Shown: piece after piece, positions 1 to 64,000 of the stretch
Position numbering within the stretch: position 1 is the first letter of the stretch
Layout: every line of letters starts with the position of its first letter
NCBI GenBank assembly: GCA_024655825.1
Contig: JANLFJ010000008.1
Span: 8,185 to 72,184, forward strand
Direction: 5' to 3'
Source: Peptococcaceae bacterium
GTDB lineage: Bacteria; Bacillota; Peptococcia; DRI-13; PHAD01
Length of the DNA stretch: 64,000 nucleotides
Position numbers and translations under genes: made by a program
Notes under the pieces: generated by a model
Database searches by the model: none
Told to the model about the DNA's origin: nothing
What the model saw: the letters and a program-made list of their open reading frames with translations, nothing else

Positions 1-387
1 GTGCTGGGGAAATACTACGAACTCCCGGAAAAATATTACAGGGCAGCCGGCGACGTTACCAGCTGCGGCCCGGCTTTTATGGCCTGCATGGTGGGAGCGC
101 TGGCCGCGGAAGCAGTCAGGCGCGGGATACCTCGCCAGGCAGCCGATGAGATTGCCCTGGAGACCATGCTGGGGACGGCGCTCCTGATGAAAGAAAAGGG
201 GCTGGATTTCGAGGGACTGGCGCGCCAGGTCGCCACTCCCGGAGGATGTACCGCTGAAGGGCTCAAGGTGCTGCAAAAGGGGCTGCCCCCTCTTGTGGAA
301 GAGGTTTATGAAGCCACCTGCAGGCGCGAGAACGAGATTATCCTGGGCCTGCGCAAGGTGTTTTCCGACAGGCTTGACAGTAAATGA
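1..387 (+). CDS. proC: Pyrroline-5-carboxylate reductase, C-terminal fragment (5' end lies outside the window)
   Basis: In-frame ORF from base 1. C-terminal P5CR dimerisation-domain-like sequence (GPAFMACMVGALAEA..., ATPGGCTAEGL). Confidence 0.75.
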   Translation: MLGKYYELPEKYYRAAGDVTSCGPAFMACMVGALAAEAVRRGIPRQAADEIALETMLGTALLMKEKGLDFEGLARQVATPGGCTAEGLKVLQKGLPPLVEEVYEATCRRENEIILGLRKVFSDRLDSK

Positions 388-403
388 CACGAGGTGATAA
401 AGC

Positions 404-679
404 ATGAACTGGCACAGGACCCTTTGTTTTTTGCTTGCCGTACTGCTGGCCCTGGGCATTCTTACGGCCGGCTGCGCGAAAAAGGACGCTGACCCCGGCA
501 GGCAACAGGATTATATAGAAAACAACAGCGAGCTGGTGAAACTGCTGATGATTGGTTACAGCCACCTCATGGAAGGGGAGCTTTTGGCCGGCGGGGAAAA
601 GGTTGACGGTTACCAGGTTGAAGAGGCAGTCCGCCAGCACATGTTTGGTTATGGCCTGAACAAACCGTCGAACCGGTAA
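404..679 (+). CDS. Small predicted lipoprotein, function unknown
   Basis: GAGGTG RBS upstream of the ATG. Signal peptide with lipobox LTAGC. Confidence 0.5.
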   Translation: MNWHRTLCFLLAVLLALGILTAGCAKKDADPGRQQDYIENNSELVKLLMIGYSHLMEGELLAGGEKVDGYQVEEAVRQHMFGYGLNKPSNR

Positions 680-728
680 GCCGGCAGGCGGCGTTCAACA
701 GTACTGGATTGGAAAAGAGGCGACAACA

Positions 729-1931
729 GTGAGCTGGCAAAAAAACCTCTGGGCGCTTTCCCTGAGCATGTTTATCGGCAATATTGGCTTTAACATGGTT
801 ATACCTTTTTTTCCGGTCTTCCTGGAAGAAGTGGGCATGAAAGAAAACATACCCATCTGGACCGGGATCCTGGTTTCTGTTACTTTTTTGGTTGCCGGGC
901 TGGTGGCGCCGGTCTGGGGGTCGCTGGCTGACCGCTACGGTAAAAGGATAATGCTGGCGCGTTCCGGGTACGGGCTTGCGCTTTTAAGCGTCTTGATTGT
1001 TTTCTCCACAAGCGAGTGGCATCTTTTGGGTTTCCGGGTACTGTTCGGGCTGCTGGGCGGGTTGATCCCCACCGCCGTCATGCTCACCGTTTCCAATACG
1101 CCGCAGGAGAACATGGGTTTTGCCCTGGGAGTCATTAACACCTTTATCGCCGTGGGCAGCATTATGGGGCCTTTTGTCGGCGGGGCCATGGTCGAGTTTG
1201 CCGGCATCAGAAACAATTTCCTGGCCTCCGCCGCGGTGATTTTTATTGCTACCACCATCGCCCTTGTTTTCACCAGCGAAAAAATAAACAGGCAGGCTGA
1301 AAAAACGACCATCCTGCAGGATGTGCGGCTTGTACTGCAGAACCGGTCTCTGCTGCGGGTTTTCTTCAGCATGGTGGTCCTGCAGGCTTCCAACTTTTTA
1401 TTTGTGGCCGTGCTCCCGCTGCGGGTGGGGGAACTCACGGCTTCCGGCGCACAGTTGACGACAGGCATGCTGTTTTCCCTGACCGGTCTTACCCTGGCCC
1501 TTGGCTCTTTTCTTTTTGGGCGGGTGAAAGCCGATTATTTGAGGATGCTGTTAGCCGGCCTGTTTATAAGCGGCGGTTTGTGCGTTTTGCAAGGGCTGGC
1601 GCTTTCCGTTTTGACGTTTGGCGTACTGCGGTTCCTCTTCGGGTTTGCCAACGCGGCCGTGAGTGTCGGCGGCAACGTTCTCATTACGGAGCACTCGGTG
1701 CCGGAAACCAGGGGACGGGTCTTCGGGGTTTTAAACGCCTTCACTTCTTTTGGAGCGGTGGTCGGCCCGCTGGCCGGGGGATTCATGAGCGAGCAGTTGG
1801 GCACGGCAAGTTCTTTTCACGGCTGTGCAGCCCTGTTTATTTTCGCGGGTTTGGTCGCCTGGAAACTCAGGTCTTCCTCCCGGCTTCTGCCTCCCGGAAT
1901 ACTCAGGCAAAAACAGGCTGGGGGCGCATAA
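729..1931 (+). CDS. MFS transporter
   Basis: 400 aa with about 12 hydrophobic helices. MFS-type loop motif GSLADRYGKR between TM2 and TM3. GTG start. Confidence 0.85.
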   Translation: MSWQKNLWALSLSMFIGNIGFNMVIPFFPVFLEEVGMKENIPIWTGILVSVTFLVAGLVAPVWGSLADRYGKRIMLARSGYGLALLSVLIVFSTSEWHLLGFRVLFGLLGGLIPTAVMLTVSNTPQENMGFALGVINTFIAVGSIMGPFVGGAMVEFAGIRNNFLASAAVIFIATTIALVFTSEKINRQAEKTTILQDVRLVLQNRSLLRVFFSMVVLQASNFLFVAVLPLRVGELTASGAQLTTGMLFSLTGLTLALGSFLFGRVKADYLRMLLAGLFISGGLCVLQGLALSVLTFGVLRFLFGFANAAVSVGGNVLITEHSVPETRGRVFGVLNAFTSFGAVVGPLAGGFMSEQLGTASSFHGCAALFIFAGLVAWKLRSSSRLLPPGILRQKQAGGA

Positions 1932-2059
1932 ATGCGGAGGTCTTAAAAAAAACGGCCGGCTTGCTTGAGCCCGGCGCAGCGTTGGGTTAGAATTAAAAAA
2001 ACAAGACCGTGCGCTTGTAAAGAGTGCGCGCGTTTGAGGGAAGGTGAATTAACAAAAAA

Positions 2060-2992
2060 ATGGTTGGCATTTATGATCTGGTGATTGTAGGGGGAGGGCC
2101 GGCCGGCTTGACCTCCGGACTTTACGCCTCAAGAGGCGGGTTAAAGGCCCTGCTCCTGGAAAGGATGGGAACAGGCGGGCAGGCGGCGATGACTCATCTG
2201 ATCGAAAACTACCCCGGCTTTCCAAAAGGGATCGGGGGAGCCGAACTGGCCGATCTCATGACCGAACAGGCGAAGAAGTTCGGCCTGGAACTGGAATACG
2301 CCGAGGTTACCGGGATCGATAAAACGGTTGATTATTTCCTGGTAAAAACTGCGGGAAACGCCGCTTATCCGGCCAAGGCCGTGATCATAGCCGCAGGCGC
2401 CAGGCCCAAAAAGCTGGGCGTGCCCGGCGAGGACAAACTGGCAGGCGCAGGGGTCTCATACTGCGCGACCTGTGACGGGGCCTTTTTCAAAGACCGGGAT
2501 GTTGTTGTGGTTGGGGGCGGGAACACGGCCCTGGAGGACGCCCTTTACCTGACCAGATTTGCCGGCAGGGTGACCGTCGTCCACCGCCGTGACAGCCTTA
2601 GGGCGGCGAAGATACTGCAGGAGAGGGCTTTCCAGAACCCCAGGATCGAATTCGAGTGGGATTCGGTTGTCAGGCGGATAACAGGTGAAAGACTGGTCGA
2701 AGGGGTGGTCCTGAGCAACGTTAAAACGGGGGAGGAAAAAACAATTCCAGCCAGCGGAGTTTTCGTGGCCGTGGGCCATCTTCCCAATTCCGATTTTGTC
2801 CGGGGGCTGGCTGCGCTTGACGAGGGGGGTTATGTGCTTGTCAACCAGCGGATGGAAACGAACTGTCCCGGTGTGTTTGCAGCAGGCGACATCTGCCAGA
2901 AAGGGTTCAGGCAGGTGATTACCGCCGCTGCCGACGGAGCCGCCGCTGCCCACTTCGCCCAGGAATGGCTTACCTTGCGCCAGCAGAAGTGA
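2060..2992 (+). CDS. trxB: Thioredoxin-disulfide reductase
   Basis: GGGPAG FAD motif, redox-active CATCDG, and a second GGGNTA dinucleotide motif. 310 aa, typical TrxB length. Confidence 0.9.
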   Translation: MVGIYDLVIVGGGPAGLTSGLYASRGGLKALLLERMGTGGQAAMTHLIENYPGFPKGIGGAELADLMTEQAKKFGLELEYAEVTGIDKTVDYFLVKTAGNAAYPAKAVIIAAGARPKKLGVPGEDKLAGAGVSYCATCDGAFFKDRDVVVVGGGNTALEDALYLTRFAGRVTVVHRRDSLRAAKILQERAFQNPRIEFEWDSVVRRITGERLVEGVVLSNVKTGEEKTIPASGVFVAVGHLPNSDFVRGLAALDEGGYVLVNQRMETNCPGVFAAGDICQKGFRQVITAAADGAAAAHFAQEWLTLRQQK

Positions 2993-3002
2993 AAATAAAG
3001 GA

Positions 3003-4196
3003 TCAGGAGAGGGGCAGCTGGATCCTGAAAATTGTGCCTTCGTTTATTTCACTCCACACGTTTATTCTGCCGTTATGGCTATCTATTATCAATTTGGCGA
3101 TGGTAAGTCCCAGGCCGGTTCCGCCGCTTTCTTTTGTTCTGGACCTTTCGGCCCTGTAAAAGCGGTTAAAAATATGAGGCAGGTCTTCTTTGGAGATACC
3201 GATTCCGGTATCTTCAACACTTATGACGGCATTCTGCCTGCTGAGATAACAATTTAGCTTTATAACGCCGCCGGGCGGGGTATACCTGGTGCTGTTGTCC
3301 ACAAAGATCCTGATGGCTTCCTTGAGAAGCTTTCTGTCGGCCATGATTACAAATTCTTCGTTTCTTTCATTGATGATTTGATGGGTCGTATCTATTAATC
3401 TTGTTTCCTGCAAGATTTCATTTATGACCTCGCACAGTTGAAATTCTTCCTTGTTAACCTTTAAAGCGCGGTTGTCTCCCCGGGCCAGAAAAAGAAGCTC
3501 TTCAATCAGGTGGTTCATACTTTCGGCTTCACTTAAAATAGCGGAAATTGACTCATCCAGGACTTTTTTATCGTCCCTTCCCCAGCGGGACAGCAAGTTT
3601 GCATAACCACGGATGACGGATATTGGCGTCCGCAGTTCATGGGAGGCGTCGGAGACAAACCGGGTTTGCTGCTCGACGGATTTTTGGATCCGGTCCAGCA
3701 TAGCGTTAAAGGTCTGGGCCAGTTCTTTCAATTCGTTTTTTGACCCGCTGACATCAAGCCTCCGGTCAAGTTGATTAAAAGAAATTTCCTGCACGGTCCT
3801 GGTCATGGCCTTTATGGGGGAAAGTAGTCTTCTGCTGGCCCTGGAACCGATGAAAGTGATGAAAAAAATGCCGATAGCATTAAACACCAGCAGAATCCCG
3901 CCTAACAGGAACACGTAATCCCCAGGGGGGTAATATTTGACGTAATAATCGAAGCTTAAAATTATGCCTATGCTCATCAGCAAAAAAATAAAGAAAAAAA
4001 GAAACACGTAAGTAATTGTAATTCTAAAACTGAGGGAAAAACGCAGCTTATTCCCCAGGCCTTTTTTAATCAGGGCCAGGAAATAAAAAAGTGTCTTGAA
4101 GATGAAAAAAATGAGTTTGAAGACAAGAAGAACTACCAGCGAAAAGGCCTTAAATACTTTTTTGATGGTTGAAAAGGCGCCGTTTTTATTCTTCAT
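3003..4196 (-). CDS. Sensor histidine kinase (two TM segments, HAMP, HisKA, HATPase_c)
   Basis: H-box SHELRTP, an N-box, and G-box GGTGLGL. Hydrophobic N-terminus. Overlaps the stop of the upstream response-regulator gene. Confidence 0.9.
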   Translation of the reverse strand: MKNKNGAFSTIKKVFKAFSLVVLLVFKLIFFIFKTLFYFLALIKKGLGNKLRFSLSFRITITYVFLFFFIFLLMSIGIILSFDYYVKYYPPGDYVFLLGGILLVFNAIGIFFITFIGSRASRRLLSPIKAMTRTVQEISFNQLDRRLDVSGSKNELKELAQTFNAMLDRIQKSVEQQTRFVSDASHELRTPISVIRGYANLLSRWGRDDKKVLDESISAILSEAESMNHLIEELLFLARGDNRALKVNKEEFQLCEVINEILQETRLIDTTHQIINERNEEFVIMADRKLLKEAIRIFVDNSTRYTPPGGVIKLNCYLSRQNAVISVEDTGIGISKEDLPHIFNRFYRAERSRTKESGGTGLGLTIAKLIIDSHNGRINVWSEINEGTIFRIQLPLS

Positions 4197-4872
4197 TTTT
4201 CAGCTGATACCCCACTCCGCGCACGGTGTGAATGAACCTGGTATTATACCGGTCGTCAATCTTGCTTCGGAGATAGCGGATGTAAACATCGACTATGTTT
4301 GTTTCCCCCGCATAGTCGTAGCCCCATACCTCCTCCAGGATCGTGTCCCTTGTTAAGACAATCTCCTTGTTTTGCATCAGGTATTTCAGGAGATCGAATT
4401 CTGTTTTTGTCAGGCCCAACTGCTCGCCGTCATAAGTTGCCGTACGTTTGCGAACATCAAGGCAGAGACGACCTGTGCGGATGATCTCCTGTTTGGCCGG
4501 GCTGGTCGTATTACGTTTAAAAGCTGTCCTGATGCGGGCGAGAAGCTCCTCGATGGCGAAAGGTTTTACCATGTAATCATCAGCTCCCGAGTCCAAACCC
4601 ATGACCCTGTCCATTATATCTCCCTTGGCGGTAAGCATGATCACGGGGACTTCGCTGGACTGCCGGAGTCTCCTCAGCACTTCCATGCCATTAAGGGAAG
4701 GCAGCATGACATCAAGGATGATCAGGTCGTAATCACCGGACAACGCTTTTTCCAGACCGCTCCTTCCGTCCTGCTCCAGTTGGACGGCATATCCTTCATG
4801 CTCAAGTTCCAGCTGCACAAACCGTGCAATCTTGGCCTCGTCTTCGATTACGAGTATTTTTTTTCTGGTCAC
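4186..4872 (-). CDS. OmpR-family response regulator
   Basis: Receiver domain (KILVIEDE, DLIILDVMLP, LTAKG) plus a winged-helix C-terminus. The GTG at 4872 lies 8 nt after GGAGGG. The track ORF extends to an ATG at 4896 that has no RBS. Confidence 0.88.
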   Translation of the reverse strand: MTRKKILVIEDEAKIARFVQLELEHEGYAVQLEQDGRSGLEKALSGDYDLIILDVMLPSLNGMEVLRRLRQSSEVPVIMLTAKGDIMDRVMGLDSGADDYMVKPFAIEELLARIRTAFKRNTTSPAKQEIIRTGRLCLDVRKRTATYDGEQLGLTKTEFDLLKYLMQNKEIVLTRDTILEEVWGYDYAGETNIVDVYIRYLRSKIDDRYNTRFIHTVRGVGYQLKNEE

Positions 4873-4955
4873 GGCACAAGCCCTCCGGGAAAACATTGAT
4901 ATAATCTAATTTACTATATTCCCCGGTCTTTGCCAATAAACGGGCCAAGGCCGGA

Positions 4956-4988
4956 TAAAAAAAGAAAACCTGCTTAAAACCAGCAGGT
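4956..4988 (-). terminator. Rho-independent terminator after the DUF4342 gene
   Basis: 7-bp stem ACCTGCT/AGCAGGT, followed on the minus strand by a long T-run. Confidence 0.6.
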
Positions 4989-5006
4989 CCTAAGTGCGGC
5001 TTGCAT

Positions 5007-5468
5007 TCAGTCGATCTTGATTTCCCGGGAAACCCTGTCGGCAAATTCACTTGCCTTGCTGGTGATGTTTTCGATGCTGCTGTTTATGCTGCATTCTTCG
5101 CCGCTGCTTTTGTAAAACCTGATTCTGCAGTCGGTAAGAAGAGCCAAGACCAGCAAGGCGGCGGCGAGAGGCATGGCCAGGACGGCAACCAGCAAGGCAA
5201 GCGGCAAATTGATATTGAGGATGGTTGCCTCGTTTTTAGTGATGACCAACCTTATTCTACTTGCCCTTGTGTATATGTTCTTTATCTTTTTGAAAACAGA
5301 AGAAGCGCTGCCCTCAAATTCTTCCGGCCTTATCTTGTTCTCCTCTTCCAGGAAGGCGAGAGCCTCCACAACATTACCGCCGTTTTTCTCCAGCGCTTCC
5401 TTGGCCTCCTTGTAACTCACATTGGCCCTTTTTCTCAACAGGTCAATCTTTTCCAGCGTGATTTCCAT
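5007..5468 (-). CDS. DUF4342-like protein with an N-terminal UBA/EF-Ts-N-like domain and a central hydrophobic segment
   Basis: The N-terminus LLRKRANVSYKEAKEALEKNGGNVVEALAFLEE resembles the EF-Ts N-terminal (UBA-like) fold. Central TM-like LPLALLVAVLAMPLAAALLVLALL. Confidence 0.6.
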   Translation of the reverse strand: MEITLEKIDLLRKRANVSYKEAKEALEKNGGNVVEALAFLEEENKIRPEEFEGSASSVFKKIKNIYTRASRIRLVITKNEATILNINLPLALLVAVLAMPLAAALLVLALLTDCRIRFYKSSGEECSINSSIENITSKASEFADRVSREIKID

Positions 5469-5547
5469 TGTTATTCCTCCATTTGCAATTTTTTTGACGT
5501 TACGATCCGTATAGTAACCCCTGGGGGTTAGAGGAGCATTAAGAAAA

Positions 5548-5589
5548 GATTAGAATTTGATTAGAATTTCCCTGCCTGGCGATTAGAAG
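5548..5589 (+). promoter_or_regulatory. Three phased GATTAGAA direct repeats upstream of the sbcD promoter
   Basis: GATTAGAATTT at 5548 and 5559, and GATTAGAAG at 5581 (11 bp and 22 bp spacing). An extended -10, TGgTATAAT, ends at 5623. Confidence 0.35.
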
Positions 5590-5666
5590 AGAAAACTATC
5601 CTTCAGGCTAAATCTGGTATAATAAGGGCAGGTTAAATCGGGTAAACAAAGAAACGAGGTGTCATT

Positions 5667-6965
5667 TTGAGCCGCGTCTCATTTCTTCACTGTGCCGACG
5701 TCCACCTGGGAAACCTGCAGTATAACGAACCCCGGCGCCTGCAGGATTTCGCCGGCGCTTTCCGGCAGGTGGTCGATTACGCCCTGGACAGCAAGGTCGA
5801 TTTCGTCCTGGTGAGCGGGGATTTTTTTCATAAGCGCTCGATTAACGCGGAGACCCTGGAACAGTCCGTTAACCTGCTTTCACCCCTGAAGGAAGCCGGC
5901 ATCCCGGTGTTCGCCATTGAAGGCAACCATGACAAAGCCTATTACGTGGACAAAAACTCCTGGCTGGGTTTCTTGAACAACCAGGGTTATCTTAACCTGC
6001 TGACCCCCTCTTTTCAGGGGGGTGAACTTGTTTTATCTCCGTGGAACGAGGAGACAAAAAGCGGGTCTGTTTATGACCTTCCAGGCGCCAGGGTCTGTGG
6101 GGTGGGCTACCTGGGCGTTACCACGGCCAGCCGGCTGGAAGAAATACTGGGGCAGTTCCCCGGTAAAGGGGACCGTTTCACGGTCTTCATGCTGCATGCC
6201 GCCGTCAACAGGCTGCTTGTCCATGAGCTTGGCGGCATAAAAAGGGAACTGCTGGAACCTTTTCGCCCCAAGGTCGACTACCTGGCCCTGGGTCACATCC
6301 ACAGCCGCTACGAGTTGGACGGGTGGATCTACAATCCCGGGTCCCTGGAATGCGTTCACCTTGACGAATTCGGTCCCGGCAAAGAAAAGGGCTTTTACCA
6401 TGTGAGCGCCGGTGACAAAGGGGTGGAGGCGGTTTATGTTCCCAGCCGCTGCCGGCCCGTTTGCCGTTATTCCGTCGACATTTCCGCCTCCCGTGAAGCG
6501 CGGGATGTTTGTGAACTGCTTTGGCGGGAGATCTCTCCCCAGGCCCCCGCGGAAGGAGCGCAGGTCCAGGTGACGCTTTACGGCCAGGTGCCTTACAGCC
6601 CGCTGGGCCTTGATCTTGAGTTCCTGGCGGCAAGGCTGAAAGAAACGTACTCCTGCCTTCATGTGGAAATACTGAACAGGATTAACCTGCCCGTTGAGGA
6701 GAAACTGGCGGAGGGGAGTACGGTGAAGCGGGAGGATGTCGAGAGGCTTGTTTTCCGCCAGGTTCTTGCCCAGGAAAGGAACTGGGAGGAGGGAGACCTG
6801 GCGGGCGCCGTGGAAGCCGTCCGACGGGTCAAGGAAATGGCCCTGGCCGGAGAGGACAGCGAGGAAATAATCAAATTTCTCCTGGAGTCCAGCAGCGCGC
6901 TGCTGGGAGATGACGCAACCGGACAGGAGCGAGGGGAAAACGGCGGCGAGGCGGGTGAGAATTAA
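5667..6965 (+). CDS. sbcD: SbcD/Mre11-family nuclease (metallophosphoesterase)
   Basis: Phosphoesterase motifs HCADVHLG, SGDFFH, EGNHD and GHIH. TTG start. The stop overlaps the start of sbcC. Confidence 0.85.
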   Translation: MSRVSFLHCADVHLGNLQYNEPRRLQDFAGAFRQVVDYALDSKVDFVLVSGDFFHKRSINAETLEQSVNLLSPLKEAGIPVFAIEGNHDKAYYVDKNSWLGFLNNQGYLNLLTPSFQGGELVLSPWNEETKSGSVYDLPGARVCGVGYLGVTTASRLEEILGQFPGKGDRFTVFMLHAAVNRLLVHELGGIKRELLEPFRPKVDYLALGHIHSRYELDGWIYNPGSLECVHLDEFGPGKEKGFYHVSAGDKGVEAVYVPSRCRPVCRYSVDISASREARDVCELLWREISPQAPAEGAQVQVTLYGQVPYSPLGLDLEFLAARLKETYSCLHVEILNRINLPVEEKLAEGSTVKREDVERLVFRQVLAQERNWEEGDLAGAVEAVRRVKEMALAGEDSEEIIKFLLESSSALLGDDATGQERGENGGEAGEN

Positions 6966-9900
6966 TGAGGCTGGTGAGCCTGACGCTGGAGAATATTAAA
7001 AGCTACGTGAATGAATCCATCGCTTTTTATGACGGTGTCAACTTCATTTCCGGGATAAACGGGGCCGGGAAAACGACGGTCATCGAAGCGATTGGCTGCG
7101 CGCTGTTTGACAGCAGCCCGCTTTCTTCCCAGCAGAAATTTATCCGGGAGGGGGCAAAAAGCGGCGTAATAACTGTGGTCTTCGAGGCTGCGGATGAAAG
7201 GTTGTACCGGGTGGTGCGGCGCCTGAGAAGGCCTTCCGGCGGTTCCTGGAGCGTGATCGACGAGGAGTCGGGCCGCGAGCTTCCCGAACTGCACGGCAGC
7301 CAGGACGTCAAAGCCTGGCTGGCCGCCAGCCTGGGCATCGCCGGGGGTCTTGAGCCTTCCCTGCTGTTTGAAGATGTGGTTGCTGTTTCCCAGGGCAGTT
7401 TTACAGCCCCTTTTTTGGAAAGGCCGGAGCGGCGGAAAAAAATATTCAATACCGTCCTGCAGCTGGAGAGTTACCGGGAGGCTTTTGAAAAAACGAGCGG
7501 ACTTGTCACCGCTCTCAAGGACAGGATTTTTGCCGGGGAAGCGGAGATAAAAAGCCTGCTGGTCAGGGTGGAAGACTTGGCCGCCTGCCGGGAACAGTTA
7601 AAAGCCAGCCGGGAAAAAGCGGATCTGCTGGATAAAAGCCTGCAGGAGCTGGCGGAGAACCTGGCCCGCCTGGAAGAGGAAACAGCGGTCCAGGAACGCT
7701 TGAGGACGGAACTGGAAAAGCGCGAGAGCGAGCTGCAGGCTGTTAAAATCCGGCTTGACAACCTTTGCGCGCAAAAAGAGCGGCTGGAAAGCCAGCTGGC
7801 AGAAGCCGCCCGCAGCCGGGAAAAAGCGGCCGCGGCCGAACCTGGCTACCGTGAATACCTCCGCCTGCAGGAGCGCGAAAAAGACCTGGAAGAAAAACGA
7901 AAGTCCAGGGAATCGCTGAAAAATGAAATCCAGGAACTGCAAAAACAAGCGGCGGTCCTTAAAGCGGGGATAGAGAGCGAAAAGGAAAGCCGCAGGCGCC
8001 AGGTCATCCAGGGGGAAGCTGAGCTCAAGGAGATAATGGCGGAGGGGGAAAAAGAAAAAACCGCTAAACAAGCGATTGAGACCAGGCAGAGCGAGGTTGC
8101 CGGATGGCACAAGAAATTTGAGGAACTGAAGGCCTCGTGGCAGTTCGCCGGCCAGGCCGCTGAACGCTTTGAACAGGTAAAGGCCGCCCTGCCCCTGCAC
8201 CGGGAGAATTACGAGCAGCTTAAGCAGGAGAAGGAAAAGCTGGCGGCGGCATTGGGACGAATGGAAGAGACCGAACGGCTCGCGCGAAGCGTTCCCGGGC
8301 TGGAGGAAGGGCTGGCCGGCGTGCGAGAAAGGCTGAATGAAACGAAGGCCAGGGCTGCGGCCCTGGAAGAGAACCGCAGCGCCAGCAGCGGCGGGCTGTG
8401 CCCGTTTTTGAAAAAACCCTGCCTCAACGTTGAAGGAAGCCTTGAAGATTACTTCAGCCGGGAGATCGAAAAGATCACCGCGGAAATACCGGGACTGCTG
8501 CAGGAAGAGGCGGAGCTTGAGAACCGGCTTGCCGCCGCCAGGAAAGCGGCGGGGGATCTTTTTGTCCTGCGGCACCAGGAGGAGCGGCTGCAGGAACTGG
8601 AGAGGATGGAAGCGCAAAACAGGAGCAGTCTGGAAAAAGAAAAAGAAACGCTGTCCGCCGAAATCGGGCCGGCGCGGTCCCGCGCTTTCCGGGAAGCCGT
8701 CGGGAACGCGGTGAAAATCCTGAAGGCAGCGGGAATAAGTACGGGCGAAGAGGAAACAGCCGGCCGCGAATACCTGGCACAGCTTGTGGAGCGGTATGAA
8801 CGCCTCTTTGTGGAGTTCTGCCGCGGGTTCGACCCCCTTGAGGGGAGGCGCTTTTTAGAACCGCTGGCGCAGGCGGCAGCGCAGATCAAAGCGCTGGCCG
8901 ACAAATTGTGGGAACGGGCGGAATCAGGTTTCAGGGAGACCTTGCAGGAGACCGGCAGCGTCCTGGCGGCCTGCGAAGCCAGGCTGGCCGCTCTCCGGGA
9001 CAGGTTCAGAAAAGTGAACGAGGGAATCAAGAGAATAAACGAGGACAGGACCGTCCAGGAAAAGGAAGAGGAACTTGCGGCTAAGGAGCGCGCTGGGGCG
9101 GACCTGCAGGCCAGGCTTCAACAGTATGACGGCCTGGACGGGGAGTGGGAGAAGAACAAGGAACGCAAGAGAGAACTTGAACCGTTTTTCATCCAGTACA
9201 TGCAAAACATTGAAGGGGCCGCCAGGCTGGAAAATCTGAAAAACGAAAAGAACAAGCTGGAAGAAGAGACGGCCAGGCGCCAGGAGGAAGAAAAGAGGCT
9301 GGAAAACAGCATACAGGACCTCCGCGCAAGGTACAAAGCCGACCTTCTGTCATCTTTGAAACTTGAGCGTGACCGGCTTGTGACCGAGAAGGCAAAGAAA
9401 GTGACCGAACTGGAGCATGCCCTGCTGGAAGCGGAAAAAAACGAGCGGCAAGTGCGGGAAAAAGAGGGCTACCAGCAGCACATCCTTGAACTGGAAAGAA
9501 AAATGGCCGCCGAGAGGAAGGCCCAGGCTCTTTTGAACCTGGTGAGGCTCGTTCTCAACCAGAGCGGGGAAAAAATGGCCAGGGTCTACCGCGAACACCT
9601 GGGGAGGGAAGCGAACCTGATTTACCAGCAGATAGCGGGGGAGAACGTTCACCTGGTGTGGGAAGAAGATTACGAGGTCAAGCTGAAAGACGCGCCGGGC
9701 GGTAAAGAGCGGGAACGTGTCTTTGCCCAACTGTCCGGCGGGGAAAAGATGACGGCTGCGCTGGCCGTGCGCCTTGCCCTTCTGAAACAGGTGGCGGGTT
9801 TGGGCGTCGGGTTTTTCGACGAGCCAACCGCAAACCTGGACGAAAAAAGGAGGAACAACCTGGCGCGGGTTATTCCCGGGCTGGCCGGGGATTTTCGCCA

Positions 9901-10003
9901 GCTGTTCCTGATCAGCCACGACGATACATTTGACGCGGTCACGGAAAACATAATTTTCCTGGAAAAGGAAGGCGGCGGCGGGACAAAAGTCGTCAGCGGC
10001 TGA
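6965..10003 (+). CDS. sbcC: SbcC/Rad50-family ATPase
   Basis: N-terminal Walker A GINGAGKTT, roughly 800 aa of E/K/L/R-rich coiled coil, and C-terminal signature LSGGEK plus Walker B FFDEPTANLD. Confidence 0.85.
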   Translation: MRLVSLTLENIKSYVNESIAFYDGVNFISGINGAGKTTVIEAIGCALFDSSPLSSQQKFIREGAKSGVITVVFEAADERLYRVVRRLRRPSGGSWSVIDEESGRELPELHGSQDVKAWLAASLGIAGGLEPSLLFEDVVAVSQGSFTAPFLERPERRKKIFNTVLQLESYREAFEKTSGLVTALKDRIFAGEAEIKSLLVRVEDLAACREQLKASREKADLLDKSLQELAENLARLEEETAVQERLRTELEKRESELQAVKIRLDNLCAQKERLESQLAEAARSREKAAAAEPGYREYLRLQEREKDLEEKRKSRESLKNEIQELQKQAAVLKAGIESEKESRRRQVIQGEAELKEIMAEGEKEKTAKQAIETRQSEVAGWHKKFEELKASWQFAGQAAERFEQVKAALPLHRENYEQLKQEKEKLAAALGRMEETERLARSVPGLEEGLAGVRERLNETKARAAALEENRSASSGGLCPFLKKPCLNVEGSLEDYFSREIEKITAEIPGLLQEEAELENRLAAARKAAGDLFVLRHQEERLQELERMEAQNRSSLEKEKETLSAEIGPARSRAFREAVGNAVKILKAAGISTGEEETAGREYLAQLVERYERLFVEFCRGFDPLEGRRFLEPLAQAAAQIKALADKLWERAESGFRETLQETGSVLAACEARLAALRDRFRKVNEGIKRINEDRTVQEKEEELAAKERAGADLQARLQQYDGLDGEWEKNKERKRELEPFFIQYMQNIEGAARLENLKNEKNKLEEETARRQEEEKRLENSIQDLRARYKADLLSSLKLERDRLVTEKAKKVTELEHALLEAEKNERQVREKEGYQQHILELERKMAAERKAQALLNLVRLVLNQSGEKMARVYREHLGREANLIYQQIAGENVHLVWEEDYEVKLKDAPGGKERERVFAQLSGGEKMTAALAVRLALLKQVAGLGVGFFDEPTANLDEKRRNNLARVIPGLAGDFRQLFLISHDDTFDAVTENIIFLEKEGGGGTKVVSG

Positions 10004-10029
10004 CGCCGATATTTGAAGGCCAAAACAAG

Positions 10030-10066
10030 GCGGGCGGGAGGACGGACCAAAGGGCCTCCCGCCCGC
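10030..10066 (+). other. Perfect 12-bp GC-rich hairpin after sbcC
   Basis: GCGGGCGGGAGG / CCTCCCGCCCGC with a 13-nt loop and no T-run. Confidence 0.6.
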
Positions 10067-10115
10067 AGCGGGGAAGACGACGAGCGCTTCAGGCGCACCC
10101 TGGAAAAACTGTTAG

Positions 10116-10161
10116 CTCCCTTTTAGACCGGAAACGGCGGCAAAAGGGAGTTCTTTTTTTT
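10116..10161 (+). terminator. Rho-independent terminator
   Basis: 9-bp stem CTCCCTTTT/AAAAGGGAG followed by TTCTTTTTTTT. Confidence 0.65.
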
Positions 10162-10242
10162 GAGTATTCCGGGTGCCCAGGCACAGGACGGAAAAAGGCC
10201 GCATAGTATTATGAGGAATAATAAAAAGGATGTGAGGCGGGC

Positions 10243-10524
10243 ATGGGCCTGGAGCAGTTTATGAAAGCGCTGTCAATGCTTCCCCAGATCGTGGAATCAA
10301 TAAAGAAAATGGACGAGAAAGAAAAAATGAGCTTCGTGGAAAAACTGGGACTTGACGGCGAGGAAAAGGAAACAGCCTATAATATCCTTACCTGTTTTCA
10401 AGAAGGGAAACCTTTAAGCCCTGACCAGCAGGGCGTAGCCCAGAAACTTTTGGAGAAGGCTATGGAGTTTAACAAGATCGATCTTGCTGCCCTGTTCGGC
10501 AATCTGGGAATGGGGATTAAGTGA
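10243..10524 (+). CDS. Hypothetical small acidic protein (93 aa)
   Basis: ORF with a weak RBS. I recognise no family. Confidence 0.45.
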   Translation: MGLEQFMKALSMLPQIVESIKKMDEKEKMSFVEKLGLDGEEKETAYNILTCFQEGKPLSPDQQGVAQKLLEKAMEFNKIDLAALFGNLGMGIK

Positions 10525-10595
10525 GAACCTGCACTCTTTACGTGTTTTCGTCATATGATAAACAGGTGAGTAGCGGATAGAAAGAGGTGAACGGC

Positions 10596-11228
10596 GTGGC
10601 GAGCTTGCGGTTCAGTTTTGACGGGGAAAGGCGCCAGGTCAGCGGTCATAGTTTTGGGTGGAGGCGGCCTTCGCCGTTTCCTTGCCCGGGAAGCCATAGA
10701 GGGCGCGGCCTGTATCCGGTTATCTACCCCGTTTACGTAAAGCGGGAAGACCGGGTTGAAAGGGAAAACTGCTGCGAAGACACAAAAAAAGGAGCGGCAG
10801 CAAAGCAGGAAGTAAAAGAAGAACTGGATAAGGCGCTTCCTTCACCGGAAGGCGCCGTTTACAGCGAAAACGAAGCAAAAGAGATTAAAGAAGGCGGCCA
10901 GGAGGGAAAAAAAGACAGCGTCGTCAGCGCAAGTGAAAAACTCATTGCCTTCTTAGAAACCGCCGAAACCGGTCTGGTAGGTTTAAAAGCACAGGCCAGT
11001 TTATTCAGACACGCTTTTAATGAGATAATGTTCAAACTGGATAGTTTTGCCCAGCTGCTTGACATCATAAGGAGCAATGAGGAAAGAAAAACCGCTCCCC
11101 CGGAGGCCGCCCTTTCATTAAAAAAAGAGACAAAAGACACATTGGATGAAATACTTGAAATCTTGCAAACTCCCGCTTTTCAAGGCATCATGCGGCAGCT
11201 GGCGTTAAATTTCATCGTGAAAAAATAG
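10596..11228 (+). CDS. Hypothetical protein, paralogous at its C-terminus to the 11840..12196 product
   Basis: The GTG at 10596 lies 6 nt after GAGGTG. C-terminal motif DEILEILQTPAFQGIMRQL matches DSILDMLKSPAFHSLLRQL in the downstream paralog. Confidence 0.5.
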   Translation: MASLRFSFDGERRQVSGHSFGWRRPSPFPCPGSHRGRGLYPVIYPVYVKREDRVERENCCEDTKKGAAAKQEVKEELDKALPSPEGAVYSENEAKEIKEGGQEGKKDSVVSASEKLIAFLETAETGLVGLKAQASLFRHAFNEIMFKLDSFAQLLDIIRSNEERKTAPPEAALSLKKETKDTLDEILEILQTPAFQGIMRQLALNFIVKK

Positions 11229-11286
11229 TGGTTGAGGAACATCTAACGGCCGCAGTTCATAGAATGGTACGGGGGAGGTAAGGAAA

Positions 11287-11538
11287 ATGACAAACCATGC
11301 GACTTACCCGGGATACAGGAGCATCAAGACGGCAAACCTCTTTGGCCCGCCAGCGCGGCTGGTAGTTGTTAAAGAAGGCGGCAAAACCATGGAGGATAAT
11401 AAAGAAAACGTTGGGAAGGACATATTGAAAATATCTTACGGCAGGGCTTTTGGCATAGCCTTTATGATCCTGTTTGCTCTGCTGTTTTTCCCAGGGGTAG
11501 GGGTTTCAAGTTCCGCCGCAAGAAAGCAGCGGGAATAA
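11287..11538 (+). CDS. Hypothetical small protein with a C-terminal TM helix
   Basis: Strong RBS GGGGGAGGT 8 nt before the ATG. TM segment FGIAFMILFALLFFPGVGV. Confidence 0.5.
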   Translation: MTNHATYPGYRSIKTANLFGPPARLVVVKEGGKTMEDNKENVGKDILKISYGRAFGIAFMILFALLFFPGVGVSSSAARKQRE

Positions 11539-11573
11539 TAATAAGATTAAGCATAATAAAAGGAGGTATTCTG

Positions 11574-11720
11574 ATGGTTCAGGAAAATGTTGAGGCTGCT
11601 CAATACGCGTATGGGTACGGGTTTGGTTTCGGAGGAGGGCTTATTTGGCTGATCTTTTTAATCATTATCTTCTGCGTTATTTTCAGCTGTTTCTGCAAGC
11701 CTTTCGGACCGGGCTATTAA
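11574..11720 (+). CDS. Tiny Gly/Tyr-rich single-TM protein (48 aa), YjcZ-like sporulation-type peptide
   Basis: Absent from the ORF track, presumably because it is below the length cut-off. AGGAGG lies 7 nt before the ATG. Sequence MVQENVEAAQYAYGYGFGFGGGLIWLIFLIIIFCVIFSCFCKPFGPGY. Followed by a terminator. Confidence 0.55.
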   Translation: MVQENVEAAQYAYGYGFGFGGGLIWLIFLIIIFCVIFSCFCKPFGPGY

Positions 11721-11736
11721 AACGGGTAAAAAAAAG

Positions 11737-11767
11737 AGCACAGTGTCATGCTGTGCTTTCTTTTTTT
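11737..11767 (+). terminator. Rho-independent terminator
   Basis: Stem AGCACAG/CTGTGCT with a 7-nt loop, followed by TTTCTTTTTTT. Confidence 0.7.
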
Positions 11768-11839
11768 GCCGCGCAGCCCGGTAACATATAGAAGTGCGGC
11801 TACATACAATAAGGTGCAATTATGCGAGGAGGTGGAGGT

Positions 11840-12196
11840 ATGAACAGCGCTACTGGTTCAGAAAAAGGCGGACAAGAGGGCCGCTTGCTGGAGAACATCG
11901 CGGCCATGAGCGATCAGGTGGCCGGGTTGAAAGAAAGATGTTCCACCCTTTGTTCGCTGTTAGACGAAGGGACCCACAAAATAGACGCCGTTTTGAACAT
12001 CATCAACAATCTTAAGGTTAAAGAGCGGGCAATACTGTCAGCCGGCGGGGATCAGGCCGTGGTTCAACAGATGTCGGAAGAGCAGATCGACAGCATTCTG
12101 GACATGTTGAAATCACCGGCCTTTCACAGCTTGCTCAGGCAGCTGCTGGTGAAATGGGCTTCCCCCGGCGGCTCCCCCGCTGCGCAGCAGGAATAG
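11840..12196 (+). CDS. Hypothetical protein, paralog of the C-terminal half of the 10596..11228 product
   Basis: ATG preceded by GGAGGTGGAGGT. Shares the GLK...PAF...RQL architecture with the upstream gene. Confidence 0.55.
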   Translation: MNSATGSEKGGQEGRLLENIAAMSDQVAGLKERCSTLCSLLDEGTHKIDAVLNIINNLKVKERAILSAGGDQAVVQQMSEEQIDSILDMLKSPAFHSLLRQLLVKWASPGGSPAAQQE

Positions 12197-12208
12197 AACT
12201 CCGCAAGA

Positions 12209-12234
12209 ATGAAAGCCCCGCTGGGGGCTTTCAT
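12209..12234. terminator. Bidirectional hairpin terminator between convergent genes
   Basis: 11-bp stem ATGAAAGCCCC/GGGGCTTTCAT with a 4-nt loop. Confidence 0.7.
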
Positions 12235-12248
12235 ATTCGTCTTTGCCG

Positions 12249-12521
12249 CTACTTGAGATTATTTAAGCAGTCACGACAGTAAACAGGTTTTATGCCGCTG
12301 GGCTTGAAAGGCACCTGGGTTTCCACGCCGCAGTTGGAACAGTTTACCGTGTACAGCTGGCGCTCACCGCGGCTATTCATCTGGCTCTTGCGCGCCCTGC
12401 GGCAGGGCAGGCAGCGCGCGGGCTCGTTTTGAAACCCTTTTTCGGCATAAAACTCCTGTTCCTGGACCGTAAAAACAAACTCCTTTCCACAGTCCTTACA
12501 GATAATAACCTTGTCTTCCAT
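12249..12521 (-). CDS. Zinc-ribbon protein (two CxxC...CxxC units, zf-trcl-like)
   Basis: CKDCG...CLPCR and CSNCG...CRDC. Start at MEDKV, preceded by GGAGGA. The track ORF extends further upstream without support. Confidence 0.75.
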   Translation of the reverse strand: MEDKVIICKDCGKEFVFTVQEQEFYAEKGFQNEPARCLPCRRARKSQMNSRGERQLYTVNCSNCGVETQVPFKPSGIKPVYCRDCLNNLK

Positions 12522-12760
12522 GCTTTCTCTTCCTCCTGAGCAGATTTGGATTCCTCTACCTCCTTGATAGACGGCCAAATCTAACCCCGGGAAAAAGAGG
12601 AGTTTGGGATGGTTTGCCTTCATGCAAGAAGCGGGAATCACAATATTTCATTTTCAGTATACATGGAGATAAAATATTTTGCAAATTTTTTATTTCTTCT
12701 TGAGAAAATAAATAAACGTTTGTATTTAATATTTCCCGGGAAAAAAGTTAAACTAAGTGT

Positions 12761-13165
12761 ATGGTGACTCGATTTTTAATTTACGGCATATTGGGCTGGG
12801 CCATGGAGGTCATGTGGACAGGGTTGGGCGCCTTAATGCTGGGAAATCTGCTGCTGCCTGGTTTCACTTATCTCTGGATGTTTCCCATATACGGAGCGGC
12901 CGTGTTTCTAGAGCCGCTGCACGATAGAATAAGGATGTATCCCTGGTACATCAGGGGTATTTTTTGGGCGGGCGTAATCATTTGTTTTGAATACCTGACC
13001 GGCTGGCTGCTTTATTCCCTGCTGGGCAGCTGCCCGTGGGACTACAGCCGCTCGACGCCTTACCACGTCAACGGCTTGATTCGCCTGGACTACCTGCCGG
13101 TCTGGTTCGTTGTCGGCCTGCTGTTTGAAAAAATTCACCTCTTCATTGACCGGATCAATGTGTGA
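12761..13165 (+). CDS. Small integral membrane protein (putative ABC-transporter type IV / DUF1113-like)
   Basis: 134 aa with four hydrophobic helices and the Trp-rich motif GILGWAMEVMWTG. Confidence 0.65.
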   Translation: MVTRFLIYGILGWAMEVMWTGLGALMLGNLLLPGFTYLWMFPIYGAAVFLEPLHDRIRMYPWYIRGIFWAGVIICFEYLTGWLLYSLLGSCPWDYSRSTPYHVNGLIRLDYLPVWFVVGLLFEKIHLFIDRINV

Positions 13166-13239
13166 AACCTTGCGCGCGCTCCGAAAAAAATATACCATGT
13201 GAAATGGAAAACTCCTTTTTCTTTCGAGGTGACAGCAGC

Positions 13240-13884
13240 ATGCGGCTGCGCAGGAAACGAGGGATTGAACAGCAAATTGAAAGAAAACGTCATTTGATCA
13301 TGAGCGGGCTGCATGAATTGAGAGGCACGTGGGCCGAGGTGTTCGGGAATGAGCGCCCCCTGCACGTGGAGCTTGGAACCGGAAAAGGCGCCTTTCTGGC
13401 CGCGCTTGCCCGTGCCTGTCCCGCTATAAACTACGTGGGAGTGGAAAGAGTTCCGGAAATAATTTACCAGGCCGCCGTGAAAATAGAAGCGGGCGGAACC
13501 GGCAACGTGCGCCTGCTGCTGGCCGATGCGGAGAGCCTTCCTTTTTACTTTAACCCCGGCGAAATTGAAAGAATATACCTTAATTTTAGCGATCCCTGGC
13601 CTAAAAAGCGCCATGCCAAGAGGCGACTGACCAGTCCCCGTTTTTTGGATGTTTATATGAAGCTTTTAAAAAAAGGCGGGGAAATACATTTGAAGACCGA
13701 CAACCGGGATTTTTTCGAGTATTCCCTGGAGACCCTGGCGGGTGCCGGCTTTTCGCTGCAAAAAATCACCTTTGACCTTCACGGGTCCCTTGCCGGTGGC
13801 AGTGTAATGACCGAGTACGAGCAAAAGTTTGTTAAACAGGGAAAACCCATCTGCCGATGTGAAGCGATCAGTCCTTTGTTTTGA
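13240..13884 (+). CDS. trmB: tRNA (guanine46-N7)-methyltransferase
   Basis: N-terminus MRLRRKRG, SAM motif VELGTGKG, and FSDPWPKKRHAKRR. Start moved to the internal ATG that matches the TrmB N-terminus. Confidence 0.85.
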   Translation: MRLRRKRGIEQQIERKRHLIMSGLHELRGTWAEVFGNERPLHVELGTGKGAFLAALARACPAINYVGVERVPEIIYQAAVKIEAGGTGNVRLLLADAESLPFYFNPGEIERIYLNFSDPWPKKRHAKRRLTSPRFLDVYMKLLKKGGEIHLKTDNRDFFEYSLETLAGAGFSLQKITFDLHGSLAGGSVMTEYEQKFVKQGKPICRCEAISPLF

Positions 13885-13930
13885 TGGAATGCCCAAAAAT
13901 TCTGCATATGGAGCGAGGTGTATAATAAAA

Positions 13931-15322
13931 GTGAGGCTGCCGGAAGAATTTGCCGCCAGGATGGAAGGCTTTTTAAAAGCCGAGTGGAAAGAACTGCTGG
14001 CTGCCTGGGAAGGTCCTTCCCACCAGGGGCTGCGGGTCAACACGCTCAAGATTGGCGTGAAGGACTTTTTGTCCCGGGCGCCGTTTGCTCTTGAACCCGT
14101 TCCCTGGACCAAAGACGGCTTTTACGTCCTGGACGGCGAAAGGCCCGCCAGGCATCCTTATTACCAGGCCGGGCTCTATTACCTTCAGGAGCCCAGCGCC
14201 ATGGCCCCGGCTGCCTGCCTGGGCGTGAAGCCGGGAGATAAGGTCCTGGACCTCTGCGCGGCTCCGGGCGGAAAGTCAACACAGCTTGTTTCCCTCCTGC
14301 GCGGCGAGGGACTGCTTTTGTCCAACGACAACAACCCGAAAAGGGTTAAGGCCCTCGTCTGGAATCTTGAACACTGGGGTGCTTCCAACACGGCGGTGAC
14401 AAACGAGGAACCGGCGAGGCTGGCCGCTTATTTCCCCGAGTTTTTCGATAAAATCCTGGTTGATGCGCCCTGCTCCGGAGAGGGCATGTTCAGAAAAGAC
14501 GGGCGTGCCGCCGGGAGCTGGTCTTCTTACGGCTTTTGGACCTGTGTTGCGGTCCAGAAGGAACTGCTGGCCGCGGCGGCTTTAATGCTGAAAAAGGGCG
14601 GGCGCATGCTCTATTCCACATGCACGTTTTCGCCTGAGGAAAACGAGGGCGTAGTGGAACATTTTTTACAGGCACACCCGCACTTTTCTTTACTCGACAT
14701 CCACCAGGCGCACGACTGGGATCCGGGAAGACCGGAATGGCTTGCCGACGCCGGTTGGGATTGCCGGGAAGAATTCCGGGAAGAATTAAGAAAGACCAGG
14801 AGGTTGTGGCCGCACCGCGCCAGGGGCGAAGGGCATTTTATGGCCCTGCTGGAGAAAAGAGAAGAAGACTGCGGGCGGCAGATGCCGCCGCGTGCAGGGG
14901 CTGATGGGAGCCGCCCGGTAGAACCTTTTCGCGCTTTTATGGAGAAAAACCTGGTCCGCCCCATTGAGGGCGAATTCATTCAACAAGGGCACTATGTTTA
15001 CCGGCGTCCTCCGGGGCTTATCCTGCCGGAAAGCTTAAAAATTCCTCGCCCGGGCTGGTTTATGGGCATAGTAAAGAACGGGAGGTTTGAGCCCTCCCAG
15101 GCGATGGCCATGGGGCTTCGCCGTGAACATGCGGCCAGAAGCGTTTCCTTCGAAATAAATGACCGCAGCGTTGAGCGCTACCTGAGAAGAGAAACGCTCC
15201 TGACAGGGGGACCAAAGGGCTGGACGCTTGTCTGCCTGGAGGAATTTCCCCTGGGTTGGGCCAAGCAAACCGGCGAACACCTGAAAAATTGCTACCCCCC
15301 AGGTTGGCGGCGGACTTGTTGA
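13931..15322 (+). CDS. RsmB/RsmF-family rRNA cytosine-C5 methyltransferase
   Basis: SAM motif DLCAAPGGKS. Catalytic Cys motifs DAPCSGEG and YSTCT. C-terminal PUA-like extension. GTG start after GAGGTG. Confidence 0.85.
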   Translation: MRLPEEFAARMEGFLKAEWKELLAAWEGPSHQGLRVNTLKIGVKDFLSRAPFALEPVPWTKDGFYVLDGERPARHPYYQAGLYYLQEPSAMAPAACLGVKPGDKVLDLCAAPGGKSTQLVSLLRGEGLLLSNDNNPKRVKALVWNLEHWGASNTAVTNEEPARLAAYFPEFFDKILVDAPCSGEGMFRKDGRAAGSWSSYGFWTCVAVQKELLAAAALMLKKGGRMLYSTCTFSPEENEGVVEHFLQAHPHFSLLDIHQAHDWDPGRPEWLADAGWDCREEFREELRKTRRLWPHRARGEGHFMALLEKREEDCGRQMPPRAGADGSRPVEPFRAFMEKNLVRPIEGEFIQQGHYVYRRPPGLILPESLKIPRPGWFMGIVKNGRFEPSQAMAMGLRREHAARSVSFEINDRSVERYLRRETLLTGGPKGWTLVCLEEFPLGWAKQTGEHLKNCYPPGWRRTC

Positions 15323-15334
15323 GGAGGTGCCTGG

Positions 15335-15664
15335 ATGAAATTGTGTTATAAAATATGGCTTGACCAAAACGGGAAGGCTTTTGGCGCCGGGCCGTATGAA
15401 ATATTTATGAAGATCGACCAGCACGGGTCTTTGCGCAAAGCGGCGGAAGAGCTCCACCTGTCTTACAGCAAGGCCTGGAGAATCGTCAACATGGTTGAGG
15501 AGAGGCTGGGGTTCAGATTTGTCGAGCGCGAGGCGGGCGGCAGCTGCGGGGGAGGGTCCCGGCTGACCGAAGAAGGCAGGAGATTTGTGCAAAGGTACGC
15601 CCTGTTTATGAGCGAGGCTGAAGAGTGCTTGAAGAGAGCATTTGAAAAACACTTTGCAGGTTGA
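15335..15664 (+). CDS. ModE N-terminal-domain-like winged-helix regulator (no Mop domains)
   Basis: GSLRKAAEELHLSYSKAWRIVNMVEERLG and GGSRLTEEG resemble the ModE/LysR-type HTH found in Mo-responsive regulators. Confidence 0.7.
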   Translation: MKLCYKIWLDQNGKAFGAGPYEIFMKIDQHGSLRKAAEELHLSYSKAWRIVNMVEERLGFRFVEREAGGSCGGGSRLTEEGRRFVQRYALFMSEAEECLKRAFEKHFAG

Positions 15665-15731
15665 CAGTCGTTTTCAACTGTTATATTTTTATGCTGAGAG
15701 GTTTGCCCGCGGCAAGATTTTTTGTTTGGCC

Positions 15732-15759
15732 ATCGTTATGTACGCGCGAGAATAACGAC
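15732..15759 (+). promoter_or_regulatory. Mo-box/ModE-box-like palindrome upstream of the DUF364-ABC operon
   Basis: ATCGTTATGTA-CGCGCG-AGAATAACGAC, i.e. CGTTAT...ATAACG arms. Lies 23 nt before the DUF364 start. Confidence 0.45.
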
Positions 15760-15782
15760 TGACAGGAGGAGAAGGGAAAGCG

Positions 15783-16520
15783 ATGGAGAGCACAGGCTTA
15801 TACCAGAGGCTGAAAACTTACCTGCAAGAAATCATATATTCTCACCACCTTGGGGATGAAGAAGTCCTCATCAGGGGAAAAGAGCTTTCAGCCGAGGAGG
15901 CGATTGGCAAACCCGGTCGCCAGGATTATCCCTTGATTAAAGGAAAGGAAAAAATGCTGCAGGCCGAATTCAGGGGAGCAACAGGGCAGGCCTTTACCGA
16001 CAGCCCCGGCCCGTTTGCCGGGGCGCTGCCGGATTTTTTGAACATGCCCCTGGACACAAACTTTCAGCGGGCGGTCTTCACCGCGGCTTTGAATGCGGTG
16101 ATGAGGCACCTGGGGATGATTGAAGGCACCGTGCACTGTAAGGACGAAGAACCGGCCAGGTGCGCCGGGCAACTGGTGGATCTTCTTCGCCGCGAGTACG
16201 GGAACCCGAGGGTTGCCCTGGCCGGCTTTCAGCCGGCTCTCCTGGAACACTGCAGCAAGGCCTTCCCCGTAAGGCTGGTCGACCTGGACAAAGACAACAT
16301 CGGGCAGAAAAAATGCGGGATAATTGTCGAGGATGCCGAACTGAAAACAAAAGAACTGGTTGAGTGGTGCGACCTGCTTCTTGTAACGGGGAGCACAATA
16401 GCCAACGGCACGATAAGCGCCTTTTTACAGGTTGATAAGCCGGTCATCTTCTACGGCACGACTATTGCGGGCGCAGCGAAAATACTTGGCTTGAGGAGGT
16501 TCTGCCCATGCGCAAAATAA
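15783..16520 (+). CDS. DUF4213/DUF364 (putative heavy-metal chelation, Rossmann-like) protein
   Basis: 245 aa. The overall pattern (C-terminal LLVTGSTIANGT...) recalls the DUF364 family. Its stop overlaps the start of the ABC substrate-binding gene. Confidence 0.65.
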   Translation: MESTGLYQRLKTYLQEIIYSHHLGDEEVLIRGKELSAEEAIGKPGRQDYPLIKGKEKMLQAEFRGATGQAFTDSPGPFAGALPDFLNMPLDTNFQRAVFTAALNAVMRHLGMIEGTVHCKDEEPARCAGQLVDLLRREYGNPRVALAGFQPALLEHCSKAFPVRLVDLDKDNIGQKKCGIIVEDAELKTKELVEWCDLLLVTGSTIANGTISAFLQVDKPVIFYGTTIAGAAKILGLRRFCPCAK

Positions 16521-17551
16521 AAGTGGATGCGGGCAAGGCGATAAATAAAAGCCTCCTTGCCGGCCTGCTGGTTATGCTGTCTCTTTTTTTCCTTGTTTCC
16601 GGGTGCGGCAAGGACAAAAAGACGCAGGCGCCAGGGCTGGCGGTGGAGTATAATACCCACGCGGCATGCGCTTTCATTGCCCAGGAAAAAGGCTGGCTTC
16701 CCCGGCCGGAGCGGGGCAGGGGCTTGTTCAGCGTGTATGCCACAGGCGTGGCCCTCTCAGGGGCTTTGGCCCGGGGTGATGTGGATGCCGCCTTCATCTG
16801 CTTGATACCGGCTGTTACCGCTTATACCAACGGCGGCGTGCCGGTTAAAATAGTATGCGGGACCCACCAGTACGGCTACGGCCTGGTCTGCAACGCGTCC
16901 AGGATTAAAGAGGTCAGGGACCTGGAAGAAAGCGGGATAAAAATCGGCTGCGTCAGTGAGGGAGGGACCACCGACATCCTCCTGCACAAAATCATCGAAA
17001 AGCACGCCCTGGTAAAAGAAAAAGTCATGCGCAACGTTTTGCGGATGGACCCGCCCAGGCAGCTGCTGGCCCTGAAAGCGGGGGAAATTGACGCGGCCGT
17101 GGTTCCGGAACACTTCGCGACCCTGGCCGAAGAACTCGGATTCAAAATGCTGCTGAAAAGCCAGGACGTTTGGCCCGAAATGCCAGGCAGCGTCCTGCTG
17201 GCAACGGACAGGCTGGTGACTGAAAACCGGGCCGCGGTAAAGGAACTATACGCGGCCGTAACCCGAGCCACCGCTTACATCAACGAGAACCCCGCCGGTG
17301 CGGCGGAAATTGTGGCCCAAAAGCTCAATGACCTTCAAGGGCCGGCGGGATTGAGTAAAACGGCGGGCGCTGGCGGCGATTTCTATACCACCGCGGAGAC
17401 CATGCGCCGTTCAATGGACCGCCTGACATACACCACCCGGCTGGAAAAAGAAAAAGTACAGGAAGTCATCGATTTCATGCATAAATTAGGATACATAAAA
17501 GAAGCGTTTCCGGCGGAGAAGATCATGCTCGAGGAAGGTTGGGCAGGTTAA
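16508..17551 (+). CDS. ABC transporter substrate-binding lipoprotein, NMT1/SsuA/TauA-like
   Basis: Lipobox LVSGC. Periplasmic-binding fold resembling the nitrate/sulfonate/taurine family. Confidence 0.8.
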   Translation: MRKIKVDAGKAINKSLLAGLLVMLSLFFLVSGCGKDKKTQAPGLAVEYNTHAACAFIAQEKGWLPRPERGRGLFSVYATGVALSGALARGDVDAAFICLIPAVTAYTNGGVPVKIVCGTHQYGYGLVCNASRIKEVRDLEESGIKIGCVSEGGTTDILLHKIIEKHALVKEKVMRNVLRMDPPRQLLALKAGEIDAAVVPEHFATLAEELGFKMLLKSQDVWPEMPGSVLLATDRLVTENRAAVKELYAAVTRATAYINENPAGAAEIVAQKLNDLQGPAGLSKTAGAGGDFYTTAETMRRSMDRLTYTTRLEKEKVQEVIDFMHKLGYIKEAFPAEKIMLEEGWAG

Positions 17552-18315
17552 TGACTGTCAACAAAAAAAGTCTTCCGTTATCCAGAGTTGTTTACATCGT
17601 GCCGGCAGGCCTGCTGATCTTAGCCTGGGAGGCGCTGGCGTCCTGGAAGGGCAGCCCTTTGTTTCCGCCTTTTTCCGCGGTTGCCCGGCAGTTTTACACG
17701 CTCCTTGTAACCCAGGGGTCCCTGTGGACGCATATTACAGCCAGCCTGTTCAGGGTGACGGCCGGATTTGTGCTGGGGAGCGCGGCAGGTTTGCTGGCGG
17801 GCGTGCTCATAGGATGGAACAGGCTGGCCGCCGGTTCCCTGGGGCCCCTGGTCAGCATTTTTTATCCCATACCGGCCCTGGGATGGCTTCCCCTGCTCAT
17901 GCTCTGGGTTGGTCTCAATGAAGCCCTGCCCGTCCTGATCGTCTTTATATGCTGTTTTTTCCCGGTGCTCTACAATACGGCATCGGGCATCAGGAACGTG
18001 GATGCCAGGCATATCAGGGCGGCGAGGACGCTGGGAGCCTCTGAACTGCAAATACTCCGCAGCGTGGTGCTGCCTTTGGCCCTTCCCAGCATTTTTACCG
18101 GTCTCAAACTCGAAGCGGGCATGGCCTGGCGCGTAATCATCGCGGCAGAGATGGTAGCCGTTCCCACGGGGATTGGCGTTTTAATGATGAAAGCGGAAAG
18201 CCTGATCCGCGTGGATACCATCATGGTCTGCCTGGCGGTTTTATCCCTGATGTGTTTTTCTTTTGAAAAAATGATCCGGTATTTTGAAAAGAGGTTTACC
18301 TGTTACTGGAGGTAA
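17551..18315 (+). CDS. ABC transporter permease (SsuC/TauC-type, BPD_transp_1)
   Basis: Six hydrophobic helices and an EAA-like loop (RAARTLGASELQILRSVVLP). The ATG overlaps the upstream TAA. Confidence 0.85.
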   Translation: MTVNKKSLPLSRVVYIVPAGLLILAWEALASWKGSPLFPPFSAVARQFYTLLVTQGSLWTHITASLFRVTAGFVLGSAAGLLAGVLIGWNRLAAGSLGPLVSIFYPIPALGWLPLLMLWVGLNEALPVLIVFICCFFPVLYNTASGIRNVDARHIRAARTLGASELQILRSVVLPLALPSIFTGLKLEAGMAWRVIIAAEMVAVPTGIGVLMMKAESLIRVDTIMVCLAVLSLMCFSFEKMIRYFEKRFTCYWR

Positions 18316-18319
18316 GGCC

Positions 18320-19003
18320 GTGACTTTTATCGAGCTCAAGGAAATAACCAATTCATACTGCCTTGACAGGGTTAATTTAAAAATACCGGACGGGGAATTG
18401 CTGGTGCTGATGGGACCGACGGGTTCCGGAAAAACCACCCTGTTAAATGTTATCGCCGGGCTGGAAGACTACCGGGGAACGGTCCTGTTTGACGGCCTGC
18501 CGGTGGATGGAACTGCGCCCGGCCGGAGAAATATCGGGTACCTTTTTCAGGATAACAACCTCTTTCCGCACATGGATGTGTATTCCAATATAGCCTTCGG
18601 TTTGAAGGTGCGGGGGACGGGCAGCGTGGAGATCGCGGAAAAAGTTGAAGAATTAATGGGCATGTTTAATCTTGCTGGCCTGCGTTCCCGTTTTCCCGGC
18701 AGCTTAAGCGGGGGTGAGAGGCAGCGGGTTGCCCTGGCCAGGGCTTTGGCCATTGCCCCGGATGTTTTGCTGCTTGATGAGCCAACCAACAGTTTGGATT
18801 ACCGCACTTCCAAGCGCCTGAGGGCTGAATTCAGGATGTGGCAAAAAAGGCTGGGTATAACTACCGTCTACGTTACCCATGATTACTGCGAGGCGGTGGA
18901 AATGGCAGACAGGATGGCTGTTATGGAGCGTGGTAAAATCGTGCGAACCGGCCGGCCTGAAGAGTTTCGCTTTTTTTCTGAGGAAATGGAGGGTATGCCG
19001 TGA
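18320..19003 (+). CDS. ABC transporter ATP-binding protein
   Basis: Walker A GPTGSGKTT, signature LSGGERQR, Walker B LLLDEP. GTG start after GGAGG. Confidence 0.9.
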   Translation: MTFIELKEITNSYCLDRVNLKIPDGELLVLMGPTGSGKTTLLNVIAGLEDYRGTVLFDGLPVDGTAPGRRNIGYLFQDNNLFPHMDVYSNIAFGLKVRGTGSVEIAEKVEELMGMFNLAGLRSRFPGSLSGGERQRVALARALAIAPDVLLLDEPTNSLDYRTSKRLRAEFRMWQKRLGITTVYVTHDYCEAVEMADRMAVMERGKIVRTGRPEEFRFFSEEMEGMP

Positions 19004-19758
19004 ACCTGACTGAAGCCCTTGGGCTGGAAGAAAACAGCTTCCTGACGTGCGTGGGGGCCGGCGGGAAAACTTCTCTGTTAATGACCCTGGGAACCGAGTG
19101 GCAAAAAGAGGGGAGACCTTTTCTCCTTACGGCGACCACCAAAATGTTTTGCTGGCAGGTGCTCGACTTTTACCCGGTTTTTTGCCGGGACTATGAACGG
19201 GGCAGCCGGCAGGTCCGCAAGTTCATGTCAAAACACGGCTGCGCCGCCTGGTTTAGGGCCTGGCGGGAAACAAAGGTGGATGGGCTGCCCCCGGAGTGGA
19301 TCGATGAGCTTATTCGCACGGGCTTTGCGGCTAATGTGCTGGTGGAAGGGGACGGGGCCAGGAAAAAGCTGCTGAAGGTCCCGGCGCCTCACGAGCCGGT
19401 GATCCCGTCCGCATCAAACCTGGTGGCCGGCGTTTTAAGCCTTAAAGCCGTCGGGGAAGAATTCTCTTCACGCTTTGTCCACAGGCTGGAGATTGCGGCG
19501 GAACTGCTGGGGAAAAAGCCTGGAGAGAGGATAGAAGCCGCTGACCTGGCGACACTGGCGGCACACCCACAGGGGATTTTTAAAGGGGCCGGCCAGAAAA
19601 AAGTGCTTGTGCTGGCAGGCAGGGACGGCGAAAACGGCAGCCAGGCCGAAATAATAGCCGAACAATTGAACAGCAGCCCGGCACATATAGCGGCGTGCGT
19701 CGTTACGGAAGGTTACGGGAAACTGATGAAGCCCGTGGAGGTATACTCTTATGAGTAA
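19000..19758 (+). CDS. yqeC: YqeC-family selenium-dependent hydroxylase accessory protein
   Basis: P-loop-like CVGAGGKTSLL near the N-terminus. Size and context fit the YqeC family. The start overlaps the upstream stop. Confidence 0.65.
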   Translation: MNLTEALGLEENSFLTCVGAGGKTSLLMTLGTEWQKEGRPFLLTATTKMFCWQVLDFYPVFCRDYERGSRQVRKFMSKHGCAAWFRAWRETKVDGLPPEWIDELIRTGFAANVLVEGDGARKKLLKVPAPHEPVIPSASNLVAGVLSLKAVGEEFSSRFVHRLEIAAELLGKKPGERIEAADLATLAAHPQGIFKGAGQKKVLVLAGRDGENGSQAEIIAEQLNSSPAHIAACVVTEGYGKLMKPVEVYSYE

Positions 19759-20359
19759 CGGCCTGGGCGTTGTAGTGCTGGCTGCCGGGAAAGCCGCGCG
19801 CATGGGTGGACCCAAGCTTCTCCTGGAACTGGGAGACGACACGCTGCTCGGCCATGTCCTGAAAACCGCCGCCTGTTTTGACTGGAGCGGGCGGGTTGTC
19901 GTTACTGGCGAGCCGCGCGGGCCGCTGGAAGAAGTGTGCAAAAAATACGGTTTCCCTTTTGTCCATAATCCCGACCCCGGGGCGGGCCAGAGCAGCTCGC
20001 TGCGCCTCGGCCTCTCCCGCCTGCCCGCCGGCCTGGACGGCGTCCTTTTTCTCCTGGGAGACCAGCCCCTGGTGGGTGTCGACCTGGTGGAGGCGATGAT
20101 CAGGGAGTTCGGCAGGTCCGGGAAAGAAGAAGGGATCGTTGTTCCCTTTCACGGCGGGGAGGCCCGCAGTCCCGTCCTGTTCGCTTCGCGCTGGCGGGAG
20201 GCCTTGTCCCGGCTGGAAGGGGACCGGGGCGGCCGCCAGCTGATTAAAGAGAATCCCCGGGCGGTGATTTCTTTGCCTTGGAATGATTCCCGCCCTTTTT
20301 TGGATATCGACCGGTGGGAAGACTATGAAAAAGTCCTGAGGGAGTGGTTGAAAACATGA
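19751..20359 (+). CDS. mocA: MobA/MocA-like molybdenum cofactor nucleotidyltransferase
   Basis: VVLAAGKAARMGGPKLL and the GDQP motif, as in the NTP_transf_3 family. Confidence 0.75.
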   Translation: MSNGLGVVVLAAGKAARMGGPKLLLELGDDTLLGHVLKTAACFDWSGRVVVTGEPRGPLEEVCKKYGFPFVHNPDPGAGQSSSLRLGLSRLPAGLDGVLFLLGDQPLVGVDLVEAMIREFGRSGKEEGIVVPFHGGEARSPVLFASRWREALSRLEGDRGGRQLIKENPRAVISLPWNDSRPFLDIDRWEDYEKVLREWLKT

Positions 20360-21177
20360 TTATTTACGAGAAAATCCTGGAACTGCTTTCAGGAGGCGAA
20401 ACGTTCGCCCTGGCCCAGGTCGTCACCCGGGAAGGCTCGGCTCCCCGGGGAGCGGGGGCGAAAATGCTGATAAAAAAAGACGGTTCCATATTTGGCACGG
20501 TAGGAGGGGGGGACCTGGAGGCGATGGTGGTCAACGAGGCCCTGGACAGCCTGGACAAGCAAGAGAACAAGTTCAGGGAATACAACCTTGATCAAACCGC
20601 AAGCGGCAATCTGAACATGCAGTGCGGCGGCCGGGTAGGCGTTTTTATCGAGGTCGTTTCCCCGCCTCCCCACCTGGTGATTGCCGGGGCCGGGCACGTG
20701 GGGATGGCCCTGGCCAGGATGGCCTCGGAACTGCAGTGGCGGATCGAAATAGCGGACGACAGGGCGGAGCTGCTTGAACCGGCCTTGCTCCCGCCCGGGG
20801 CGAAAGGAGTTTGGGGGAAAACGTACGTGGAGGCCGTCCGGAAAACGGCAATCTCCGGCAGCAGCCTGGTGGTCATTGTGACCCGCAATGCGGATGCGGA
20901 AGTCCTGGAAGAGGTGATCCGGCGGCCGGCCCGCTACCTGGGCATGATCGGGAGCAGGCGCAAGATCGGGTTAATCAGGAAAAAGTTGGAGGAAAAAGGT
21001 GTGTCGGAGGAACTGCTTAACCGCGTGCACGCCCCGATTGGTCTTGACATCGGGGCGGAAACGCCGGCCGAAGTGGCTGTCAGCATCCTGGCGGAACTGG
21101 TGGCGGTGGTAAGAGGCGGCAATCCGGAAAAAGCGGGAAGCCTCAGCAAGAAGGATGGCAGCCCTGGCGGCGATTGA
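20356..21177 (+). CDS. xdhC: XdhC/CoxI-family molybdenum hydroxylase maturation factor
   Basis: XdhC_CoxI N-domain (ALAQVVTREGSAPRGAGAKM) plus the Rossmann C-domain (VIAGAGHVG). ATGA overlap with mocA. Confidence 0.8.
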   Translation: MIIYEKILELLSGGETFALAQVVTREGSAPRGAGAKMLIKKDGSIFGTVGGGDLEAMVVNEALDSLDKQENKFREYNLDQTASGNLNMQCGGRVGVFIEVVSPPPHLVIAGAGHVGMALARMASELQWRIEIADDRAELLEPALLPPGAKGVWGKTYVEAVRKTAISGSSLVVIVTRNADAEVLEEVIRRPARYLGMIGSRRKIGLIRKKLEEKGVSEELLNRVHAPIGLDIGAETPAEVAVSILAELVAVVRGGNPEKAGSLSKKDGSPGGD

Positions 21178-21199
21178 ATGAAAACAGGAAGGCAAGGGG

Positions 21200-22015
21200 A
21201 TGACTTTAATGAAAAGCAGCGGGCTCGTGGTGGTGAGGGGCGGCGGGGACATCGCCACGGGGATAATCCACCGCCTTTACCGGTCCGGTTTTAAGGTCGC
21301 TGCGTTGGAGACGGCGCAACCGACCGTCATCAGGCGGACTGTGGCCGTTGCGCAGTGCGTATTCTGCGGGGAGACAGAGGTTGAAGGGCTGAAGGCCAGG
21401 CTGGCCGCTTCACCGGAGGAGGCTCTCGAGATGGCGGGAAAGGGGCTGGTCCCGGTGCTGGTCGACCCGGAGGCCAGGTTCCTGGAAGCACTGCGGCCGG
21501 CGGTGGTGGTGGACGCGATTTTAGCCAAAAAGAATATGGGGACGTCTCTTGATATGGCCCCAATCGTTGTCGGGGTGGGGCCGGGATTTACGGCGCGCCG
21601 GGACGTGCACGCCGTTGTTGAAACGCAGAGGGGCCATTACCTGGGGAAAGTCTATTACGAGGGGAGCGCCATTCCTGACACGGGGATACCCGGTAAGATT
21701 GAAGGCGTGGATAAAGAAAGGGTTGTGCGTTCTCCCGCCGATGGCCTGTTTTTCCCGGCGAGGGAAATCGGCGAGCGGGTGAAACGCGGTGAAACGCTGG
21801 GCAGCGTGAACGGGGTGGAAGTCAAGTCACCGCTTGAGGGAATCCTGCGGGGCCTCATCAACAAGGGGGTTGAGGTTAAAAAAGGCATGAAAATAGGAGA
21901 TGTCGACCCGCGCCAGGTACGGGAACACTGTTTTTCCATCTCCGACAAGGCCAGGGCGGTGGGCGGCGGGGTGTTGGAAGCGATATTACATTTCAGCAGG
22001 GAGGACGCAAAGTGA
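21200..22015 (+). CDS. yqeB: YqeB/EF2563-family selenium-dependent molybdenum hydroxylase system protein
   Basis: VVVRGGGDIATGIIHRLYRSGF... recalls the YqeB family. Context is yqeC/xdhC/mocA. Confidence 0.6.
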   Translation: MTLMKSSGLVVVRGGGDIATGIIHRLYRSGFKVAALETAQPTVIRRTVAVAQCVFCGETEVEGLKARLAASPEEALEMAGKGLVPVLVDPEARFLEALRPAVVVDAILAKKNMGTSLDMAPIVVGVGPGFTARRDVHAVVETQRGHYLGKVYYEGSAIPDTGIPGKIEGVDKERVVRSPADGLFFPAREIGERVKRGETLGSVNGVEVKSPLEGILRGLINKGVEVKKGMKIGDVDPRQVREHCFSISDKARAVGGGVLEAILHFSREDAK

Positions 22016-23040
22016 ACGGAATGCGCAAGGTCAGGATTGAAGAAGCGGTGGGGATGGTCCTGGCCCATGACGTTACCAGGATAGTGCCGGGGGAATTCAA
22101 GGGCCCGGCTTTCAGAAAAGGGCATGTCATCCGGGCTGAAGACATCGGCGCTTTTTTGGACCTGGGCAAGGAGCATGTCTATGCCTGGGAGGCCAGGCCA
22201 GGGTGGCTCCATGAGGACGAGGCGGCCGCGGCCATCGCCAGGGCGGTTGCCGGGGAAGGGCTGCGCTTTACGGAACCAAAGGAAGGGAAAATAACCTTTT
22301 TGGCCGGCTGTGCGGGATTAATAAAGGTTGACGTGGAGAGGCTGGAACTCATCAACACAATCGACCAGGTTGTCCTGTCCACCCTGCACAACAACAGGCC
22401 GGCAAAGGAGGGCGAAAAAGTTGCCGCAACCCGCGTGGTCCCGCTGGTGATCGAAGAAGGAAGGGTCAGGGAAGTCGAGAGAATTGCCAAAAGCGGGCCA
22501 ATCATTTTCCTCAAGCCCCTGAAGCCCGCCAGGGTCGGGATCGTGACCACGGGGAACGAGGTATACAAGGGGAGGATCAAAGACGGCTTCGGGCCGGCCT
22601 TGCAGAAAAAAATGCTCCATTACGGCTGCGAAATAACCGGCCAGGAAATCGTTCCGGACGAGCCGGCCTTGATTAAACAGGCAATCATGGGGATGAGAAA
22701 CAGAGGGGCCGAAATAATCCTGGTAACAGGCGGGATGTCGGTTGACCCCGACGACGTCACGCCCTTGAGCATCAGGGAACTGGGAGCGGAACTGGTCACT
22801 TACGGCTCGCCGGTTTTGCCCGGAGCCATGTTTCTCCTGTCTTACTGGAACGGGATACCGGTCCTGGGTCTGCCGGGATGCGTCATGTACGCCAGCCAGA
22901 CCGTCTTTGACCTGGTCTTCCCCCGCCTCCTGGCCGGAGAGAAGCTCAGCAAGCGCGACATCGCCCGCCTGGGACACGGCGGCCTTTGCCTGGACTGCGA
23001 GGATTGCCGCTATCCCGCCTGCAGTTTTGGCAAGGCTTAA
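22012..23040 (+). CDS. MoeA/MoCF-biosynthesis-domain molybdopterin-binding protein with a C-terminal Cys cluster
   Basis: MoCF_biosynth-like core (ILVTGGMSVDPDD) and the C-terminal CLDCEDCRYPAC. The start overlaps the yqeB stop. Confidence 0.6.
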   Translation: MNGMRKVRIEEAVGMVLAHDVTRIVPGEFKGPAFRKGHVIRAEDIGAFLDLGKEHVYAWEARPGWLHEDEAAAAIARAVAGEGLRFTEPKEGKITFLAGCAGLIKVDVERLELINTIDQVVLSTLHNNRPAKEGEKVAATRVVPLVIEEGRVREVERIAKSGPIIFLKPLKPARVGIVTTGNEVYKGRIKDGFGPALQKKMLHYGCEITGQEIVPDEPALIKQAIMGMRNRGAEIILVTGGMSVDPDDVTPLSIRELGAELVTYGSPVLPGAMFLLSYWNGIPVLGLPGCVMYASQTVFDLVFPRLLAGEKLSKRDIARLGHGGLCLDCEDCRYPACSFGKA

Positions 23041-23180
23041 AATGGGCAATCAAAAAACGAGAGCCCGCCGGCCGGAAAAAATTTTTCCGGTTTCCCGGCA
23101 AGGCCGCAGGATGTGACGGAAACACACCGAACATTATTAATAAAAGCGGGGGGCAGCCCCTTAAACGGTGGTACCAGGTC

Positions 23181-25010
23181 ATGGCTGAACTAAGAGAATA
23201 TAACGAAATGTCGCAAAAAATAGCAGAGGCGATCGAGGCCGTGCTCAAACTTGATGTAACAATCATGGATCAAGAAATGCGGCGCATTGCCGGCACGAAG
23301 TTCTACAGCAGCCGCCTGCACGAAAAGATAGAAAAGAACACCATTTTTGATTACTGTTTTAAAAACGGGAAACCTTATGTCATCGAGCAGCCCCGCGCCA
23401 ATGAGATTTGTTTTGCCTGCCCGCGACTGGCGACTTGCGCTGAAAAGGCCGAAATCTGCGTGCCGATAAAGTATAAAAGCGCGGTCATCGGCGTAATTGC
23501 TATCGTCGCTTCCACGGAAGAACAAAGAACAAAGGTGGTAGCGAACAAGGAAACATACCTGGAGTTTTTGCAAAAAATGGCATCGTTTCTGGAAGCAAAG
23601 TATGCCGAAATTCAAATCACGAAAGAGAATACACTGCTGAACCAGCGCCTTTCCAATATCGTCAATACCCTTGATGAAGGGCTTGTGGTTTTCAAAAAAA
23701 ACGGGGAAGTTCTATACCATAACGAAGCCATGAAGGACCTGGCCCGGGAGGCGGGCGCCGCTGACGGCGGGATTTTCTTAAAAGACCTCTGGCAGTGCCT
23801 CAACAGCAAAAAAATGTTGAAGCCGGAAACGGAAATTGGGCCTAATGAAATAATCCTGGAGTACAATAATGAACGTATTGTCCTGCTGGCCAACGTCATT
23901 TTAAGCGGGGACGAATACTTGCCGGAAATAATTGTTACCTTGCAGAACCTGAGAAAAATTCAAAAGAGAGTTATTCAGTCGGCGGAGAAAAACCAGGTCA
24001 AGGTTCAGTTTTCCGACATTATAGGCATCTCGCCGAAACTGGCTGAAGTAAAGCAAATTGCCGCCAAAGCCGCCGCTTCCGATTCCGATGTCTTGATTTG
24101 CGGCGAGAGCGGCACGGGCAAAGAATTATTCGCCAGGGCCATTCACAACCAGAGCTCGAGGAGAGACTATCCTTTTGTACCTATTAACTGTGGGGCCATA
24201 CCCGATGAACTGCTGGAAAGCGAGCTGTTCGGCTACGAAAAAGGGGCTTTTACCGGCGCTTATACCACGAAATACGGAAAATTTGAGGTGGCCGATAACG
24301 GGACAGTCTTTCTTGATGAAATAAGCGAAATGCCCTTTGGCCTGCAGGTTAAACTCCTGCGCGTCCTGCAGGAAAGGGAAGTGTGCCGGGTGGGAAGCAA
24401 CAGCATCAGGAAAGTAAACCTGAGGATAATTGCCGCCACCAACACCGATTTGCTTGAACGCATCAGCAAGGGCTTGTTCCGCGAGGATCTCTATTACCGG
24501 TTGAACATCATCCCGCTTAATATACCGCCTTTAAGGGAAAGGAAAGAAGATATTCTTTATATTGCCGAGCATTTACTTGGGAATTTTAATAAAAAACTGA
24601 ATAAAAACATAACCGGCATATCCCGGGAGGCCATGAAAATATTTCTTGAATATCCCTGGCCGGGAAACGTGCGAGAACTGCAAAACGTTCTCGAGTATGC
24701 CGTCAACTTTGAAACAGGCACAATCATAAGCAGGGAATGCGTTGAAAACAGGATATACTGCTCCCTGGAGAGAGACGAGGTTTCCCCGCCTTCGGCCAGG
24801 GAACGGGGAATAACGCTGGAGGCTTATTTGGAGAAAGCGGAAAAGAAATTCTGGCAAAACATCATGGCGCATTACCGGCACGACAGGAGGGGTATTGAAA
24901 GAATCTGCCGCGACCTCAAAATCAGCAGGGCTACTTTTTACAGGAAGATAAAAAGGCTTAAAATCAGTCTCAAAGATGAGAATGTCTCAGAAATGAGACA
25001 ATATAAATAA
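23181..25010 (+). CDS. Sigma-54-dependent transcriptional activator (GAF-like/PAS sensory region, AAA+, Fis HTH)
   Basis: Walker A GESGTGKE, sigma-54 contact loop ESELFGYEKGAFTGA, Walker B VFLDEI, and a C-terminal HTH ISRATFYRK. Start set at MAELREY. Confidence 0.9.
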   Translation: MAELREYNEMSQKIAEAIEAVLKLDVTIMDQEMRRIAGTKFYSSRLHEKIEKNTIFDYCFKNGKPYVIEQPRANEICFACPRLATCAEKAEICVPIKYKSAVIGVIAIVASTEEQRTKVVANKETYLEFLQKMASFLEAKYAEIQITKENTLLNQRLSNIVNTLDEGLVVFKKNGEVLYHNEAMKDLAREAGAADGGIFLKDLWQCLNSKKMLKPETEIGPNEIILEYNNERIVLLANVILSGDEYLPEIIVTLQNLRKIQKRVIQSAEKNQVKVQFSDIIGISPKLAEVKQIAAKAAASDSDVLICGESGTGKELFARAIHNQSSRRDYPFVPINCGAIPDELLESELFGYEKGAFTGAYTTKYGKFEVADNGTVFLDEISEMPFGLQVKLLRVLQEREVCRVGSNSIRKVNLRIIAATNTDLLERISKGLFREDLYYRLNIIPLNIPPLRERKEDILYIAEHLLGNFNKKLNKNITGISREAMKIFLEYPWPGNVRELQNVLEYAVNFETGTIISRECVENRIYCSLERDEVSPPSARERGITLEAYLEKAEKKFWQNIMAHYRHDRRGIERICRDLKISRATFYRKIKRLKISLKDENVSEMRQYK

Positions 25011-25062
25011 AACATGGCCATGACGGGCGCCGGCGCCCGCAGCGCCGTCTCAAAACTGATAC
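24967..25062 (+). promoter_or_regulatory. Three GTCTCA-N4-TGAGAC-like palindromes (candidate enhancer/UAS sites)
   Basis: GTCTCAaagaTGAGAa at 24967, GTCTCAgaaaTGAGAC at 24984, and GTCTCAaaacTGAtAC at 25047. All lie upstream of the -24/-12 promoter. Confidence 0.4.
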
Positions 25063-25115
25063 AACACCTGCCGTATAAAAAGCGTGCCCGCCCGGCAAAA
25101 CCGGCTTCCTCCTTC

Positions 25116-25131
25116 GGGCATGATATTTGCA
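25116..25131 (+). promoter_or_regulatory. Sigma-54 (-24/-12) promoter
   Basis: GGGCATgatatTTGCAT aligns base for base with TGGCAC-N5-TTGCW (GG and GC correctly spaced). It lies about 50 nt before the aminotransferase ATG. Confidence 0.6.
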
Positions 25132-25182
25132 TAAATTATAGAGATGAGGAAAACCAATAATTTATGCAAGGGGGTAGGTTTT

Positions 25183-26433
25183 ATGAGCGGTTTTTCCATG
25201 GCGGCGTCCCATGCGGCGGGGAAAGGCGAAGTAGACGCCGTTTTCGGCGTCCTCCGGCTGGCCAACGAAGCCCTGGCCAGGCACGGCAAGGAAAAGGTGA
25301 TTAACGCTTCGGTTGGCTCGATCTTTGACGATGAGGAAAAATTTGCCGCGCTTCCCGCCGTAGACGATTATTTGCGCAAGATGCCGGCGGAGGAGTTGAT
25401 GAATTATGCGCCAATCGCCGGGCTGCCCGGTTTCCTGGAGGCGGCCGTAGAGCAGGCTTTCCAGGGCAAAAAACCAAAAAACACCTTCATCAGGGCAGTG
25501 GCCACGCCCGGCGGCACCGGAGCGGTCCGCAACGTTTTTTACAATTACTCCGAGCAGGGGCAAAAAATCCTGGTTCCAGACTGGTTCTGGGGTCCATACC
25601 GGACAATTATCCATGAACACCTGCGGGTAATGGAAAATTATCCAATGTTTGACGAGAACAACAATTTCCACATATCCGCTGTAAAAAACAAGTCCCTGGA
25701 ACTCCTGCAGTCCCAGGACAGCCTGGTGGTGGTCTTCAACACGCCGGGGCACAATCCTACCGGCTACAGCATGAAACACGAGGAATGGACGGAGCTGCTG
25801 GACTTTTACAAGAACTGTGCCGAAAACAGGAAGAAAAAAATAACAATCCTGGTTGACCTGGCCTACATTGATTTTGTCGGGAGCGCTGAAACAACAAGGG
25901 ATTTTATGATCCTGTTTGAGGGACTGCCGGAGAACATTCTCATAACCATGGCCTACAGCATGTCCAAGTCCTTCCTCCTGTACGGAATGCGTTCCGGGGC
26001 TGTTATCGGCGTCAGTTCCTCGGAGGAAGTTGCCGAAGAGTTTTTCAGGATAAACTCTTTTTCCAACAGGGGGGTATGGTCCAACGGCACGAGGGGAGCC
26101 CAGCGGCTGCTGGCCGAAGTCGGCAAAAACCCGGAACTGAAGGCCAGGTGTGATGAAGAAAGACGGGTTTACACGGAAATGCTCTTAAAGCGCGCCGCCT
26201 TGTTCCTTAAGGAGGCCAAAGAGGTAGGCCTTAAGACGCTGCCGTATCACGGGGGGTTCTTTATCACCGTGCCGGCGCAGGACCCGCAAGCGGCAACAGA
26301 AAAGCTTGCCCAGGACAATATCTTTGCAGTCCCGTTGAAAAAAGGCATCCGTTTCGCCATTTGTTCGATTGCTCTCTCCAAGATACCGGGGCTGGCGGCG
26401 AAAACAAAAGAAGCCCTTTCCTCAAAATACTAG
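25183..26433 (+). CDS. Class I aspartate/aromatic amino-acid aminotransferase
   Basis: GHNPTGY and PLP-lysine motif SMSKSFLLYGMRSG. Start at the ATG after AGGGGG; the track's 25144 start would precede the predicted transcription start site. Confidence 0.85.
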   Translation: MSGFSMAASHAAGKGEVDAVFGVLRLANEALARHGKEKVINASVGSIFDDEEKFAALPAVDDYLRKMPAEELMNYAPIAGLPGFLEAAVEQAFQGKKPKNTFIRAVATPGGTGAVRNVFYNYSEQGQKILVPDWFWGPYRTIIHEHLRVMENYPMFDENNNFHISAVKNKSLELLQSQDSLVVVFNTPGHNPTGYSMKHEEWTELLDFYKNCAENRKKKITILVDLAYIDFVGSAETTRDFMILFEGLPENILITMAYSMSKSFLLYGMRSGAVIGVSSSEEVAEEFFRINSFSNRGVWSNGTRGAQRLLAEVGKNPELKARCDEERRVYTEMLLKRAALFLKEAKEVGLKTLPYHGGFFITVPAQDPQAATEKLAQDNIFAVPLKKGIRFAICSIALSKIPGLAAKTKEALSSKY

Positions 26434-26475
26434 GCTGCCAGCATTGAATATCAATTGATTAAGGGAGGCTGGTTT

Positions 26476-26823
26476 ATGATTGCCGGACATGCCAGGGATG
26501 TAGAAGGAAAACTGTATAACTCCAACGGAGCGAAGAACGCCTTGAAAAAGTCGCTGATTGGCCCCAAAGAAGGCTGGAAAGACTATGTAATGCGCCTGTT
26601 CGAGGTGGAGGCGGGCGGTTACTCGCCGAACCACAGCCACCCCTGGCCGCACATCGCTTACGTCACTAAGGGCAAGGGGATTGTAAACATGGCGGGAACA
26701 GACCATGAGGTTGAGGAGGGCTCTTTTGCCTATGTTCCTCCGGGTGTGAAACACCAGTTTGTCAACACGGGCAGCGACAAATTCTGCTGGATATGCATCG
26801 TTCCGCCCGAGGGCGACGCATGA
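26476..26823 (+). CDS. Cupin-domain protein
   Basis: Cupin motifs GGYSPNHSHPWPH and GSFAYVPPGVKHQFVNTG. RBS GGGAGG. Confidence 0.75.
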   Translation: MIAGHARDVEGKLYNSNGAKNALKKSLIGPKEGWKDYVMRLFEVEAGGYSPNHSHPWPHIAYVTKGKGIVNMAGTDHEVEEGSFAYVPPGVKHQFVNTGSDKFCWICIVPPEGDA

Positions 26824-27638
26824 CCTGCAGTGAAAACCGCCCAACAAGCGCGCGCTTGTCTCTGCCCAGAAACATCATCAGGAAAATCCAGCGGGCCGTG
26901 GTGGAATTCGACCTGCTGGAAAGCGGCGACAGGGTTTTGCTGGGCCTTTCCGGGGGCAAGGACAGCACGTTCCTGCTTTACGCGCTGTCAGTACTGGCCA
27001 GACACCTGCCTTTTCAGGTGGAACTGGGCGGTCTCACCGTTGACCTCGGCTTCAAAAAAGCGGAAGAGACGGACTTTGGTCCCCTGGAGACGGCCTGTGA
27101 AACGCTGCAGGTGCCGCACAGGACAATCAGGGCTGAACTGGGGAAGGAGATCCTGGAGAATCCCGTCCAGAATCCCTGCGCGCGCTGCTCATACCTGAGG
27201 CGGGCCATTATCCATAATTACGCGCGGGAAAACGGCTTCAACAAGGTGGCCTTCGCCCACCACCTGGATGACGCCGTGGAGACTTTCCTGATGAGCCAGC
27301 TTTACTCAGGTCAGGTTTACACTTTTTTGCCGAAGACTTTTCTGGACAGGACGGGCGTGACGGTGATCAGGCCCCTGGTTTACCTGCGGGAAAGCGAAAT
27401 CGGGAGGGAGGCGGCAAGGCTGGGCATCGCGCCGGTGGCCAGCCCCTGCCCGCTGGACGGGTCCACCAGGCGCGCGGAGGTCAAAGAATTGATCAGGAAC
27501 ATGAAAAAAGACAACCCCCACGTTTTTTACCACCTGGCGGCGGCCATGCGCGAGGGCAGGGAGATCCAGCTGTGGCCCCGCGAACTGACCAAGGAAGAAA
27601 TCAGGGCGAAAAGCCGCAGGTTTTGGTACGGTCAATAA
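26820..27638 (+). CDS. PP-loop ATPase, TtcA-like tRNA thiolation family
   Basis: PP-loop LSGGKDS and Cys motifs CARCS and SPCPLDGS. ATGA overlap with the cupin gene. Confidence 0.8.
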   Translation: MTCSENRPTSARLSLPRNIIRKIQRAVVEFDLLESGDRVLLGLSGGKDSTFLLYALSVLARHLPFQVELGGLTVDLGFKKAEETDFGPLETACETLQVPHRTIRAELGKEILENPVQNPCARCSYLRRAIIHNYARENGFNKVAFAHHLDDAVETFLMSQLYSGQVYTFLPKTFLDRTGVTVIRPLVYLRESEIGREAARLGIAPVASPCPLDGSTRRAEVKELIRNMKKDNPHVFYHLAAAMREGREIQLWPRELTKEEIRAKSRRFWYGQ

Positions 27639-27641
27639 AAA

Positions 27642-28688
27642 TCATACCGTCAGATCGACATGCTGCACAGTGCCGGCTGTTCCGTCCTCTTTCAGGAAAA
27701 GGCCGGTTTTTTGTATTTCGCCCAGCGGCTGGTTGCCCAAGTCACGCAAGGCAAAAGGGGTCGCCGTGCTGCCCAGGTAGACGGCTCCGATCCCAACCTC
27801 TCCCAAGGCCAGCAAATAGTCGCGGCCTTCGCTGTCTTTCGTCCAGATGCGCAGGCAGCGGAAAACGGGATCGCTTTCGTCGATCCAGTTGTTTTTATCG
27901 TAGTCGTAGGCGGCCAGTTCCCGGAAGCCGTCCCCGCTTCTCGGGCCGAACAGCTCCCTCCCGTTGTTGATTATCCCGTCGCCGTTCAGGTCAAGGGCAA
28001 GAAAACCGCTGCCCTTTTGCAGGAAGGAGACTTGTTCCTCCCGGCCGTCCGCGTCCAGGTCAAAGGAAAACTTGGCCTCCGTCAACCCGGCCAGGCCGCC
28101 GCCGAAATTCACCGCCAGCGGGTCGATCCTGGCGGCATCGCCGGCCCTGATCCGGATTTCGTTTCTCTCAATGAATTCCCGGCTCATGTTAAGTTCCAGG
28201 CCGATCTTGATTTCCCGGCCGTCGCTGGTCCTGATAACCCCCTCCGCGGAGAAAGTCGTTGTCTCTTTTTCATAAACCTGGCGAGAATAATCATAAGCCA
28301 GGCCCCAACCCTGCCTGGCGTTGCCCGGCTGTGCGGCCGGGCTTGCTTCAGCCTCCGGCGGTTTTTTTAATTTTATCGCCGGCACCTTGATCTTGACTTT
28401 TTTACCGGTGAGCGTTTCGATAAAGATTTCGATCAGCCTTATTTTGAGCTTGTCCTCATCGCTTATGCTTATTTCCTCATATTCGTCCTCACTGCAGACG
28501 GGAGACGGTTTATTGGTCTTGTCAACGACCAGCAGGCTCTTTTTGCCTTCGGGTGACAGGTCGAGAATATCGCTTGCCTCCCGGATTTGATCGCCGGTCC
28601 AGAAGGCAAGGCTTTCTTTTTCTTCCTCCTTTGCCAGCAGTTGATGAGATGCAGCCATGCTGATTTGAAAACCTTCGATTTTCATCAA
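27642..28688 (-). CDS. Hypothetical protein with EF-hand/FG-GAP-like Asp-rich calcium-binding loops, no signal peptide
   Basis: DLDADGREEQVSF, DLNGDGIINNGRELFG and DYDKNNWIDESD loops. Acidic, non-hydrophobic N-terminus. Confidence 0.55.
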   Translation of the reverse strand: MMKIEGFQISMAASHQLLAKEEEKESLAFWTGDQIREASDILDLSPEGKKSLLVVDKTNKPSPVCSEDEYEEISISDEDKLKIRLIEIFIETLTGKKVKIKVPAIKLKKPPEAEASPAAQPGNARQGWGLAYDYSRQVYEKETTTFSAEGVIRTSDGREIKIGLELNMSREFIERNEIRIRAGDAARIDPLAVNFGGGLAGLTEAKFSFDLDADGREEQVSFLQKGSGFLALDLNGDGIINNGRELFGPRSGDGFRELAAYDYDKNNWIDESDPVFRCLRIWTKDSEGRDYLLALGEVGIGAVYLGSTATPFALRDLGNQPLGEIQKTGLFLKEDGTAGTVQHVDLTV

Positions 28689-28782
28689 AAATCACCCCGG
28701 CCATTAGTTTGTTTATTCCCTATAATGTTTTAATCGATAAAAACGCACGATTATTTAGCGGTTTTTTATGCGGCAAATACTA

Positions 28783-28830
28783 TTGACAGGGATGCCGGAA
28801 GTGTATATACTGTATATATGCAGTATATAC
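28783..28830 (+). promoter_or_regulatory. Sigma-A promoter with an overlapping perfect inverted-repeat operator
   Basis: TTGACA (28783)-17 nt-TATACT (28806). Perfect 10-bp inverted repeat GTATATACTG-N8-CAGTATATAC at 28803..28830. Confidence 0.55.
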
Positions 28831-28866
28831 AATAATAACAGGGACACGAAAGGGAGGGATGCAGCC

Positions 28867-29241
28867 CTGGACATTATCATATCCAACGCTTCGCCGGAGC
28901 CGATATACGAACAGATTGTGAGACAGGTGAAAAACCAGATCATTACCGGTGAACTTGAAGACGGCGAACCCCTCCCCTCGATCAGGAACCTGGCGCGTCA
29001 GCTCCAGATCAGCGTGATCACGACCAAGCGGGCTTACGAAGAACTGGAAAGAGAAGGGTTGATCGTAACGGTGGGTGGAAAAGGCTCGTTTGTGGCGGGA
29101 CAAAATAAGGAATACCTCAGGGAAAAGCGGCTTTGCCTGATGGAGGAGAAGCTGGCCGGGATAGTCCAGGAGGCCAGGACGCTCAAAGTCAGCCGCCGGG
29201 AGCTTGAACAACTGCTTGATGTCATTTACGGGGAGGAATGA
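28867..29241 (+). CDS. GntR-family (YtrA-subfamily) transcriptional repressor
   Basis: PIYEQIVRQVKNQIITGEL..LPSIRNLARQLQISVITTKRAYEELEREG. No in-frame ATG, GTG or TTG is available. The CTG at 28867 lies 8 nt after GGGAGGG and gives a typical (M)DIIISN N-terminus. Confidence 0.7.
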   Translation: MDIIISNASPEPIYEQIVRQVKNQIITGELEDGEPLPSIRNLARQLQISVITTKRAYEELEREGLIVTVGGKGSFVAGQNKEYLREKRLCLMEEKLAGIVQEARTLKVSRRELEQLLDVIYGEE

Positions 29242-30116
29242 AAGTGGAAAACATCCTGGAAGTAAAGGGACTGCGGAAAAAATACCCGGGTTTTACCCTG
29301 AACAACGTCGGGTTTGCTCTCAAAAAGGGCTATATTATGGGTTTCATCGGCCCGAACGGGGCGGGCAAGACGACCACCATCAAACTCATCATGAACCTCA
29401 TTAACAGGGAGGGCGGGGAAATAAAGGTTTTCGGCCTCGACAACATCCGCCATGAACAGCAGATTAAGCAGAGACTGGGCTTTGTCTACGACGAAAATTA
29501 TTACTACGAGGAGCTGACCCCGCTGGAAATAAAGAGAATCATCGCGCCTTTTTACCGGTCGTGGGACGACGACGCCTTCAGCCGGTATCTGCGGGAGTTC
29601 GAACTGCCGCCTCGCAAGGCGCTGAAAACTTTTTCCCGGGGGATGAAGATGAAGATGGCCATTGCCCTGGCCTTGTCGCACCGGGCCGAACTGCTGATCA
29701 TGGATGAGCCGGCTTCCGGCCTGGATCCGGTATTTCGCAGCGAGTTTCTCGACATCCTCCAGGAATTCATAACCGATGAAAACAAGGGTATTCTTTTCTC
29801 CAGCCACCTGACTTCAGACCTGGACAAAATTGCGGACTATGTCTGCCTGATTGACGAAGGCGAGATCGTGCTGGATTGTTCCAGGATTGAACTGCAGGAG
29901 CAGTACGCCGTGGTAAAAGGGGAGAAAAAATACCTGGACGAGGAAATGAAAAAACGGCTGATCGGCTTGCGCCTTGGCGATTTTGGCTTTTCCGGCCTGA
30001 CCAGGGAGGCCGTAGAAATACGGCGCGCTTGTAAAGACTCGGTGCTCATTGAGCGCCCGACACTGGAAGAAATAATGCTCTACATGGTAAGGAGGGAAAA
30101 AAGGTGTCCAGCCTGA
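29238..30116 (+). CDS. ABC transporter ATP-binding protein (YtrB-like)
   Basis: Walker A GPNGAGKTT and Walker B LIMDEP. ATGA overlap with the GntR gene. Confidence 0.9.
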   Translation: MKVENILEVKGLRKKYPGFTLNNVGFALKKGYIMGFIGPNGAGKTTTIKLIMNLINREGGEIKVFGLDNIRHEQQIKQRLGFVYDENYYYEELTPLEIKRIIAPFYRSWDDDAFSRYLREFELPPRKALKTFSRGMKMKMAIALALSHRAELLIMDEPASGLDPVFRSEFLDILQEFITDENKGILFSSHLTSDLDKIADYVCLIDEGEIVLDCSRIELQEQYAVVKGEKKYLDEEMKKRLIGLRLGDFGFSGLTREAVEIRRACKDSVLIERPTLEEIMLYMVRREKRCPA

Positions 30117-30769
30117 TTTTAAAAGACATCCTGCTGCAGAAAAAAGCGGTGCTGTTTACCATCGGCTACAGCCTGTTTATCTTGATCGCTTTCCAGAATC
30201 CCGTCTTTTCCGAGGCCGCCTATATAATGGGCGCCGTGGCAAGCGGTTATATGTTCATCCTCGGTGCCTGCGCCTACGACGAGAAAAACAAGAGCGACAT
30301 CGTCCTGAACAGCCTGCCGGTTAAACGCGCCGCCATCGTCAGGGCTAAATACGCTGGCGTTCTTGTCTTTACAGCGATTGCCCTGCTGATTATCGGGCTT
30401 ATGGGAGCGGTGATGAAAGGGATAGGGCTGCCTGTGCCTCAACGTTACATCGGGTGGCCGGACATGGCGGGCGCTTTCGCCAGTTTGGGACTGCTCGCTT
30501 CCCTTTATTATCCTTTCGCCTTCCGGTTCGGTTATATCAAGTCGCGGATGTTCAACCTTGTGCTGTTTATGCTGGTCTTTTTTTCACCGGCGGTTTTAAG
30601 CGAATACTTAAAAAAGCAATACAGCAGAGAAAACCTGGAGCAGGCCGTGGTAAGGCTAGTCGCCCTGCCCGACTGGCTGGTGGGGCTGGGGCTTGTCCTG
30701 GCCGTGCTGGCGCTGCTGCAGGTTTCCCTTTTACTGTCGATTCGCTTCTATAAACAGCGGGAATTTTGA
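30104..30769 (+). CDS. ABC-2-type transporter permease
   Basis: 221 aa with six hydrophobic helices. Overlaps the ATPase gene. Confidence 0.7.
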   Translation: MSSLILKDILLQKKAVLFTIGYSLFILIAFQNPVFSEAAYIMGAVASGYMFILGACAYDEKNKSDIVLNSLPVKRAAIVRAKYAGVLVFTAIALLIIGLMGAVMKGIGLPVPQRYIGWPDMAGAFASLGLLASLYYPFAFRFGYIKSRMFNLVLFMLVFFSPAVLSEYLKKQYSRENLEQAVVRLVALPDWLVGLGLVLAVLALLQVSLLLSIRFYKQREF

Positions 30770-30823
30770 ACAAAAAGCTGTTGAGCTGTCAGGAAGGGCA
30801 AGCGTAGGGATATAAATGACATT

Positions 30824-31447
30824 TTACGGGTACACCTTTTTTTTATAATAGCTTTCGGAGCAGTAAAGCGCACCGGCGGGGTTGTGGGCCAGCACGCGGT
30901 CTTTGGCCACCAGCACGGTCACGGGCGCGTGGGAGTACCGGAAAAAGAGGCTGTCATGGCCGACGCACAGCCCAACCGCTATGTTGAATTCGGTTTTTGC
31001 CTCGTTGAGGAGCATTGCCTGCGCAATCGGATTGCACATGCTTTCATACTGCCCTGGATAAACTTTTTCTTCTTCTTTCAGGTCCAGGACGTCTTCTTTG
31101 GCGATGCCGCCGCACTTGCACAGGACGGAGGAAACGGAAAACCCGTGGGCGCGCAAGATTTTTGAAAGCAGTCCCGCTTCGTTTTTCATTCCCCGGCAAA
31201 AAGCGATGCCGATTTTTTGGTAAGACAGTTCTTTACAGAAATGGATTGTTTCTTCAACGCGGGTCCACTTGGCATACCCGCGGCCTTCGGTAATTGCAGA
31301 CTGGCGCGCGAATCTCAAGATTTCGCCTTTGTATTCACAAAGGCTTGTCTCTATGATCCGGGGATGATTCATTGGACAGTTTTTGGGCAGGTTGTCCTTG
31401 CCCGGGCCGCTGCAGGCCAATACCTGGCATTCGGCGCATGTAAACAT
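30824..31447 (-). CDS. DUF1847-family Cys-rich metal-binding protein
   Basis: N-terminus MFTCAECQVLACS...NCPM and conserved Cys residues throughout. Confidence 0.65.
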   Translation of the reverse strand: MFTCAECQVLACSGPGKDNLPKNCPMNHPRIIETSLCEYKGEILRFARQSAITEGRGYAKWTRVEETIHFCKELSYQKIGIAFCRGMKNEAGLLSKILRAHGFSVSSVLCKCGGIAKEDVLDLKEEEKVYPGQYESMCNPIAQAMLLNEAKTEFNIAVGLCVGHDSLFFRYSHAPVTVLVAKDRVLAHNPAGALYCSESYYKKKVYP

Positions 31448-31778
31448 GGGTTGTCTTCTCCTTTTTGTTTAAATTTAAATAAAAATAAATTGTTATAAAT
31501 AGATATTATCATAAAAAATAACAGAAATTAATGTTCAAGAGAAAATAATAAAGCCTATCCTGCACAGCGAATGAATCGTGTTATAATAAAGGCTGGCGGC
31601 ACACAGTTTTCCGTATGAGTTCCCAAGCATATCTTTTTGCGGAAAGGGATTTTGTCTATGTATACCGGGACATGGGTGCTGCAGGTTTAAATGAAGAAAG
31701 GAGGTTGGGTCACGGATTAAGGATGAGTGTTATTTAAACGGTGGAAAACATGAGCTATTATGATTGGAGGGTAAGAAT

Positions 31779-32624
31779 TTGAGGGAAGTCAGCTGTGAAA
31801 AAATCAAAGAAACCGTCAAAGAGCTTTATCTCCGGACCAACTATTACATTGGCCAGGACATCCTGGCCGCCCTGAGGGAGGGACTGGAGAAAGAGGAATC
31901 GGAAACAGGGAAAGCAGTGCTGGAGCAAATCCTCAAAAACCACGAGATCGCCAGCGGCGAAAGGATTGCCATCTGCCAGGACACGGGGCTGGCCGTGCTC
32001 TTCGTCAAAATCGGGCAGGAGGTGAGGATTGTCGGCGGGGACTTCAACGATGCCGTCAACCAGGGGGTAAGAGAGGCCTATATCGAAGGGTATCTCCGGA
32101 AGTCGGCCGTCGACGATCCCGTCATCGACCGCAAAAACACCAAAGACAACACGCCGGCCATCGTCCATCTGGAACTGATTCCCGGCGATAGAATCCATTT
32201 TCATGTGACTGCCAAGGGTTTCGGCAGCGAAAACATGAGCCGGATGAAGATGCTGACCCCGGCGGAAGGGGAAAAAGGTGTCAAGGATTTCATCGTGGAA
32301 ACGGTCAGGATAGCGGGGCCAAATCCATGCCCGCCCGTGATCGTGGGCGTCGGCGTGGGCGGAACAATTGAAAAAGCGGCGCTCCTGGCCAAGAAGGCCA
32401 CCCTGCGCAAGATCGGCGAGCGCAACGCCGACCCCCGCTACGCGAAAATGGAAGAAGAAGCGCTGGAAGAGATCAACAAACTGGGAATAGGCCCGGCCGG
32501 CCTGGGGGGCAGGGTTACGGCCCTGGCGGTGAACATTGATTGCTTCCCGACCCACATCGCCGGCCTGCCGGTCGTGGTGAACGTCTGCTGCCACGCGGCC
32601 AGGCACGCCGAAGCGGAAATATGA
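31779..32624 (+). CDS. Class I (Fe-S) fumarate hydratase / tartrate dehydratase, alpha subunit
   Basis: ICQDTGLAV, and Cys ligands in the GPNPCPP and VNVCCHA regions. The TTG at 31779 lies 6 nt after GGAGGG; the track starts at the TTG at 31764. Confidence 0.85.
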   Translation: MREVSCEKIKETVKELYLRTNYYIGQDILAALREGLEKEESETGKAVLEQILKNHEIASGERIAICQDTGLAVLFVKIGQEVRIVGGDFNDAVNQGVREAYIEGYLRKSAVDDPVIDRKNTKDNTPAIVHLELIPGDRIHFHVTAKGFGSENMSRMKMLTPAEGEKGVKDFIVETVRIAGPNPCPPVIVGVGVGGTIEKAALLAKKATLRKIGERNADPRYAKMEEEALEEINKLGIGPAGLGGRVTALAVNIDCFPTHIAGLPVVVNVCCHAARHAEAEI

Positions 32625-32641
32625 GGGAGGAGGGTAAGAAA

Positions 32642-33202
32642 ATGAGCGACAATGTCAAAAGAATCACCACCCCGTTAACCGACGAGACGGTAGCCGGCCT
32701 CAAGGCAGGAGACAACGTCCTGATCAGTGGGGCGGTGTATGCGGCCAGGGATGCGGCTCATAAAAGGTTCATCGCCCTGATCAACGAGGGCCGGGAACTG
32801 CCGGTCGACCTGAAGGGGCAGATCATATATTACGTGGGCCCGGCACCGGCCAAACCTGGTCAGGCCAGCGGCGCAGCCGGCCCGACTACCAGTTCGCGCA
32901 TGGACAGCCTGACCCCGCCCCTGCTGGACAGGGGATTGAAAGGGATGATCGGCAAGGGGCTCCGTTCCCAGGCGGTCATAGATTCCATGAAAAAGAACAA
33001 GGCCGTGTATTTTGCGGCCACCGGCGGGGCGGCCGCCTTGATTGCCAGGAGCATCAAACAGGTGGAAATGGTCGCCTATGAAGACCTGGGCGCCGAAGCC
33101 GTACAGAAGATGGTGGTGGAAGATTTCCCGGCCATCGTGGTGATCGACAGCGAGGGCAACAACCTGTACCTGACCGGTCCGGAAAAATACAGACAGAATT
33201 GA
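32642..33202 (+). CDS. Class I fumarate hydratase, beta subunit
   Basis: GAVYAARDAAHKR and GPTTSSRMD motifs of the Fe-S hydro-lyase beta subunit. Start at MSDNVKR after GGAGGAGGG. Confidence 0.85.
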   Translation: MSDNVKRITTPLTDETVAGLKAGDNVLISGAVYAARDAAHKRFIALINEGRELPVDLKGQIIYYVGPAPAKPGQASGAAGPTTSSRMDSLTPPLLDRGLKGMIGKGLRSQAVIDSMKKNKAVYFAATGGAAALIARSIKQVEMVAYEDLGAEAVQKMVVEDFPAIVVIDSEGNNLYLTGPEKYRQN

Positions 33203-33216
33203 GGGGGTTGCAAAAA

Positions 33217-34446
33217 ATGGATTACAGCAAGGAAGCCTTGAGACTGCACAAGGAATTGAAAGGAAAACTGGAAGTGATCAGCAAGGTGCCGGTGTCCAAC
33301 AAGGATGATCTCTCCATCGCTTATACGCCGGGAGTGGCCGAGCCCTGCAAGGTCATCGCCAGGGACAGGGCCGCGGTGTACGATTACACCATCAAGTCCA
33401 ATTACATCGCCGTGGTATCCGACGGCACCGCCGTGCTGGGGCTGGGAGACATCGGCCCGGAAGCGGCCATGCCCGTGATGGAAGGGAAATGCGTGCTGTT
33501 CAAGGAATTCGGCGGCGTAGACGCTGTTCCTCTTTGCCTGGATACCAAAGACGTGGACGAGATCGTGGAGACGGTGATCAGGCTGGCTCCCTCCTTCGGC
33601 GGGTTCAACCTGGAAGACATCAGCGGGCCGCGCTGTTTCGAGATCGAGCGGCGCCTCAAGGCGGCCCTGGACATCCCCGTATTCCACGATGACCAGCACG
33701 GCACGGCGGTGGTGGTGCTGGGCGGCCTGATCAACGCCCTGAAAATTGTTAATAAAGACATCTCCGAGGTGGAAATAGTGATCAGCGGTGCAGGAGCGGC
33801 CGGGATCAGCACGGCCAGGCTGCTGAACACGTTCGGGGCCAAGAACGTGGTGCTTTGCGATACCAAAGGCGCCATTTATGAGGGGCGACCTGAGGGGATG
33901 AACAGCGAAAAGGCGCTGCTGGCCAAAGAGACCAACAGGAACAGGGAAAAGGGAGACCTGAAAGACATTATCCGGGGCAAGGACGTGTTCATCGGCGTAT
34001 CGCAGGCTGGCCTGGTCACGAAAGAGATGGTGCAATCCATGAACAAGGACGCCATCATTTTTGCCATGGCCAACCCGGTGCCGGAGATCTTCCCGGACGA
34101 AGCCAAGGCTGGCGGCGCGCGCATTGTGGGGACCGGCCGGTCCGACTTCGCCAACCAGGTCAACAATGTCCTGGCTTTCCCCGGTATCTTTCGCGGAGCC
34201 CTGGACGTGATGGCCAAAGACATTAACGAGGAGATGAAGATCGCGGCCGCCAGGGCCCTGGCTGAAATCATCACGCTGGAGGAACTCAACGAGGATTACG
34301 TCATCCCCAGGGCCTTCGACCTGCGGGTGGGACCGCGAGTGGCCGCGGCCGTGGCTGAAGCGGCGGTGAAATCGGGAGTGGCCCGGCGCGTGCTCACTTA
34401 CGAGGAGGAACTGGAGAACGCCTCCAGGATCATGAAACAGGCGTAG
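33217..34446 (+). CDS. NAD(P)-dependent malic enzyme (short form, no PTA domain)
   Basis: AYTPGVA, FHDDQHGTAVV and ISGAGAAGIS, typical of the malic enzyme family. Confidence 0.9.
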   Translation: MDYSKEALRLHKELKGKLEVISKVPVSNKDDLSIAYTPGVAEPCKVIARDRAAVYDYTIKSNYIAVVSDGTAVLGLGDIGPEAAMPVMEGKCVLFKEFGGVDAVPLCLDTKDVDEIVETVIRLAPSFGGFNLEDISGPRCFEIERRLKAALDIPVFHDDQHGTAVVVLGGLINALKIVNKDISEVEIVISGAGAAGISTARLLNTFGAKNVVLCDTKGAIYEGRPEGMNSEKALLAKETNRNREKGDLKDIIRGKDVFIGVSQAGLVTKEMVQSMNKDAIIFAMANPVPEIFPDEAKAGGARIVGTGRSDFANQVNNVLAFPGIFRGALDVMAKDINEEMKIAAARALAEIITLEELNEDYVIPRAFDLRVGPRVAAAVAEAAVKSGVARRVLTYEEELENASRIMKQA

Positions 34447-34744
34447 CAAGGCATGAACGCCGGGCGCGAAAAGGATAAAACGAAGGGGTCGCCTCATAAT
34501 TGATTTATGAAGCGGCCCCCTGTTGTTAGCGGTACGCCCGGCAAGGGCGCGGGCCCGCGGGCGTTGTTGATTATTATGAGAAGGGTCAGCGCAAATAATA
34601 CAATCTTGTTTTTAGGCATATGATGAAATCCTTTCAATAAAGTTGCTAAAGATATAACAACCAATTATTATTATCATAAGAAATTTACCGCTTCTCTGGA
34701 ATTCATAGAAGGAATATATTGCTTAAAACCCGAAAACTCCATAA

Positions 34745-35803
34745 TTAGTAAATTTCCTTAATTATTGCCAGGGTTTGTGGTTTTGGCAGGGTGTCATAGA
34801 CACAGACTATGGTATCTCCATACGCGCTGACAAATTCAAAATAAATACGGTTATTGTTAACCTGTTCAGTTAAGCAAGTTGTTACGTCTATAGTGGAGTA
34901 GTATTTATAAAGATGATGCTTTTCTTTGCTTTGGGAGTAAATAATGTCTCCATTAAAAATGTCAAATAAAAAAATTTTTTCTGCGATAAGCTTCTTCTTG
35001 TTAGGCATATCGATATCCTTAATAAAATAAAGGCTTTTTTTCATGTCTCCTTCTTGCCAGGCCAAGACTTTTCCGTCTGATACGGGCCGCGACGGTTTAT
35101 TGTCGAGATAAACCTTCCTTTCGTATTTGGTATTCACATCAATGATTCTGACAGCCCAGTTTTGGTTCAATTTTTCTACGCAGGCCACCGAATTGTTTTT
35201 AATTTTGATAATATCATAGGGGTTTTCAACATAGTTGACATCCGTTATTTCTTCAATGCCTGTTTCGGGCTTATATAGGTATATTTGATGATTTACTGAG
35301 CCGTTTTTATCTTTATATCCTTCAAGCCATACAAGTAAATCGCCTTCGTTTGAAAGCCTGGGGATAAGAGTAGCTCCTTCTTTTATACCGGATTTTCTAA
35401 TAACCTCGATATTTCCATCGTAGAGGTTGTACGATTTGATTTGCCAGGTCTCAGGAATACCTTCAACCCAATATACTCTTGAGGGCCCGATTTTTGGATC
35501 TTCAATTGCTATATTTTTGTTTTCACCAACACTATATATTTTTTTTTCAATTCTATTTGTTAGGTCCAATAAAAAAATATTTCGACTTTCGGTATTTGTT
35601 ATATCATAAGTGGAGTAAACAACTTTGTTATTATATATGCCGGGCCAGGTTAAAAATTGTGTTGTACTTGTCTCGAAAAAGTCAATGGCAATAGCTGGCG
35701 GATGATTTGGCAATGGAGTGATTGATGTGTTTGAACAAGAGACAGTAGTCATCATAAGAATAGACAGTACAAATATCAAAGCTTTTTTCTTAAATATACA
35801 CAT
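34745..35803 (-). CDS. Lipoprotein, probable beta-propeller, encoded in an AT-rich island
   Basis: Lipobox TVSC. Recurring strand motif [VL]xW[VLQ]EG (RVYWVEG, LLVWLEG, VLAWQEG). Composition is very different from the flanks. Confidence 0.6.
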   Translation of the reverse strand: MCIFKKKALIFVLSILMMTTVSCSNTSITPLPNHPPAIAIDFFETSTTQFLTWPGIYNNKVVYSTYDITNTESRNIFLLDLTNRIEKKIYSVGENKNIAIEDPKIGPSRVYWVEGIPETWQIKSYNLYDGNIEVIRKSGIKEGATLIPRLSNEGDLLVWLEGYKDKNGSVNHQIYLYKPETGIEEITDVNYVENPYDIIKIKNNSVACVEKLNQNWAVRIIDVNTKYERKVYLDNKPSRPVSDGKVLAWQEGDMKKSLYFIKDIDMPNKKKLIAEKIFLFDIFNGDIIYSQSKEKHHLYKYYSTIDVTTCLTEQVNNNRIYFEFVSAYGDTIVCVYDTLPKPQTLAIIKEIY

Positions 35804-36177
35804 AATGATTGAATCCTTTCGATTCTCTCCCCCAATTTGCTATTGTTTGCAGCCCGGTGGCTGGCCCGCACCAATAACTTGTTTCTTGACTTCGATAGGG
35901 AACATTTGTTGAATAGTAAATAGTGTCAATGTTTATGGTAGTACCTCGTATTGTTCTTGCCTTTCGCTCCTCATTGAAATTTTTTAGCAGCTTTAATTTC
36001 TCTATGGTTCTCTTTGCGTTTTCCTCAGCATTGGCGTCCGGTTCGACATTGCGCTCTCCATATATCTCGTATTGTTTTAATGCATCCATTTCATTTTCTC
36101 CAGCCGTTGTCGGCAGGCAGGGTGTTAAAAGAAATACTGAGAAAAGAATGAGTATAAATGTATTTTTATATTTTCAT
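35790..36177 (-). pseudogene. Small secreted protein with a papain/C39-like SYWCGPA motif; its signal peptide is encoded out of frame with the only available ATG (possible frameshift or truncated remnant)
   Basis: The track ORF starts at 36089. The same frame continues upstream as KYKNTFILILFSVFLLTPCLPTTAGENE with no start codon. The ATG at 36177 (SD GGAGGG upstream) is offset by 1 nt across an A4 run. Confidence 0.4.
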
Positions 36178-36340
36178 AGCGATACCACTACCCTCCTTTG
36201 GTGGCCCTATATATCAATAATACTTTAAATTGTATTAATTGTCGATGTATTACATAATAATACTGTATAATAAGACAGGCCGGGCCTTTATGAGCAGTAA
36301 GGCATGTTATCAAATCAAGCAGGAATGAATTATTACAAAA

Positions 36341-36375
36341 AGCGCCCCGGAAGCCGGTGCTGCTTCCGGGGCGCT
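36341..36375 (-). terminator. Rho-independent terminator of clpB
   Basis: Perfect 14-bp stem AGCGCCCCGGAAGC/GCTTCCGGGGCGCT, followed on the minus strand by TTTTT. Confidence 0.8.
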
Positions 36376-36382
36376 CCCTTCG

Positions 36383-38974
36383 TCATCGCAGGACCAGTTG
36401 CCCGTCTTGTTCGTCCAGGGTGACAGTTGCTCCGGGTTCGATTTTGCCGGCCACCATCATCCGGCTGAGGGGCGTCTCGATTTCCTGCTGGATGAGGCGC
36501 TTGAGCGGCCTGGCGCCGAAGCTGGGGTCGTACCCTTTTTGAGCCAGATAGTCCAGGGCGGCGCCGGACCAGGAAAGCTTCAGCTGGGTATTGTTCTCCA
36601 GCCTGTGCGCCAGCCTCTCCAGCATTAGACGGGCGATTTCGCGCATCTGCTCCCGTTCCAGGGCGTGGAACACGACGACCTCGTCGATCCTGTTCAGGAA
36701 TTCGGGGCGGAAATGCCGGCGCATAAGGTCGGTTACCACCTCTTTTATCCGGTCATAGTTTCCGGTTCCCCGGCGCTGGAAATCAAGGATTTCCTGGCTG
36801 CCAATGTTAGAGGTCATGATCAGGATGGTGTTCTTGAAATCAACGGTCCTGCCCTTGCCGTCGGTGAGCCGGCCCTCGTCCAGTATCTGCAGCATTACGT
36901 TGAATACGTCGTGGTGGGCCTTTTCGATTTCATCGAACAGCACTACCGAATATGGTTTCCGGCGCACAGCTTCGGTCAGCTGCCCGCCTTCCTCGTAGCC
37001 CACGTAACCGGGAGGGGCGCCGATCAACCGGGCGACGGAGTGTTTCTCCATGTATTCGGACATGTCTATCCTGATCATGTTGCGCTCGTCGTCGAAAAGG
37101 GCTTGGGCCAGCGCGCGGGCCAGCTCGGTTTTGCCCACCCCGGTCGGACCCAGGAAGATGAAACTGCCGATTGGCCTGTTGGGGTCTTTGATCCCGGCCC
37201 GGGCCCGCAGGACAGCATCGGCTACGGCCCTGACGGCCTGGTCCTGGCCGACCACCCGCTGGTGCAGCAGTTGATCGAGACGCGCCAGTTTTTCTTTTTC
37301 GCCCTCCATCAGCCTGCTGACGGGTATGCCGGTCCAGCGGCTGACCACCCGGGCGATGTCCTCTTCGTCCACTTCTTCCTTGAGCAGCATGCTGCCCTTC
37401 TGTTTGCCGGCCAGGTGCTCCTCTTCGGCCTTGAGCTTGCGCTCCAGGTCGGCCAGCTTGCCGTATTTCAGTTCGGCCATGCGGTTCAGGTCGTATTCGC
37501 GTTCGGCCTTTTCGATTTCCAGTTTGGTCTCTTCGATCTCCTTTTTCAGCTGGCGGACCCTGGATATGCTCTGTTTTTCAACCTGCCACTGGGCACGCAG
37601 GGCATCCGCTTCGCTTTTTAAGTCAGCCAGCTGCTTTTGCAGTTTTTCCAGGCGCTGCCCGGCAGCGGGGTCGTCCTCTTTTTTCAGGGCCGCTTCCTCA
37701 ATTTCCAGTTGCATGACCCGCCGGTTGATTTCGTCCAAAGCCGTGGGCAGGCTGTCAATTTCCGTGCGCAGGCGGGCAGCAGCTTCGTCCATCAGGTCGA
37801 TGGCCTTGTCGGGTAGGAAGCGGTCGCTGATATAGCGGTCCGAAAGCACAGCGGCGGAAATCAGCGCGCTGTCTTTGATGCGCACGCCGTGGTGGATCTC
37901 GTAGCGCTCTTTAAGCCCGCGCAGGATGGAGACGGTGTCCTCCACCGAAGGCTGGTGAACCATAACCGGCTGGAAACGGCGTTCCAGGGCGGCGTCCTTT
38001 TCCACGTGCTTGCGGTACTCGTCCAGGGTGGTTGCCCCGATGGCGCGCAGCTCGCCGCGGGCCAGCATGGGCTTGAGCAGGTTGCCGGCGTCGACCGCGC
38101 CTTCGGCTGCGCCTGCGCCGACCACTGTATGGAGCTCGTCGATGAACAAGATGATGCCGCCCTCGGAGCGTTGCACTTCCTTGAGAACCGCCTTCAGCCG
38201 TTCCTCAAACTCGCCCCGGTACTTGGCGCCGGCGATAAGAGCGCCCATGTCCAGGGCGATCACCCGTTTGTTTTTCAATCCCTCCGGGACGTCGCCGGCC
38301 ACGATGCGGCGGGCCAGCCCTTCCACGATGGCCGTTTTGCCCACCCCGGGCTCCCCGATGAGCACAGGGTTGTTCTTCGTCCGGCGGGAAAGGATTTCAA
38401 TGACCCGGCGGATCTCGTCATCCCGCCCGATCACCGGGTCGAGCTTTCCTTCCCGGGCCAGTCGGGCAAGGTCGCGGCCGTATTTTTCCAGGGCTTCGTA
38501 AGTCTCTTCCGGGTTTTCGCTGGTTACTTGCTGGTTCCCCCTCACCGCGCGGAGGGAGTTGAGCAGGGAGTCCCTTCGCAAGCCAGCCTTGTGCAGGAGT
38601 TCCCGCAGGTCGCTTTCGCCCTCTTCCAGCAGGGCCAGCAATAGGTGTTCGACGCTTACGTAGCTGTCCTTCATGTCGCGCGCCTCTTTTTCGGCGCGGG
38701 CCAGCACCCTGGCCAGGCCGCTCCCGAGGCGCAGCGCGCCGTCATAACCGTGCACGGCCGGCAGCCTGTTCAAAAGTTCCCTCGCCTTTTCCCGCAGGGA
38801 ATGGCTGCTGACACCGGCGTGGTCAAGGATGCGGGGAGCCATGCCGCCTTCCTGCTCCAGAAGGGCCGCCAGCAGGTGCTTCCCGGTTATCTCCTGGTGG
38901 TGCAGTTCTGCCGCCAGGTTCTGGGCGGCGCTGACGGCTTCCCTGGACTTTTGCGTGTAGTGGTTAATATCCAC
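36383..38974 (-). CDS. clpB: ATP-dependent chaperone/disaggregase ClpB
   Basis: 863 aa. Two AAA+ modules (GEPGVGKT and GPTGVGKT) and a long middle coiled-coil domain. Confidence 0.95.
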
Positions 38975-39986
38975 GGGAATTCCCTCCTCTTCTCAAACTG
39001 GCCAGCTGGCGATAAAGGTCTTTTTCCTGCTGGCTCATGCTGTACGGGATGTCAATCTGGATTCTCACATACTCGTCCCCCCGGCCCCCGCCTTTTTTGG
39101 GCCAGCCCTTCCCGCGCAGGCGGAGCTTCTGGCCGCTGCGGGTCATTGGGGGCACGGTCAGCAGGACTTCGCCGTCAAGGGTGGGCACGGGAACACGGTC
39201 ACCGTTGACCGCCTGTTCGGGAGTCAGAACCAGCTGCACTTCCAGGTCGCTGCCGTTCAAGGTGAAGACAGGGTGCGGCCTTATTCTTACATTGAGATAA
39301 AGGTCGCCGCGATGTCCCCCGCCCAGCCCTTCTCCGCCCTGCCCTTTCAGGCGGATCCTGCTGCCTGGCTGGATGCCCGGCGGTATTTTCACTTCCAGGG
39401 TTTTAACGGTGTTCCTGCTTCCCAGGCCGGCGCAGGAAGCACAGACCCCGGCGCTGGTGCGGCCCGTGCCGCGGCAGGAAGGGCAGACGTCGCGCGAGGT
39501 GAGCTGGATGGCCTTTTCCCCGCCCCGGTAGGCTTCTTCCAGGGCAAGTTCCAGCTCGCTTTCAATGTCCTGGCCGCGCAGTTTTTCCGGCTGCCGGAAA
39601 TTTGCACCTGTGAAGCCGGAGATGTCATGGCCGAACAGGGCTTCGAAAAACTCGCTGAAGCCTCCGAAATCGAAGTCTTTTTCCCCTGCGGATGTCCAGG
39701 TGTAGTACTGGAAGCCGTCCATGCCGGGCGGCGGCTGCCATGCCTGGCCGTGCTGCCAGCCAGTTCCCAGGCTGTCGTACCTGGCCCTCTTGTCCGGGTC
39801 GCTTAACACTTCATAGGCCTCGTTGATTTCTTTAAACTTGTTCTCAGCGTCTTTTTTGTCGCTACCGGAATGCAGGTCGGGGTGGTATTGGCGGGCCAGC
39901 CTGCGGTAGGCGGCCTTTATTTCCTTGTCGGTGGCGCCGCGTTCAACGCCCAGTATTTTGTAGTAGTCTTTATATGTCGCGACCAT
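38964..39986 (-). CDS. J-domain co-chaperone (DnaJ-like, reduced zinc-finger region)
   Basis: DYYKILGV and HPD motif. Only two CxxCxGxG-type units ([16 protein letters not shown]). DnaJ C-terminal domains are present. Confidence 0.85.
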
Positions 39987-40006
39987 ACAAATCACCCCAC
40001 AGGACC

Positions 40007-40050
40007 ATAAGATGCCGGAAAGGGCTGCGGCCTCATTGCCGGCATCTTAT
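40007..40050 (-). other. Perfect 12-bp hairpin in the dnaK/dnaJ-like intergenic spacer
   Basis: ATAAGATGCCGG / CCGGCATCTTAT with a 20-nt loop. Confidence 0.5.
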
Positions 40051-40058
40051 GTCTCCCG

Positions 40059-41948
40059 CTATTTTTCGGTGTATTCGGCATCGATCACGTCATCGGAGGC
40101 GCCGTGTTTTCCGGCGGTGTCATTCCGGCCGGGTCCCTGGTAAGCGTGGTCCTGCTGTCTTGCAGTGTGGAAAGCTGCGGCCGCCTGCGTCAAATCGCTC
40201 ATCAGCGAGCGGAGCTTGTCGATCCCGGCGTTTTCTTTGAGCGCGGTTTTCAGTTCGCCGACGAGCTGTTCGATGCGCCCTTTCTCATGCACGGCCAGCC
40301 TGTCGCCCATTTCTTTGAGGCTCCTTTCCACCTGGTAGACCAGAGAATCGGCCTCGTTGCGCACCTCGATTTCCTGCCGGCGTCTTTTGTCTTCAGCGGC
40401 ATTGGCCTCGGCTTCCTTGATCATGCGGTCGATTTCCGATTTGCTGAGTGTGGAGGACCCGGTTATCGTGACGGATTGTTCTTTGCCGGTGGTCTTGTCC
40501 CTGGCGCTTACTTTGAGTATGCCGTTGGCGTCAATGTCAAAAGTGACTTCGATCTGCGGCACACCCCGGGGAGCAGGCGTTATCCCGTCGAGCTTGAACT
40601 GGCCGAGAGTCCTGTTGTCTTTGGCCATCTCACGTTCTCCCTGCAGCACGTGAATATCGACAGCCGGCTGGTTGTCTTCGGCGGTGCTGAATATCTCGGA
40701 ACGGCGCACGGGGATGGTGGTGTTGCGTTCGATGATCCTGGTCATTACGCCGCCCAAGGTTTCAACTCCCAGGGAAAGAGGGGTGACGTCGAGCAGCACG
40801 ACATCTTTGACTTCTCCGGCCAGCACGCCGGCCTGGATGGCAGCTCCTACGGCCACCACTTCATCCGGGTTGACGCTCTGGTTGGGGTTGCGGCCGCCGG
40901 TAAGTTCCCGCACCAGCCGCTGTACGGCCGGTATTCTGGTAGCCCCGCCGACCAGGATGACCTCGTCGATGTCCTTTTCGGTCAGCTTGGCGTCGGAGAG
41001 CGCGGCCAGCACAGGCCCGCGGCAGCGCTCCACCAGGTGGCTGGTCAGGTCGTCAAACTTGGCCCTGGTCAGTTTCATGTCCAGGTGCTTGGGGCCGGTG
41101 GCATCGGCCGTGATGAACGGCAGGCTTATTTGGGTCTCCGTGACGCTGGAGAGTTCGACCTTCGCTTTCTCTGCAGCTTCCGTAAGGCGCTGCAGGGCCT
41201 GCTTATCCTTGCGCAGGTCGATGCCGTAATCCTTTTTGAATTCTTCGGCCAGCCAGTCGACGATGACCTTGTCGAAGTTATCGCCGCCCAGGTGCGTGTC
41301 GCCGTTGGTGGCTTTAACTTCAAACACGCCGTCGCCGACTTCCAGGATGGAAACGTCAAAGGTGCCGCCTCCCAGGTCGAAGACGAGGATGGTTTCGTTC
41401 TTTTTCTTTTCCAGGCCGTAAGCCAGGGAGGCCGCCGTGGGTTCGTTGATTATCCGCAGGACGTTCAACCCGGCTATTTTGCCGGCATCCTTGGTCGCCT
41501 GGCGCTGTGAATCATTGAAGTAGGCCGGGACCGTGATCACCGCATCGGTGATTTTTTCTCCCAGGTACCTAGAGGCGTCGTCAACCAGCTTTTTTAACAC
41601 CATCGCGGAAATCTCTTCCGGCGCATAGAGCTTGCCTCCGATGTCGAAGCGTACCGTGTTGTTGGGACCTTGAACCACTTTGTACGGGACCAGTTCTTTT
41701 TCGCTGGAGACTTCAGGATAACGGCGGCCGATAAACCGCTTGACCGAATAAAGCGTTTTCTCAGGGTTGAGGGCGGCCTGGCGCTTGGCCACCTGGCCCA
41801 CCAAACGTTCACCGTTGTCGCGGAAAGCCACCACGGAAGGAGTGATTCTCGAACCTTCCGCGTTGATGATCACGGTTGGTTTGCCGCCTTCCAAGACGGC
41901 CACCACGGAGTTCGTGGTGCCCAGGTCTATTCCTACAGTTTTTCCCAT
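40059..41948 (-). CDS. dnaK: Hsp70 chaperone DnaK
   Basis: [17 protein letters not shown] and [11 protein letters not shown]. 629 aa. Confidence 0.95.
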
Positions 41949-42001
41949 TATTTCATACCTCCTTTGAGCAATGGGTGGGTTAGTACTGTAAAAATGTGGT
42001 C

Positions 42002-42018
42002 ATTGACCAAATTTGACC
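42002..42018 (-). promoter_or_regulatory. CtsR-box-like tandem heptad just downstream of a candidate TATAAT
   Basis: The minus strand reads GGTCAAA-TTT-GGTCAAT, against the consensus (A/G)GTCAAA-NAN-(A/G)GTCAAA. TATAAT lies at 42027..42032 on the minus strand. Confidence 0.55.
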
Positions 42019-42233
42019 TTAGTTTAATTATAACCCGGAGCACTGCTGTTTAAGCAATAGTCAGGAAAGGTTAAATTAGCTTCCGGTTTGTCGTTTTCAA
42101 GAAATATGGCGGTATAGGTTTTATTATCTCCCGTTTTCCTTCTTTTTTTCCTGACAGCAAAAGAGGGGACGGTCCTTGCTCGTCTTTAAAGGGCAAGCCA
42201 GCACCGTCCCCTCTTGCTAATCTTTTCTTGCTT

Positions 42234-43484
42234 TCAGCTCACGTGTTTTTTACGCGAGAGAGCATGAAGCTTTTTGTAGCCTTCCAGCTTGACGTAGTCG
42301 GGCACGCCTTTCTTCATCGGCACGGAAACCTCGCCTTCGATCAAGGGCTGGGCATAGCGGATGAATTCGTAAGTCACGTAATTCCGGTCTTCGTTAATCA
42401 TGCTTAGCGGCATCGTCTTTTCGACGTTGGCCACCAGGTCCAGATCAACGAAGCCGGTTTTGCTGATATACTGGGGGTAATCGTTTCTTTCCAGGGTAAC
42501 CATAACGCCTGACAGCCCACGCACAGCCAGCTTGACCGCCTCCCGCCCGACCATGTATGCTTCGGAAGCGTCGACCCTGGCCGCATGGTGCATGGCGCTG
42601 CGCTGTGAGGAACCCAGGATGTTGCACCTTACCTTCACCTTGATTTCGCTGGTAATCATGTCCTTCAGGGTGTTGGCCAGGCCGTTGCCGAGCTTGACAT
42701 GACCAAAGGCGTCGGTTGTTTTTTCCGCCGCGAGGTAGCTGCCGTCCTCGGTCTTGAGTCCTTCGGAGGCGACAACGTAGCAGTAGCCCAATTTGTTGTA
42801 GACCTTGATCACGTCGGAAATGAACCTTTCCTTATTAAAAGCCACTTCGGGAAGATAAATCAGGTGCGGGGCGTCCTCATCGTGGTGTTTGGCCAGAGCG
42901 GCTGCCGCCGTGAGCCAGCCGGCGTTTCTTCCCATGACCTCGAGTATGGCGATGTCGCTTGAGGCGATTATACCCTGGAGGTCAAGGCCTGTCTCCTTTA
43001 CGACCGTGGCGATGTATTTTGCGGCGCTCCCGTACCCGGGGCTGTGGTCGGTATGGGGAAGATCGTTGTCCACTGTTTTGGGGACACCGATCACCCTCAT
43101 TTCATAGCCCGTTTCCAGGGCAAGCCTGTTTATCTTGCTGGCGGTGTCCATGGAGTCATTGCCGCCGACATAGAAAAAATAACGAATATTATGTTTTTTA
43201 AAAATGTTGAGCAGGGTATCGTAATCCTCTTCTTTTATTTTATAGCGGCAGGAGCCGAGAGCGGCGCCGGGAGTGTAACGCAGGCCTTCTATCGTCTGGC
43301 GGCTTTCCAGGCCGAGGTCAATCAGCTGCTCGTCCAGGACGCCTTTTATGCCGAACAGGGCGCCGTAAATTGTTTTGATCTGCGAATAGCGCATTGCTTC
43401 TTTGATCAGACCGCTGATGCTGTTGTTGATGACTGCAGTCGGCCCGCCGGACTGGGCTATCAGGCAGTTGCCTTTTAGGGTCAC
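42234..43484 (-). CDS. Phosphofructokinase, probably PPi-dependent type
   Basis: SGGPTAVIN, GGNDS and VPKTVDND. Asp and Lys occupy the positions that are Gly104 and Gly124 in ATP-dependent E. coli PfkA. Confidence 0.8.
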   Translation of the reverse strand: MTLKGNCLIAQSGGPTAVINNSISGLIKEAMRYSQIKTIYGALFGIKGVLDEQLIDLGLESRQTIEGLRYTPGAALGSCRYKIKEEDYDTLLNIFKKHNIRYFFYVGGNDSMDTASKINRLALETGYEMRVIGVPKTVDNDLPHTDHSPGYGSAAKYIATVVKETGLDLQGIIASSDIAILEVMGRNAGWLTAAAALAKHHDEDAPHLIYLPEVAFNKERFISDVIKVYNKLGYCYVVASEGLKTEDGSYLAAEKTTDAFGHVKLGNGLANTLKDMITSEIKVKVRCNILGSSQRSAMHHAARVDASEAYMVGREAVKLAVRGLSGVMVTLERNDYPQYISKTGFVDLDLVANVEKTMPLSMINEDRNYVTYEFIRYAQPLIEGEVSVPMKKGVPDYVKLEGYKKLHALSRKKHVS

Positions 43485-43656
43485 GCAGAATCAACTCCTT
43501 TGAAAAATGAGCTGCTAATGTCACTTTACAATTATAACAGCGCTTTCATTGCAATTACATAGGAGGGTACTGGCTCCCTTTCCAGCAACTGGCGTTTATG
43601 TTTATCCAACAGCATAAAAAGTTGAAAGAAGGCGGCCGGATAAAAACGGGTTGCTC

Positions 43657-44127
43657 TTAGCCGGGGTTTTCAAGCGCCTTAAATTTGCGGCATTCTTTGC
43701 AGTAGCCGTATACCTCGACCCGGTGTTCTACCGGCCAAAAGCCGCACTGGCTGTTTTTCAACATCTCTTCCATTTGCTTGACCGGGCAGTAAGGAAGGGG
43801 TTCGGTTTTATGGCAGAGGAGGCAGATCATGTGGTGGCGGTGGGTGTTTTCGGCAAGCAGTTTGTAGCGGGCGGCCCCTTCCAGGGTGATTTTTTCGATT
43901 ATCCCGTGTGAAACCAGGGATTCCAGGTTCCGGTAAACGGTAGAAAAACTTACGCCCGGTTCAGTTTTTCTGATCTGGTCAAAAATTTCCAGAGGCTTGT
44001 AGAGTCTGTTTTTTTCTTTTAAAAAGACTGTCAGCATCAACCTGCGGGCGGGAGTGCTTTTTAAACCTTTCATTTTTAGGGTATTCCCGGGATCGGCCTG
44101 TTTTGTTTTCATCATAACCACCATCAA
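43657..44127 (-). CDS. zur: Fur-family metalloregulator, probably Zur
   Basis: Winged helix plus HHHMIC and CxxC motifs. It is the last gene of the znu operon. Confidence 0.75.
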   Translation of the reverse strand: MMVVMMKTKQADPGNTLKMKGLKSTPARRLMLTVFLKEKNRLYKPLEIFDQIRKTEPGVSFSTVYRNLESLVSHGIIEKITLEGAARYKLLAENTHRHHMICLLCHKTEPLPYCPVKQMEEMLKNSQCGFWPVEHRVEVYGYCKECRKFKALENPG

Positions 44128-44175
44128 TTCAAAATCATATATAATTTTAACAAAAAAAGATAGACGGTTGAAAGC

Positions 44176-44979
44176 TCAAACTTTGGAAAACAAAAGGAGG
44201 ATGAGAAAATTCAAAACTGATGACATTACTATTGTCCCGCCGGGAGCCAGGTCGAGGTAATAGGAAGCGACAAGGCCTGCGGCGACGGCCAGGATTCCAA
44301 AAAAGACAGCCCAAAGGAGCGTGGCCAAAAAACCTTTGTGCAGCAGCAGGCTGGTCGCCGCGGGAATAACCATAAGGGAGGCGACGAGAAGGGCGCCGAC
44401 GAGCCGCAGGCCAAGGGCGACTATAACGGCGGCCAGGACAACGAGCAGGTGATTGAAAAAGCGGGTGTTGATTCCTGCCAGGCCGGCCCCTTCTTCATCG
44501 AAGGTGACAAAAAACAGCTCGCGGTAATAATAGGCAACCACACCGCAGGATAATGCGGCCAGGGACATGATCAGAAACAGGTCCTGCCGGGTCAGGGTGA
44601 TGATGCTGCCAAAGAGGAGGCTGGTAATACCGGCGTCGGAAGCCCTGGTGATCCCCAGCAAGATTGCGGAAGCGCCCAGGCCGGCGGCCATGATGACTGC
44701 CAGGGACAGTTCGCCGTAATAGTGGAAAAAGCCGCGCAATTTCTCCAGGAAAAGGGAAAGGAGAACGGAAAGGAGAAGAGCAGTGGGCAGGGGGCTTATC
44801 CCCCAGAGGATTCCCAGGAGTACACCGGCCAGGGAAACATGGGCCAGCGTATCTCCAACCAGGGAAAGGCGGCGCAGGACAAGGAAAAGCCCGATAGTGG
44901 GGCAAAGGGCGCCGACCATCAAACCCGCCAGGACGGCTCTGCGCATAAACTCATAATGCAAAATTTCCAAGTATACCAC
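44176..44979 (-). CDS. znuB: Zinc/manganese ABC transporter permease
   Basis: ABC-3 family hydrophobic protein. Overlaps the ATPase gene. Confidence 0.85.
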   Translation of the reverse strand: MVYLEILHYEFMRRAVLAGLMVGALCPTIGLFLVLRRLSLVGDTLAHVSLAGVLLGILWGISPLPTALLLSVLLSLFLEKLRGFFHYYGELSLAVIMAAGLGASAILLGITRASDAGITSLLFGSIITLTRQDLFLIMSLAALSCGVVAYYYRELFFVTFDEEGAGLAGINTRFFNHLLVVLAAVIVALGLRLVGALLVASLMVIPAATSLLLHKGFLATLLWAVFFGILAVAAGLVASYYLDLAPGGTIVMSSVLNFLILLLFSKV

Positions 44980-45637
44980 CGCTTTCGGGTTTTACTGCCG
45001 TTTCGATCGCCCGGCCTTTTTCTATGCGGATGACGCGCGAGGCACGCCCTAAAAAAGGGGCCGGGTCGTGGGTGACCATGACCACGGTCAGGCTTTCTTC
45101 GTGCAAAGCGAACAGCAGGCTGGTGAAATCCGCCTGTGCCTGGGCATCAAGACCTGTATACGGTTCGTCGAGTAAAAGCATATCAGGGCCTACGACCAGG
45201 GCGCGCGCAATGTTGACCCGCTGCAGCTGTCCCCCGGACAGGGAGCCGAGGAGGCACTTTCTTTTTTCCCGCAGGCCGACTTTTTCCAGGACTTTATTGA
45301 TTGCCTCCCTGCGCCCCGGAAAAACAAAAGGAAGATGCGCGGCGATAACCTCTTCTACGGTAGCCGGGAAACCCTGGTTATATGTAGAAGAGATTTGCGG
45401 GACATAACCAATTCTATTTTTTCCCCGCCCGGGCGGCGTGTTTACCCGGACAAGTCCGGCCTGGGGATTCAGCAAACCCAGCATAATTTTGAGGAGGGTG
45501 GTTTTGCCCGAACCGTTTGGCCCCGTCAAGACAAGGAATTCGCCGCGGCGGACGGTCAGGCTCAGGTTTGCCAGGACCGGCGCTCCTTTCGGGTATGAAA
45601 AAGTAATGTCCCTGATCAAAACGGCATCTTCATTCAT
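44951..45637 (-). CDS. znuC: Zinc/manganese ABC transporter ATP-binding protein
   Basis: GPNGSGKTT, LSGGQLQR and LLLDEP. Confidence 0.85.
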   Translation of the reverse strand: MNEDAVLIRDITFSYPKGAPVLANLSLTVRRGEFLVLTGPNGSGKTTLLKIMLGLLNPQAGLVRVNTPPGRGKNRIGYVPQISSTYNQGFPATVEEVIAAHLPFVFPGRREAINKVLEKVGLREKRKCLLGSLSGGQLQRVNIARALVVGPDMLLLDEPYTGLDAQAQADFTSLLFALHEESLTVVMVTHDPAPFLGRASRVIRIEKGRAIETAVKPESGGILGNFAL

Positions 45638-46536
45638 GGCGCGTACTCCAGGGCTGTTTTTAGGTTTTCCAAATTTTTTCTCATTATGCTGAAATAGTCT
45701 TCCCCTGACCGGATCTCTTTTTCCGTTAAACTCCCCAGGGGGTGGAGGACAAGGGTGCGCGCGTTTATTTCCCGGGCAATTGTTTCGGAGACTTTAGGGC
45801 TGGCGAGAGATTCAAAAAAAATGCAGGATATGCCGTTTGTTTTAGCCAGTTCGATAAGCTCGCGGAGCTTGCCGGGAGTGGGCTCCGCCTCGGCGCTCAG
45901 GCCCATAACCGGTATTTGGACCAGACCGAAGTCCCTGGCCAGGTAGGCGAAGGCGGCATGAGAGACTATGATTTGGTTTTTTTTGCATTTTGACAGGGCT
46001 TCCCGGTATTCCTGCTCCAGTGTTTGCAGTTCCTTTCTGAAAACCTCGTAATTTGCTTCATACGCCTTTTTGTTAGCGGGGTCAACCAGGATAAGTGCTT
46101 CAAGGATCGTTTTTCCTTGGTTCTCAGCGTTGATGGGTGAAAGCCAGGTATGGGGGTCGTTTTCTAGTAAATCAAGGCCTTGGCTGGCGTTGACCATTAA
46201 AGGGGCGTTTCCCTGTACGGCCTGTTTCAGCTTCTCCAGGTAAGGTTCCATGCCGGCCCCGTTGTATATGAAAATCCTGGAACGGGCAAGCTCCGCCACG
46301 AGCCTGGCGGATGGCTGAAACGAATGGGGCTCCGCGCCGGGAGGGGTTATGTTTATTACGTTTATTCCCGGCCCGCCAATCCTTTTGGTAAAATCATAAA
46401 GCGGGTAAATGCTCGTGTAAACTTTCAACTGCTGCCCGGCTGGCTGGGCTTCGCCGGGGACTAGATCCTGTCTGCAGCCTGCGGCCAGGACAACAGCCAG
46501 GGTAAGGCATAAGTAAAAAACGCGGGCTCTTTTCAT
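45634..46536 (-). CDS. znuA: Metal (Zn/Mn) ABC substrate-binding lipoprotein, TroA/ZnuA family
   Basis: Lipobox LAAGC. Cluster-9 SBP pattern (EPHSF, DPHTWLSP). Confidence 0.85.
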   Translation of the reverse strand: MKRARVFYLCLTLAVVLAAGCRQDLVPGEAQPAGQQLKVYTSIYPLYDFTKRIGGPGINVINITPPGAEPHSFQPSARLVAELARSRIFIYNGAGMEPYLEKLKQAVQGNAPLMVNASQGLDLLENDPHTWLSPINAENQGKTILEALILVDPANKKAYEANYEVFRKELQTLEQEYREALSKCKKNQIIVSHAAFAYLARDFGLVQIPVMGLSAEAEPTPGKLRELIELAKTNGISCIFFESLASPKVSETIAREINARTLVLHPLGSLTEKEIRSGEDYFSIMRKNLENLKTALEYAP

Positions 46537-46554
46537 CGGCCGGGCACCTCTTTA

Positions 46555-46579
46555 AATGCAAAGGATTATCATTTGCATT
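46555..46579. promoter_or_regulatory. Candidate Zur/Fur-type operator upstream of znuA
   Basis: Perfect 8-bp inverted repeat AATGCAAA-N9-TTTGCATT in the AT-rich znuA upstream region. Confidence 0.45.
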
Positions 46580-46695
46580 ATCTATTATATGCAAGTATTG
46601 CTAAAATTATCAAGACATGAGCAAAAAAAATACGGCGGTGACGTGGCACGCCGCTGTATGAGCCTAATATATGAGGTTCAGTTATTGCCCTGATT

Positions 46696-47826
46696 TCATT
46701 TTATATAACCCGTGGGATTTTGTGGTTCTCCGTTTTTCCTCACTTCGAAATGAAGGTGCGGGCCGGTGCTCCAGCCAGTCGTCCCGACCCTGGCAATGGC
46801 CTGGCCTTTTTTTACAAAGTCGCCCGCATCGACGAGCGAAGCTGAGGTGTGGGCGTACATGGTCACAATGCCGCCGCCGTGGTTAATCATAACCACCCGG
46901 CCGTACGCCCCGCGCCAGCCGACCTCGATCACGCGCCCGTGGTCCGCGGCCACGATGGCGGCGCCGTAAGGCGCCCCGATGTCAACCCCCGTATGAAAAC
47001 GGTTGGATTTCAGGATTGGATGGCGCCGCCAGCCAAAGGGCGAGGTTATCTGCTTGTAGCCGGGCGTCGGCCAGGCAAAAACCCCGGTCCCCATGTATGC
47101 GGCGTTGGAGTCAAGCTTGCTCAGCTCCAGCGCGATCCTGGCCGATTCCTGTTCAAGGTCGTCCAGGGCCGCCTCAATTTCTTTTCTTTCCGAGGCTATG
47201 TCCCTGTATATTTCGCTTTGGCGGGAACTGGCCATTTTCAATTCCTGCCGTTGTTCGTTCTGGTCATTAAGCAGTTTGAACAGGGATTCTTTTTTTACCA
47301 GGACCTGCTGGCGTTTTTCCCGGTACTTGCCGATTTCCGCTTTGACGTCGTCAATCAGGGCCATATCCTGTTCGGCTAGGCGGCTAACCAGGTCCCAGCG
47401 GGTCAAGAAATCGGTGAAACTGGTGGAACTGAGCAGGACTTCGAGGATGTGGACGTTGCCCTGTTCGTAAATGGTATTAAGCCGGTTGCTCAGCGCCTGC
47501 GTTTTTGCGGCCAGGTTGTTTTCGGACTTCTGGAGCTCGCTTTCCAGTTCCCGGAGATTCTTTTCGGTTGTACTGAGATTCTTTTCGGTGGTTCTAAGTT
47601 TTTTTTCAATGCTGGAGAGCGTATTGTTCAGTTTGCGCAGTTCCTGGAGGGCCTTGCTCTCTTCAATTTTTTTCTGCTGCAAGTCCTGCTGGACTTGCTG
47701 GATCTGCTGCTCGATCTCTTCCTGCCGTTTTTTGAGGTCGGTTTCTGACGCCATCCCCACAGAAGACAGTCCAAGGGCAAAAAAAGCGATAATAATCAGA
47801 GAAACCAGTTTTTCCATTCTTTTCAT
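46696..47826 (-). CDS. M23-family metallopeptidase with an N-terminal coiled coil (EnvC-like)
   Basis: HTGVDI and HLHFEV zinc motifs. Signal/TM segment LVSLIIIAFFALGL. Long Q/E/K/L-rich coiled coil. The start is uncertain; the track extends to a TTG at 47871. Confidence 0.8.
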   Translation of the reverse strand: MKRMEKLVSLIIIAFFALGLSSVGMASETDLKKRQEEIEQQIQQVQQDLQQKKIEESKALQELRKLNNTLSSIEKKLRTTEKNLSTTEKNLRELESELQKSENNLAAKTQALSNRLNTIYEQGNVHILEVLLSSTSFTDFLTRWDLVSRLAEQDMALIDDVKAEIGKYREKRQQVLVKKESLFKLLNDQNEQRQELKMASSRQSEIYRDIASERKEIEAALDDLEQESARIALELSKLDSNAAYMGTGVFAWPTPGYKQITSPFGWRRHPILKSNRFHTGVDIGAPYGAAIVAADHGRVIEVGWRGAYGRVVMINHGGGIVTMYAHTSASLVDAGDFVKKGQAIARVGTTGWSTGPHLHFEVRKNGEPQNPTGYIK

Positions 47827-47983
47827 GCTTTTATGCCTGTCCCCCTTTCTGTCACTAACTGGTTTCGACAAGAAAAAGGGGATTCCTGCCTGAAAATGAC
47901 GTTTTTATGCTGGAAATATATGACTGCAAAGAATGGCAAAAGTTCAAACCGGTAGAAAAGTGGTAAGATTTGACCGCGCACCT

Positions 47984-49996
47984 TTACCGGGCACGCATGC
48001 TTCGTATGAACCTTACCAGGTAACCCGTTTTTCCAAGCCAGGCCAGGAACAAGATGATCAGCACGGCCAGCAGGTTGTAACCGTAGGCGAACCAGAGCGA
48101 TTTCAACCGTATTTCGGCTGCGGACATGTGGTATGTTTCGGCCAGCGCCTGCGTCCATTCCTTGCCCTGGCCGACTGCTGCCAGGAGAGCGGCGAACTGC
48201 CGGGGATTATTGTCGTTAAGGTATTTGAGGGTGAGAACATACGGGCCCCTGCCCAGCAGCAGCCCGTCGCCAAGGTCCTCCAGCTGGCCGCGCGGCAAAT
48301 TGTTCCACCCGGAACCATACCAGAAAGAAAGAAAATAACGGTGAACGTGGATTTTGGTTTCATCCGGAGAAAAGGGCGCTGGCGTATAAAGAAGAAAGAG
48401 CGGGCCCTGGTAATCTCCCGTAAACTGGTGGGGTTTTCCCAGAAATATGAAATAGGGACTTTGGCCTTCGAGCGGGACGAACCCGGCCTCTTTGGCCATT
48501 TTCAAGTAGCTTTTGAACCATTTGAAGACCTTGTCGTATTCTTCTTGGGAATAGTCGCCAAGCACCAGCTTGGCTCCCGGCAGTGTATATGTGTCGCTGG
48601 GCACCAGCCTGTTAAGGTAAAAAGTCTCCTTCCAATCCGAGGCGGTCTCCTGGCCTGCGCTGTCAATGGCAATGAACTGGTAGTAAAGTCGCTGCATGGG
48701 TTTGTCCGCGGGAATAAAACAAGAAATCTTATGGTTGTAGCAAAAAGGGATAATTTCAAAGGGCTTTTCCTCCACCGGGCCTTCTTCCCAGCGGCAGCGA
48801 AGCGCGATCTTTCGAACATCTCCATCCCTGTCTGAAACGGCGCCCTTCACCAGAAGGCCGTCTTTCCCTTCCTCGACGGTCGCAGCCAGGGCAGCAACTT
48901 CAGGAGGGGAGCTTTTTACCCGGCTTGGCGGAAGCTGGTTTGCCAGCCAGCGCTGCAGCAGGGGGTGGACCTGAAGCTCCCGGACCTGGTTGTAAAGGCC
49001 GGCCAGTTTTCCGACCTGGCTGGCGTATTCTTTTCCCAGGTGCCAGTAAATGAAAGGAGAGGCACCTTCATTGTCGGCCAGTTCTTTCCAGATGGACAGC
49101 GCTTCATCTCTTTTACCCGCCTTTTCCAGGTAATAAGCCTGCCCTGTCCAAAGGGGAACCTTGCTTTCTCTGGGCGCTTTTTCCCGGCAAGCGGCAAAAA
49201 GACCCGCGGCGACAAGATAATCACGTTCCTGCAGGTAATGTTCCAGCTGCGTTTTTTCCACTTCCCCAAGGTGCTTTTCCCAGGATTCTTTTTCTGTTTC
49301 AATATCCGCCGCGACAAGCAGCTCTTTGCCTTCCGGCGACTGTTCCCATGACCAGGACAGGCTGTCGGCGGTTATTGAGAATTCCTCCGGTTGCACTTCT
49401 TTGATTAAGCCGGGGTTGATTTCTTTCATTTTCAGGGTAACGCGGTTTCTGGCAGCATCTTTCGCCCACATGTTCCTGGCAGGCCAGCGGAAACCGGTTG
49501 CCAGCAAACCTTCTGCTGTATGCACGCAGTTCATCGCATATTCCAGGTTCATGACTGCGCTTTGTTCCGGCTGGAAAAGAACCGACCAGGTAAGCGACTG
49601 CTGCTTGCTGTTGTACCGGATTTTTGCTTCTTCACCGTTAATTAAGACTTTGAAGAGGAAACTGGTTTCCCCGGATGGCTGCTTGGACCGGGAGCCAGCG
49701 CTGCCGTCAACGGGCAGGACGACAAGCGACCGGGCAGGAAACGACAGGGTGAGGCGAACGATTTTTTTCGCCGGATTTACAAGGTAGTAAGTGCTCGTCA
49801 CTTCAGTCTTTTCTTCGTACCAGTTCAGTACCGTCTGGACCTCATCCACCCGGGCCGGTGTCCTGGCCAGTGGTTGGGGGTCCGTGGGGAGAGCAAAACC
49901 AGCCGCGGCCGGCGCGGCTTCCACCGGCCGGGCGGCAAAGGCAAAGCAGAATACCAGTATTAATAATAAGGCCGAAGCGGTTCCCAGCTTTTTCAT
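47984..49996 (-). CDS. Large secreted, C-terminally membrane-anchored hypothetical protein
   Basis: Start at MKKLGTASALLLILVFCFAFAARPVEA after GGGAGGA. C-terminal TM helix followed by a basic tail. Confidence 0.6.
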   Translation of the reverse strand: MKKLGTASALLLILVFCFAFAARPVEAAPAAAGFALPTDPQPLARTPARVDEVQTVLNWYEEKTEVTSTYYLVNPAKKIVRLTLSFPARSLVVLPVDGSAGSRSKQPSGETSFLFKVLINGEEAKIRYNSKQQSLTWSVLFQPEQSAVMNLEYAMNCVHTAEGLLATGFRWPARNMWAKDAARNRVTLKMKEINPGLIKEVQPEEFSITADSLSWSWEQSPEGKELLVAADIETEKESWEKHLGEVEKTQLEHYLQERDYLVAAGLFAACREKAPRESKVPLWTGQAYYLEKAGKRDEALSIWKELADNEGASPFIYWHLGKEYASQVGKLAGLYNQVRELQVHPLLQRWLANQLPPSRVKSSPPEVAALAATVEEGKDGLLVKGAVSDRDGDVRKIALRCRWEEGPVEEKPFEIIPFCYNHKISCFIPADKPMQRLYYQFIAIDSAGQETASDWKETFYLNRLVPSDTYTLPGAKLVLGDYSQEEYDKVFKWFKSYLKMAKEAGFVPLEGQSPYFIFLGKPHQFTGDYQGPLFLLYTPAPFSPDETKIHVHRYFLSFWYGSGWNNLPRGQLEDLGDGLLLGRGPYVLTLKYLNDNNPRQFAALLAAVGQGKEWTQALAETYHMSAAEIRLKSLWFAYGYNLLAVLIILFLAWLGKTGYLVRFIRSMRAR

Positions 49997-50215
49997 ATCC
50001 AGTCCTCCCTGCAACAAGCATATTCTATAGTAAAACTCGTCTTTGGTAAATAGCGGGTCATTTTTATTCTTTATATAAAACAACAAGAAGAGAAAGAAAT
50101 AAAATATAGCATTTGTGTTTTTTTGTTATTATAATAGATTACAATAACAAAAGAACACGGTTTTGCGGTTAATTATTGGATATTAATCAGGGTAGAGATA
50201 ATGGGAGGACGCCAA

Positions 50216-51589
50216 ATGACAGAAAAGATGGAAAAAGCAATCCAGGCGGAGTGGAAGGTTATTCTATACAGGAGTGTGGTTAATGATCCGCTGGTCGTCA
50301 AATTTTTATCGCTGTTGAAGGAAACGGCAAAACCGCAACCCGATCCCTCAAGAGCCCTTGCTTTGTACAACGATTTTACAGCCTCGTTTATTCCCGCGGC
50401 TGCCGAGGTCTCGACAGGCGGCAGGTTCGCCTGGCCGAACTACCTGTTAAAGTTGATCCTGCTTGATGAAAACATATTCAGCCGCCAGGCGGAGAGGTTC
50501 AGGCTGCGCGACATACCCCCGCAGGTTAAAAGAATGGCCGAACAGGACCTGCAGTACTTGCAGTCCGTTTCCCAGGTCTCCGGCTCCCTGATCAGGGAGG
50601 TCTTAGCCGGTAAAATAGGCCGGGGCTTTGATGTCCAAAATCTCCCCGACTGGGAAGGAGTATACCTCAACGGCAAAAAGGAAACAGGCGGGGAGAGGAG
50701 AAACAGGGTGATCAGGCGGATCCACAGGCTGGACAGTTGGAGGAAGGCCTTGAAGCTGCTTGGCGATTATTACCGGGAAAACGGTGTGGGAATCTTCGGC
50801 CAGCACTACGCTTTCCGCTGGGTACACAAGAATGGCGACGGGATGCTGGTGGGGGTAAAAAACCCCGATACCATCCAGCTGAACCAGCTGTACGAGTACG
50901 AGAGGGAGCAGAGCAGGATTATCCAGAACACGGAACAATTTCTCCGGGGCTACCCGGCCAACAATGTCCTGCTTTACGGCGACAGGGGGACGGGAAAATC
51001 ATCGACCGTCAAGGCTCTGGTCAATCTCTACGGGGAAAGGGGATTGCGGCTTATTGAGGTTCAGAAGCAGGACCTGGCCGATTTTCCTCTGGTGATCTCT
51101 TTGTTGGCCGAGCGCCCGCAGAGGTTCATCCTTTTTGTGGACGACCTGTCTTTCACGGAACAGGAGGGGCAGTACCGCGAACTGAAAGCCCTGCTGGAAG
51201 GAGGGTTGGAAGCCCGCCCCCAAAACGTGCTGGTTTATGCAACTTCCAACCGGCGTCACCTGGTGCAGGAGAGGTTTTCCGACAGGGAAATCACCGGGTA
51301 CGATAAGGAACAGGACGATGTCAGGTACATGGACACCATGCAGGAAAAACTCTCGCTGGCGGACCGTTTCGGCATCACCGTCACCTTTGCCGCGCCTGAC
51401 CAGAAACGCTACTTGGCTATCGTGGAAAAAATGGCCAGGGAAAGGGGCATTGACATCCCGGTGGAGGAGTTACACCAGAGAGCGCTGAAGTGGGAGATGA
51501 GCTTCAATGCCCGCTCTGCCCGGACCGCGCGCCAGTTTGTCGATTTTTTGGAAGGGCAGTTGGCCCTGGAAGCCGATCCAGGCGCTTGA
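50216..51589 (+). CDS. DUF815-family AAA-type ATPase
   Basis: Walker A GDRGTGKSS and Walker B ILFVDDLSF. ATG after GGGAGGA. Confidence 0.8.
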   Translation: MTEKMEKAIQAEWKVILYRSVVNDPLVVKFLSLLKETAKPQPDPSRALALYNDFTASFIPAAAEVSTGGRFAWPNYLLKLILLDENIFSRQAERFRLRDIPPQVKRMAEQDLQYLQSVSQVSGSLIREVLAGKIGRGFDVQNLPDWEGVYLNGKKETGGERRNRVIRRIHRLDSWRKALKLLGDYYRENGVGIFGQHYAFRWVHKNGDGMLVGVKNPDTIQLNQLYEYEREQSRIIQNTEQFLRGYPANNVLLYGDRGTGKSSTVKALVNLYGERGLRLIEVQKQDLADFPLVISLLAERPQRFILFVDDLSFTEQEGQYRELKALLEGGLEARPQNVLVYATSNRRHLVQERFSDREITGYDKEQDDVRYMDTMQEKLSLADRFGITVTFAAPDQKRYLAIVEKMARERGIDIPVEELHQRALKWEMSFNARSARTARQFVDFLEGQLALEADPGA

Positions 51590-51614
51590 ATTTCAATATT
51601 TGCCGGGAGAACGA

Positions 51615-51659
51615 AAACCCCTGAAAGAGGCTTTTAGGCAGCCTGTTTTTCAGGGGTTT
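51615..51659. terminator. Bidirectional terminator between convergent genes
   Basis: 12-bp stem AAACCCCTGAAA/TTTCAGGGGTTT flanked by A and T tracts. Confidence 0.7.
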
Positions 51660-51702
51660 ATTTGTTTCTTTACGGCTTGAACCGTTTAGATTAGTAGACC
51701 AG

Positions 51703-53586
51703 TCATTCGGCTGCTTTGACGGCCACGGGCCTGCCCTGCAGGTAAGCCCAGAGGAGCCCTGCTGCGGCTATCCCCAGCCCTGCCAGTTGGAACTGCAAAG
51801 AGGGATAAACCAGGAGCAGGCCGGAGGCGAGGAGCACGGCCCTGCCGGGAAGGTTGATGTGCCCCCTGAAACAGCCGACCAGCGCGATGGAAAGCACAAA
51901 GATGGCCGCCGAAGTTAAGGCGAAGGCCTGGAGTGTTTCCGCGGCTGTTCCCTGCCAGAGCAAGGCCGGCTGGTAGACGAAGACAAACGGCACAACAAAG
52001 CCTGAAATCGCCAGCTTGAAGGCCTCAAGTCCCGTAACCATCATTTCCGATCCGGAGAGCGTTGCCGCCGCAAAAGCGGTCACGCACACCGGCGGCGTCA
52101 GGTCGGAGAATACGGCGTAGTAAAAGACGAAGAGGTGCGCGACGATGAGCGGGACGCCGAACTCACCGAGGGCGGAAGCGCCGATGGTCACGGCGATGAT
52201 GTAGGCGGCGGTGGTGGGGATCCCGGCTCCCAGGAGAGCGACGGCCACGAAGACCATCAAGAGGACGAGGAAGAGAATGCCGCCGGAGAAGTGGATCACC
52301 ATGCTGCTGAAGGAAAGAGCGGCGCCGGTGCGGGTCATGCAGGTGACGATGATCCCCGCGCTGGCCAGGGCCACGGCGATCTGGGCGGCGGTGACGGCGC
52401 TTTCCGACAAGGACTCCCACAGGGACTTAAAATTGAAGCGCACTCTTGGGTTGATGACCCCCAGGACGGCGGTGAGCAATACCACGTAAAAAGCAGACTT
52501 GGTCGGCGAATAGCCGGCGATGAGGAGGTAGGCGATCAGGAGAAAAGGCACCACCATGTAGCTCCGGCTCAAGATTGAGCGCCAGTCGGGCTTTTCCCGG
52601 TCCGGGTCAGGCTGCAGGTTCAATCTCACGGCCTCGAAGTGGACCATCGTTAAAACGCCTAAGTAGTAGAGGACTGCGGGCAGGAAGGCGATTTTGATAA
52701 TCTGGGAGTACGGCACCGCCGTCAGTTCCGACATGACGAAGGCCCCCACGCCCATGATGGGCGGCATGATCTGCCCGCCGGTGGAGGCTGCGGCTTCGAT
52801 GGCGGCCGCTGTTTTCGGCCTGTAGCCGATTTTTTTCATCATGGGGATGGTTACGCTGCCGGTGGCGTAGACGTTGGCCACCGTACTGCCGCTCACGGTG
52901 CCGTAAAGGGCGCTGGCCAGCACGGCTATTTTGGCGGGACCGCCTCTTAGGCCGCCGGCCAGGGCGTGAGCCAGTTCGATCAGGTAGTCGCCGACGCCGC
53001 AGCGGATCATGAATACGGCGAAGACGACATAAATGTAAAGCACGTTGGCGGAAAGGCCGGTTAAGAAGCCGTACATCCCTTCGTCTACGAAGAGGTACAT
53101 CATTTCAATGATGCGTTCGAACGAGTATGACTTGAAATGAAGGATGCCGGGCAGGTACTGGGCGAAGGCCAGGTATGTTAAAAAGATGACGGGCATGAGG
53201 GCAAACCACTTGGAAATGAGCCGGCGGCATGATTCTATGGCCAGCAGCACCATGATGGTTCCGAAGATGACTTCAGCCGGCAGGACTTCCGTAACCCCCT
53301 GGTAACGGAAATTGATCCGCTCGGCGTTCAGGTAGCTGTAAGCGCTGCCGGCAAAGGCAGCCGCGGCGAGCAGCCAATCGTACCAGGGGATTTTGTTCGC
53401 GGGCGATTTTTTGGTGGCGGGGTACAGGAAAAAGACAAGCGGTATCAAAAACAAGAGGTGGAGGGATCGCATTTCCCTGGGTTCAAGGACTCCGAACCCC
53501 GAAGTGTATAAATGAAACAATGTGGCAATTACTGCGTACAGTGTGACGGCTATTCCTGCAGGACCTTTGAGTTGGCGCGTGTTCAT
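51703..53586 (-). CDS. TRAP transporter fused permease (TAXI-type system)
   Basis: 627 aa and highly hydrophobic (fused DctQ/DctM-like). Adjacent to the TAXI receptor gene. Confidence 0.85.
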   Translation of the reverse strand: MNTRQLKGPAGIAVTLYAVIATLFHLYTSGFGVLEPREMRSLHLLFLIPLVFFLYPATKKSPANKIPWYDWLLAAAAFAGSAYSYLNAERINFRYQGVTEVLPAEVIFGTIMVLLAIESCRRLISKWFALMPVIFLTYLAFAQYLPGILHFKSYSFERIIEMMYLFVDEGMYGFLTGLSANVLYIYVVFAVFMIRCGVGDYLIELAHALAGGLRGGPAKIAVLASALYGTVSGSTVANVYATGSVTIPMMKKIGYRPKTAAAIEAAASTGGQIMPPIMGVGAFVMSELTAVPYSQIIKIAFLPAVLYYLGVLTMVHFEAVRLNLQPDPDREKPDWRSILSRSYMVVPFLLIAYLLIAGYSPTKSAFYVVLLTAVLGVINPRVRFNFKSLWESLSESAVTAAQIAVALASAGIIVTCMTRTGAALSFSSMVIHFSGGILFLVLLMVFVAVALLGAGIPTTAAYIIAVTIGASALGEFGVPLIVAHLFVFYYAVFSDLTPPVCVTAFAAATLSGSEMMVTGLEAFKLAISGFVVPFVFVYQPALLWQGTAAETLQAFALTSAAIFVLSIALVGCFRGHINLPGRAVLLASGLLLVYPSLQFQLAGLGIAAAGLLWAYLQGRPVAVKAAE

Positions 53587-53762
53587 AATGTACCTCCTCG
53601 CATTGCTGTAGAAATATATTTAAAACACCGGCTGTTTAATGCCAGCATATTTTTTCAAAAAATGTTTTCTCCTAAGACCCGCAGATTTCATACTTTTCAT
53701 TATGTATTATCATTTTAAAGAAGGCCCGGGACTTGCCCGGGCCCTTTACCGCTAGTTCCAGA

Positions 53763-54800
53763 TTACTTGATGTAGCCTTTTTCCTTGTAGTATTTTTCTG
53801 CGCCGGGATGGAGCGGGGCGCCGATCTTATCCCAGGCCTTGCTCGGATCAAACACCTTGAAAGCGGGATGGATGGCTTTTGTCTCCTCTAGGTTGTCGCA
53901 GATGGTCTTGGTGATGGTGTAAACGATGTCATCGGGCACGTTCTTGTTGACAATGACGCAGTTGCTCATCGTGGCGGTTTTGACATCCTTGTCGCCGTTG
54001 ACCGCTTTCGGGTAAGTGCCGGCGGGAATGACACCGCTGCCGAGATTGAACTTGCTTAAGGCCTGCAGGAGGTCATCGGGCCATTCCAGGATCCGCATCG
54101 GCCGGCCGATGGAGGCCTCGGTAACGGCTGCTCCGGGCAGGCCGAGGAAAGTAAAGTAGACATCGACGTTCTTGTCCTTGAACTGGGTGGCCTGGTCGGC
54201 GTATCCGGCATGGAATATCTTGGAACCGTTTGCTTTAAGTTTATCATATGATGTTCCGTAAAAAGCCATAACTTTTCTGAAGACCCATTCGTCGGAACTC
54301 CCGACGACGGATACGGTAATCCTGATCGGTTTCTTGCTGGTGAGGACGTCTTTAATGGTCTTGTAAGGGCTGTCATCTGCCACCAGGAAATGGAAGTAAC
54401 TGATGCCCAGGTCGGTGGCAATCCCGCGGACGTTGGTGTATTTTTCGGTGTAGGGGTCTTCACCGGCAGCGGCCGCAGCGACGAGGGGCGGGAGTCCCCA
54501 GCCGATTTCGCAGTCGCCCTTGTTAACCAGGGGTACGTTCTGAACCCCGCCGCCAGGGATGACTTTCAGGCTAATCCCCGTGTTCTTTTTGGTCATCAGT
54601 TCACCAAAACCGCCGGCCTGGGAATACCAGCCGCCGCCCATCGAACCGGCCGTCCAGGTGAGAGTTGTTGTTTTAGGCGCTTCTTTAGGCTTTTCCGCAG
54701 GCTTTTCAGCGGGTTTTTGCGCGCAGGCGGCCACAAACACCAGCAGCGCGATGCAAAGCAGGGCAATCCACATTAGATTTCGACGTTTCAATACATTCAC
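53763..54800 (-). CDS. TAXI-family TRAP transporter solute receptor
   Basis: Signal peptide/lipobox VAAC. Family-typical GGGWY and PLHPGAEKYYKE motifs. Confidence 0.85.
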   Translation of the reverse strand: MNVLKRRNLMWIALLCIALLVFVAACAQKPAEKPAEKPKEAPKTTTLTWTAGSMGGGWYSQAGGFGELMTKKNTGISLKVIPGGGVQNVPLVNKGDCEIGWGLPPLVAAAAAGEDPYTEKYTNVRGIATDLGISYFHFLVADDSPYKTIKDVLTSKKPIRITVSVVGSSDEWVFRKVMAFYGTSYDKLKANGSKIFHAGYADQATQFKDKNVDVYFTFLGLPGAAVTEASIGRPMRILEWPDDLLQALSKFNLGSGVIPAGTYPKAVNGDKDVKTATMSNCVIVNKNVPDDIVYTITKTICDNLEETKAIHPAFKVFDPSKAWDKIGAPLHPGAEKYYKEKGYIK

Positions 54801-55077
54801 CCTCCCCGAAAATGATGGATTTTCAAAAAGTCGCCTACAGTTTACGCTTTACTACTTTTCGTTTATCCTGGCACCCCACCTCCTTGAAGGTCAAGATAAT
54901 TATGAATCATTCAATTTATTAAAAACGCCCCGAGTATAGCTTAAACAGAGCCTAACCAGGAGCGTCGCTGCCCGAAAATCGGTTCGGGTCAGTGCTTGCT
55001 GCGGCTATAAAGGGTTTTTTCAATCGCTGCCCGGGCAAATGGGCGAGGGAGCTCCGCATGGCCTTATGCAATTCAAA

Positions 55078-55809
55078 TTAAGTGTTCAGGCAAGTTTTCC
55101 AGTACTTGTTGACATCCTCCACCAGGCTGTCGATGTGGGCGAGCATGGCCGCTTCCGCCTCGTCGGCGTCGCGCCTGCGAAGGGCGTCAAGAATGCGGCG
55201 GTGAGAAACCATGTACTCCGAATTGATTTTTTTCCTGATATATTCAAAAGCCTGGGACTGCTGGCCCATGATGGCCAGCTGGTAGTACATCAGTTCCAGA
55301 ATGGGGTTTCTCGAAGCGCGGGCGATGGCTTTGTGAAATTCCAGGTCGTGGAGAGTTATCGGCTTGTCTTCTTTGTAGCTGTTTTCCTGGAGAAAAAGGG
55401 TCTCTTCCATGGCGGCAATTTCGGTTGTGGTTATCCGCTGGGCGGCCAGCCTGGCCGTCCCCCTTTCCACCGTGCGGCGGGCTTCCAGCACGGCCAAAAA
55501 ATCCTCCAGGAGCTTGGGGTCGATGTATTTGTTGAGGTTGCTCTGGTAGAACTCCATGTTTTTTAACTGCTTGTTCAGTATAATAGCCCTGAGGCCCTTT
55601 TCGGTGATGACCCGGCCGCGGTATTTTTCCTTTTGCAGATAGCCAAGGCTTTCCAGTTTATTAAGTATCCTGCCTATTGTTGCGGAACTCGTTTCTATTT
55701 GTTCTTCAGCCAGCCGGTTTACAATGTGCCAGGAACCAATAGGGTCCGAAGCCTCGCTGATCATTTCCAGGATAAGGAGCTCTTTTTCGTCCAGGGTCTT
55801 TACATTCAT
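55078..55809 (-). CDS. FCD-domain (FadR C-terminal type) regulator with a non-GntR winged-helix N-terminus
   Basis: C-terminal FCD pattern (LEARRTVE...FHKAIARASRN...HRRILDALRRRD). The N-terminus lacks the GntR signature and looks like an HTH_12/NrpR-type wHTH. Confidence 0.7.
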   Translation of the reverse strand: MNVKTLDEKELLILEMISEASDPIGSWHIVNRLAEEQIETSSATIGRILNKLESLGYLQKEKYRGRVITEKGLRAIILNKQLKNMEFYQSNLNKYIDPKLLEDFLAVLEARRTVERGTARLAAQRITTTEIAAMEETLFLQENSYKEDKPITLHDLEFHKAIARASRNPILELMYYQLAIMGQQSQAFEYIRKKINSEYMVSHRRILDALRRRDADEAEAAMLAHIDSLVEDVNKYWKTCLNT

Positions 55810-55874
55810 TATCGAAAACCTCCAGGCGCGAAAAGGAATATGGATGTTTTGCCTTGCTGATTTGCATTAATGAT

Positions 55875-57059
55875 TCAAGCGCAGGAGTACTGCAGACAGC
55901 GGTCGGGCGACAGTTCGCTTATGTCGTGAGGCAGCGTTTCCGAATCGAGCATAAGGGCGATCAGTTTGCCGGTAATAGGGGCCAGGGCTATCCCGTCGCC
56001 TTCATGCCCTGCTGCCATGTAAAAGCCGGGGTACCTGGAAACAGGGCCGATAAAGGGTTTGCCGTCGTCGGAGGCCGGACGCAGCCCGGCAAAGGTGCGG
56101 ATTATGTGCACGTTTTTAAGAATCGGGAAAAAGCGGGCGGCTTCCCCTATTACGAGCCGGATGGCCTCGCAGCTCGTGGTGTTGTCATACCCGGCGTATT
56201 CCCTGGTGCCGCCAATAAAATAGTTGCCTTCACCGGTCTGGGAAACCGCCAGCCCGATGCCCAGGTCGTTCAAGATCTGCCTGCGGCTTTTGGCCAGGGA
56301 GGGATAGAGTTTCATGACAATATAGTCGGCGTTCCAGAAATTCGTTTTGCCAAGGCGGGGGATCTGCTCCGTCACTGCGATTTGCCCGCGCTTCGGCCGG
56401 ATAGGGATGTCAATGCCCAGCTGGCCGGCCAATTCGCCCGCCCATGCACCTGCTGCGTTGATGACCGATTCGGAGTAAAAACGCTGGCCGTCTTCGCAAA
56501 CGACCTTCCAGTTATAATCGCTGATAAACTCAATTGATTGCACTTTGGAACCCTTTTTGATTTTAAGGCCCCTGTCTTGAGCCGCGGCGGCAAACGCCCT
56601 CATGGTTTTGAGGGGGTTTACCTGGGAGTCCAGGGGGCTGTATGTAGATGCCAGGACGTGGGGGCTTACGTGGGGATGAAGTTTTTTCATTTCCTTTTTG
56701 TCCAGGAAAGTTACATCCAGGCCGCAGCTGTGCTGCTGGTTGACGAAATCCTCCATGATGGGCAGCTGTTCCTGGGTTTCGATGAAAATCATCCCACCTG
56801 CGTTTTCCAGGTCGATTTCCAGGGGGAGGTCTTTTTCCAGGCGGCGATAATGCTCAAGGCTCTCTAAGGCCAGGGTGAGGAGTATGCCGGGCCTTTTGGA
56901 CTGCAGGAGGATCTGGTCGTCACATGCTCCCGAAGCGCCCGAGCCGAACTCTTTTTTTTCGATAAGCAGAACTTTCCTTGGGCTGGCGGTCAGGTAATAG
57001 GCAGTTGAAAGGCCGATTATGCCGCCGCCGACTATTATTGCGTCATATTTTTCTTGCAT
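55875..57059 (-). CDS. FAD-dependent oxidoreductase, DAO family (beta-subunit type of proline/sarcosine/opine/D-hydroxyproline dehydrogenases)
   Basis: YDAIIVGGGIIGLSTAYYL dinucleotide fold. Start at the ATG after GGAGGT. Confidence 0.85.
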   Translation of the reverse strand: MQEKYDAIIVGGGIIGLSTAYYLTASPRKVLLIEKKEFGSGASGACDDQILLQSKRPGILLTLALESLEHYRRLEKDLPLEIDLENAGGMIFIETQEQLPIMEDFVNQQHSCGLDVTFLDKKEMKKLHPHVSPHVLASTYSPLDSQVNPLKTMRAFAAAAQDRGLKIKKGSKVQSIEFISDYNWKVVCEDGQRFYSESVINAAGAWAGELAGQLGIDIPIRPKRGQIAVTEQIPRLGKTNFWNADYIVMKLYPSLAKSRRQILNDLGIGLAVSQTGEGNYFIGGTREYAGYDNTTSCEAIRLVIGEAARFFPILKNVHIIRTFAGLRPASDDGKPFIGPVSRYPGFYMAAGHEGDGIALAPITGKLIALMLDSETLPHDISELSPDRCLQYSCA

Positions 57060-57365
57060 GCTGATACCTCCGGGCTTTCCTTTCGCCTGCTCATCATATA
57101 GTGAGGAGCTGTTATGAATAGCATACCATAAATTTTGAAAAGAAAACAAGGTATTTTTAAAAAAATTTCATGGTAAATTTAATTTTAACAATGTAAATAA
57201 TTGTCAACTCAGCACTTTTGAATAATTTAATATAAGCAATTTGCAAAAAAATTTATAATTAATAAAGATGTTTATTGACCCCGCGGCTGGAAAAAAGATA
57301 TAATGGACTAAAAGAGCTGCTCACCCCATGATGAGCAGTAATGGTGGGGAAGGAGGAAATGCCTG

Positions 57366-57635
57366 ATGCAGGAAGGACCCAAAAATTACATTTGCCGCTG
57401 CGAAGAAGTAACGAGGGAAGAAATTGAAGAGGCCATCAAAAACGGCGCCACGACAATGAATGAAGTTAAACGCTGGTCCAGGGCGGGCATGGGATTATGC
57501 CAGGGAAAAATCTGTTCCCGGAACGTGTCCCGTATTGTCAGCGAAGCGACCGGCAAAAAGCCGGAGGAGGTGCTGCCGTCCACTGTTCGCCAGCCGGTTC
57601 GCCCGGTAAGGATAGATGTAATCACTAAGGAATAA
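57366..57635 (+). CDS. BFD-like [2Fe-2S]-binding small protein
   Basis: CRCEEVT...GLCQGKIC four-Cys pattern of the Fer2_BFD family. Confidence 0.75.
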   Translation: MQEGPKNYICRCEEVTREEIEEAIKNGATTMNEVKRWSRAGMGLCQGKICSRNVSRIVSEATGKKPEEVLPSTVRQPVRPVRIDVITKE

Positions 57636-57669
57636 GGAAAGATGACAATCTATTGTGGAGGTGTTGGGA

Positions 57670-58557
57670 GTGCAGGACTGGGGCCGATTGATAACGGCAA
57701 TGGCTACGCCGTTTGACAGGGAAGGCAAGCTTAACTTGGCCGGGGCCGCTGAACTGGCGAAAAGGCTTGCCGGCGAGGGAACCACGGCAGTGGTACTGGC
57801 GGGTACCACGGGAGAAAGCCCTACCCTGTCGGACGATGAAAAACTCGCTCTATTTGAAACGGTAAAAAGGAATGTGGGTATCCCGGTAATAGCCAACGTG
57901 GGGAGCAACAACACGGAAAAGTCCGCCCTGCTGGCCCAAAAGGCGAAAGAAACGGGCATCGACGGGATTATGGCGGTTGTTCCCTATTACAATAAGCCCA
58001 ACCGGGAGGGGATTTACCAGCATTTTAAAACGATTGCCCAGGCCGCTCAGTTACCGCTGATGGTTTACAACGTACCCGGGCGAACCGCACTGAACCTGGA
58101 CGCGGAAACAATTCTAAGAATTGCCAAAATACCTTTTGTCCATTCCATCAAGGAAGCCACTGAAGACTTTGGCAAGATTTCCAGGGTTATAAGGGAAGCA
58201 CCTCCCCACTTCAAGGTGTATACGGGCGAAGACCACCTTACTTTGCCAATCCTGGCTATCGGCGGGTACGGGGTGGTGAGCGTGGCCGCGCATGTCGCGG
58301 GAAGGCAAATGAAAGCAATGATCGAGAACTACCTGGCGGGACGGGTGGAGAAAGCAAAAGAACTGCACCTCGCTCTTACGCCGGTTTACGAGAGCCTTTT
58401 TTTGACGGCAAATCCCATTCCCTTAAAAAGCGCTCTAAGGCTGTGCGGTTTTGACGCGGGTTCCCTGCGGCTCCCGCTGGTGGAAGCGTCCGGGGAAATA
58501 GTGGCCAGGCTGAAAGCGGATCTGCAAAATTTATCGCTGGTTGAAGGGAAGGATTAA
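57670..58557 (+). CDS. dapA: 4-hydroxy-tetrahydrodipicolinate synthase (DHDPS/NAL family; residues point to a true DapA)
   Basis: GTTGES, PYYNKP, YNVPGRT (retains the Arg that binds aspartate semialdehyde in E. coli DapA), Schiff-base Lys in SIKEAT, NPIPLK and LRLPL. GTG start after GGAGGT. Confidence 0.75.
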   Translation: MQDWGRLITAMATPFDREGKLNLAGAAELAKRLAGEGTTAVVLAGTTGESPTLSDDEKLALFETVKRNVGIPVIANVGSNNTEKSALLAQKAKETGIDGIMAVVPYYNKPNREGIYQHFKTIAQAAQLPLMVYNVPGRTALNLDAETILRIAKIPFVHSIKEATEDFGKISRVIREAPPHFKVYTGEDHLTLPILAIGGYGVVSVAAHVAGRQMKAMIENYLAGRVEKAKELHLALTPVYESLFLTANPIPLKSALRLCGFDAGSLRLPLVEASGEIVARLKADLQNLSLVEGKD

Positions 58558-58558
58558 G

Positions 58559-58894
58559 ATGGGACGGGTTGAACATCACATTATCCTTGGGGACGCCCCG
58601 GAGCGAAAAAAAGTGACGATCTTTGTCGACGGCGACCCGCTGGAAGCTTACGAAGGAGAAGTGATTGCGGCGGCGCTGTGGGCCCACGGCAAGAAAACAC
58701 TGCGTTATACAAAAAAGGACAACAGGCCGAGGGGAATATACTGCGGCATCGGGCGCTGCACCGACTGCGTGATGATTGTTGACGGCGTTCCCAATGTGCG
58801 CACCTGCGTTACACCGGTGCGCGACGGGATGGTTATTCAAACCCAGAAAGGGTTGGGCCAGTGGAAAGAAGGTGGCGGCAGTGAAAACGACTGA
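58559..58894 (+). CDS. [2Fe-2S]-binding protein (Fer2_4 type, as in the N-terminus of sarcosine oxidase alpha / HcnA / OoxA)
   Basis: CGIGRCTDCVMIVDGVPNVRTC Cys cluster. Starts 1 nt after the dapA stop. Confidence 0.7.
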   Translation: MGRVEHHIILGDAPERKKVTIFVDGDPLEAYEGEVIAAALWAHGKKTLRYTKKDNRPRGIYCGIGRCTDCVMIVDGVPNVRTCVTPVRDGMVIQTQKGLGQWKEGGGSEND

Positions 58895-59993
58895 GATAGT
58901 GGTTGCCGGCGGCGGGCCGGCAGGGCTGTCGGCGGCGATAGAAGGGGCGCGCCTTGGCGCCAAGGTGCTCGTCATTGATGAGAATTCGCGGCCCGGCGGG
59001 CAGCTTTTTAAGCAAATCCATAAGTTTTTCGGTTCCCGTGAGCACCAGGCCGGCGTGCGGGGACTGGACATCGGCCAAAAACTGCTGGAGCAGACGGAAG
59101 CGCTGGGCATTGAAGTATGGCTGAACTCCGAGGCTGTCGGCATAGACAAAGATAAAAAGGTCTGGGTTATACAAAACGGTAAAAATTCGCTGGAGGTGAG
59201 AGGAGAAAGGATAATCCTTTCCACCGGCGCGGTCGAGAACTCTCTCACCTTTCCGGGATGGACATTGCCCGGGGTGATGGGGGCAGGAGCGGCGCAGACG
59301 ATGATCAACATCCACCGGGTTAAGCCCGGGAAAAGGATCCTGATGATCGGTTCGGGAAACGTTGGAGTTATTGTTTCTTACCAGCTGATGCAAGCCGGCG
59401 CCGAGGTCGTCGCCATCATCGAGGCCGCTCCCCGGCTGGGCGGATATGGAGTCCATACGGCCAAAGTCCGCAGGGCGGGGGTGCCATTTTACACTTCCCA
59501 TACCGTCAAGCGGGCCCTGGGCAAAGATAAGGTCGAAGGAGCCGAGATAGTGGCCCTTGATGATAAATGGAACCCTGTTCCCGGCACGGAGAAAACGCTT
59601 GATGTTGATACCATCTGCGTGGCCACCGGTCTTACGCCTCTTACCGAACTGGCCTGGTTTTTGGGCTGCCGTTTCCATTACATTCCATCGCTGGGCGGGT
59701 TTGTGCCTGATCACAACGAGTTTATGGAGACGAACATTCCGGGGATTTATGTCGCCGGGGACATCGCCGGGGTGGAGGAAGCCAGCACGGCAATGGAAGA
59801 AGGGCGCCTGGCGGGGATCGGAGCTGCCGCTTCCCTGGGATACCTGGAGCCTGGCGCTTTAAAAGAAGAGGCGCAAAAGGTATGGGACAGGCTGAATTCC
59901 TTGAGAAGCGGGCCGTTTGGCGAAGGGCGCCGCAAAGCCAAAGAAGTCATACTGCATCGGGAAGGGGAGATCGTCAATGCCGGGGCATTCTGA
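58881..59993 (+). CDS. FAD/NAD(P)-binding pyridine-nucleotide-disulfide-type oxidoreductase (alpha-subunit type)
   Basis: Two dinucleotide folds (VVAGGGPAGLSAA and MIGSGNVGV) and GDIAG. GTG start overlapping the upstream gene. Confidence 0.8.
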   Translation: MKTTEIVVAGGGPAGLSAAIEGARLGAKVLVIDENSRPGGQLFKQIHKFFGSREHQAGVRGLDIGQKLLEQTEALGIEVWLNSEAVGIDKDKKVWVIQNGKNSLEVRGERIILSTGAVENSLTFPGWTLPGVMGAGAAQTMINIHRVKPGKRILMIGSGNVGVIVSYQLMQAGAEVVAIIEAAPRLGGYGVHTAKVRRAGVPFYTSHTVKRALGKDKVEGAEIVALDDKWNPVPGTEKTLDVDTICVATGLTPLTELAWFLGCRFHYIPSLGGFVPDHNEFMETNIPGIYVAGDIAGVEEASTAMEEGRLAGIGAAASLGYLEPGALKEEAQKVWDRLNSLRSGPFGEGRRKAKEVILHREGEIVNAGAF

Positions 59994-60492
59994 GCATGCG
60001 GGCGTTAAACTGTCAGGCGCTCCTAACCGTGAAGAACTTAGAAACAGTCCGGGCTATCCCCCGGAGGGACTTTGGGGGAAAGGGCCCCTGGCCTTTATCG
60101 AATGCGTGGAAGAAATACCGTGCAATCCTTGCGAGACCTCCTGCCCGCAGGGAGCAATAAAAGTGGGGAAACCCATCACCAACTTGCCGGTGCTTGACGG
60201 GAACAAGTGCCTGGGCTGCGGCGCGTGCATCGCGGCCTGCCCCGGTTTGGCCATCTACGTGAAGGATTACACCTTTAGCGAGACGGAAGCGTTGATCACC
60301 TTTCCATTTGAGTACTGGCCCCTTCCTGAAAAAGGGCGGCAGGTCGTGCTGGTGGACGAAATGGGTGAACCTGTTTGCCGCGGCGAGGTGTTAAGGGTGG
60401 TCGATATTCCTAAAAATAACCGGACGCCGTTGATAACGGTCAAGTATCCAAAGGAATTTTTCGAGGAAGTAAAGTCCATGCAAAGACTGTAA
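59977..60492 (+). CDS. 4Fe-4S ferredoxin-domain protein
   Basis: CNPCETSCP and CLGCGACIAACP cluster motifs. Overlaps the upstream stop. Confidence 0.7.
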   Translation: MPGHSEHAGVKLSGAPNREELRNSPGYPPEGLWGKGPLAFIECVEEIPCNPCETSCPQGAIKVGKPITNLPVLDGNKCLGCGACIAACPGLAIYVKDYTFSETEALITFPFEYWPLPEKGRQVVLVDEMGEPVCRGEVLRVVDIPKNNRTPLITVKYPKEFFEEVKSMQRL

Positions 60493-60538
60493 AACAGTTT
60501 ATACCCAAAGATAAGAAGCAGCGAGGGAGGAAGAAGGT

Positions 60539-61564
60539 ATGAGGAAATACAGGGTAGGTGTGGTCGGAGCCATGGGGGCCGTGGGTACCCAGATGCTGGC
60601 CACGCTCGAAAAGTCCAGTTTGCCTGTAGAACAGGTTGTGCCGCTGGATGTTAAAGAGAACGAAGGCAAAACGGTAGTTTTCCGCGGGACGCGGCTGACA
60701 GTCAAAACTGCGGAGAAAGGGGCATTTAAAGGCCTTGACGTTGCCCTGTTCTCGGCGGGAGAAAAAGCCAGCGAGGTCCTGTCGCCCATTGCCGTTGAAG
60801 AAGGCGCGGTGGTGATCGACAACAGCAACGCCTTTCGCCTGGACCCAGACGTGCCGCTGGTCGTGCCGGAAGTCAATCCCGGCGCCGCCAGGGAACACCG
60901 CGGCCTGATTGCCAACCCCAACTGTTCGACTATTCAAATGGTTGTGGCCTTGAAGCCGCTGCATGACAGGTTTAAAATCAAAAGAGTGGTTGTCGCCACG
61001 TACCAGGCGGTCTCCGGAACCGGGCTGCCGGCTATTGAGGAGATAAACAGGCAGTTTAGGGAATATGTGGAAGGCAGGGAATTGACTTGCCGGGTGTACC
61101 CGTATCCCATCGCCTTCAATGCCCTCCCGCAGATTGATATATTCATGGAAAACGGCTACAGCAAAGAGGAAATGAAAATGTACAACGAAACAAAAAAGAT
61201 TATGGGAGATAACGACATCCAGGTCACGGCCACGGCGGTCAGGATACCGGTGATTCGCTGCCATTCCGAAGCTGTCAACGTGGAAACGGAAAAACCCCTG
61301 CCGGAAATAGAGGAAATAAGGGCGATCCTTTCTTCCGCCCCCGGCGTCAAGGTGTTGGACGACCCGCAGAACAAGGTCTACCCCATGCCCTATTATTGCC
61401 GGGACACCGACAAGGTCTTTGTCGGAAGGCTCCGCAAGGACTTTACCATCGCCAACGGCCTTAACATGTGGGTGGTGGCGGACAACCTGCTGAAAGGAGC
61501 GGCCCTCAATGCCGTGCAGATAGCCGAGATCCTGGTGAAAAACGACTGGCTAAAGAGGCGGTAA
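60539..61564 (+). CDS. asd: Aspartate-semialdehyde dehydrogenase, copy 1
   Basis: VVGAMGAVG, catalytic NPNCSTI, and the RCHSEAV His motif. 341 aa. Confidence 0.9.
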   Translation: MRKYRVGVVGAMGAVGTQMLATLEKSSLPVEQVVPLDVKENEGKTVVFRGTRLTVKTAEKGAFKGLDVALFSAGEKASEVLSPIAVEEGAVVIDNSNAFRLDPDVPLVVPEVNPGAAREHRGLIANPNCSTIQMVVALKPLHDRFKIKRVVVATYQAVSGTGLPAIEEINRQFREYVEGRELTCRVYPYPIAFNALPQIDIFMENGYSKEEMKMYNETKKIMGDNDIQVTATAVRIPVIRCHSEAVNVETEKPLPEIEEIRAILSSAPGVKVLDDPQNKVYPMPYYCRDTDKVFVGRLRKDFTIANGLNMWVVADNLLKGAALNAVQIAEILVKNDWLKRR

Positions 61565-61578
61565 AATCTATTTTTTTG

Positions 61579-61608
61579 TTGACAAAACAGGTGTTGGCGG
61601 CATAAAAT
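61579..61608 (+). promoter_or_regulatory. Candidate sigma-A promoter of the lysine riboswitch leader
   Basis: TTGACA-18 nt-TAAAAT. Confidence 0.45.
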
Positions 61609-61647
61609 AGACTAAAAATCAGATATGCAATTACCTCACTCACTGGA

Positions 61648-61824
61648 GTGGGGTAGGGGTCGCGAAGGCCAAGAGTATTCCGGGGAGCGTGGTGGCTGTG
61701 AACCGGACGAAAGGGGCATTCGCCGAAGTGCGGCGTGCAACCGGTGCGCCGTGCTGGGACTGTATTTAACAAATACAGGACTGTCACCCGGCTTAGCCCA
61801 GGGCCGGGTGGAGCACTATCTCAC
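61648..61824 (+). promoter_or_regulatory. Lysine riboswitch (L-box)
   Basis: Conserved L-box blocks in the right order: AGAGTA, GGGGAGC, GCCGAAG, CTGGGAC, ACTGTCAC and GTGGAGCACTATC. P1 pairs GTGGGGTAGGGGTC with GAGCACTATCTCAC. The 77-aa track ORF at this position is spurious. Confidence 0.8.
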
Positions 61825-61952
61825 GGAGGGCGAAGAGAGGGGGGTATCTATAGCTTGAAGCAGCTAGGGGTAACGCCTCTGGCTGTATTTTATTTCTCGT
61901 GACTACTCATCGATGAGCTGCAAAAAATACTGTTTTTTGTTTGACTTTTTTA

Positions 61953-61980
61953 TTGACTTAACTCCAAAAAGTAGTATAAT
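61953..61980 (+). promoter_or_regulatory. Near-consensus sigma-A promoter between the riboswitch and asd copy 2
   Basis: TTGACT-16 nt-TATAAT. A second TTGACT lies 12 nt upstream. Confidence 0.45.
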
Positions 61981-62066
61981 ACGTACTATATAGTCTACCG
62001 AACGTAGATAAATGTACACCACACGCAGACAAAATTGTATGCAAATTTACAGAAAGGGTGTTGGCG

Positions 62067-63107
62067 ATGAAACAGTACAGAGTGGCGGTAGTGGGACTGG
62101 GCGCTGTGGGAAGAGAGATGATTGCTACCCTCGAAAAGTCTGCGCTGCCTATATGTGAACTCGTACCCCTGGTGAGAAGGAATGAAGGGGAAAAGATCGG
62201 TTTCCGGGGTGAAACGTGCGTTTCCAGGCTGGTTCAGAAAGGTTGCTTCAAGGATATAGATTTTGCCCTGTTTTCCGCCGGCGAGCAGGCGAGCCGCGAA
62301 CTGGCCCCGCTTGCCCTGGATGAAGGGGCGGTGGTCGTCGATAACAGCAACGCCTTTAGGATGGAACCGGACGTCCCCCTGGTTGTGCCGGAAGTCAATC
62401 CCCTTGAGGCCAAAAAACACCGCGGCCTGATTGCCAATCCAAACTGTTCGACCATCCAGATGGTTGTGGCGTTGAAACCGCTTCACGACCGCTTCAAGAT
62501 AAAAAGGGTCGTTGTTTCCACTTACCAGTCCGTTTCCGGAACCGGCCTGCAGGCCATCGACGAGTTGAACGGGCAGGTCCAGGCCTATGTCGCCGGCCGC
62601 GAACTGGCTCGCGAGGTGTATCCCCACCAGATCGCCTTCAATGTGCTGCCGCACATCGATGTTTTCATGGAAAACGGCTATACCAAAGAAGAGATGAAGA
62701 TGCATAACGAGACCAGGAAGATCCTGGGCGACAGCGACATCCGGGTTACGGCCACAACAGTGCGCGTTCCCGTGGTCCGCTGCCATTCGGAAGCGGTCAA
62801 TATCGAAACGGAAAAGCCGCTGCCGGACGTGGAAGAGATAAGGAATATACTGGCCAATGCGCCGGGGGTCGTTGTTGTCGATGATGTGGCCAACAATCTC
62901 TACCCGCTGGCTATTGACTGCCAGTACAGGTACGAAGTTTTCGTGGGCCGCATCCGCAAAGACTACACCGTGGCCAACGGTCTCAACATGTGGATAGTGG
63001 CGGACAACCTGCTGAAAGGCGCCGCTCTCAATGCCGTGCAGATTGTGGAGCTCCTGGTTGCCAGGAACTGGGCGGCGGCGGGACGCCAAAAGATGTTAGC
63101 CGTGTAA
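62067..63107 (+). CDS. asd: Aspartate-semialdehyde dehydrogenase, copy 2
   Basis: Same motifs as copy 1 (NPNCSTI, RCHSEAV). Start at MKQYRV after AAAGGGTG. Confidence 0.9.
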   Translation: MKQYRVAVVGLGAVGREMIATLEKSALPICELVPLVRRNEGEKIGFRGETCVSRLVQKGCFKDIDFALFSAGEQASRELAPLALDEGAVVVDNSNAFRMEPDVPLVVPEVNPLEAKKHRGLIANPNCSTIQMVVALKPLHDRFKIKRVVVSTYQSVSGTGLQAIDELNGQVQAYVAGRELAREVYPHQIAFNVLPHIDVFMENGYTKEEMKMHNETRKILGDSDIRVTATTVRVPVVRCHSEAVNIETEKPLPDVEEIRNILANAPGVVVVDDVANNLYPLAIDCQYRYEVFVGRIRKDYTVANGLNMWIVADNLLKGAALNAVQIVELLVARNWAAAGRQKMLAV

Positions 63108-63211
63108 AGTTCAAAAGTTCCCGCTCCGAAGTGCTGTTCATTTTCCCCGATCATTGATAAAATATCTTTATATGCATAATGTATTAAGGAATTATAGAAA
63201 GGAGCGGGAAA

Positions 63212-64000
63212 ATGCCCATACTGGTGCAAAAGTTTGGCGGCACTTCAGTGAATACACCGCAAAAGCGTGATCAGGTCCTGGAAAAGGTTACTGCGGCGAA
63301 GGATAAAGGCTACGATGTGGTGGTGGTCGTTTCCGCCATGGGCAGGAAAGGAGAGCCGTACGCCACCGATACTTTTCTGGGCTTGCTGGAAGAAGTGGGA
63401 CCTGGTTCGAGTCCAAGGACGAAAGACCTGCTGGCTTCATGCGGCGAGATAATTTCCACCTGTCTTGTCGCTCACGCCCTTGAACAAAAGGGATACAAGG
63501 CCTGTCCCCTGACAGGGTTCCAGGCCGGGATCGGCACAAATGACAGTTTTACCAATGCTGAAATCATGAAAGTTAACGCCGGGAGGATACATAAAGAGCT
63601 GTCCGGCGGGAAAATAGCGGTTGTCGCAGGGTTCCAAGGCATTACGGAAGACGGCGATATAACCACCCTGGGCAGGGGCGGCAGCGACACGACGGCGCTC
63701 GCTTTGGGCGGCGCCCTGGGAGCGGAAATGGTGGAAATCTATACCGATGTGCCGGGGATTGCGTTTACCGACCCGCGCTTGCTTCCGGAAGCCCCCTACC
63801 TTAAGAGCATAGATTTTTACCCCATGCATATCCTGGCCCGTGCCGGGGCTAAAGTGATCCATCCCCGCGCGGTCAAGGCGGCCATTAATTTCAAGATGCC
63901 TTTTTTGGTGAAATCGACTTTCACCGACGAACCGGGTACCCTGATCGGCCAGAAAGGAGAGAATTTTGGCGGGCTGTACGGGATAGCCCTGACTAAAAAT
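63212..64000 (+). CDS. lysC: Aspartate kinase, N-terminal 263 codons (runs off the window); not in the ORF track
   Basis: Manual translation is open to the end of the window: MPILVQKFGGTSV...VVVVVSAMG...LGRGGSDTTA...EIYTDVPG. RBS AAAGGAG. Confidence 0.9.
   Translation, partial: MPILVQKFGGTSVNTPQKRDQVLEKVTAAKDKGYDVVVVVSAMGRKGEPYATDTFLGLLEEVGPGSSPRTKDLLASCGEIISTCLVAHALEQKGYKACPLTGFQAGIGTNDSFTNAEIMKVNAGRIHKELSGGKIAVVAGFQGITEDGDITTLGRGGSDTTALALGGALGAEMVEIYTDVPGIAFTDPRLLPEAPYLKSIDFYPMHILARAGAKVIHPRAVKAAINFKMPFLVKSTFTDEPGTLIGQKGENFGGLYGIALTKN

Follow-up and report, generated by a model that had tools for sequence, protein, structure and literature searches.

The window analyzed here, i.e., the whole 64-kb stretch of DNA, harbors an operon in which molybdenum cofactor (Moco) maturation for selenium-dependent molybdenum hydroxylases would be combined with a built-in metal uptake system. 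Judging from comparative genomics, the ABC importer encoded in this operon is probably a noncanonical molybdate or tungstate importer that, together with a DUF364 partner, feeds Mo cofactor maturation. An earlier note on this DNA had proposed that the importer and DUF364 deliver a Mo-, W-, or Se-related substrate. This interpretation was supported overall, yet the range of substrates could be narrowed: the likely ligand is a Mo or W species, while selenium is less favored.

Gene organization and cofactor maturation functions

Both the open reading frame (ORF) list and the JGI gene prediction on this contig place nine tightly packed genes on the plus strand between positions 15783 and 23040 (Table 1). 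All genes of the previously described cluster were found where expected; the earlier count of eight was incorrect (its own list holds nine names), but the tight spacing stood, with overlaps or gaps of at most 22 nt. The DUF364 gene overlaps the substrate-binding protein (SBP) gene by 13 nt, which in turn overlaps the permease gene by 1 nt. After a gap of 4 nt, the ATPase gene overlaps the YqeC gene by 4 nt, followed by overlaps of 8 nt (YqeC and MocA-like genes) and 4 nt (MocA-like and XdhC genes), then by gaps of 22 nt before the YqeB gene and 5 nt before the gene for the molybdopterin (MPT)-binding protein. A tenth gene, encoding a sigma-54 activator, overlaps the latter by 37 nt. Since no homologue of this activator was detected among the best 80 related loci, it lies outside the conserved module; it may regulate the client catabolic genes.

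Table 1. Features of the operon region (window positions; bit scores are compared to family cut-offs where given)
Feature	Coordinates	Strand	Evidence
ModE N-terminal-domain-only HTH regulator, 109 aa, without Mop domains	15335..15664	+	HTH_1, TIGR00637, PDB matches
Mo-box operator CGTTAT-N12-ATAACG, E. coli type	15734..15757	.	CGTTATGTACGCGCGAGAATAACG
Divergent DUF364-fold cytoplasmic protein (DUF364v)	15783..16520	+	PF04016, AF2/Foldseek
Lipoprotein SBP, compact NMT1_2/SsuA-like subfamily, candidate Mo/W binder	16508..17551	+	NMT1_2, SsuA_fam, lipobox
ABC permease, TauC/SsuC/NrtB type, not ModB	17551..18315	+	NCBIfam scores
ABC ATPase, WtpC/CysA/PotA/ModC clade, without C-terminal TOBE	18320..19003	+	NCBIfam scores
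YqeC, selenium cofactor biosynthesis marker	19000..19758	+	TIGR03172 155.3 bits vs 73.05; PF19842 130 bits
MocA/YgfJ-like MobA-family nucleotidyltransferase	19751..20359	+	NTP_transf_3 132.9 bits; TIGR03310 154.5, under 186.45 cut-off
XdhC-family Moco chaperone/maturation factor	20356..21177	+	XdhC_CoxI 79 bits; XdhC_C 131 bits
YqeB, selenium-dependent molybdenum cofactor biosynthesis marker	21200..22015	+	TIGR03309 372.3 bits vs cut-off 220
Molybdopterin-binding-domain (MPT-binding) protein, N-terminal half unassigned	22021..23040	+	PF00994 MoCF_biosynth, residues 173-303
GAF + sigma-54 AAA+ + HTH activator	23004..25010	+	Sigma54_activat 237 bits; GAF_2, AAA_lid_14 also matched

Both YqeB and YqeC scored above their curated NCBIfam cut-offs, confirming these assignments. 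Those of MocA and XdhC held for the Pfam domains but missed the equivalog cut-offs, the XdhC protein reaching 257 of 350 bits with NF045664 and 142 of 161.6 bits with TIGR02964; the MocA-like protein is a probable Moco cytidylyltransferase. The gene previously called MoeA-like encodes a protein in which MoCF_biosynth was the sole domain found, MoeA_N and MoeA_C being unmatched, and its PDB profile matches (gephyrin, MoeA, and MogA) are limited to this domain; it is not a true MoeA. Its C terminus carries an invariant CxxCxxCx4C motif (C323, C326, C329, and C334). Neither hydroxylase subunits nor selD were present among the genes called over contig positions 244 to 73993 (~74 kb, with the cluster flanked by ~23 kb on its upstream and 42 kb on its downstream side), which bears out their reported absence in cis. 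This absence is peculiar to the present genome, whereas Atribacterota relatives encode hydroxylase subunits next door.

ModE-type regulator and Mo-box

The regulator preceding the operon matches HTH_1 (48.7 bits) and, under the 98.5 cut-off, ModE_repress (TIGR00637, 66.9 bits), and its top PDB matches are E. coli ModE (1O7L and 1B9M), along with the short ModE-like protein 2IJL. Because it is only 109 residues long, it lacks Mop domains, as described previously. This protein would act as a repressor; with the operator as the one indication, it would respond to Mo in spite of its missing Mop domains, which counts against a Mo or W substrate. The palindrome noted before the operon is an exact E. 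coli-type Mo-box, CGTTATGTACGCGCGAGAATAACG, located 25 nt ahead of the start codon of the DUF364 gene, and is the sole such site in the window (0.05 expected). Its half-sites and spacing agree with the ModE consensus, ATCGNTATATA-N6-TATATANCGAT (PMC545781).

With at most one mismatch allowed, 24 of the 80 related loci contain a total of 26 Mo-box sites, compared to ~2.1 sites in shuffles, and 22 of the 26 are found 35 to 118 nt upstream of HTH, SBP, XdhC, or MPT-binding genes. This conservation of ModE-type operators upstream of related operons favors Mo or W over selenium. Many Dehalococcoidia loci comprise a ModE-like HTH gene, a Mo-box, and the SBP, permease, and ATPase genes, and nothing more, i.e., the same layout as modE-modABC. 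In E. coli, ModE controls Moco biosynthesis genes as well, which is compatible with salvage, by the importer, of organic molecules related to the cofactor (such as pterins, precursors of molybdopterin, or fragments of Moco) that DUF364 and the MPT-binding protein would then process. However, pterin genes are absent from these minimal operons.

The ABC importer and its DUF364 partner

The signal peptide of the SBP terminates at a lipobox (VSGC). The protein is NMT1/SsuA/TauA-like, as first proposed, with 88.9 bits for NMT1_2 (cut-off, 24.7) and 116.8 bits for SsuA_fam, under its 163.5 cut-off, and the profile search yielded no match to ModA, TupA, or WtpA. The subfamily does not group with characterized HMP, thiamine, or sulfonate binders: its top PDB sequence match is TauA (E = 4e-9), and the structural neighbors of its AF2 model (pLDDT 86), i.e., 3UN6, TauA, ThiY, Thi5, SsuA, and PqqT, share 15 to 20% identity with it. 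Invariant residues include E47, H51, C98, H120, Y122, Y124, C148, E201, and W222, and the two cysteines occupy predicted cleft positions, the pocket geometry being inferred from secondary-structure position only. Such Cys, His, and Glu pocket candidates are atypical of the hydrogen-bond-only site of ModA and could also fit another, more exotic ligand.

The best permease scores were obtained with TauC (150.6 bits), SaoP (141.9 bits), and SsuC (125.4 bits), every one under its cut-off, and ModB scored 31 bits against a cut-off of 182.6. Elsewhere, SBPs and permeases of these families are known to handle sulfonates, taurine, nitrate, bicarbonate, thiamine precursors, and PQQ, and NMT1-type binders of oxoanion metals are missing from a survey of SBP structures (PMC10443332); both points count against a Mo or W substrate. 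For the ATPase, the top NCBIfam matches were PhnT2 (243 bits), WtpC (233 bits), and the sulfate ATPase (232 bits), with TauB at 150 bits. The window's ATPase (227 residues) has lost the C-terminal TOBE domain, also a point against Mo or W, unlike most orthologues, which are ~350 residues long; the orthologues tested matched TOBE (a Dehalococcoidia example scored 32.2 bits with PF03459; cut-off, 22.3). A WtpC/CysA-type ATPase with a TOBE domain typically belongs to an oxyanion importer, and the presence of such ATPases among the orthologues favors Mo or W over selenium and speaks against cofactor salvage.

DUF364v matched the DUF364 profile (PF04016, 33.5 bits; cut-off, 23) but not that of DUF4213, which had also been suggested for this check. 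The top Foldseek matches of its AF2 model (pLDDT 90.8) were both DUF364 crystal structures, 3NPG and 3L5O, and His118, Cys119, Cys127, and Cys241 are invariant. In relatives, its gene is always beside an ABC importer of either the ModA or the NMT1 type. DUF364 genes have been reported adjacent to molybdate and tungstate transporters, and one shows cofitness with nifH in M. maripaludis (PMC2954201; bioRxiv 10.1101/2024.03.05.583561); the link to molybdate transporters is thus already in print.

Part of these data would also suit the salvage of a cofactor-related molecule, given that structural neighbors of the SBP bind heterocycles, i.e., thiamine (4NMY), formylaminopyrimidine (3IX1), and PQQ (PqqT, 9B1U), that flavin- or pterin-like ligands were predicted in the DUF364 structure paper (PMC2954201), and that an MPT-binding-domain protein is adjacent in 32/80 loci. 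We nevertheless regard salvage as unlikely, as a true ModA and a ModB-type permease fill the same slot in relatives.

Linkage to molybdenum genes in related loci and proposed uptake route

Association was evaluated in the best 80 genome loci encoding the SBP subfamily, counting Mo-related genes (ModE-like HTH, DUF364, MPT-binding protein, XdhC, YqeB, YqeC, and MocA) within 10 kb. At least one was present in 67 of the 80 loci, and in 24 of the 28 flanked by 5 kb or more on either side. The SBP was accompanied by the permease in 69/80 loci and the ATPase in 68/80, by DUF364v in 44 and the ModE-like HTH in 40, and by the MPT-binding protein (32), XdhC (29), YqeB (23), MocA (22), and YqeC (18). 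Nearly all associated gene matches (201/208) lie on the same strand as the SBP gene. Because the gene order is shuffled across the lineages concerned (Bacillota, Atribacterota, Dehalococcoidia, and deltaproteobacterial/Desulfobacteraceae), selection accounts for the linkage better than common ancestry of one arrangement does. The lack of association that would have spoken against the earlier proposal was therefore not seen. Although SsuA and TauC models score best for the SBP and permease, as expected of an ordinary sulfonate/taurine importer lying beside Moco genes by chance and without functional meaning, these scores are far under the family cut-offs, and ssuD, tauD, or other sulfonate-utilization genes are not among the recurrent neighbors. 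Recurrent linkage in several lineages and the Mo-box common to related loci effectively refute chance clustering, to which we assign a negligible probability.

Import of selenium in some form for use by YqeB/YqeC, with binding by the invariant SBP cysteines at their predicted cleft positions, would agree with the operon that the importer shares with these two genes here and in 24/80 loci. However, most transporter loci are without YqeB/YqeC yet have ModE-like regulators and Mo-boxes, and DUF364v pairs with ModABC even when no Yqe genes are nearby. In addition, Atribacterota loci with the transporter also encode YedE, a selenium transporter candidate (PMC5322559), and a cysteine desulfurase/selenocysteine-lyase homologue, which are more likely candidates for the selenium route and favor Mo or W for the importer. 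Selenium import is thus very unlikely. In these same Atribacterota loci, the transporter is located between hydroxylase/maturation genes and purine-catabolism-like genes (carbamate kinase, carbamoyltransferase, and amidohydrolase), and NMT1-family SBPs bind pyrimidine-like ligands (PMC10443332), as if the importer took up a hydroxylase substrate (purine, nicotinate, or another N-heterocycle) and were merely coregulated with cofactor maturation. Yet no hydroxylase or catabolic gene lies nearby in the window or in most Dehalococcoidia loci, the importer is invariably accompanied by Mo-handling genes and a ModE operator, and ModA/ModB-type systems take its place in equivalent operons; we consider substrate uptake very improbable.

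This replacement was seen in Crassaminicella thermophila, Dehalobacter sp. DCM, a Syntrophomonadaceae MAG, and Clostridiaceae 35-E11, whose DUF364v homologues (50 to 62% identity) are encoded directly downstream of SBP_bac_11-type SBP, permease, and ATPase genes. The C. thermophila operon reads XdhC, YqeB, MPT-binding, ModA, Mo_ABC_porter permease, WtpC-like ATPase, DUF364v, YqeC, and MobA-like NTP transferase. Its slot thus holds a true ModA (TIGR01256, 99 bits versus 62.5) and a ModB-type permease (Mo_ABC_porter, 231 versus 210), whereas that of the window holds the NMT1-like SBP and TauC-like permease. The two ATPases are 41% identical, and the BLASTP similarity of the permeases is confined to the EAA loop. 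Occupancy of the same slot by ModA/ModB favors Mo or W over selenium and points to nonorthologous displacement. The NMT1-type system directly neighbors one of the ModA/ModB type in four loci (deltaproteobacterial/Desulfobacteraceae/Syntrophales type), with PBP_like-HTH regulators nearby. This proximity supports a link to Mo or W, but it also suggests that the specificities of the two systems are not identical.

For the molybdate or tungstate importer that we favor, the Mop-less ModE-type repressor would sit on a Mo-box covering the operon promoter and leader. After derepression, the NMT1/SsuA-like lipoprotein would take up the metal species extracellularly, most likely molybdate, tungstate, or a close Mo/W species, for import through a TauC-like permease dimer powered by the ModC/WtpC-like ATPase. 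The cytoplasmic, Cys-rich DUF364 protein may receive or process the metal, and the cofactor would be completed by the MPT-binding-domain protein, MocA (cytidylylation), XdhC (chaperone), and YqeB/YqeC (selenium step), before its delivery to a hydroxylase whose genes would lie in another part of the genome. If true, this importer would represent a novel type of molybdenum uptake, with an SBP and channel of the sulfonate/thiamine-precursor family.

Operon layout and cofactor-maturation genes

The window lies within a 95-kb JGI metagenome contig (3300038743, Ga0417229_000161), and the same proteins are held at NCBI under the Peptococcaceae MAG. Ten co-directional genes span positions 15335 to 23040, and the nine downstream of the regulator gene overlap or are separated by at most 22 nt. 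The tight cluster described in the earlier note was recovered, with a corrected count, since that note spoke of eight genes but itself named nine, and nine are present. Its assignments of YqeB (TIGR03309, 372.3 bits against a curated cut-off of 220) and YqeC (TIGR03172, 155.3 bits against 73.05; PF19842, 130.4 against 27.6) were confirmed. XdhC was likewise placed in its family by two domains scoring above the Pfam cut-offs (XdhC_CoxI, 79.1 bits; XdhC_C Rossmann domain, 131 bits), and it stayed below the equivalog models TIGR02964 (142 against 161.6) and NF045664 (257 against 350). The proposed MocA identity stood at the domain level (NTP_transf_3, 132.9 bits against 27) but not at the equivalog level (TIGR03310, 154.5 against 186.45), and from these scores the MocA/YgfJ candidate is best called MocA-like.

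The designation of the last gene of the operon as MoeA-like had to be abandoned. Its product carries MoCF_biosynth alone (residues 173 to 303), and MoeA_N and MoeA_C are absent; this architecture, along with an unassigned N-terminal half and a CxxCxxCx4C C-terminus, rules out MoeA, and the product is referred to here as the MPT-binding protein. No match to the N-terminal half (~170 residues) was found in Pfam or the PDB. The CxxCxxCx4C motif, a possible Fe-S or metal-binding site, is invariant in the protein and its homologues (alignment A3). This family travels with YqeB and XdhC and has no equivalog model.

The statement that neither hydroxylase nor selD genes lie in cis was borne out over at least 23 kb on the upstream side and at least 42 kb on the downstream side of the cluster: no Mo-hydroxylase subunit or SelD was present among the Pfam-labelled gene calls between contig positions 244 and 73993. 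Hydroxylase subunits adjoin the system in Atribacterota relatives, and the client hydroxylase and selD would probably be located elsewhere in the genome. The YqeB/YqeC trait of selenium-dependent molybdenum hydroxylases (SDMH) is already known, and the parts of the published cluster descriptions that were consulted mention no ABC importer, DUF364 or MPT-binding protein (PMC2276186, PMC5322559, PMC11448449, bioRxiv 10.1101/2025.04.24.650524). YqeB, YqeC, MocA/YgfJ-like and XdhC-family proteins are common to the window and to the SDMH clusters (E. coli yqeB-yqeC-ygfJ and its E. faecalis and C. difficile equivalents; PMC2276186); unlike those accessory clusters, the window contains no catabolic genes in cis.

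Features of the window, with positions and, where recorded, strand
Feature	Position	Strand	Remark
HTH regulator	15335-15664		109 aa
Terminator-like hairpin	15702-15716		Downstream of regulator gene
Mo-box	15734-15757		CGTTATGTACGCGCGAGAATAACG; between regulator and DUF364 genes
DUF364 protein	15783-16520
Lipoprotein binding protein (SBP)	16508-17551
Permease	17551-18315
ATPase	18320-19003		227 aa
YqeC	19000-19758		Starts 4 nt ahead of ATPase stop
MocA-like transferase	19751-20359
XdhC	20356-21177
YqeB	21200-22015
Molybdopterin-binding-domain protein	22021-23040
Sigma-54 activator (GAF, sigma-54 AAA+, HTH)	23004-25010		37-nt overlap with operon end
ZnuA, ABC ATPase, ABC-3 permease and Fur-family regulator	~42200-46540	-
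TAXI-TRAP transporter (NMT1_3 and fused DctM), FCD/GntR regulator	53700-61300	-	L004
Lysine riboswitch RF00168	61646-61826	+	103.8 bits

The sigma-54 activator at the operon end is reminiscent of YgeV, encoded in the xdh/ygeW region of E. coli (PMC2276186); the 80 related loci yielded no homologue of it, and it is followed by aminotransferase, cupin and PP-loop ATPase genes. Two further transporter clusters of the window are unconnected with the Mo operon. The ZnuA cluster is probably a Zur-controlled zinc uptake operon, and the TAXI-TRAP cluster looks like one for opine or hydroxyproline catabolism, its neighbours being DAO-type oxidase, Fer2_4, pyridine-nucleotide oxidoreductase and DHDPS-like genes. 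A search of the whole window with Rfam at gathering thresholds returned no Moco riboswitch; the only match was the lysine riboswitch, which lies among aspartate-semialdehyde dehydrogenase and aspartokinase-type genes.

Regulator, transporter and DUF364 proteins

The regulator scored 66.9 bits on ModE_repress (TIGR00637, cut-off 98.5), which was nonetheless its top NCBIfam match, and its top PDB match was E. coli ModE. Judged from these matches, it is a predicted ModE N-terminal winged-HTH domain; the protein stops after this domain, and the Mop/TOBE molybdate-binding domains, two of which occur in ModE, are absent. Downstream of its gene, CGTTAT-N12-ATAACG was found once in the 64 kb, where 0.05 sites are expected, and the site stops 25 nt short of the start codon of the DUF364 gene, upstream of the target genes as in a ModE regulon. 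It has the same half-sites and spacing as the E. coli ModE consensus, ATCGNTATATA-N6-TATATANCGAT (also CGNTATATA-N6-TATATANCG; PMC545781).

The binding protein could be placed at the superfamily level only, by Pfam NMT1_2; on SsuA_fam it scored 116.8 bits against a cut-off of 163.5, and it had no match to ModA/SBP_bac_11, TupA or WtpA among the Pfam and NCBIfam HMMs. When 1.84 billion cluster representatives were searched with a profile, a compact subfamily emerged, with 66 matches at E <= 1e-30, including ~30 full-length sequences above 250 bits, followed by a long weak tail. The permease is TauC/SsuC/NrtB-like with all family-specific scores below cut-off (TauC, 150.6 bits against 342; ModB TIGR02141, 31 against 182.6; WtpB, 24 against 340). 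The ATPase scored higher on the PhnT2, WtpC and CysA models than on TauB, WtpC being its second-best NCBIfam match (233 bits against 440). Most ATPase orthologues are ~350 aa long and end in a TOBE-like domain (compare L005, L006, L019, L031 and L051); a TOBE domain was recognised at the C-terminus of the Dehalococcoidia example (PF03459, 32 bits against 22.3), and the Atribacterota example gave a sub-threshold match. Given the short ATPase of the window and the start of yqeC before its stop codon, this lineage therefore seems, from sequence, to have lost the C-terminal regulatory (TOBE) domain.

These scores exclude membership of ModABC and of WtpABC/TupABC; the proposed function, high-affinity Mo/W uptake, would be common to WtpABC, TupABC and MolBC-A, whereas the SBP has no detectable WtpA or TupA similarity. 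The SBP fold and permease family are shared with the NitT/TauT importers (TauABC, SsuABC, ThiXYZ) and with NrtABCD/CmpABCD. However, identity to solved members is 15 to 20%, the SBP and permease fall below the family cut-offs, the ATPase belongs to the WtpC/CysA clade with TOBE (in orthologues; the window copy lacks it) rather than to the TauB type, and the neighbours are Mo cofactor genes instead of sulfur, nitrogen or thiamine genes. NitT/TauT (SsuA/TauA) membership was rejected. The SAO system of Haft and Gwadz (SaoX/SaoP/SaoA), whose Cys-bearing SBPs are proposed to bind metal species (bioRxiv 10.1101/2022.07.06.499078), belongs to the same broad NitT/TauT transporter family. This organometallic system was also rejected on scores (SaoX, 54 against 300; SaoP, 142 against 295; SaoA, 149 against 360) and context: the window has neither selenocysteine codons nor a MerB-like lyase, and its neighbours are unrelated. 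Literature searches returned no description of a NitT/TauT (NMT1/TauT)-type molybdate or Mo/W importer.

The DUF364 protein of the window, a divergent Cys-rich variant (DUF364v), matched PF04016 partially (33.5 bits against 23; profile positions 3 to 95 of 147) and had no Pfam match to DUF4213. Against the PDB, the single sequence gave no match and a 10-sequence profile only a marginal one (3NPG, E = 0.42), so a fold comparison was needed, with a two-domain, enolase-N-like plus Rossmann-like fold taken as defining DUF364. The six best PDB matches of the AlphaFold2 model (pLDDT 90.8) were chains of the two crystal structures of DUF364 proteins, 3NPG and 3L5O, over ~240 columns at TM 0.47 to 0.56. 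Invariant residues of DUF364v are His118-Cys119, Cys127 and Cys241. In many related loci (cluster c9, 18 loci, including L006, L013, L019, L021, L026, L031, L038, L042, L061, L069 and L071), a canonical DUF4213 and DUF364 paralogue (DUF364c), absent from the window, directly follows DUF364v, and this adjacency suggests that the two work as a two-protein pair. DUF364 is already known to be associated with molybdate and tungstate transporters (PMC2954201), and the M. maripaludis modABC-DUF364 operon, which includes MMP_RS02675, is co-fit with nifH (bioRxiv 10.1101/2024.03.05.583561). The fold binds nucleotide-like ligands, since the sole biochemically characterised DUF364 enzyme uses methyl-SAM as substrate (PMC12930334).

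Conserved linkage and apparent displacement of ModA and ModB

In the 185,579 species genomes scanned, 237 loci with SBP relatives were found, and the best 80 of these were analysed; the 80 derive from MAGs of Dehalococcoidia/Chloroflexota, Atribacterota, deltaproteobacterial and Desulfobacteraceae-type bacteria, Bacillota and Elusimicrobiota. Using tblastn with the window's proteins, we detected the permease in 69 and the ATPase in 68 of the 80 loci, followed by the DUF364 variant (44), the ModE-like HTH (40), the MPT-binding protein (32), XdhC (29), YqeB (23), MocA (22) and YqeC (18). At least one Mo-related gene was present within 10 kb in 67 of the 80 loci, many of them on short contigs, and in 24 of the 28 loci having at least 5 kb on either side; 201 of 208 Mo-related gene matches were on the same strand as the SBP gene. 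The lack of genomic association with Mo or Se genes, which the earlier note had named as grounds for dropping its proposal, is clearly not what these loci reveal. Gene order differs among lineages, and chance adjacency to the Moco genes, set beside this linkage, is extremely improbable.

Gene order in three lineages and in Crassaminicella thermophila
Lineage	Order
Atribacterota	(hydroxylase subunits), YqeC, MocA, YqeB, XdhC, (YedE, cysteine desulfurase), HTH, MPT-binding protein, DUF364v, (canonical DUF364), SBP, permease, ATPase
Dehalococcoidia	MocA, HTH, SBP, permease, ATPase, DUF364v, DUF364c, YqeB, YqeC, XdhC
Deltaproteobacterial/Desulfobacteraceae-type	YqeB, YqeC, XdhC, SBP, permease, ATPase, MocA, MPT-binding protein, DUF364v
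C. thermophila	XdhC, YqeB (364 bits), MPT-binding protein, ModA, Mo_ABC_porter permease, WtpC-like ATPase, DUF364v, YqeC, MobA-like NTP transferase

Clustering every ORF of these loci de novo returned the same dominant neighbours and added the large, small and FAD subunits of Mo-hydroxylases (12 loci), along with a YedE-like protein, a class-V aminotransferase and purine-catabolism-looking genes. Transport of a hydroxylase substrate, for which the subunits and the purine-catabolism-looking genes could speak, is nevertheless highly unlikely in view of the genomic context as a whole, and import of a selenium species, for which the YedE-like protein and the aminotransferase are the more likely route, is rated just as improbable for this transporter. 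In four Atribacterota loci (L011, L027, L043 and L074), the YedE-like membrane protein and the class-V aminotransferase, a cysteine desulfurase/selenocysteine-lyase homologue, lie between XdhC and the ModE-like HTH; a likely selenium route and the ABC importer share one locus there.

The Mo-box was also conserved. Allowing at most one mismatch, 26 sites were found in 24 of the 80 loci, against ~2.1 expected from local shuffles of the same 1.02 Mb, and 22 of the 26 lie 35 to 118 nt upstream of HTH, SBP, XdhC or MPT-binding genes. Many Dehalococcoidia loci consist of just the ModE-like HTH, Mo-box, SBP, permease and ATPase, the same architecture as modE-modABC.

Among Bacillota that are cultured or well assembled (Dehalobacter sp. 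DCM; a Syntrophomonadaceae MAG, 62% identity; Clostridiaceae 35-E11), DUF364v homologues directly follow a ModA-type SBP (SBP_bac_11), permease and ATPase. The C. thermophila operon combines such a transporter (ModA TIGR01256, 99 bits against 62.5; Mo_ABC_porter, 231 against 210) with the maturation genes. Its ATPase is ModC-like, likewise lacks a TOBE-like domain and is 41% identical to that of the window; the two permeases share EAA-loop similarity only. In the window's version of this operon, the positions of ModA and ModB are taken by an NMT1-like SBP and a TauC-like permease, and this displacement, as read from sequence, is the strongest argument on the transported substrate. The modABC-DUF364 operons, among them those of C. 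thermophila and M. maripaludis, have in common with the window the DUF364v partner (50 to 62% identity), SDMH maturation flanks and the ATPase clade; they differ from it in the SBP (NMT1_2/SsuA-like in the window) and permease (TauC/SsuC-like), with Mo/W as the candidate ligand in the window. All of these operons are presumed to act in Mo acquisition (bioRxiv 10.1101/2024.03.05.583561; PMC2954201).

Four deltaproteobacterial/Desulfobacteraceae/Syntrophales-type loci (L075, L078, L079 and L082) carry two putative Mo/W importers in tandem, the ModA/ModB-type one directly upstream of the NMT1-type one. This arrangement keeps the NMT1-type system within Mo/W homeostasis and suggests that the two are not identical in specificity. 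PBP_like-HTH regulators (PF12727), which we take to resemble TunR-type tungstate regulators, occur in L016, L059, L079 and L082.

Together, linkage, Mo-box and displacement support and sharpen the proposal of the earlier note that the importer may bring in a Mo-, W- or Se-related substrate for cofactor maturation. We consider it probable, with some reservation, that the window encodes a non-canonical Mo/W importer under the control of a ModE box and partnered in the cytoplasm by a DUF364 protein, within an SDMH-cofactor maturation operon. All four alternatives considered in this work fit the genomic context less well than a Mo/W importer. In a known operon, an SBP and a permease of a new family would probably perform a known job.

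Candidate ligand and implications

The AlphaFold2 model of the SBP is confident (pLDDT 86), and its PDB neighbours, at 15 to 20% identity, are 3UN6, TauA, ThiY, Thi5, SsuA, the CmpC/NrtC regulatory domains and PqqT. The fold family therefore accommodates small anions and heterocyclic cofactors, and for this reason the fold alone leaves the ligand undecided. A survey of SBP structures lists thiamine and aminopyrimidine as NMT1 ligands and places oxoanions in other families (PMC10443332). Salvage of a cofactor or pterin would suit such ligands; set against the genomic context, we regard it as unlikely.

Thirteen SBP residues are invariant (E47, H51, Y77, T79, C98, H120, Y122, Y124, C148, G152, E201, Q219 and W222), and in the model they fall at the C-terminal ends of central strands and at helix N-termini, in both lobes. 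Type II binding proteins usually hold their ligand at such positions. Placed by their position in the secondary structure, these residues are predicted to line the cleft. Two cysteines and two histidines among them are missing from TauA in the profile alignment and are unusual for an oxyanion site. A tentative and rather doubtful proposal is that the SBP binds not plain molybdate but thiomolybdate, thiotungstate or another sulfide-modified Mo/W species. Direct coordination of the metal would then fall to Cys98, Cys148, His51 and His120, with Glu residues, and in the cytoplasm the thio-metal would pass to the Cys-rich DUF364 protein. For many carriers, MAG and sample names suggest anoxic subsurface or sediment settings, in which such species might form. 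If true, this would represent a new Mo/W uptake chemistry and a distinct importer family beside ModABC, WtpABC, TupABC and MolBC-A.

The retention of the classical Mo-box alongside Mop-less ModE proteins poses the question by what means molybdate is sensed. A Mo/W importer would give a concrete, testable biochemical context to DUF364, whose role beside Mo transporters has been open since 2010, and also to the MPT-binding-domain protein that accompanies YqeB and YqeC. It would enlarge the accessory gene set of the SDMH trait, which is important in anaerobic purine and urate degradation. The SBP and permease would have been recruited from the sulfonate/nitrate/thiamine-precursor superfamily. Mo/W use is inferred in comparative genomics from ModABC, WtpABC and TupABC, and if the Mo/W importer is real, such surveys overlook a further family in several anaerobic lineages.

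Follow-up and report, generated by a model that had tools for sequence, protein, structure and literature searches.

A flavin/Fe-S dehydrogenase cluster with embedded dapA and asd genes in a Peptococcaceae bacterium and its possible role in dipicolinate use

The window analysed here, a stretch of 64,000 nucleotides from a Peptococcaceae bacterium, carries dapA and an asd gene packed among genes for a flavin/Fe-S complex, which raises the question of which compound this complex acts on and in which direction. Gene calls and profile matches located every gene where an earlier note on this DNA had placed it (Table 1), including the minus-strand DAO gene with the FCD regulator and TAXI-TRAP transporter behind it. 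The TRAP–TAXI–FCD–DAO genes diverge from the plus-strand row BFD–DapA–Fer2_4–alpha–Fer4–Asd1, and the unit exceeds the span considered earlier (55875-61564), extending as far as 51703. Spacings were computed with starts supported by ribosome-binding sites: the Fer2_4 gene follows dapA after 1 nt, the Fer2_4 and alpha genes overlap by 23 nt, the alpha and Fer4 genes overlap by 17 nt, and asd1 begins 46 nt after the Fer4 gene, exactly as described before. The previous statement that the other gaps are 20 nt or less stands for the longest dapA ORF only, the distance between BFD and DapA being 19 to 64 nt according to the start chosen. No strong terminator-like site was found in 57366-61564, where the single weak match (58985-59000) has five pairs, three of them G-C. 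The lysine-riboswitch-controlled asd2–aspartokinase pair is a separate unit that adjoins the end of asd1.

Table 1. Predicted features of the cluster and the adjoining unit in the window.
Feature	Position	Strand	Evidence or remark
Fused TRAP membrane component (DctM/Q type)	51703..53586	-	PF06808 DctM; last gene of divergent operon
TAXI-family TRAP solute-binding protein, importer	53763..54800	-	TIGR02122 200.5 bits (cutoff 84); PF16868
FCD-domain (GntR/FadR-type) regulator, HTH_12 winged-helix N-terminus	55078..55809	-	PF07729 88.6 bits; PF08461
Beta subunit, DAO-family FAD dehydrogenase	55875..57059 (longer call to 57149)	-	PF01266 244 bits
Operator-like palindrome O1, CTCATCATATAGTGAG	57090..57105	.	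1 mismatch; 31 nt upstream of DAO start
Sigma-A-type promoter of BFD-dapA-...-asd1 operon, TTGACC-18-TATAAT	57275..57304	+	11/12
Predicted operator O2, extended palindrome GCTG-CTCACC-CCAT-GATGAG-CAGT	57316..57339	.	
BFD-like/SO_alpha_A3 [2Fe-2S] protein	57366..57635	+	PF17806 62 bits; PF04324 57.6 bits
DapA, 4-hydroxy-tetrahydrodipicolinate synthase	57670..58557 (alternative starts 57655, 57700)	+	TIGR00674 314 bits (cutoff 206)
Fer2_4 [2Fe-2S] subunit, gamma-like	58559..58894	+	PF13510 108.8 bits
Alpha subunit, Pyr_redox_2 FAD/NAD(P)-binding protein	58872..59993	+	PF07992 137.7 bits
2x[4Fe-4S] ferredoxin-like subunit (Fer4)	59977..60492	+	Fer4 family matches
asd1, aspartate-semialdehyde dehydrogenase	60539..61564	+	NF011456 459.5 bits (cutoff 223); last operon gene
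Lysine riboswitch aptamer	61646..61826	+	RF00168 103.8 bits
Terminator-like hairpin behind aptamer	61860..61886	+	
asd2	62058..63107	+	69% identical to asd1; downstream of riboswitch
Aspartokinase	63212..64000, runs past window end	+	383 aa on full contig

The DAO-family beta subunit is predicted from its sequence to be the substrate-oxidising or substrate-reducing subunit of the complex, and among solved structures it comes closest to glycine oxidases and to the Pyrococcus horikoshii L-proline dehydrogenase beta subunit (1y56_B). Its likelier start is the ATG at 57059, because this codon has a GGAGG ribosome-binding site and the longer call would put an operator inside the ORF. The alpha subunit is related to the N-terminal half of SoxA (TIGR01372 matched over residues 168-487), its solved relatives being thioredoxin reductases, SoxA and 1y56_A, while the equivalent of the sarcosine-oxidase alpha A3 domain is encoded as a polypeptide of its own, the BFD-like protein. 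The Fer4 subunit combines two motifs of the CxxCxxCxxxCP type with a conserved C-terminal domain, and its eight cysteines are invariant across 20 homologs. The D-hydroxyproline dehydrogenase LhpBEF, the opine dehydrogenase OdhABC/OoxAB, the HCN synthase HcnABC and the archaeal dye-linked L-proline dehydrogenase likewise combine a DAO beta subunit, a SoxA-related Pyr_redox_2 alpha subunit, Fer2_4 and a BFD-type 2Fe-2S element (PMC4575208), and LhpBEF also has a DHDPS-family partner, LhpC. Compared with this group, however, the alpha subunit of the window is split, with BFD as a separate protein, a 2x[4Fe-4S] subunit is added, the beta subunit forms a distinct clade, and the cluster further includes Asd and aspartokinase (AK) or an aldehyde:ferredoxin oxidoreductase (AOR), as well as an importer and a presumed FCD repressor; the partner, unlike LhpC, is a true DapA and not a deaminase.

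Judged from its sequence, this DapA is a genuine DHDPS. The motifs GTTGES, PYYNKP, YNVPGRT and IKEA are all present in the translation, residues T44, T45, Y107, Y133, R138, K161 and N248 are kept, the top solved matches are DHDPS without exception, and in the phylogeny the protein falls in a monophyletic "in-operon" clade nested within the true DapA radiation. The HMM and tree checks that the earlier note had named, together with the active-site residues, thus uphold its description of a canonical DapA. The closest relatives have a cluster-linked Asd to which the asd1 product is orthologous (75-76% identity). The aspartokinase is of the cluster type, with no canonical ACT domains, and its orthologs include the in-operon AK found in loci L008 and L009 (60-61% identity). 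Equivalog HMMs, residues and trees mark DapA, Asd and AK as bona fide, so that aspartate semialdehyde (ASA) and HTPA are probably real intermediates.

The same flavin/Fe-S complex locus recurs in at least 55 species-level (GTDB) genomes of Clostridia, Tissierellia, Peptococcaceae, Spirochaetes and Ca. Vecturithrix, so that the arrangement is far beyond chance and its conservation, which had been suggested for a check across Peptococcaceae, reaches beyond that family. An importer accompanies the complex in all 55 loci, an SSF symporter in most relatives and a TAXI-TRAP system in the window; permeases homologous to its TRAP component accompany TAXI in Spirochaete and L008 clusters, and the nearest solved TAXI proteins match that of the window with 76-98 bits only. 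Orthologs of the FCD regulator occur in 49/55 loci, DapA in 53 (lying in the operon between BFD and Fer2_4 in 40), Asd in 38 and AK in 36. AOR is linked to the cluster in four loci without Asd/AK: L033, L035 and L045 have it in the divergent Asd-AK slot, along with the same operators, and in L013 it follows Fer4; it was found in 4/15 loci without Asd/AK against 2/42. DapB is encoded near the cluster in 25/57 loci and DapL, LysA, DapH or Ddh in others, and the cluster occurs alongside an ordinary dapB and complete downstream branches, the in-cluster DapA, Asd and AK being extra paralogs. No lysine riboswitch was found inside any cluster examined. The carriers belong mostly to anaerobic lineages and are mainly uncultured MAGs, but they include the isolates Geosporobacter ferrireducens IRF9, Marinisporobacter balticus DSM 102940, Anaerovirgula multivorans SCA and Pleomorphochaeta sp.

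The cluster operons share a conserved palindrome, CTCAYC-N4-GRTGAG, just downstream of near-consensus sigma-A promoters, and on sequence grounds they appear to form one regulon with the FCD protein as its presumed repressor. Perfect palindrome cores numbered 42, against 0.3 expected, in 1.26 Mb of related loci, and among the matches listed most of them lie just upstream of cluster operons, 8 to 350 nt from the nearest labelled start. The palindrome precedes the DAO operon, the Asd-AK operon and the BFD-dapA-asd1 operon of the window, where the O2 core (57320-57335, no mismatches) is located between the -10 box and the BFD start; in Spirochaetes it also occurs upstream of the dapA-dapB(ACT) and TAXI operons. 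Of 41 regions surveyed for promoters, 27 matched sigma-A at 9/12 positions or more, and in 23 of these the -10 box is 11-15 nt upstream of the operator, a layout that the promoter in the window shares and that is consistent with the design of an inducible operon. The FCD gene of Spirochaetes heads a dapB-dapA-dapL-lysA row.

The best fit to these observations is an inducible module for uptake, catabolism or salvage that works on the product of DapA, and its substrate would most plausibly be dipicolinate; we give this dipicolinate pathway a probability of about 0.38. Bacterial spores contain dipicolinate as their main small molecule. A complex of the D-hydroxyproline-dehydrogenase/archaeal proline-dehydrogenase type, composed of the DAO beta subunit, the alpha subunit, two 2Fe-2S proteins and the 2x[4Fe-4S] protein, would act on a compound that DapA makes or splits (HTPA/2,3-dihydrodipicolinate). 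Dipicolinate, imported through the TRAP or SSF transporter, would lift FCD repression at the palindrome and be reduced by the flavoenzyme at C2 to 1,2-/2,3-dihydrodipicolinate, hydrating to HTPA, with electrons entering via the ferredoxin-like and NAD(P)-binding subunits. DapA would split HTPA into pyruvate and ASA, or DapB would carry it on to lysine/diaminopimelate, and ASA would become aspartate by Asd and AK or, in some genomes, by AOR. Transporter, regulator, one redox enzyme, DapA and Asd/AK would make a complete, redox-neutral route, for which we infer the imported compound, the flavoenzyme substrate and the direction of flux. The dipicolinate/dihydrodipicolinate couple would be a DAO-type reaction because 1,2-dihydrodipicolinate, in common with D-hydroxyproline or proline, is a cyclic alpha-imino acid, and AOR in place of Asd/AK fits aldehyde oxidation, that is, the catabolic direction.

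Breakdown of dipicolinate to pyruvate and ASA and then aspartate, one of the readings of the earlier note, is the most compatible with the comparative data, although it is thermodynamically tight. Conversion of dipicolinate and 3 H2O into pyruvate and aspartate is roughly estimated at +25 to +45 kJ/mol (about +/-20 kJ/mol), so ring reduction would need ferredoxin-level electrons and extra ATP at aspartokinase would be hard to afford. We know of no demonstration of DapA reversal, and the precedents for the couple known to us, SpoVF and EtfA, with NikD for picolinate, all run toward the aromatic product. These precedents are based in part on 10.1101/2022.02.25.481979. Moreover, the shared electron-transfer module runs oxidatively in hydroxyproline dehydrogenase clusters, which counts against a reductive role, and the cluster-type aspartokinase and asd2 under the lysine riboswitch are a biosynthetic signature that speaks against catabolism.

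The opposite direction, in which AK, Asd and DapA would make HTPA and the complex would oxidise it to dipicolinate for spores, is thermodynamically and mechanistically the natural one given SpoVF, EtfA and NikD. Such a synthase would be a functional analogue of the B. subtilis spoVFA-spoVFB-asd-dapG-dapA locus, which likewise joins an oxidoreductase to asd, dapA and a DapG-like aspartokinase and performs chemistry on the DapA product, as presumed for the window; the importer would serve salvage and the FCD protein would sense the end product. The AK catalytic domain is DapG-like without feedback ACT domains, many of the carriers come from clostridial and Tissierellia lineages where sporeformers are without dpaAB, and a dipicolinate-forming oxidoreductase whose identity is open has been postulated for Gottschalkia (10.1101/2022.02.25.481979). 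Nevertheless, we consider this role rather unlikely. At least 19/57 carriers (one third) are Spirochaetes (17 species) or Ca. Vecturithrix (two species), which argues against a function in sporulation, and, unlike the spoVF locus, the cluster has non-sporeformer carriers, a universal importer and consensus sigma-A promoters with a repressor operator, not sigma-E/K-type promoters; profile searches found no DpaA/DpaB domains in the window, and AOR would need to work as a carboxylate reductase. The same evidence, with dapB beside many clusters, weakens the earlier suggestion of a spore dipicolinate synthase or DapB substitute. A variant of lysine biosynthesis, in which the complex stands in for DapB by reducing HTPA with ferredoxin-linked electrons or converts THDP into diaminopimelate, would suit the lysine genes that often adjoin the cluster (DapB in 25/57 loci), the Spirochaete operator and FCD gene placements and the adjacent riboswitch unit, but it is quite improbable given the coexisting dapB and downstream branches, the paralogous nature of the in-cluster enzymes, the lack of a lysine riboswitch within any cluster examined and the importer in every cluster, which it leaves unexplained.

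Among catabolic alternatives, the earlier proposal of a hydroxyproline- or proline-type island with the DapA-family protein as an LhpC-like deaminase draws on the homology of the complex to D-hydroxyproline dehydrogenase-type enzymes (PMC4575208). Anaerobe hydroxyproline clusters (L006 and Bipolaricaulota loci) do encode Fer2_4, alpha, Fer4 and BFD proteins 50-60% identical to those of the window, but their other genes encode an epimerase of the proline-racemase family, an aldehyde dehydrogenase and a DHDPS paralog of another kind, LhpC-like, with R138 and N248 replaced and a TIGR00674 score of 192.8 bits, below the cutoff of 206 that the window DapA exceeds with 314, and they are without Asd/AK, which would have no role here. 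None of that epimerase, aldehyde dehydrogenase or LhpC-like paralog is present in the window and the beta subunits of the two cluster types are just 29% identical; we reject this already contradicted reading as highly improbable. A more serious contender, still less probable than dipicolinate use, is that the flavoenzyme oxidises another imported amino or imino acid to HTPA or straight to ASA, with DapA and Asd/AK (or AOR) disposing of the product; candidates are hydroxylated or saturated piperidine-2,6-dicarboxylate, 2,4-diaminobutyrate and azetidine-2-carboxylate-type compounds. The module has its closest relatives among oxidative amino-acid dehydrogenases (PMC4575208) and common to hydroxyproline clusters, the importer, repressor and AOR all suit catabolism, and the downstream steps would all run in thermodynamically easy directions. 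However, no abundant natural compound is known to us that yields HTPA by a single oxidation, ASA as product would leave the near-universal in-operon DapA unexplained (53/55 against 38/55 for Asd), and diaminopimelate would require a reverse-DapB step that is presumably very unfavourable energetically.

If dipicolinate is indeed the substrate, the cluster may be the anaerobic route of its use. Anaerobic fermentation of dipicolinate is documented, with acetate, propionate, NH3 and CO2 as products but no known enzymes (PMC9826295), and the acetate/propionate pattern, which nicotinate-type routes also give, is not diagnostic. Literature searches found no described pathway matching this gene arrangement, in agreement with the earlier note. 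In Alcaligenes faecalis, the aerobic dip cluster is under the control of DipR, a repressor of the GntR/FadR type that senses dipicolinate (PMC11472048), and it resembles the present cluster by type in its repressor, short palindromic operator and several transcription units. In contrast to the route proposed here, the dip pathway has no reported DapA or Asd and starts with an O2-dependent monooxygenase (3-hydroxydipicolinate route), and the DipR operator is GTATAC as opposed to CTCAYC-N4-GRTGAG.

All of the genes named in the earlier note were confirmed in the window by ORF listing and profile searches, and the plus-strand row from the BFD-type protein to asd1 is tightly packed, with gaps of 34, 1, -23, -17 and 46 nt between genes whose starts carry ribosome-binding sites. 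No strong terminator-like site was found within this row, a weak 5-pair match at 58985-59000 being the only one listed, and a sigma-70-type promoter with 11 of 12 matches lies at 57275-57304. The DAO-type beta subunit, which matched 1y56_B and glycine oxidases in a search of solved structures, starts in the public gene call at a TTG (57149), placing one operator-like core inside the ORF; the ATG at 57059, with a GGAGG site, is a better fit to homolog lengths (391-407 aa). Solved-structure searches with the TAXI and FCD proteins returned distant matches alone and gave no clue to a ligand, and a tblastn-type search of the window found no dapB, dapH, dapL, lysA, ddh, epimerase, second dapA or gene for an aldehyde:ferredoxin oxidoreductase (AOR). 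Elsewhere in the window, N-terminal sequence reading tentatively assigned SbcCD-like genes (5667-10003), a molybdate/tungstate-transport and molybdopterin-cofactor run (15335-23040), ClpB and DnaK/DnaJ-like genes (36383-41948) and a Zur/zinc ABC group (43657-46536). The window belongs to a 95-kb JGI metagenome contig, and a Fer4 protein identical to that of the window is annotated in a Peptococcaceae MAG at NCBI.

Features of the cluster and its surroundings in the window, and cluster-linked AOR genes in related loci (coordinates of the respective locus)
Feature	Position	Strand	Model or remark
Fused TRAP permease	51703-53586	-	
TAXI solute-binding protein	53763-54800	-	
FCD-domain regulator	55078-55809	-	
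DAO-family FAD protein (beta)	55875-57149	-	PF01266, 244 bits; likelier start 57059
Operator-like core	57090-57105		one mismatch; 31 nt before DAO start
Operator-like core	57320-57335		perfect; between -10 box and BFD start
BFD/SO_alpha_A3 2Fe-2S protein	57366-57635	+	PF04324/PF17806
DapA	57670-58557	+	TIGR00674, above cutoff
Fer2_4 protein	58559-58894	+	PF13510
Pyr_redox_2 flavoprotein (alpha)	58872-59993	+	PF07992
Two-cluster ferredoxin-like protein (Fer4)	59977-60492	+	
asd1	60539-61564	+	NF011456/TIGR01296, above cutoffs
Riboswitch and terminator-like hairpin	61646-61886	+	separate unit directly 3' of asd1
asd2	62058-63107	+	69% identical to asd1
Aspartokinase	63212-64000	+	after asd2; extends past the window end
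AOR, L033	1464-3305		
AOR, L035	1646-3541		
AOR, L045	1840-3660		
AOR, L013	10501-12306		

The suggestion that this DapA looks like a true dihydrodipicolinate synthase was borne out by HMM score, residues and tree. The protein reached 314.1 bits on the TIGR00674 equivalog model (cutoff 206.15), and its best solved-structure matches were all dihydrodipicolinate synthases (top 279-290 bits; 5ktl, 3hij and 1xky). In an alignment of 58 DHDPS-family proteins, numbered as in the E. coli enzyme, residues T44, T45, Y107, Y133, R138, K161 and N248 were kept in the window DapA and in all 40 in-operon homologs. The in-operon proteins form one clade nested in canonical DapA, and the Vecturithrix DapA groups within its clostridial branch, as expected of a module moving as a unit. 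Both asd products also scored above the equivalog cutoffs of NF011456 and TIGR01296 (459.5 and 434 bits for asd1, 442 and 415 bits for asd2). DapA and Asd are thereby predicted to be real enzymes, and true DapA, Asd and aspartokinase (AK) would make aspartate semialdehyde (ASA) and HTPA the intermediates. Pfam, NCBIfam and PDB sequence searches found no ACT domain in the cluster AKs (343-393 aa; among them L001 15513-16664 and L021 1300-2481), in which the AK models match the catalytic ~280 residues alone and leave a C-terminal ~100 over.

The arrangement recurs widely, and well beyond the Peptococcaceae. DapA homologs with 63-70% identity occur in the same context in other MAGs, and a scan across GTDB with one genome for each species, using the Fer4 alignment as query and BLAST against window-derived references for annotation, returned 80 loci, 57 of them with the same beta-type complex. 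Among the 55 with enough flanking sequence for counts, an importer was always present (SSF symporter in 39, TAXI/TRAP in 19), the FCD regulator was found in 49, and DapA lay within 9.5 kb in 53, exactly between BFD and Fer2_4 in 40; Asd and AK were found in 38 and 36, respectively. Named carriers, mostly cultured, include Geosporobacter ferrireducens, G. subterraneus, Anaerosolibacter, Marinisporobacter balticus, Anaerovirgula multivorans, Muriventricola aceti and Pleomorphochaeta, while MAG carriers belong to Sedimentibacter, Tissierellia, Peptococcaceae, Thermosediminibacterales and Christensenellales; 17 Spirochaete species and two Ca. Vecturithrix/KSB3 genomes also carry the cluster. Many Firmicute carriers have ordinary genes beside the cluster, either asd-dapA-dapB-dapH or an aspartokinase under a lysine riboswitch, and the identity of these ordinary copies to the cluster copies is only 38%, ~50% and 28%, indicating that the cluster genes are extra paralogs. 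Clustering of all unlabelled neighbours revealed DapB as the most frequent additional gene (25 of 57 loci), followed by DapL, LysA, meso-DAP dehydrogenase, DapH, a flavin-reductase-like protein and AOR, with labels verified by Pfam. The flavin-reductase-like small protein (PF01613, weak) is near the cluster in five loci, lying directly after Fer4 in one (L026 10639-11139) and past AOR on the opposite strand in another (L033).

An inverted repeat is common to the divergent intergenic regions of the window's closest relatives. The core, CTCAYC-N4-GRTGAG, is present in two copies in the window, and conserved flanks lengthen it to an operator-like site of ~24 bp. Perfect cores numbered 42 in 1.26 Mb of related loci against 0.3 expected, and most of those listed lie just upstream of the DAO or the Asd/AK operon, the distance to the closest labelled start being mostly 8-90 nt and at most 350 nt. 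Spirochaete loci carry a modified version of the motif before the (Asd-)DAO and TAXI operons and before the divergent dapA-dapB(ACT)/FCD promoter region. Of 41 operator regions, 27 have a sigma-A-type promoter that matches the consensus at 9 or more of 12 positions (24 of them at 11 or 12), and the distance from the end of the -10 hexamer to the operator core is 11-15 nt in 23 of the 27. On the earlier note's question of a common transcript, the sequence suggests joint control of dapA, asd and, in the relatives, AK with the flavin and importer genes, and predicts a vegetative operon under tight repression and with strong induction, not a sigma-E/K sporulation gene.

The domain content places the putative flavoenzyme in the D-HypDH/PDH family. 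Together with D-HypDH, OpnDH, HcnABC and the archaeal PDH it has a DAO (PF01266) beta subunit, a SoxA-related alpha subunit of the pyridine-nucleotide-disulfide-reductase type and 2Fe-2S elements (Fer2_4 and BFD), and the matches to PF07992, PF13510 and PF04324/PF17806 correspond to consecutive stretches of the soxA model TIGR01372. The known heteromeric enzymes are encoded by tandem subunit genes. In the window the beta gene is divergent and the row is interrupted by dapA; in most relatives beta, importer, FCD, BFD, dapA, Fer2_4, alpha and Fer4 are co-directional. The cluster appears to be a new form of heteromeric DAO-type dehydrogenase locus, linked here to canonical enzymes of the lysine branch.

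A sister family allows the hydroxyproline reading to be judged, in which the DapA-family enzyme would act as a deaminase or aldolase in an imino-acid catabolic island. Twelve loci and one common metagenomic locus carry a 50-60% identical Fer2_4/alpha/Fer4(-BFD) module, in several cases together with a different beta, a proline-racemase-family epimerase and a DHDPS paralog; the metagenomic locus, L006, adds an aldehyde dehydrogenase. This gene set is that of the Lhp-type pathway already described (on the enzyme family, PMC4575208). The Hyp-cluster DHDPS paralog scored 192.8 bits on TIGR00674, below the cutoff, and these paralogs have S, T or Q in place of R138 and T, D or F in place of N248. 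Unlike an LhpC-type Pyr4H2C deaminase, the protein in the window clears the equivalog cutoff for DapA, and the window gave no tblastn match to a 4-hydroxyproline 2-epimerase (Pro_racemase family), which is present in the Hyp-type loci, and no match to an alpha-ketoglutarate-semialdehyde dehydrogenase (Aldedh). Because the window lacks every Hyp-cluster marker, this reading of the earlier note was rejected, and hydroxyproline catabolism is essentially excluded. The Hyp-type clusters (L006 7560-14378 and the Bipolaricaulota loci L056, L061, L063, L066, L075 and L082) contain an epimerase, Fer2_4, alpha, a Fer4-BFD fusion or separate BFD, and DAO; L006 also has an LhpC-like DHDPS besides its aldehyde dehydrogenase, and L061 and L063 have a DHDPS paralog. 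These clusters suggest that a 4Fe-4S-containing D-hydroxyproline dehydrogenase is common in anaerobes.

Asd and AK together interconvert ASA and aspartate, and so does AOR, whose usual physiological role is aldehyde oxidation. A tungsten-type AOR is linked to the cluster in four loci, all without Asd and AK; overall, AOR is present in 4 of the 15 loci in which Asd/AK are missing and in 2 of the 42 that have them. In L033, L035 and L045 it is divergent from DAO, in the slot held by Asd-AK in Geosporobacter and relatives, with two operator cores each in L033 and L045 and one in L035, while in L013, a locus that yielded no operator core, it comes directly after Fer4. This apparent non-orthologous displacement points to aldehyde oxidation as the direction of the step.

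Our preferred reading is that the cluster serves the inducible uptake and use of dipicolinate through a DapA-level intermediate, to which we assign a probability under 40%, and about 0.3 to the complete scheme as the genetic basis of anaerobic dipicolinate utilisation. Imported dipicolinate would be reductively dearomatised by the DAO-type flavin/Fe-S complex, and DapA, Asd and AK (or AOR) would run backwards to pyruvate and aspartate, with a new FadR-type repressor and operator pair conferring inducibility. The substrate of the flavoenzyme would then be the DapA product, and the higher frequency of DapA (53 of 55) than of Asd (38 of 55) fits an HTPA-level better than an ASA-level intermediate. 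1,2-Dihydrodipicolinate, a tautomer of 2,3-DHDP, is a cyclic secondary amine with an alpha-hydrogen and alpha-carboxylate, like D-hydroxyproline and proline, and hydride exchange at C2 with the beta-subunit flavin could interconvert it with dipicolinate. The route would be redox-neutral, two reducing equivalents entering at the ring and two leaving at ASA oxidation; in the AOR variant they would be released at the ferredoxin level, with the Fer4 subunit as a plausible entry point. DapB, encoded next door to clusters and with dapL and lysA inside the Spirochaete regulon, could provide a strongly downhill side exit to THDP, by which the compound would be salvaged for lysine and diaminopimelate. 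If dipicolinate is what is imported, every gene would have a function. To our knowledge, genes for dipicolinate use have been described for the aerobic pathway only. That pathway is also under a GntR/FadR repressor that binds dipicolinate, a compound making up 5-15% of spore dry weight and a sizeable C/N pool in sediments, soils, guts and digesters (PMC11472048), while the enzymes of anaerobic dipicolinate fermentation, described in 1990, are still not known (PMC9826295). Literature searches on an anaerobic dipicolinate pathway, catabolic Asd/AK and heteromeric D-HypDH in anaerobes returned no description of the cluster, which is explained by no described system that we found and is much broader than one MAG.

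The breakdown of dipicolinate to pyruvate and ASA, and on to aspartyl-phosphate through Asd and AK, was already among the earlier proposals; gene content, the AOR swap and the fit of repressor and importer favour it, but its energetics are tight. We roughly estimate dipicolinate + 3 H2O -> pyruvate + aspartate at +25 to +45 kJ/mol (about ±20), corresponding to a ring-reduction potential near -0.55 to -0.65 V, which could be attained only if electrons are supplied at the ferredoxin level and products are kept at low concentration; extra ATP at aspartokinase is hard to reconcile with these values. The 1990 coculture reportedly formed acetate, propionate, CO2 and NH3, a pattern compatible with pyruvate and aspartate and equally given by nicotinate-type routes. 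All precedents for the couple that we know of, including NikD for picolinate, run towards the aromatic product. Among them are SpoVF and EtfA, and which oxidoreductase makes dipicolinate in clostridial sporeformers without DpaAB is an open question (10.1101/2022.02.25.481979) that an anaerobic dipicolinate synthase with a salvage importer would answer, in a thermodynamically comfortable direction. However, such a role conflicts with the occurrence of the cluster in Spirochaetes and Vecturithrix, with an importer in every locus counted and with sigma-A promoters of repressor-type design, weakening the earlier idea of a spore dipicolinate synthase to the point that we consider it unlikely. SpoVF itself is sporeformer-restricted and controlled by sporulation sigma factors, whereas the cluster occurs in Spirochaetes and Vecturithrix with sigma-A-like promoters, and the DpaA dehydrogenase-like and DpaB flavoprotein domains are absent from all cluster proteins in Pfam.

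Oxidation of some other amino or imino acid to HTPA or ASA is quite conceivable, although less probable than the dipicolinate reading. A DapB substitute, also proposed earlier, or a DAP-forming enzyme is very improbable given the ordinary genes that reside beside the cluster; the DapB substitute was set aside, since ordinary dapB adjoins the cluster in many carriers. Diaminopimelate was likewise set aside as substrate: it would need reverse-DapB oxidation, and DAO-type oxidation of THDP would give no 4-hydroxy-2-oxo acid cleavable by DapA.

The dipicolinate proposal offers a concrete, directly testable candidate for both anaerobic use and synthesis without DpaAB; isolates that carry the cluster, the defined operator, the binding protein and the five-subunit enzyme are all open to direct study. 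Whatever the substrate, canonical DapA, Asd and AK paralogs seem to have been recruited into an inducible, importer-linked regulon in which a tungsten-type aldehyde oxidoreductase can replace Asd/AK, which matters for annotation because these genes are now all called lysine biosynthesis.

Next to the cluster, a covariance model located a lysine riboswitch (RF00168; 61646-61826, 103.8 bits, gathering threshold 30) outside the flavin operon and upstream of asd2. The AK that follows is cluster-type by phylogeny and an ortholog of the AK encoded inside the operon in the closest relatives. It lies with asd2 behind the riboswitch, so that at least this pair serves biosynthesis in this MAG. In the window lineage, the ancestral asd-AK pair seems to have moved from the FCD regulon to lysine control, while a second asd (asd1) stayed in the operon. 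No lysine riboswitch was found inside the clusters of nine related loci, and for this reason the idea that lysine controls the cluster itself was given up. A Tissierellia locus (L018 10643-13398) has two dapB copies, one placed with a meso-DAP dehydrogenase gene directly after the cluster and the other with an ordinary aspartokinase behind a lysine riboswitch (12399-12549). In two Spirochaete loci (L047 10514-11728 and L057 3566-4786), DapB is fused to aspartokinase-type ACT_9/ACT_7 domains and the AK beside it is a bare catalytic domain; two neighbouring DapAs in the Spirochaetes differ as well, the lysine-site residues H53, H56 and E84, as in E. coli, being present in one and absent from the other.
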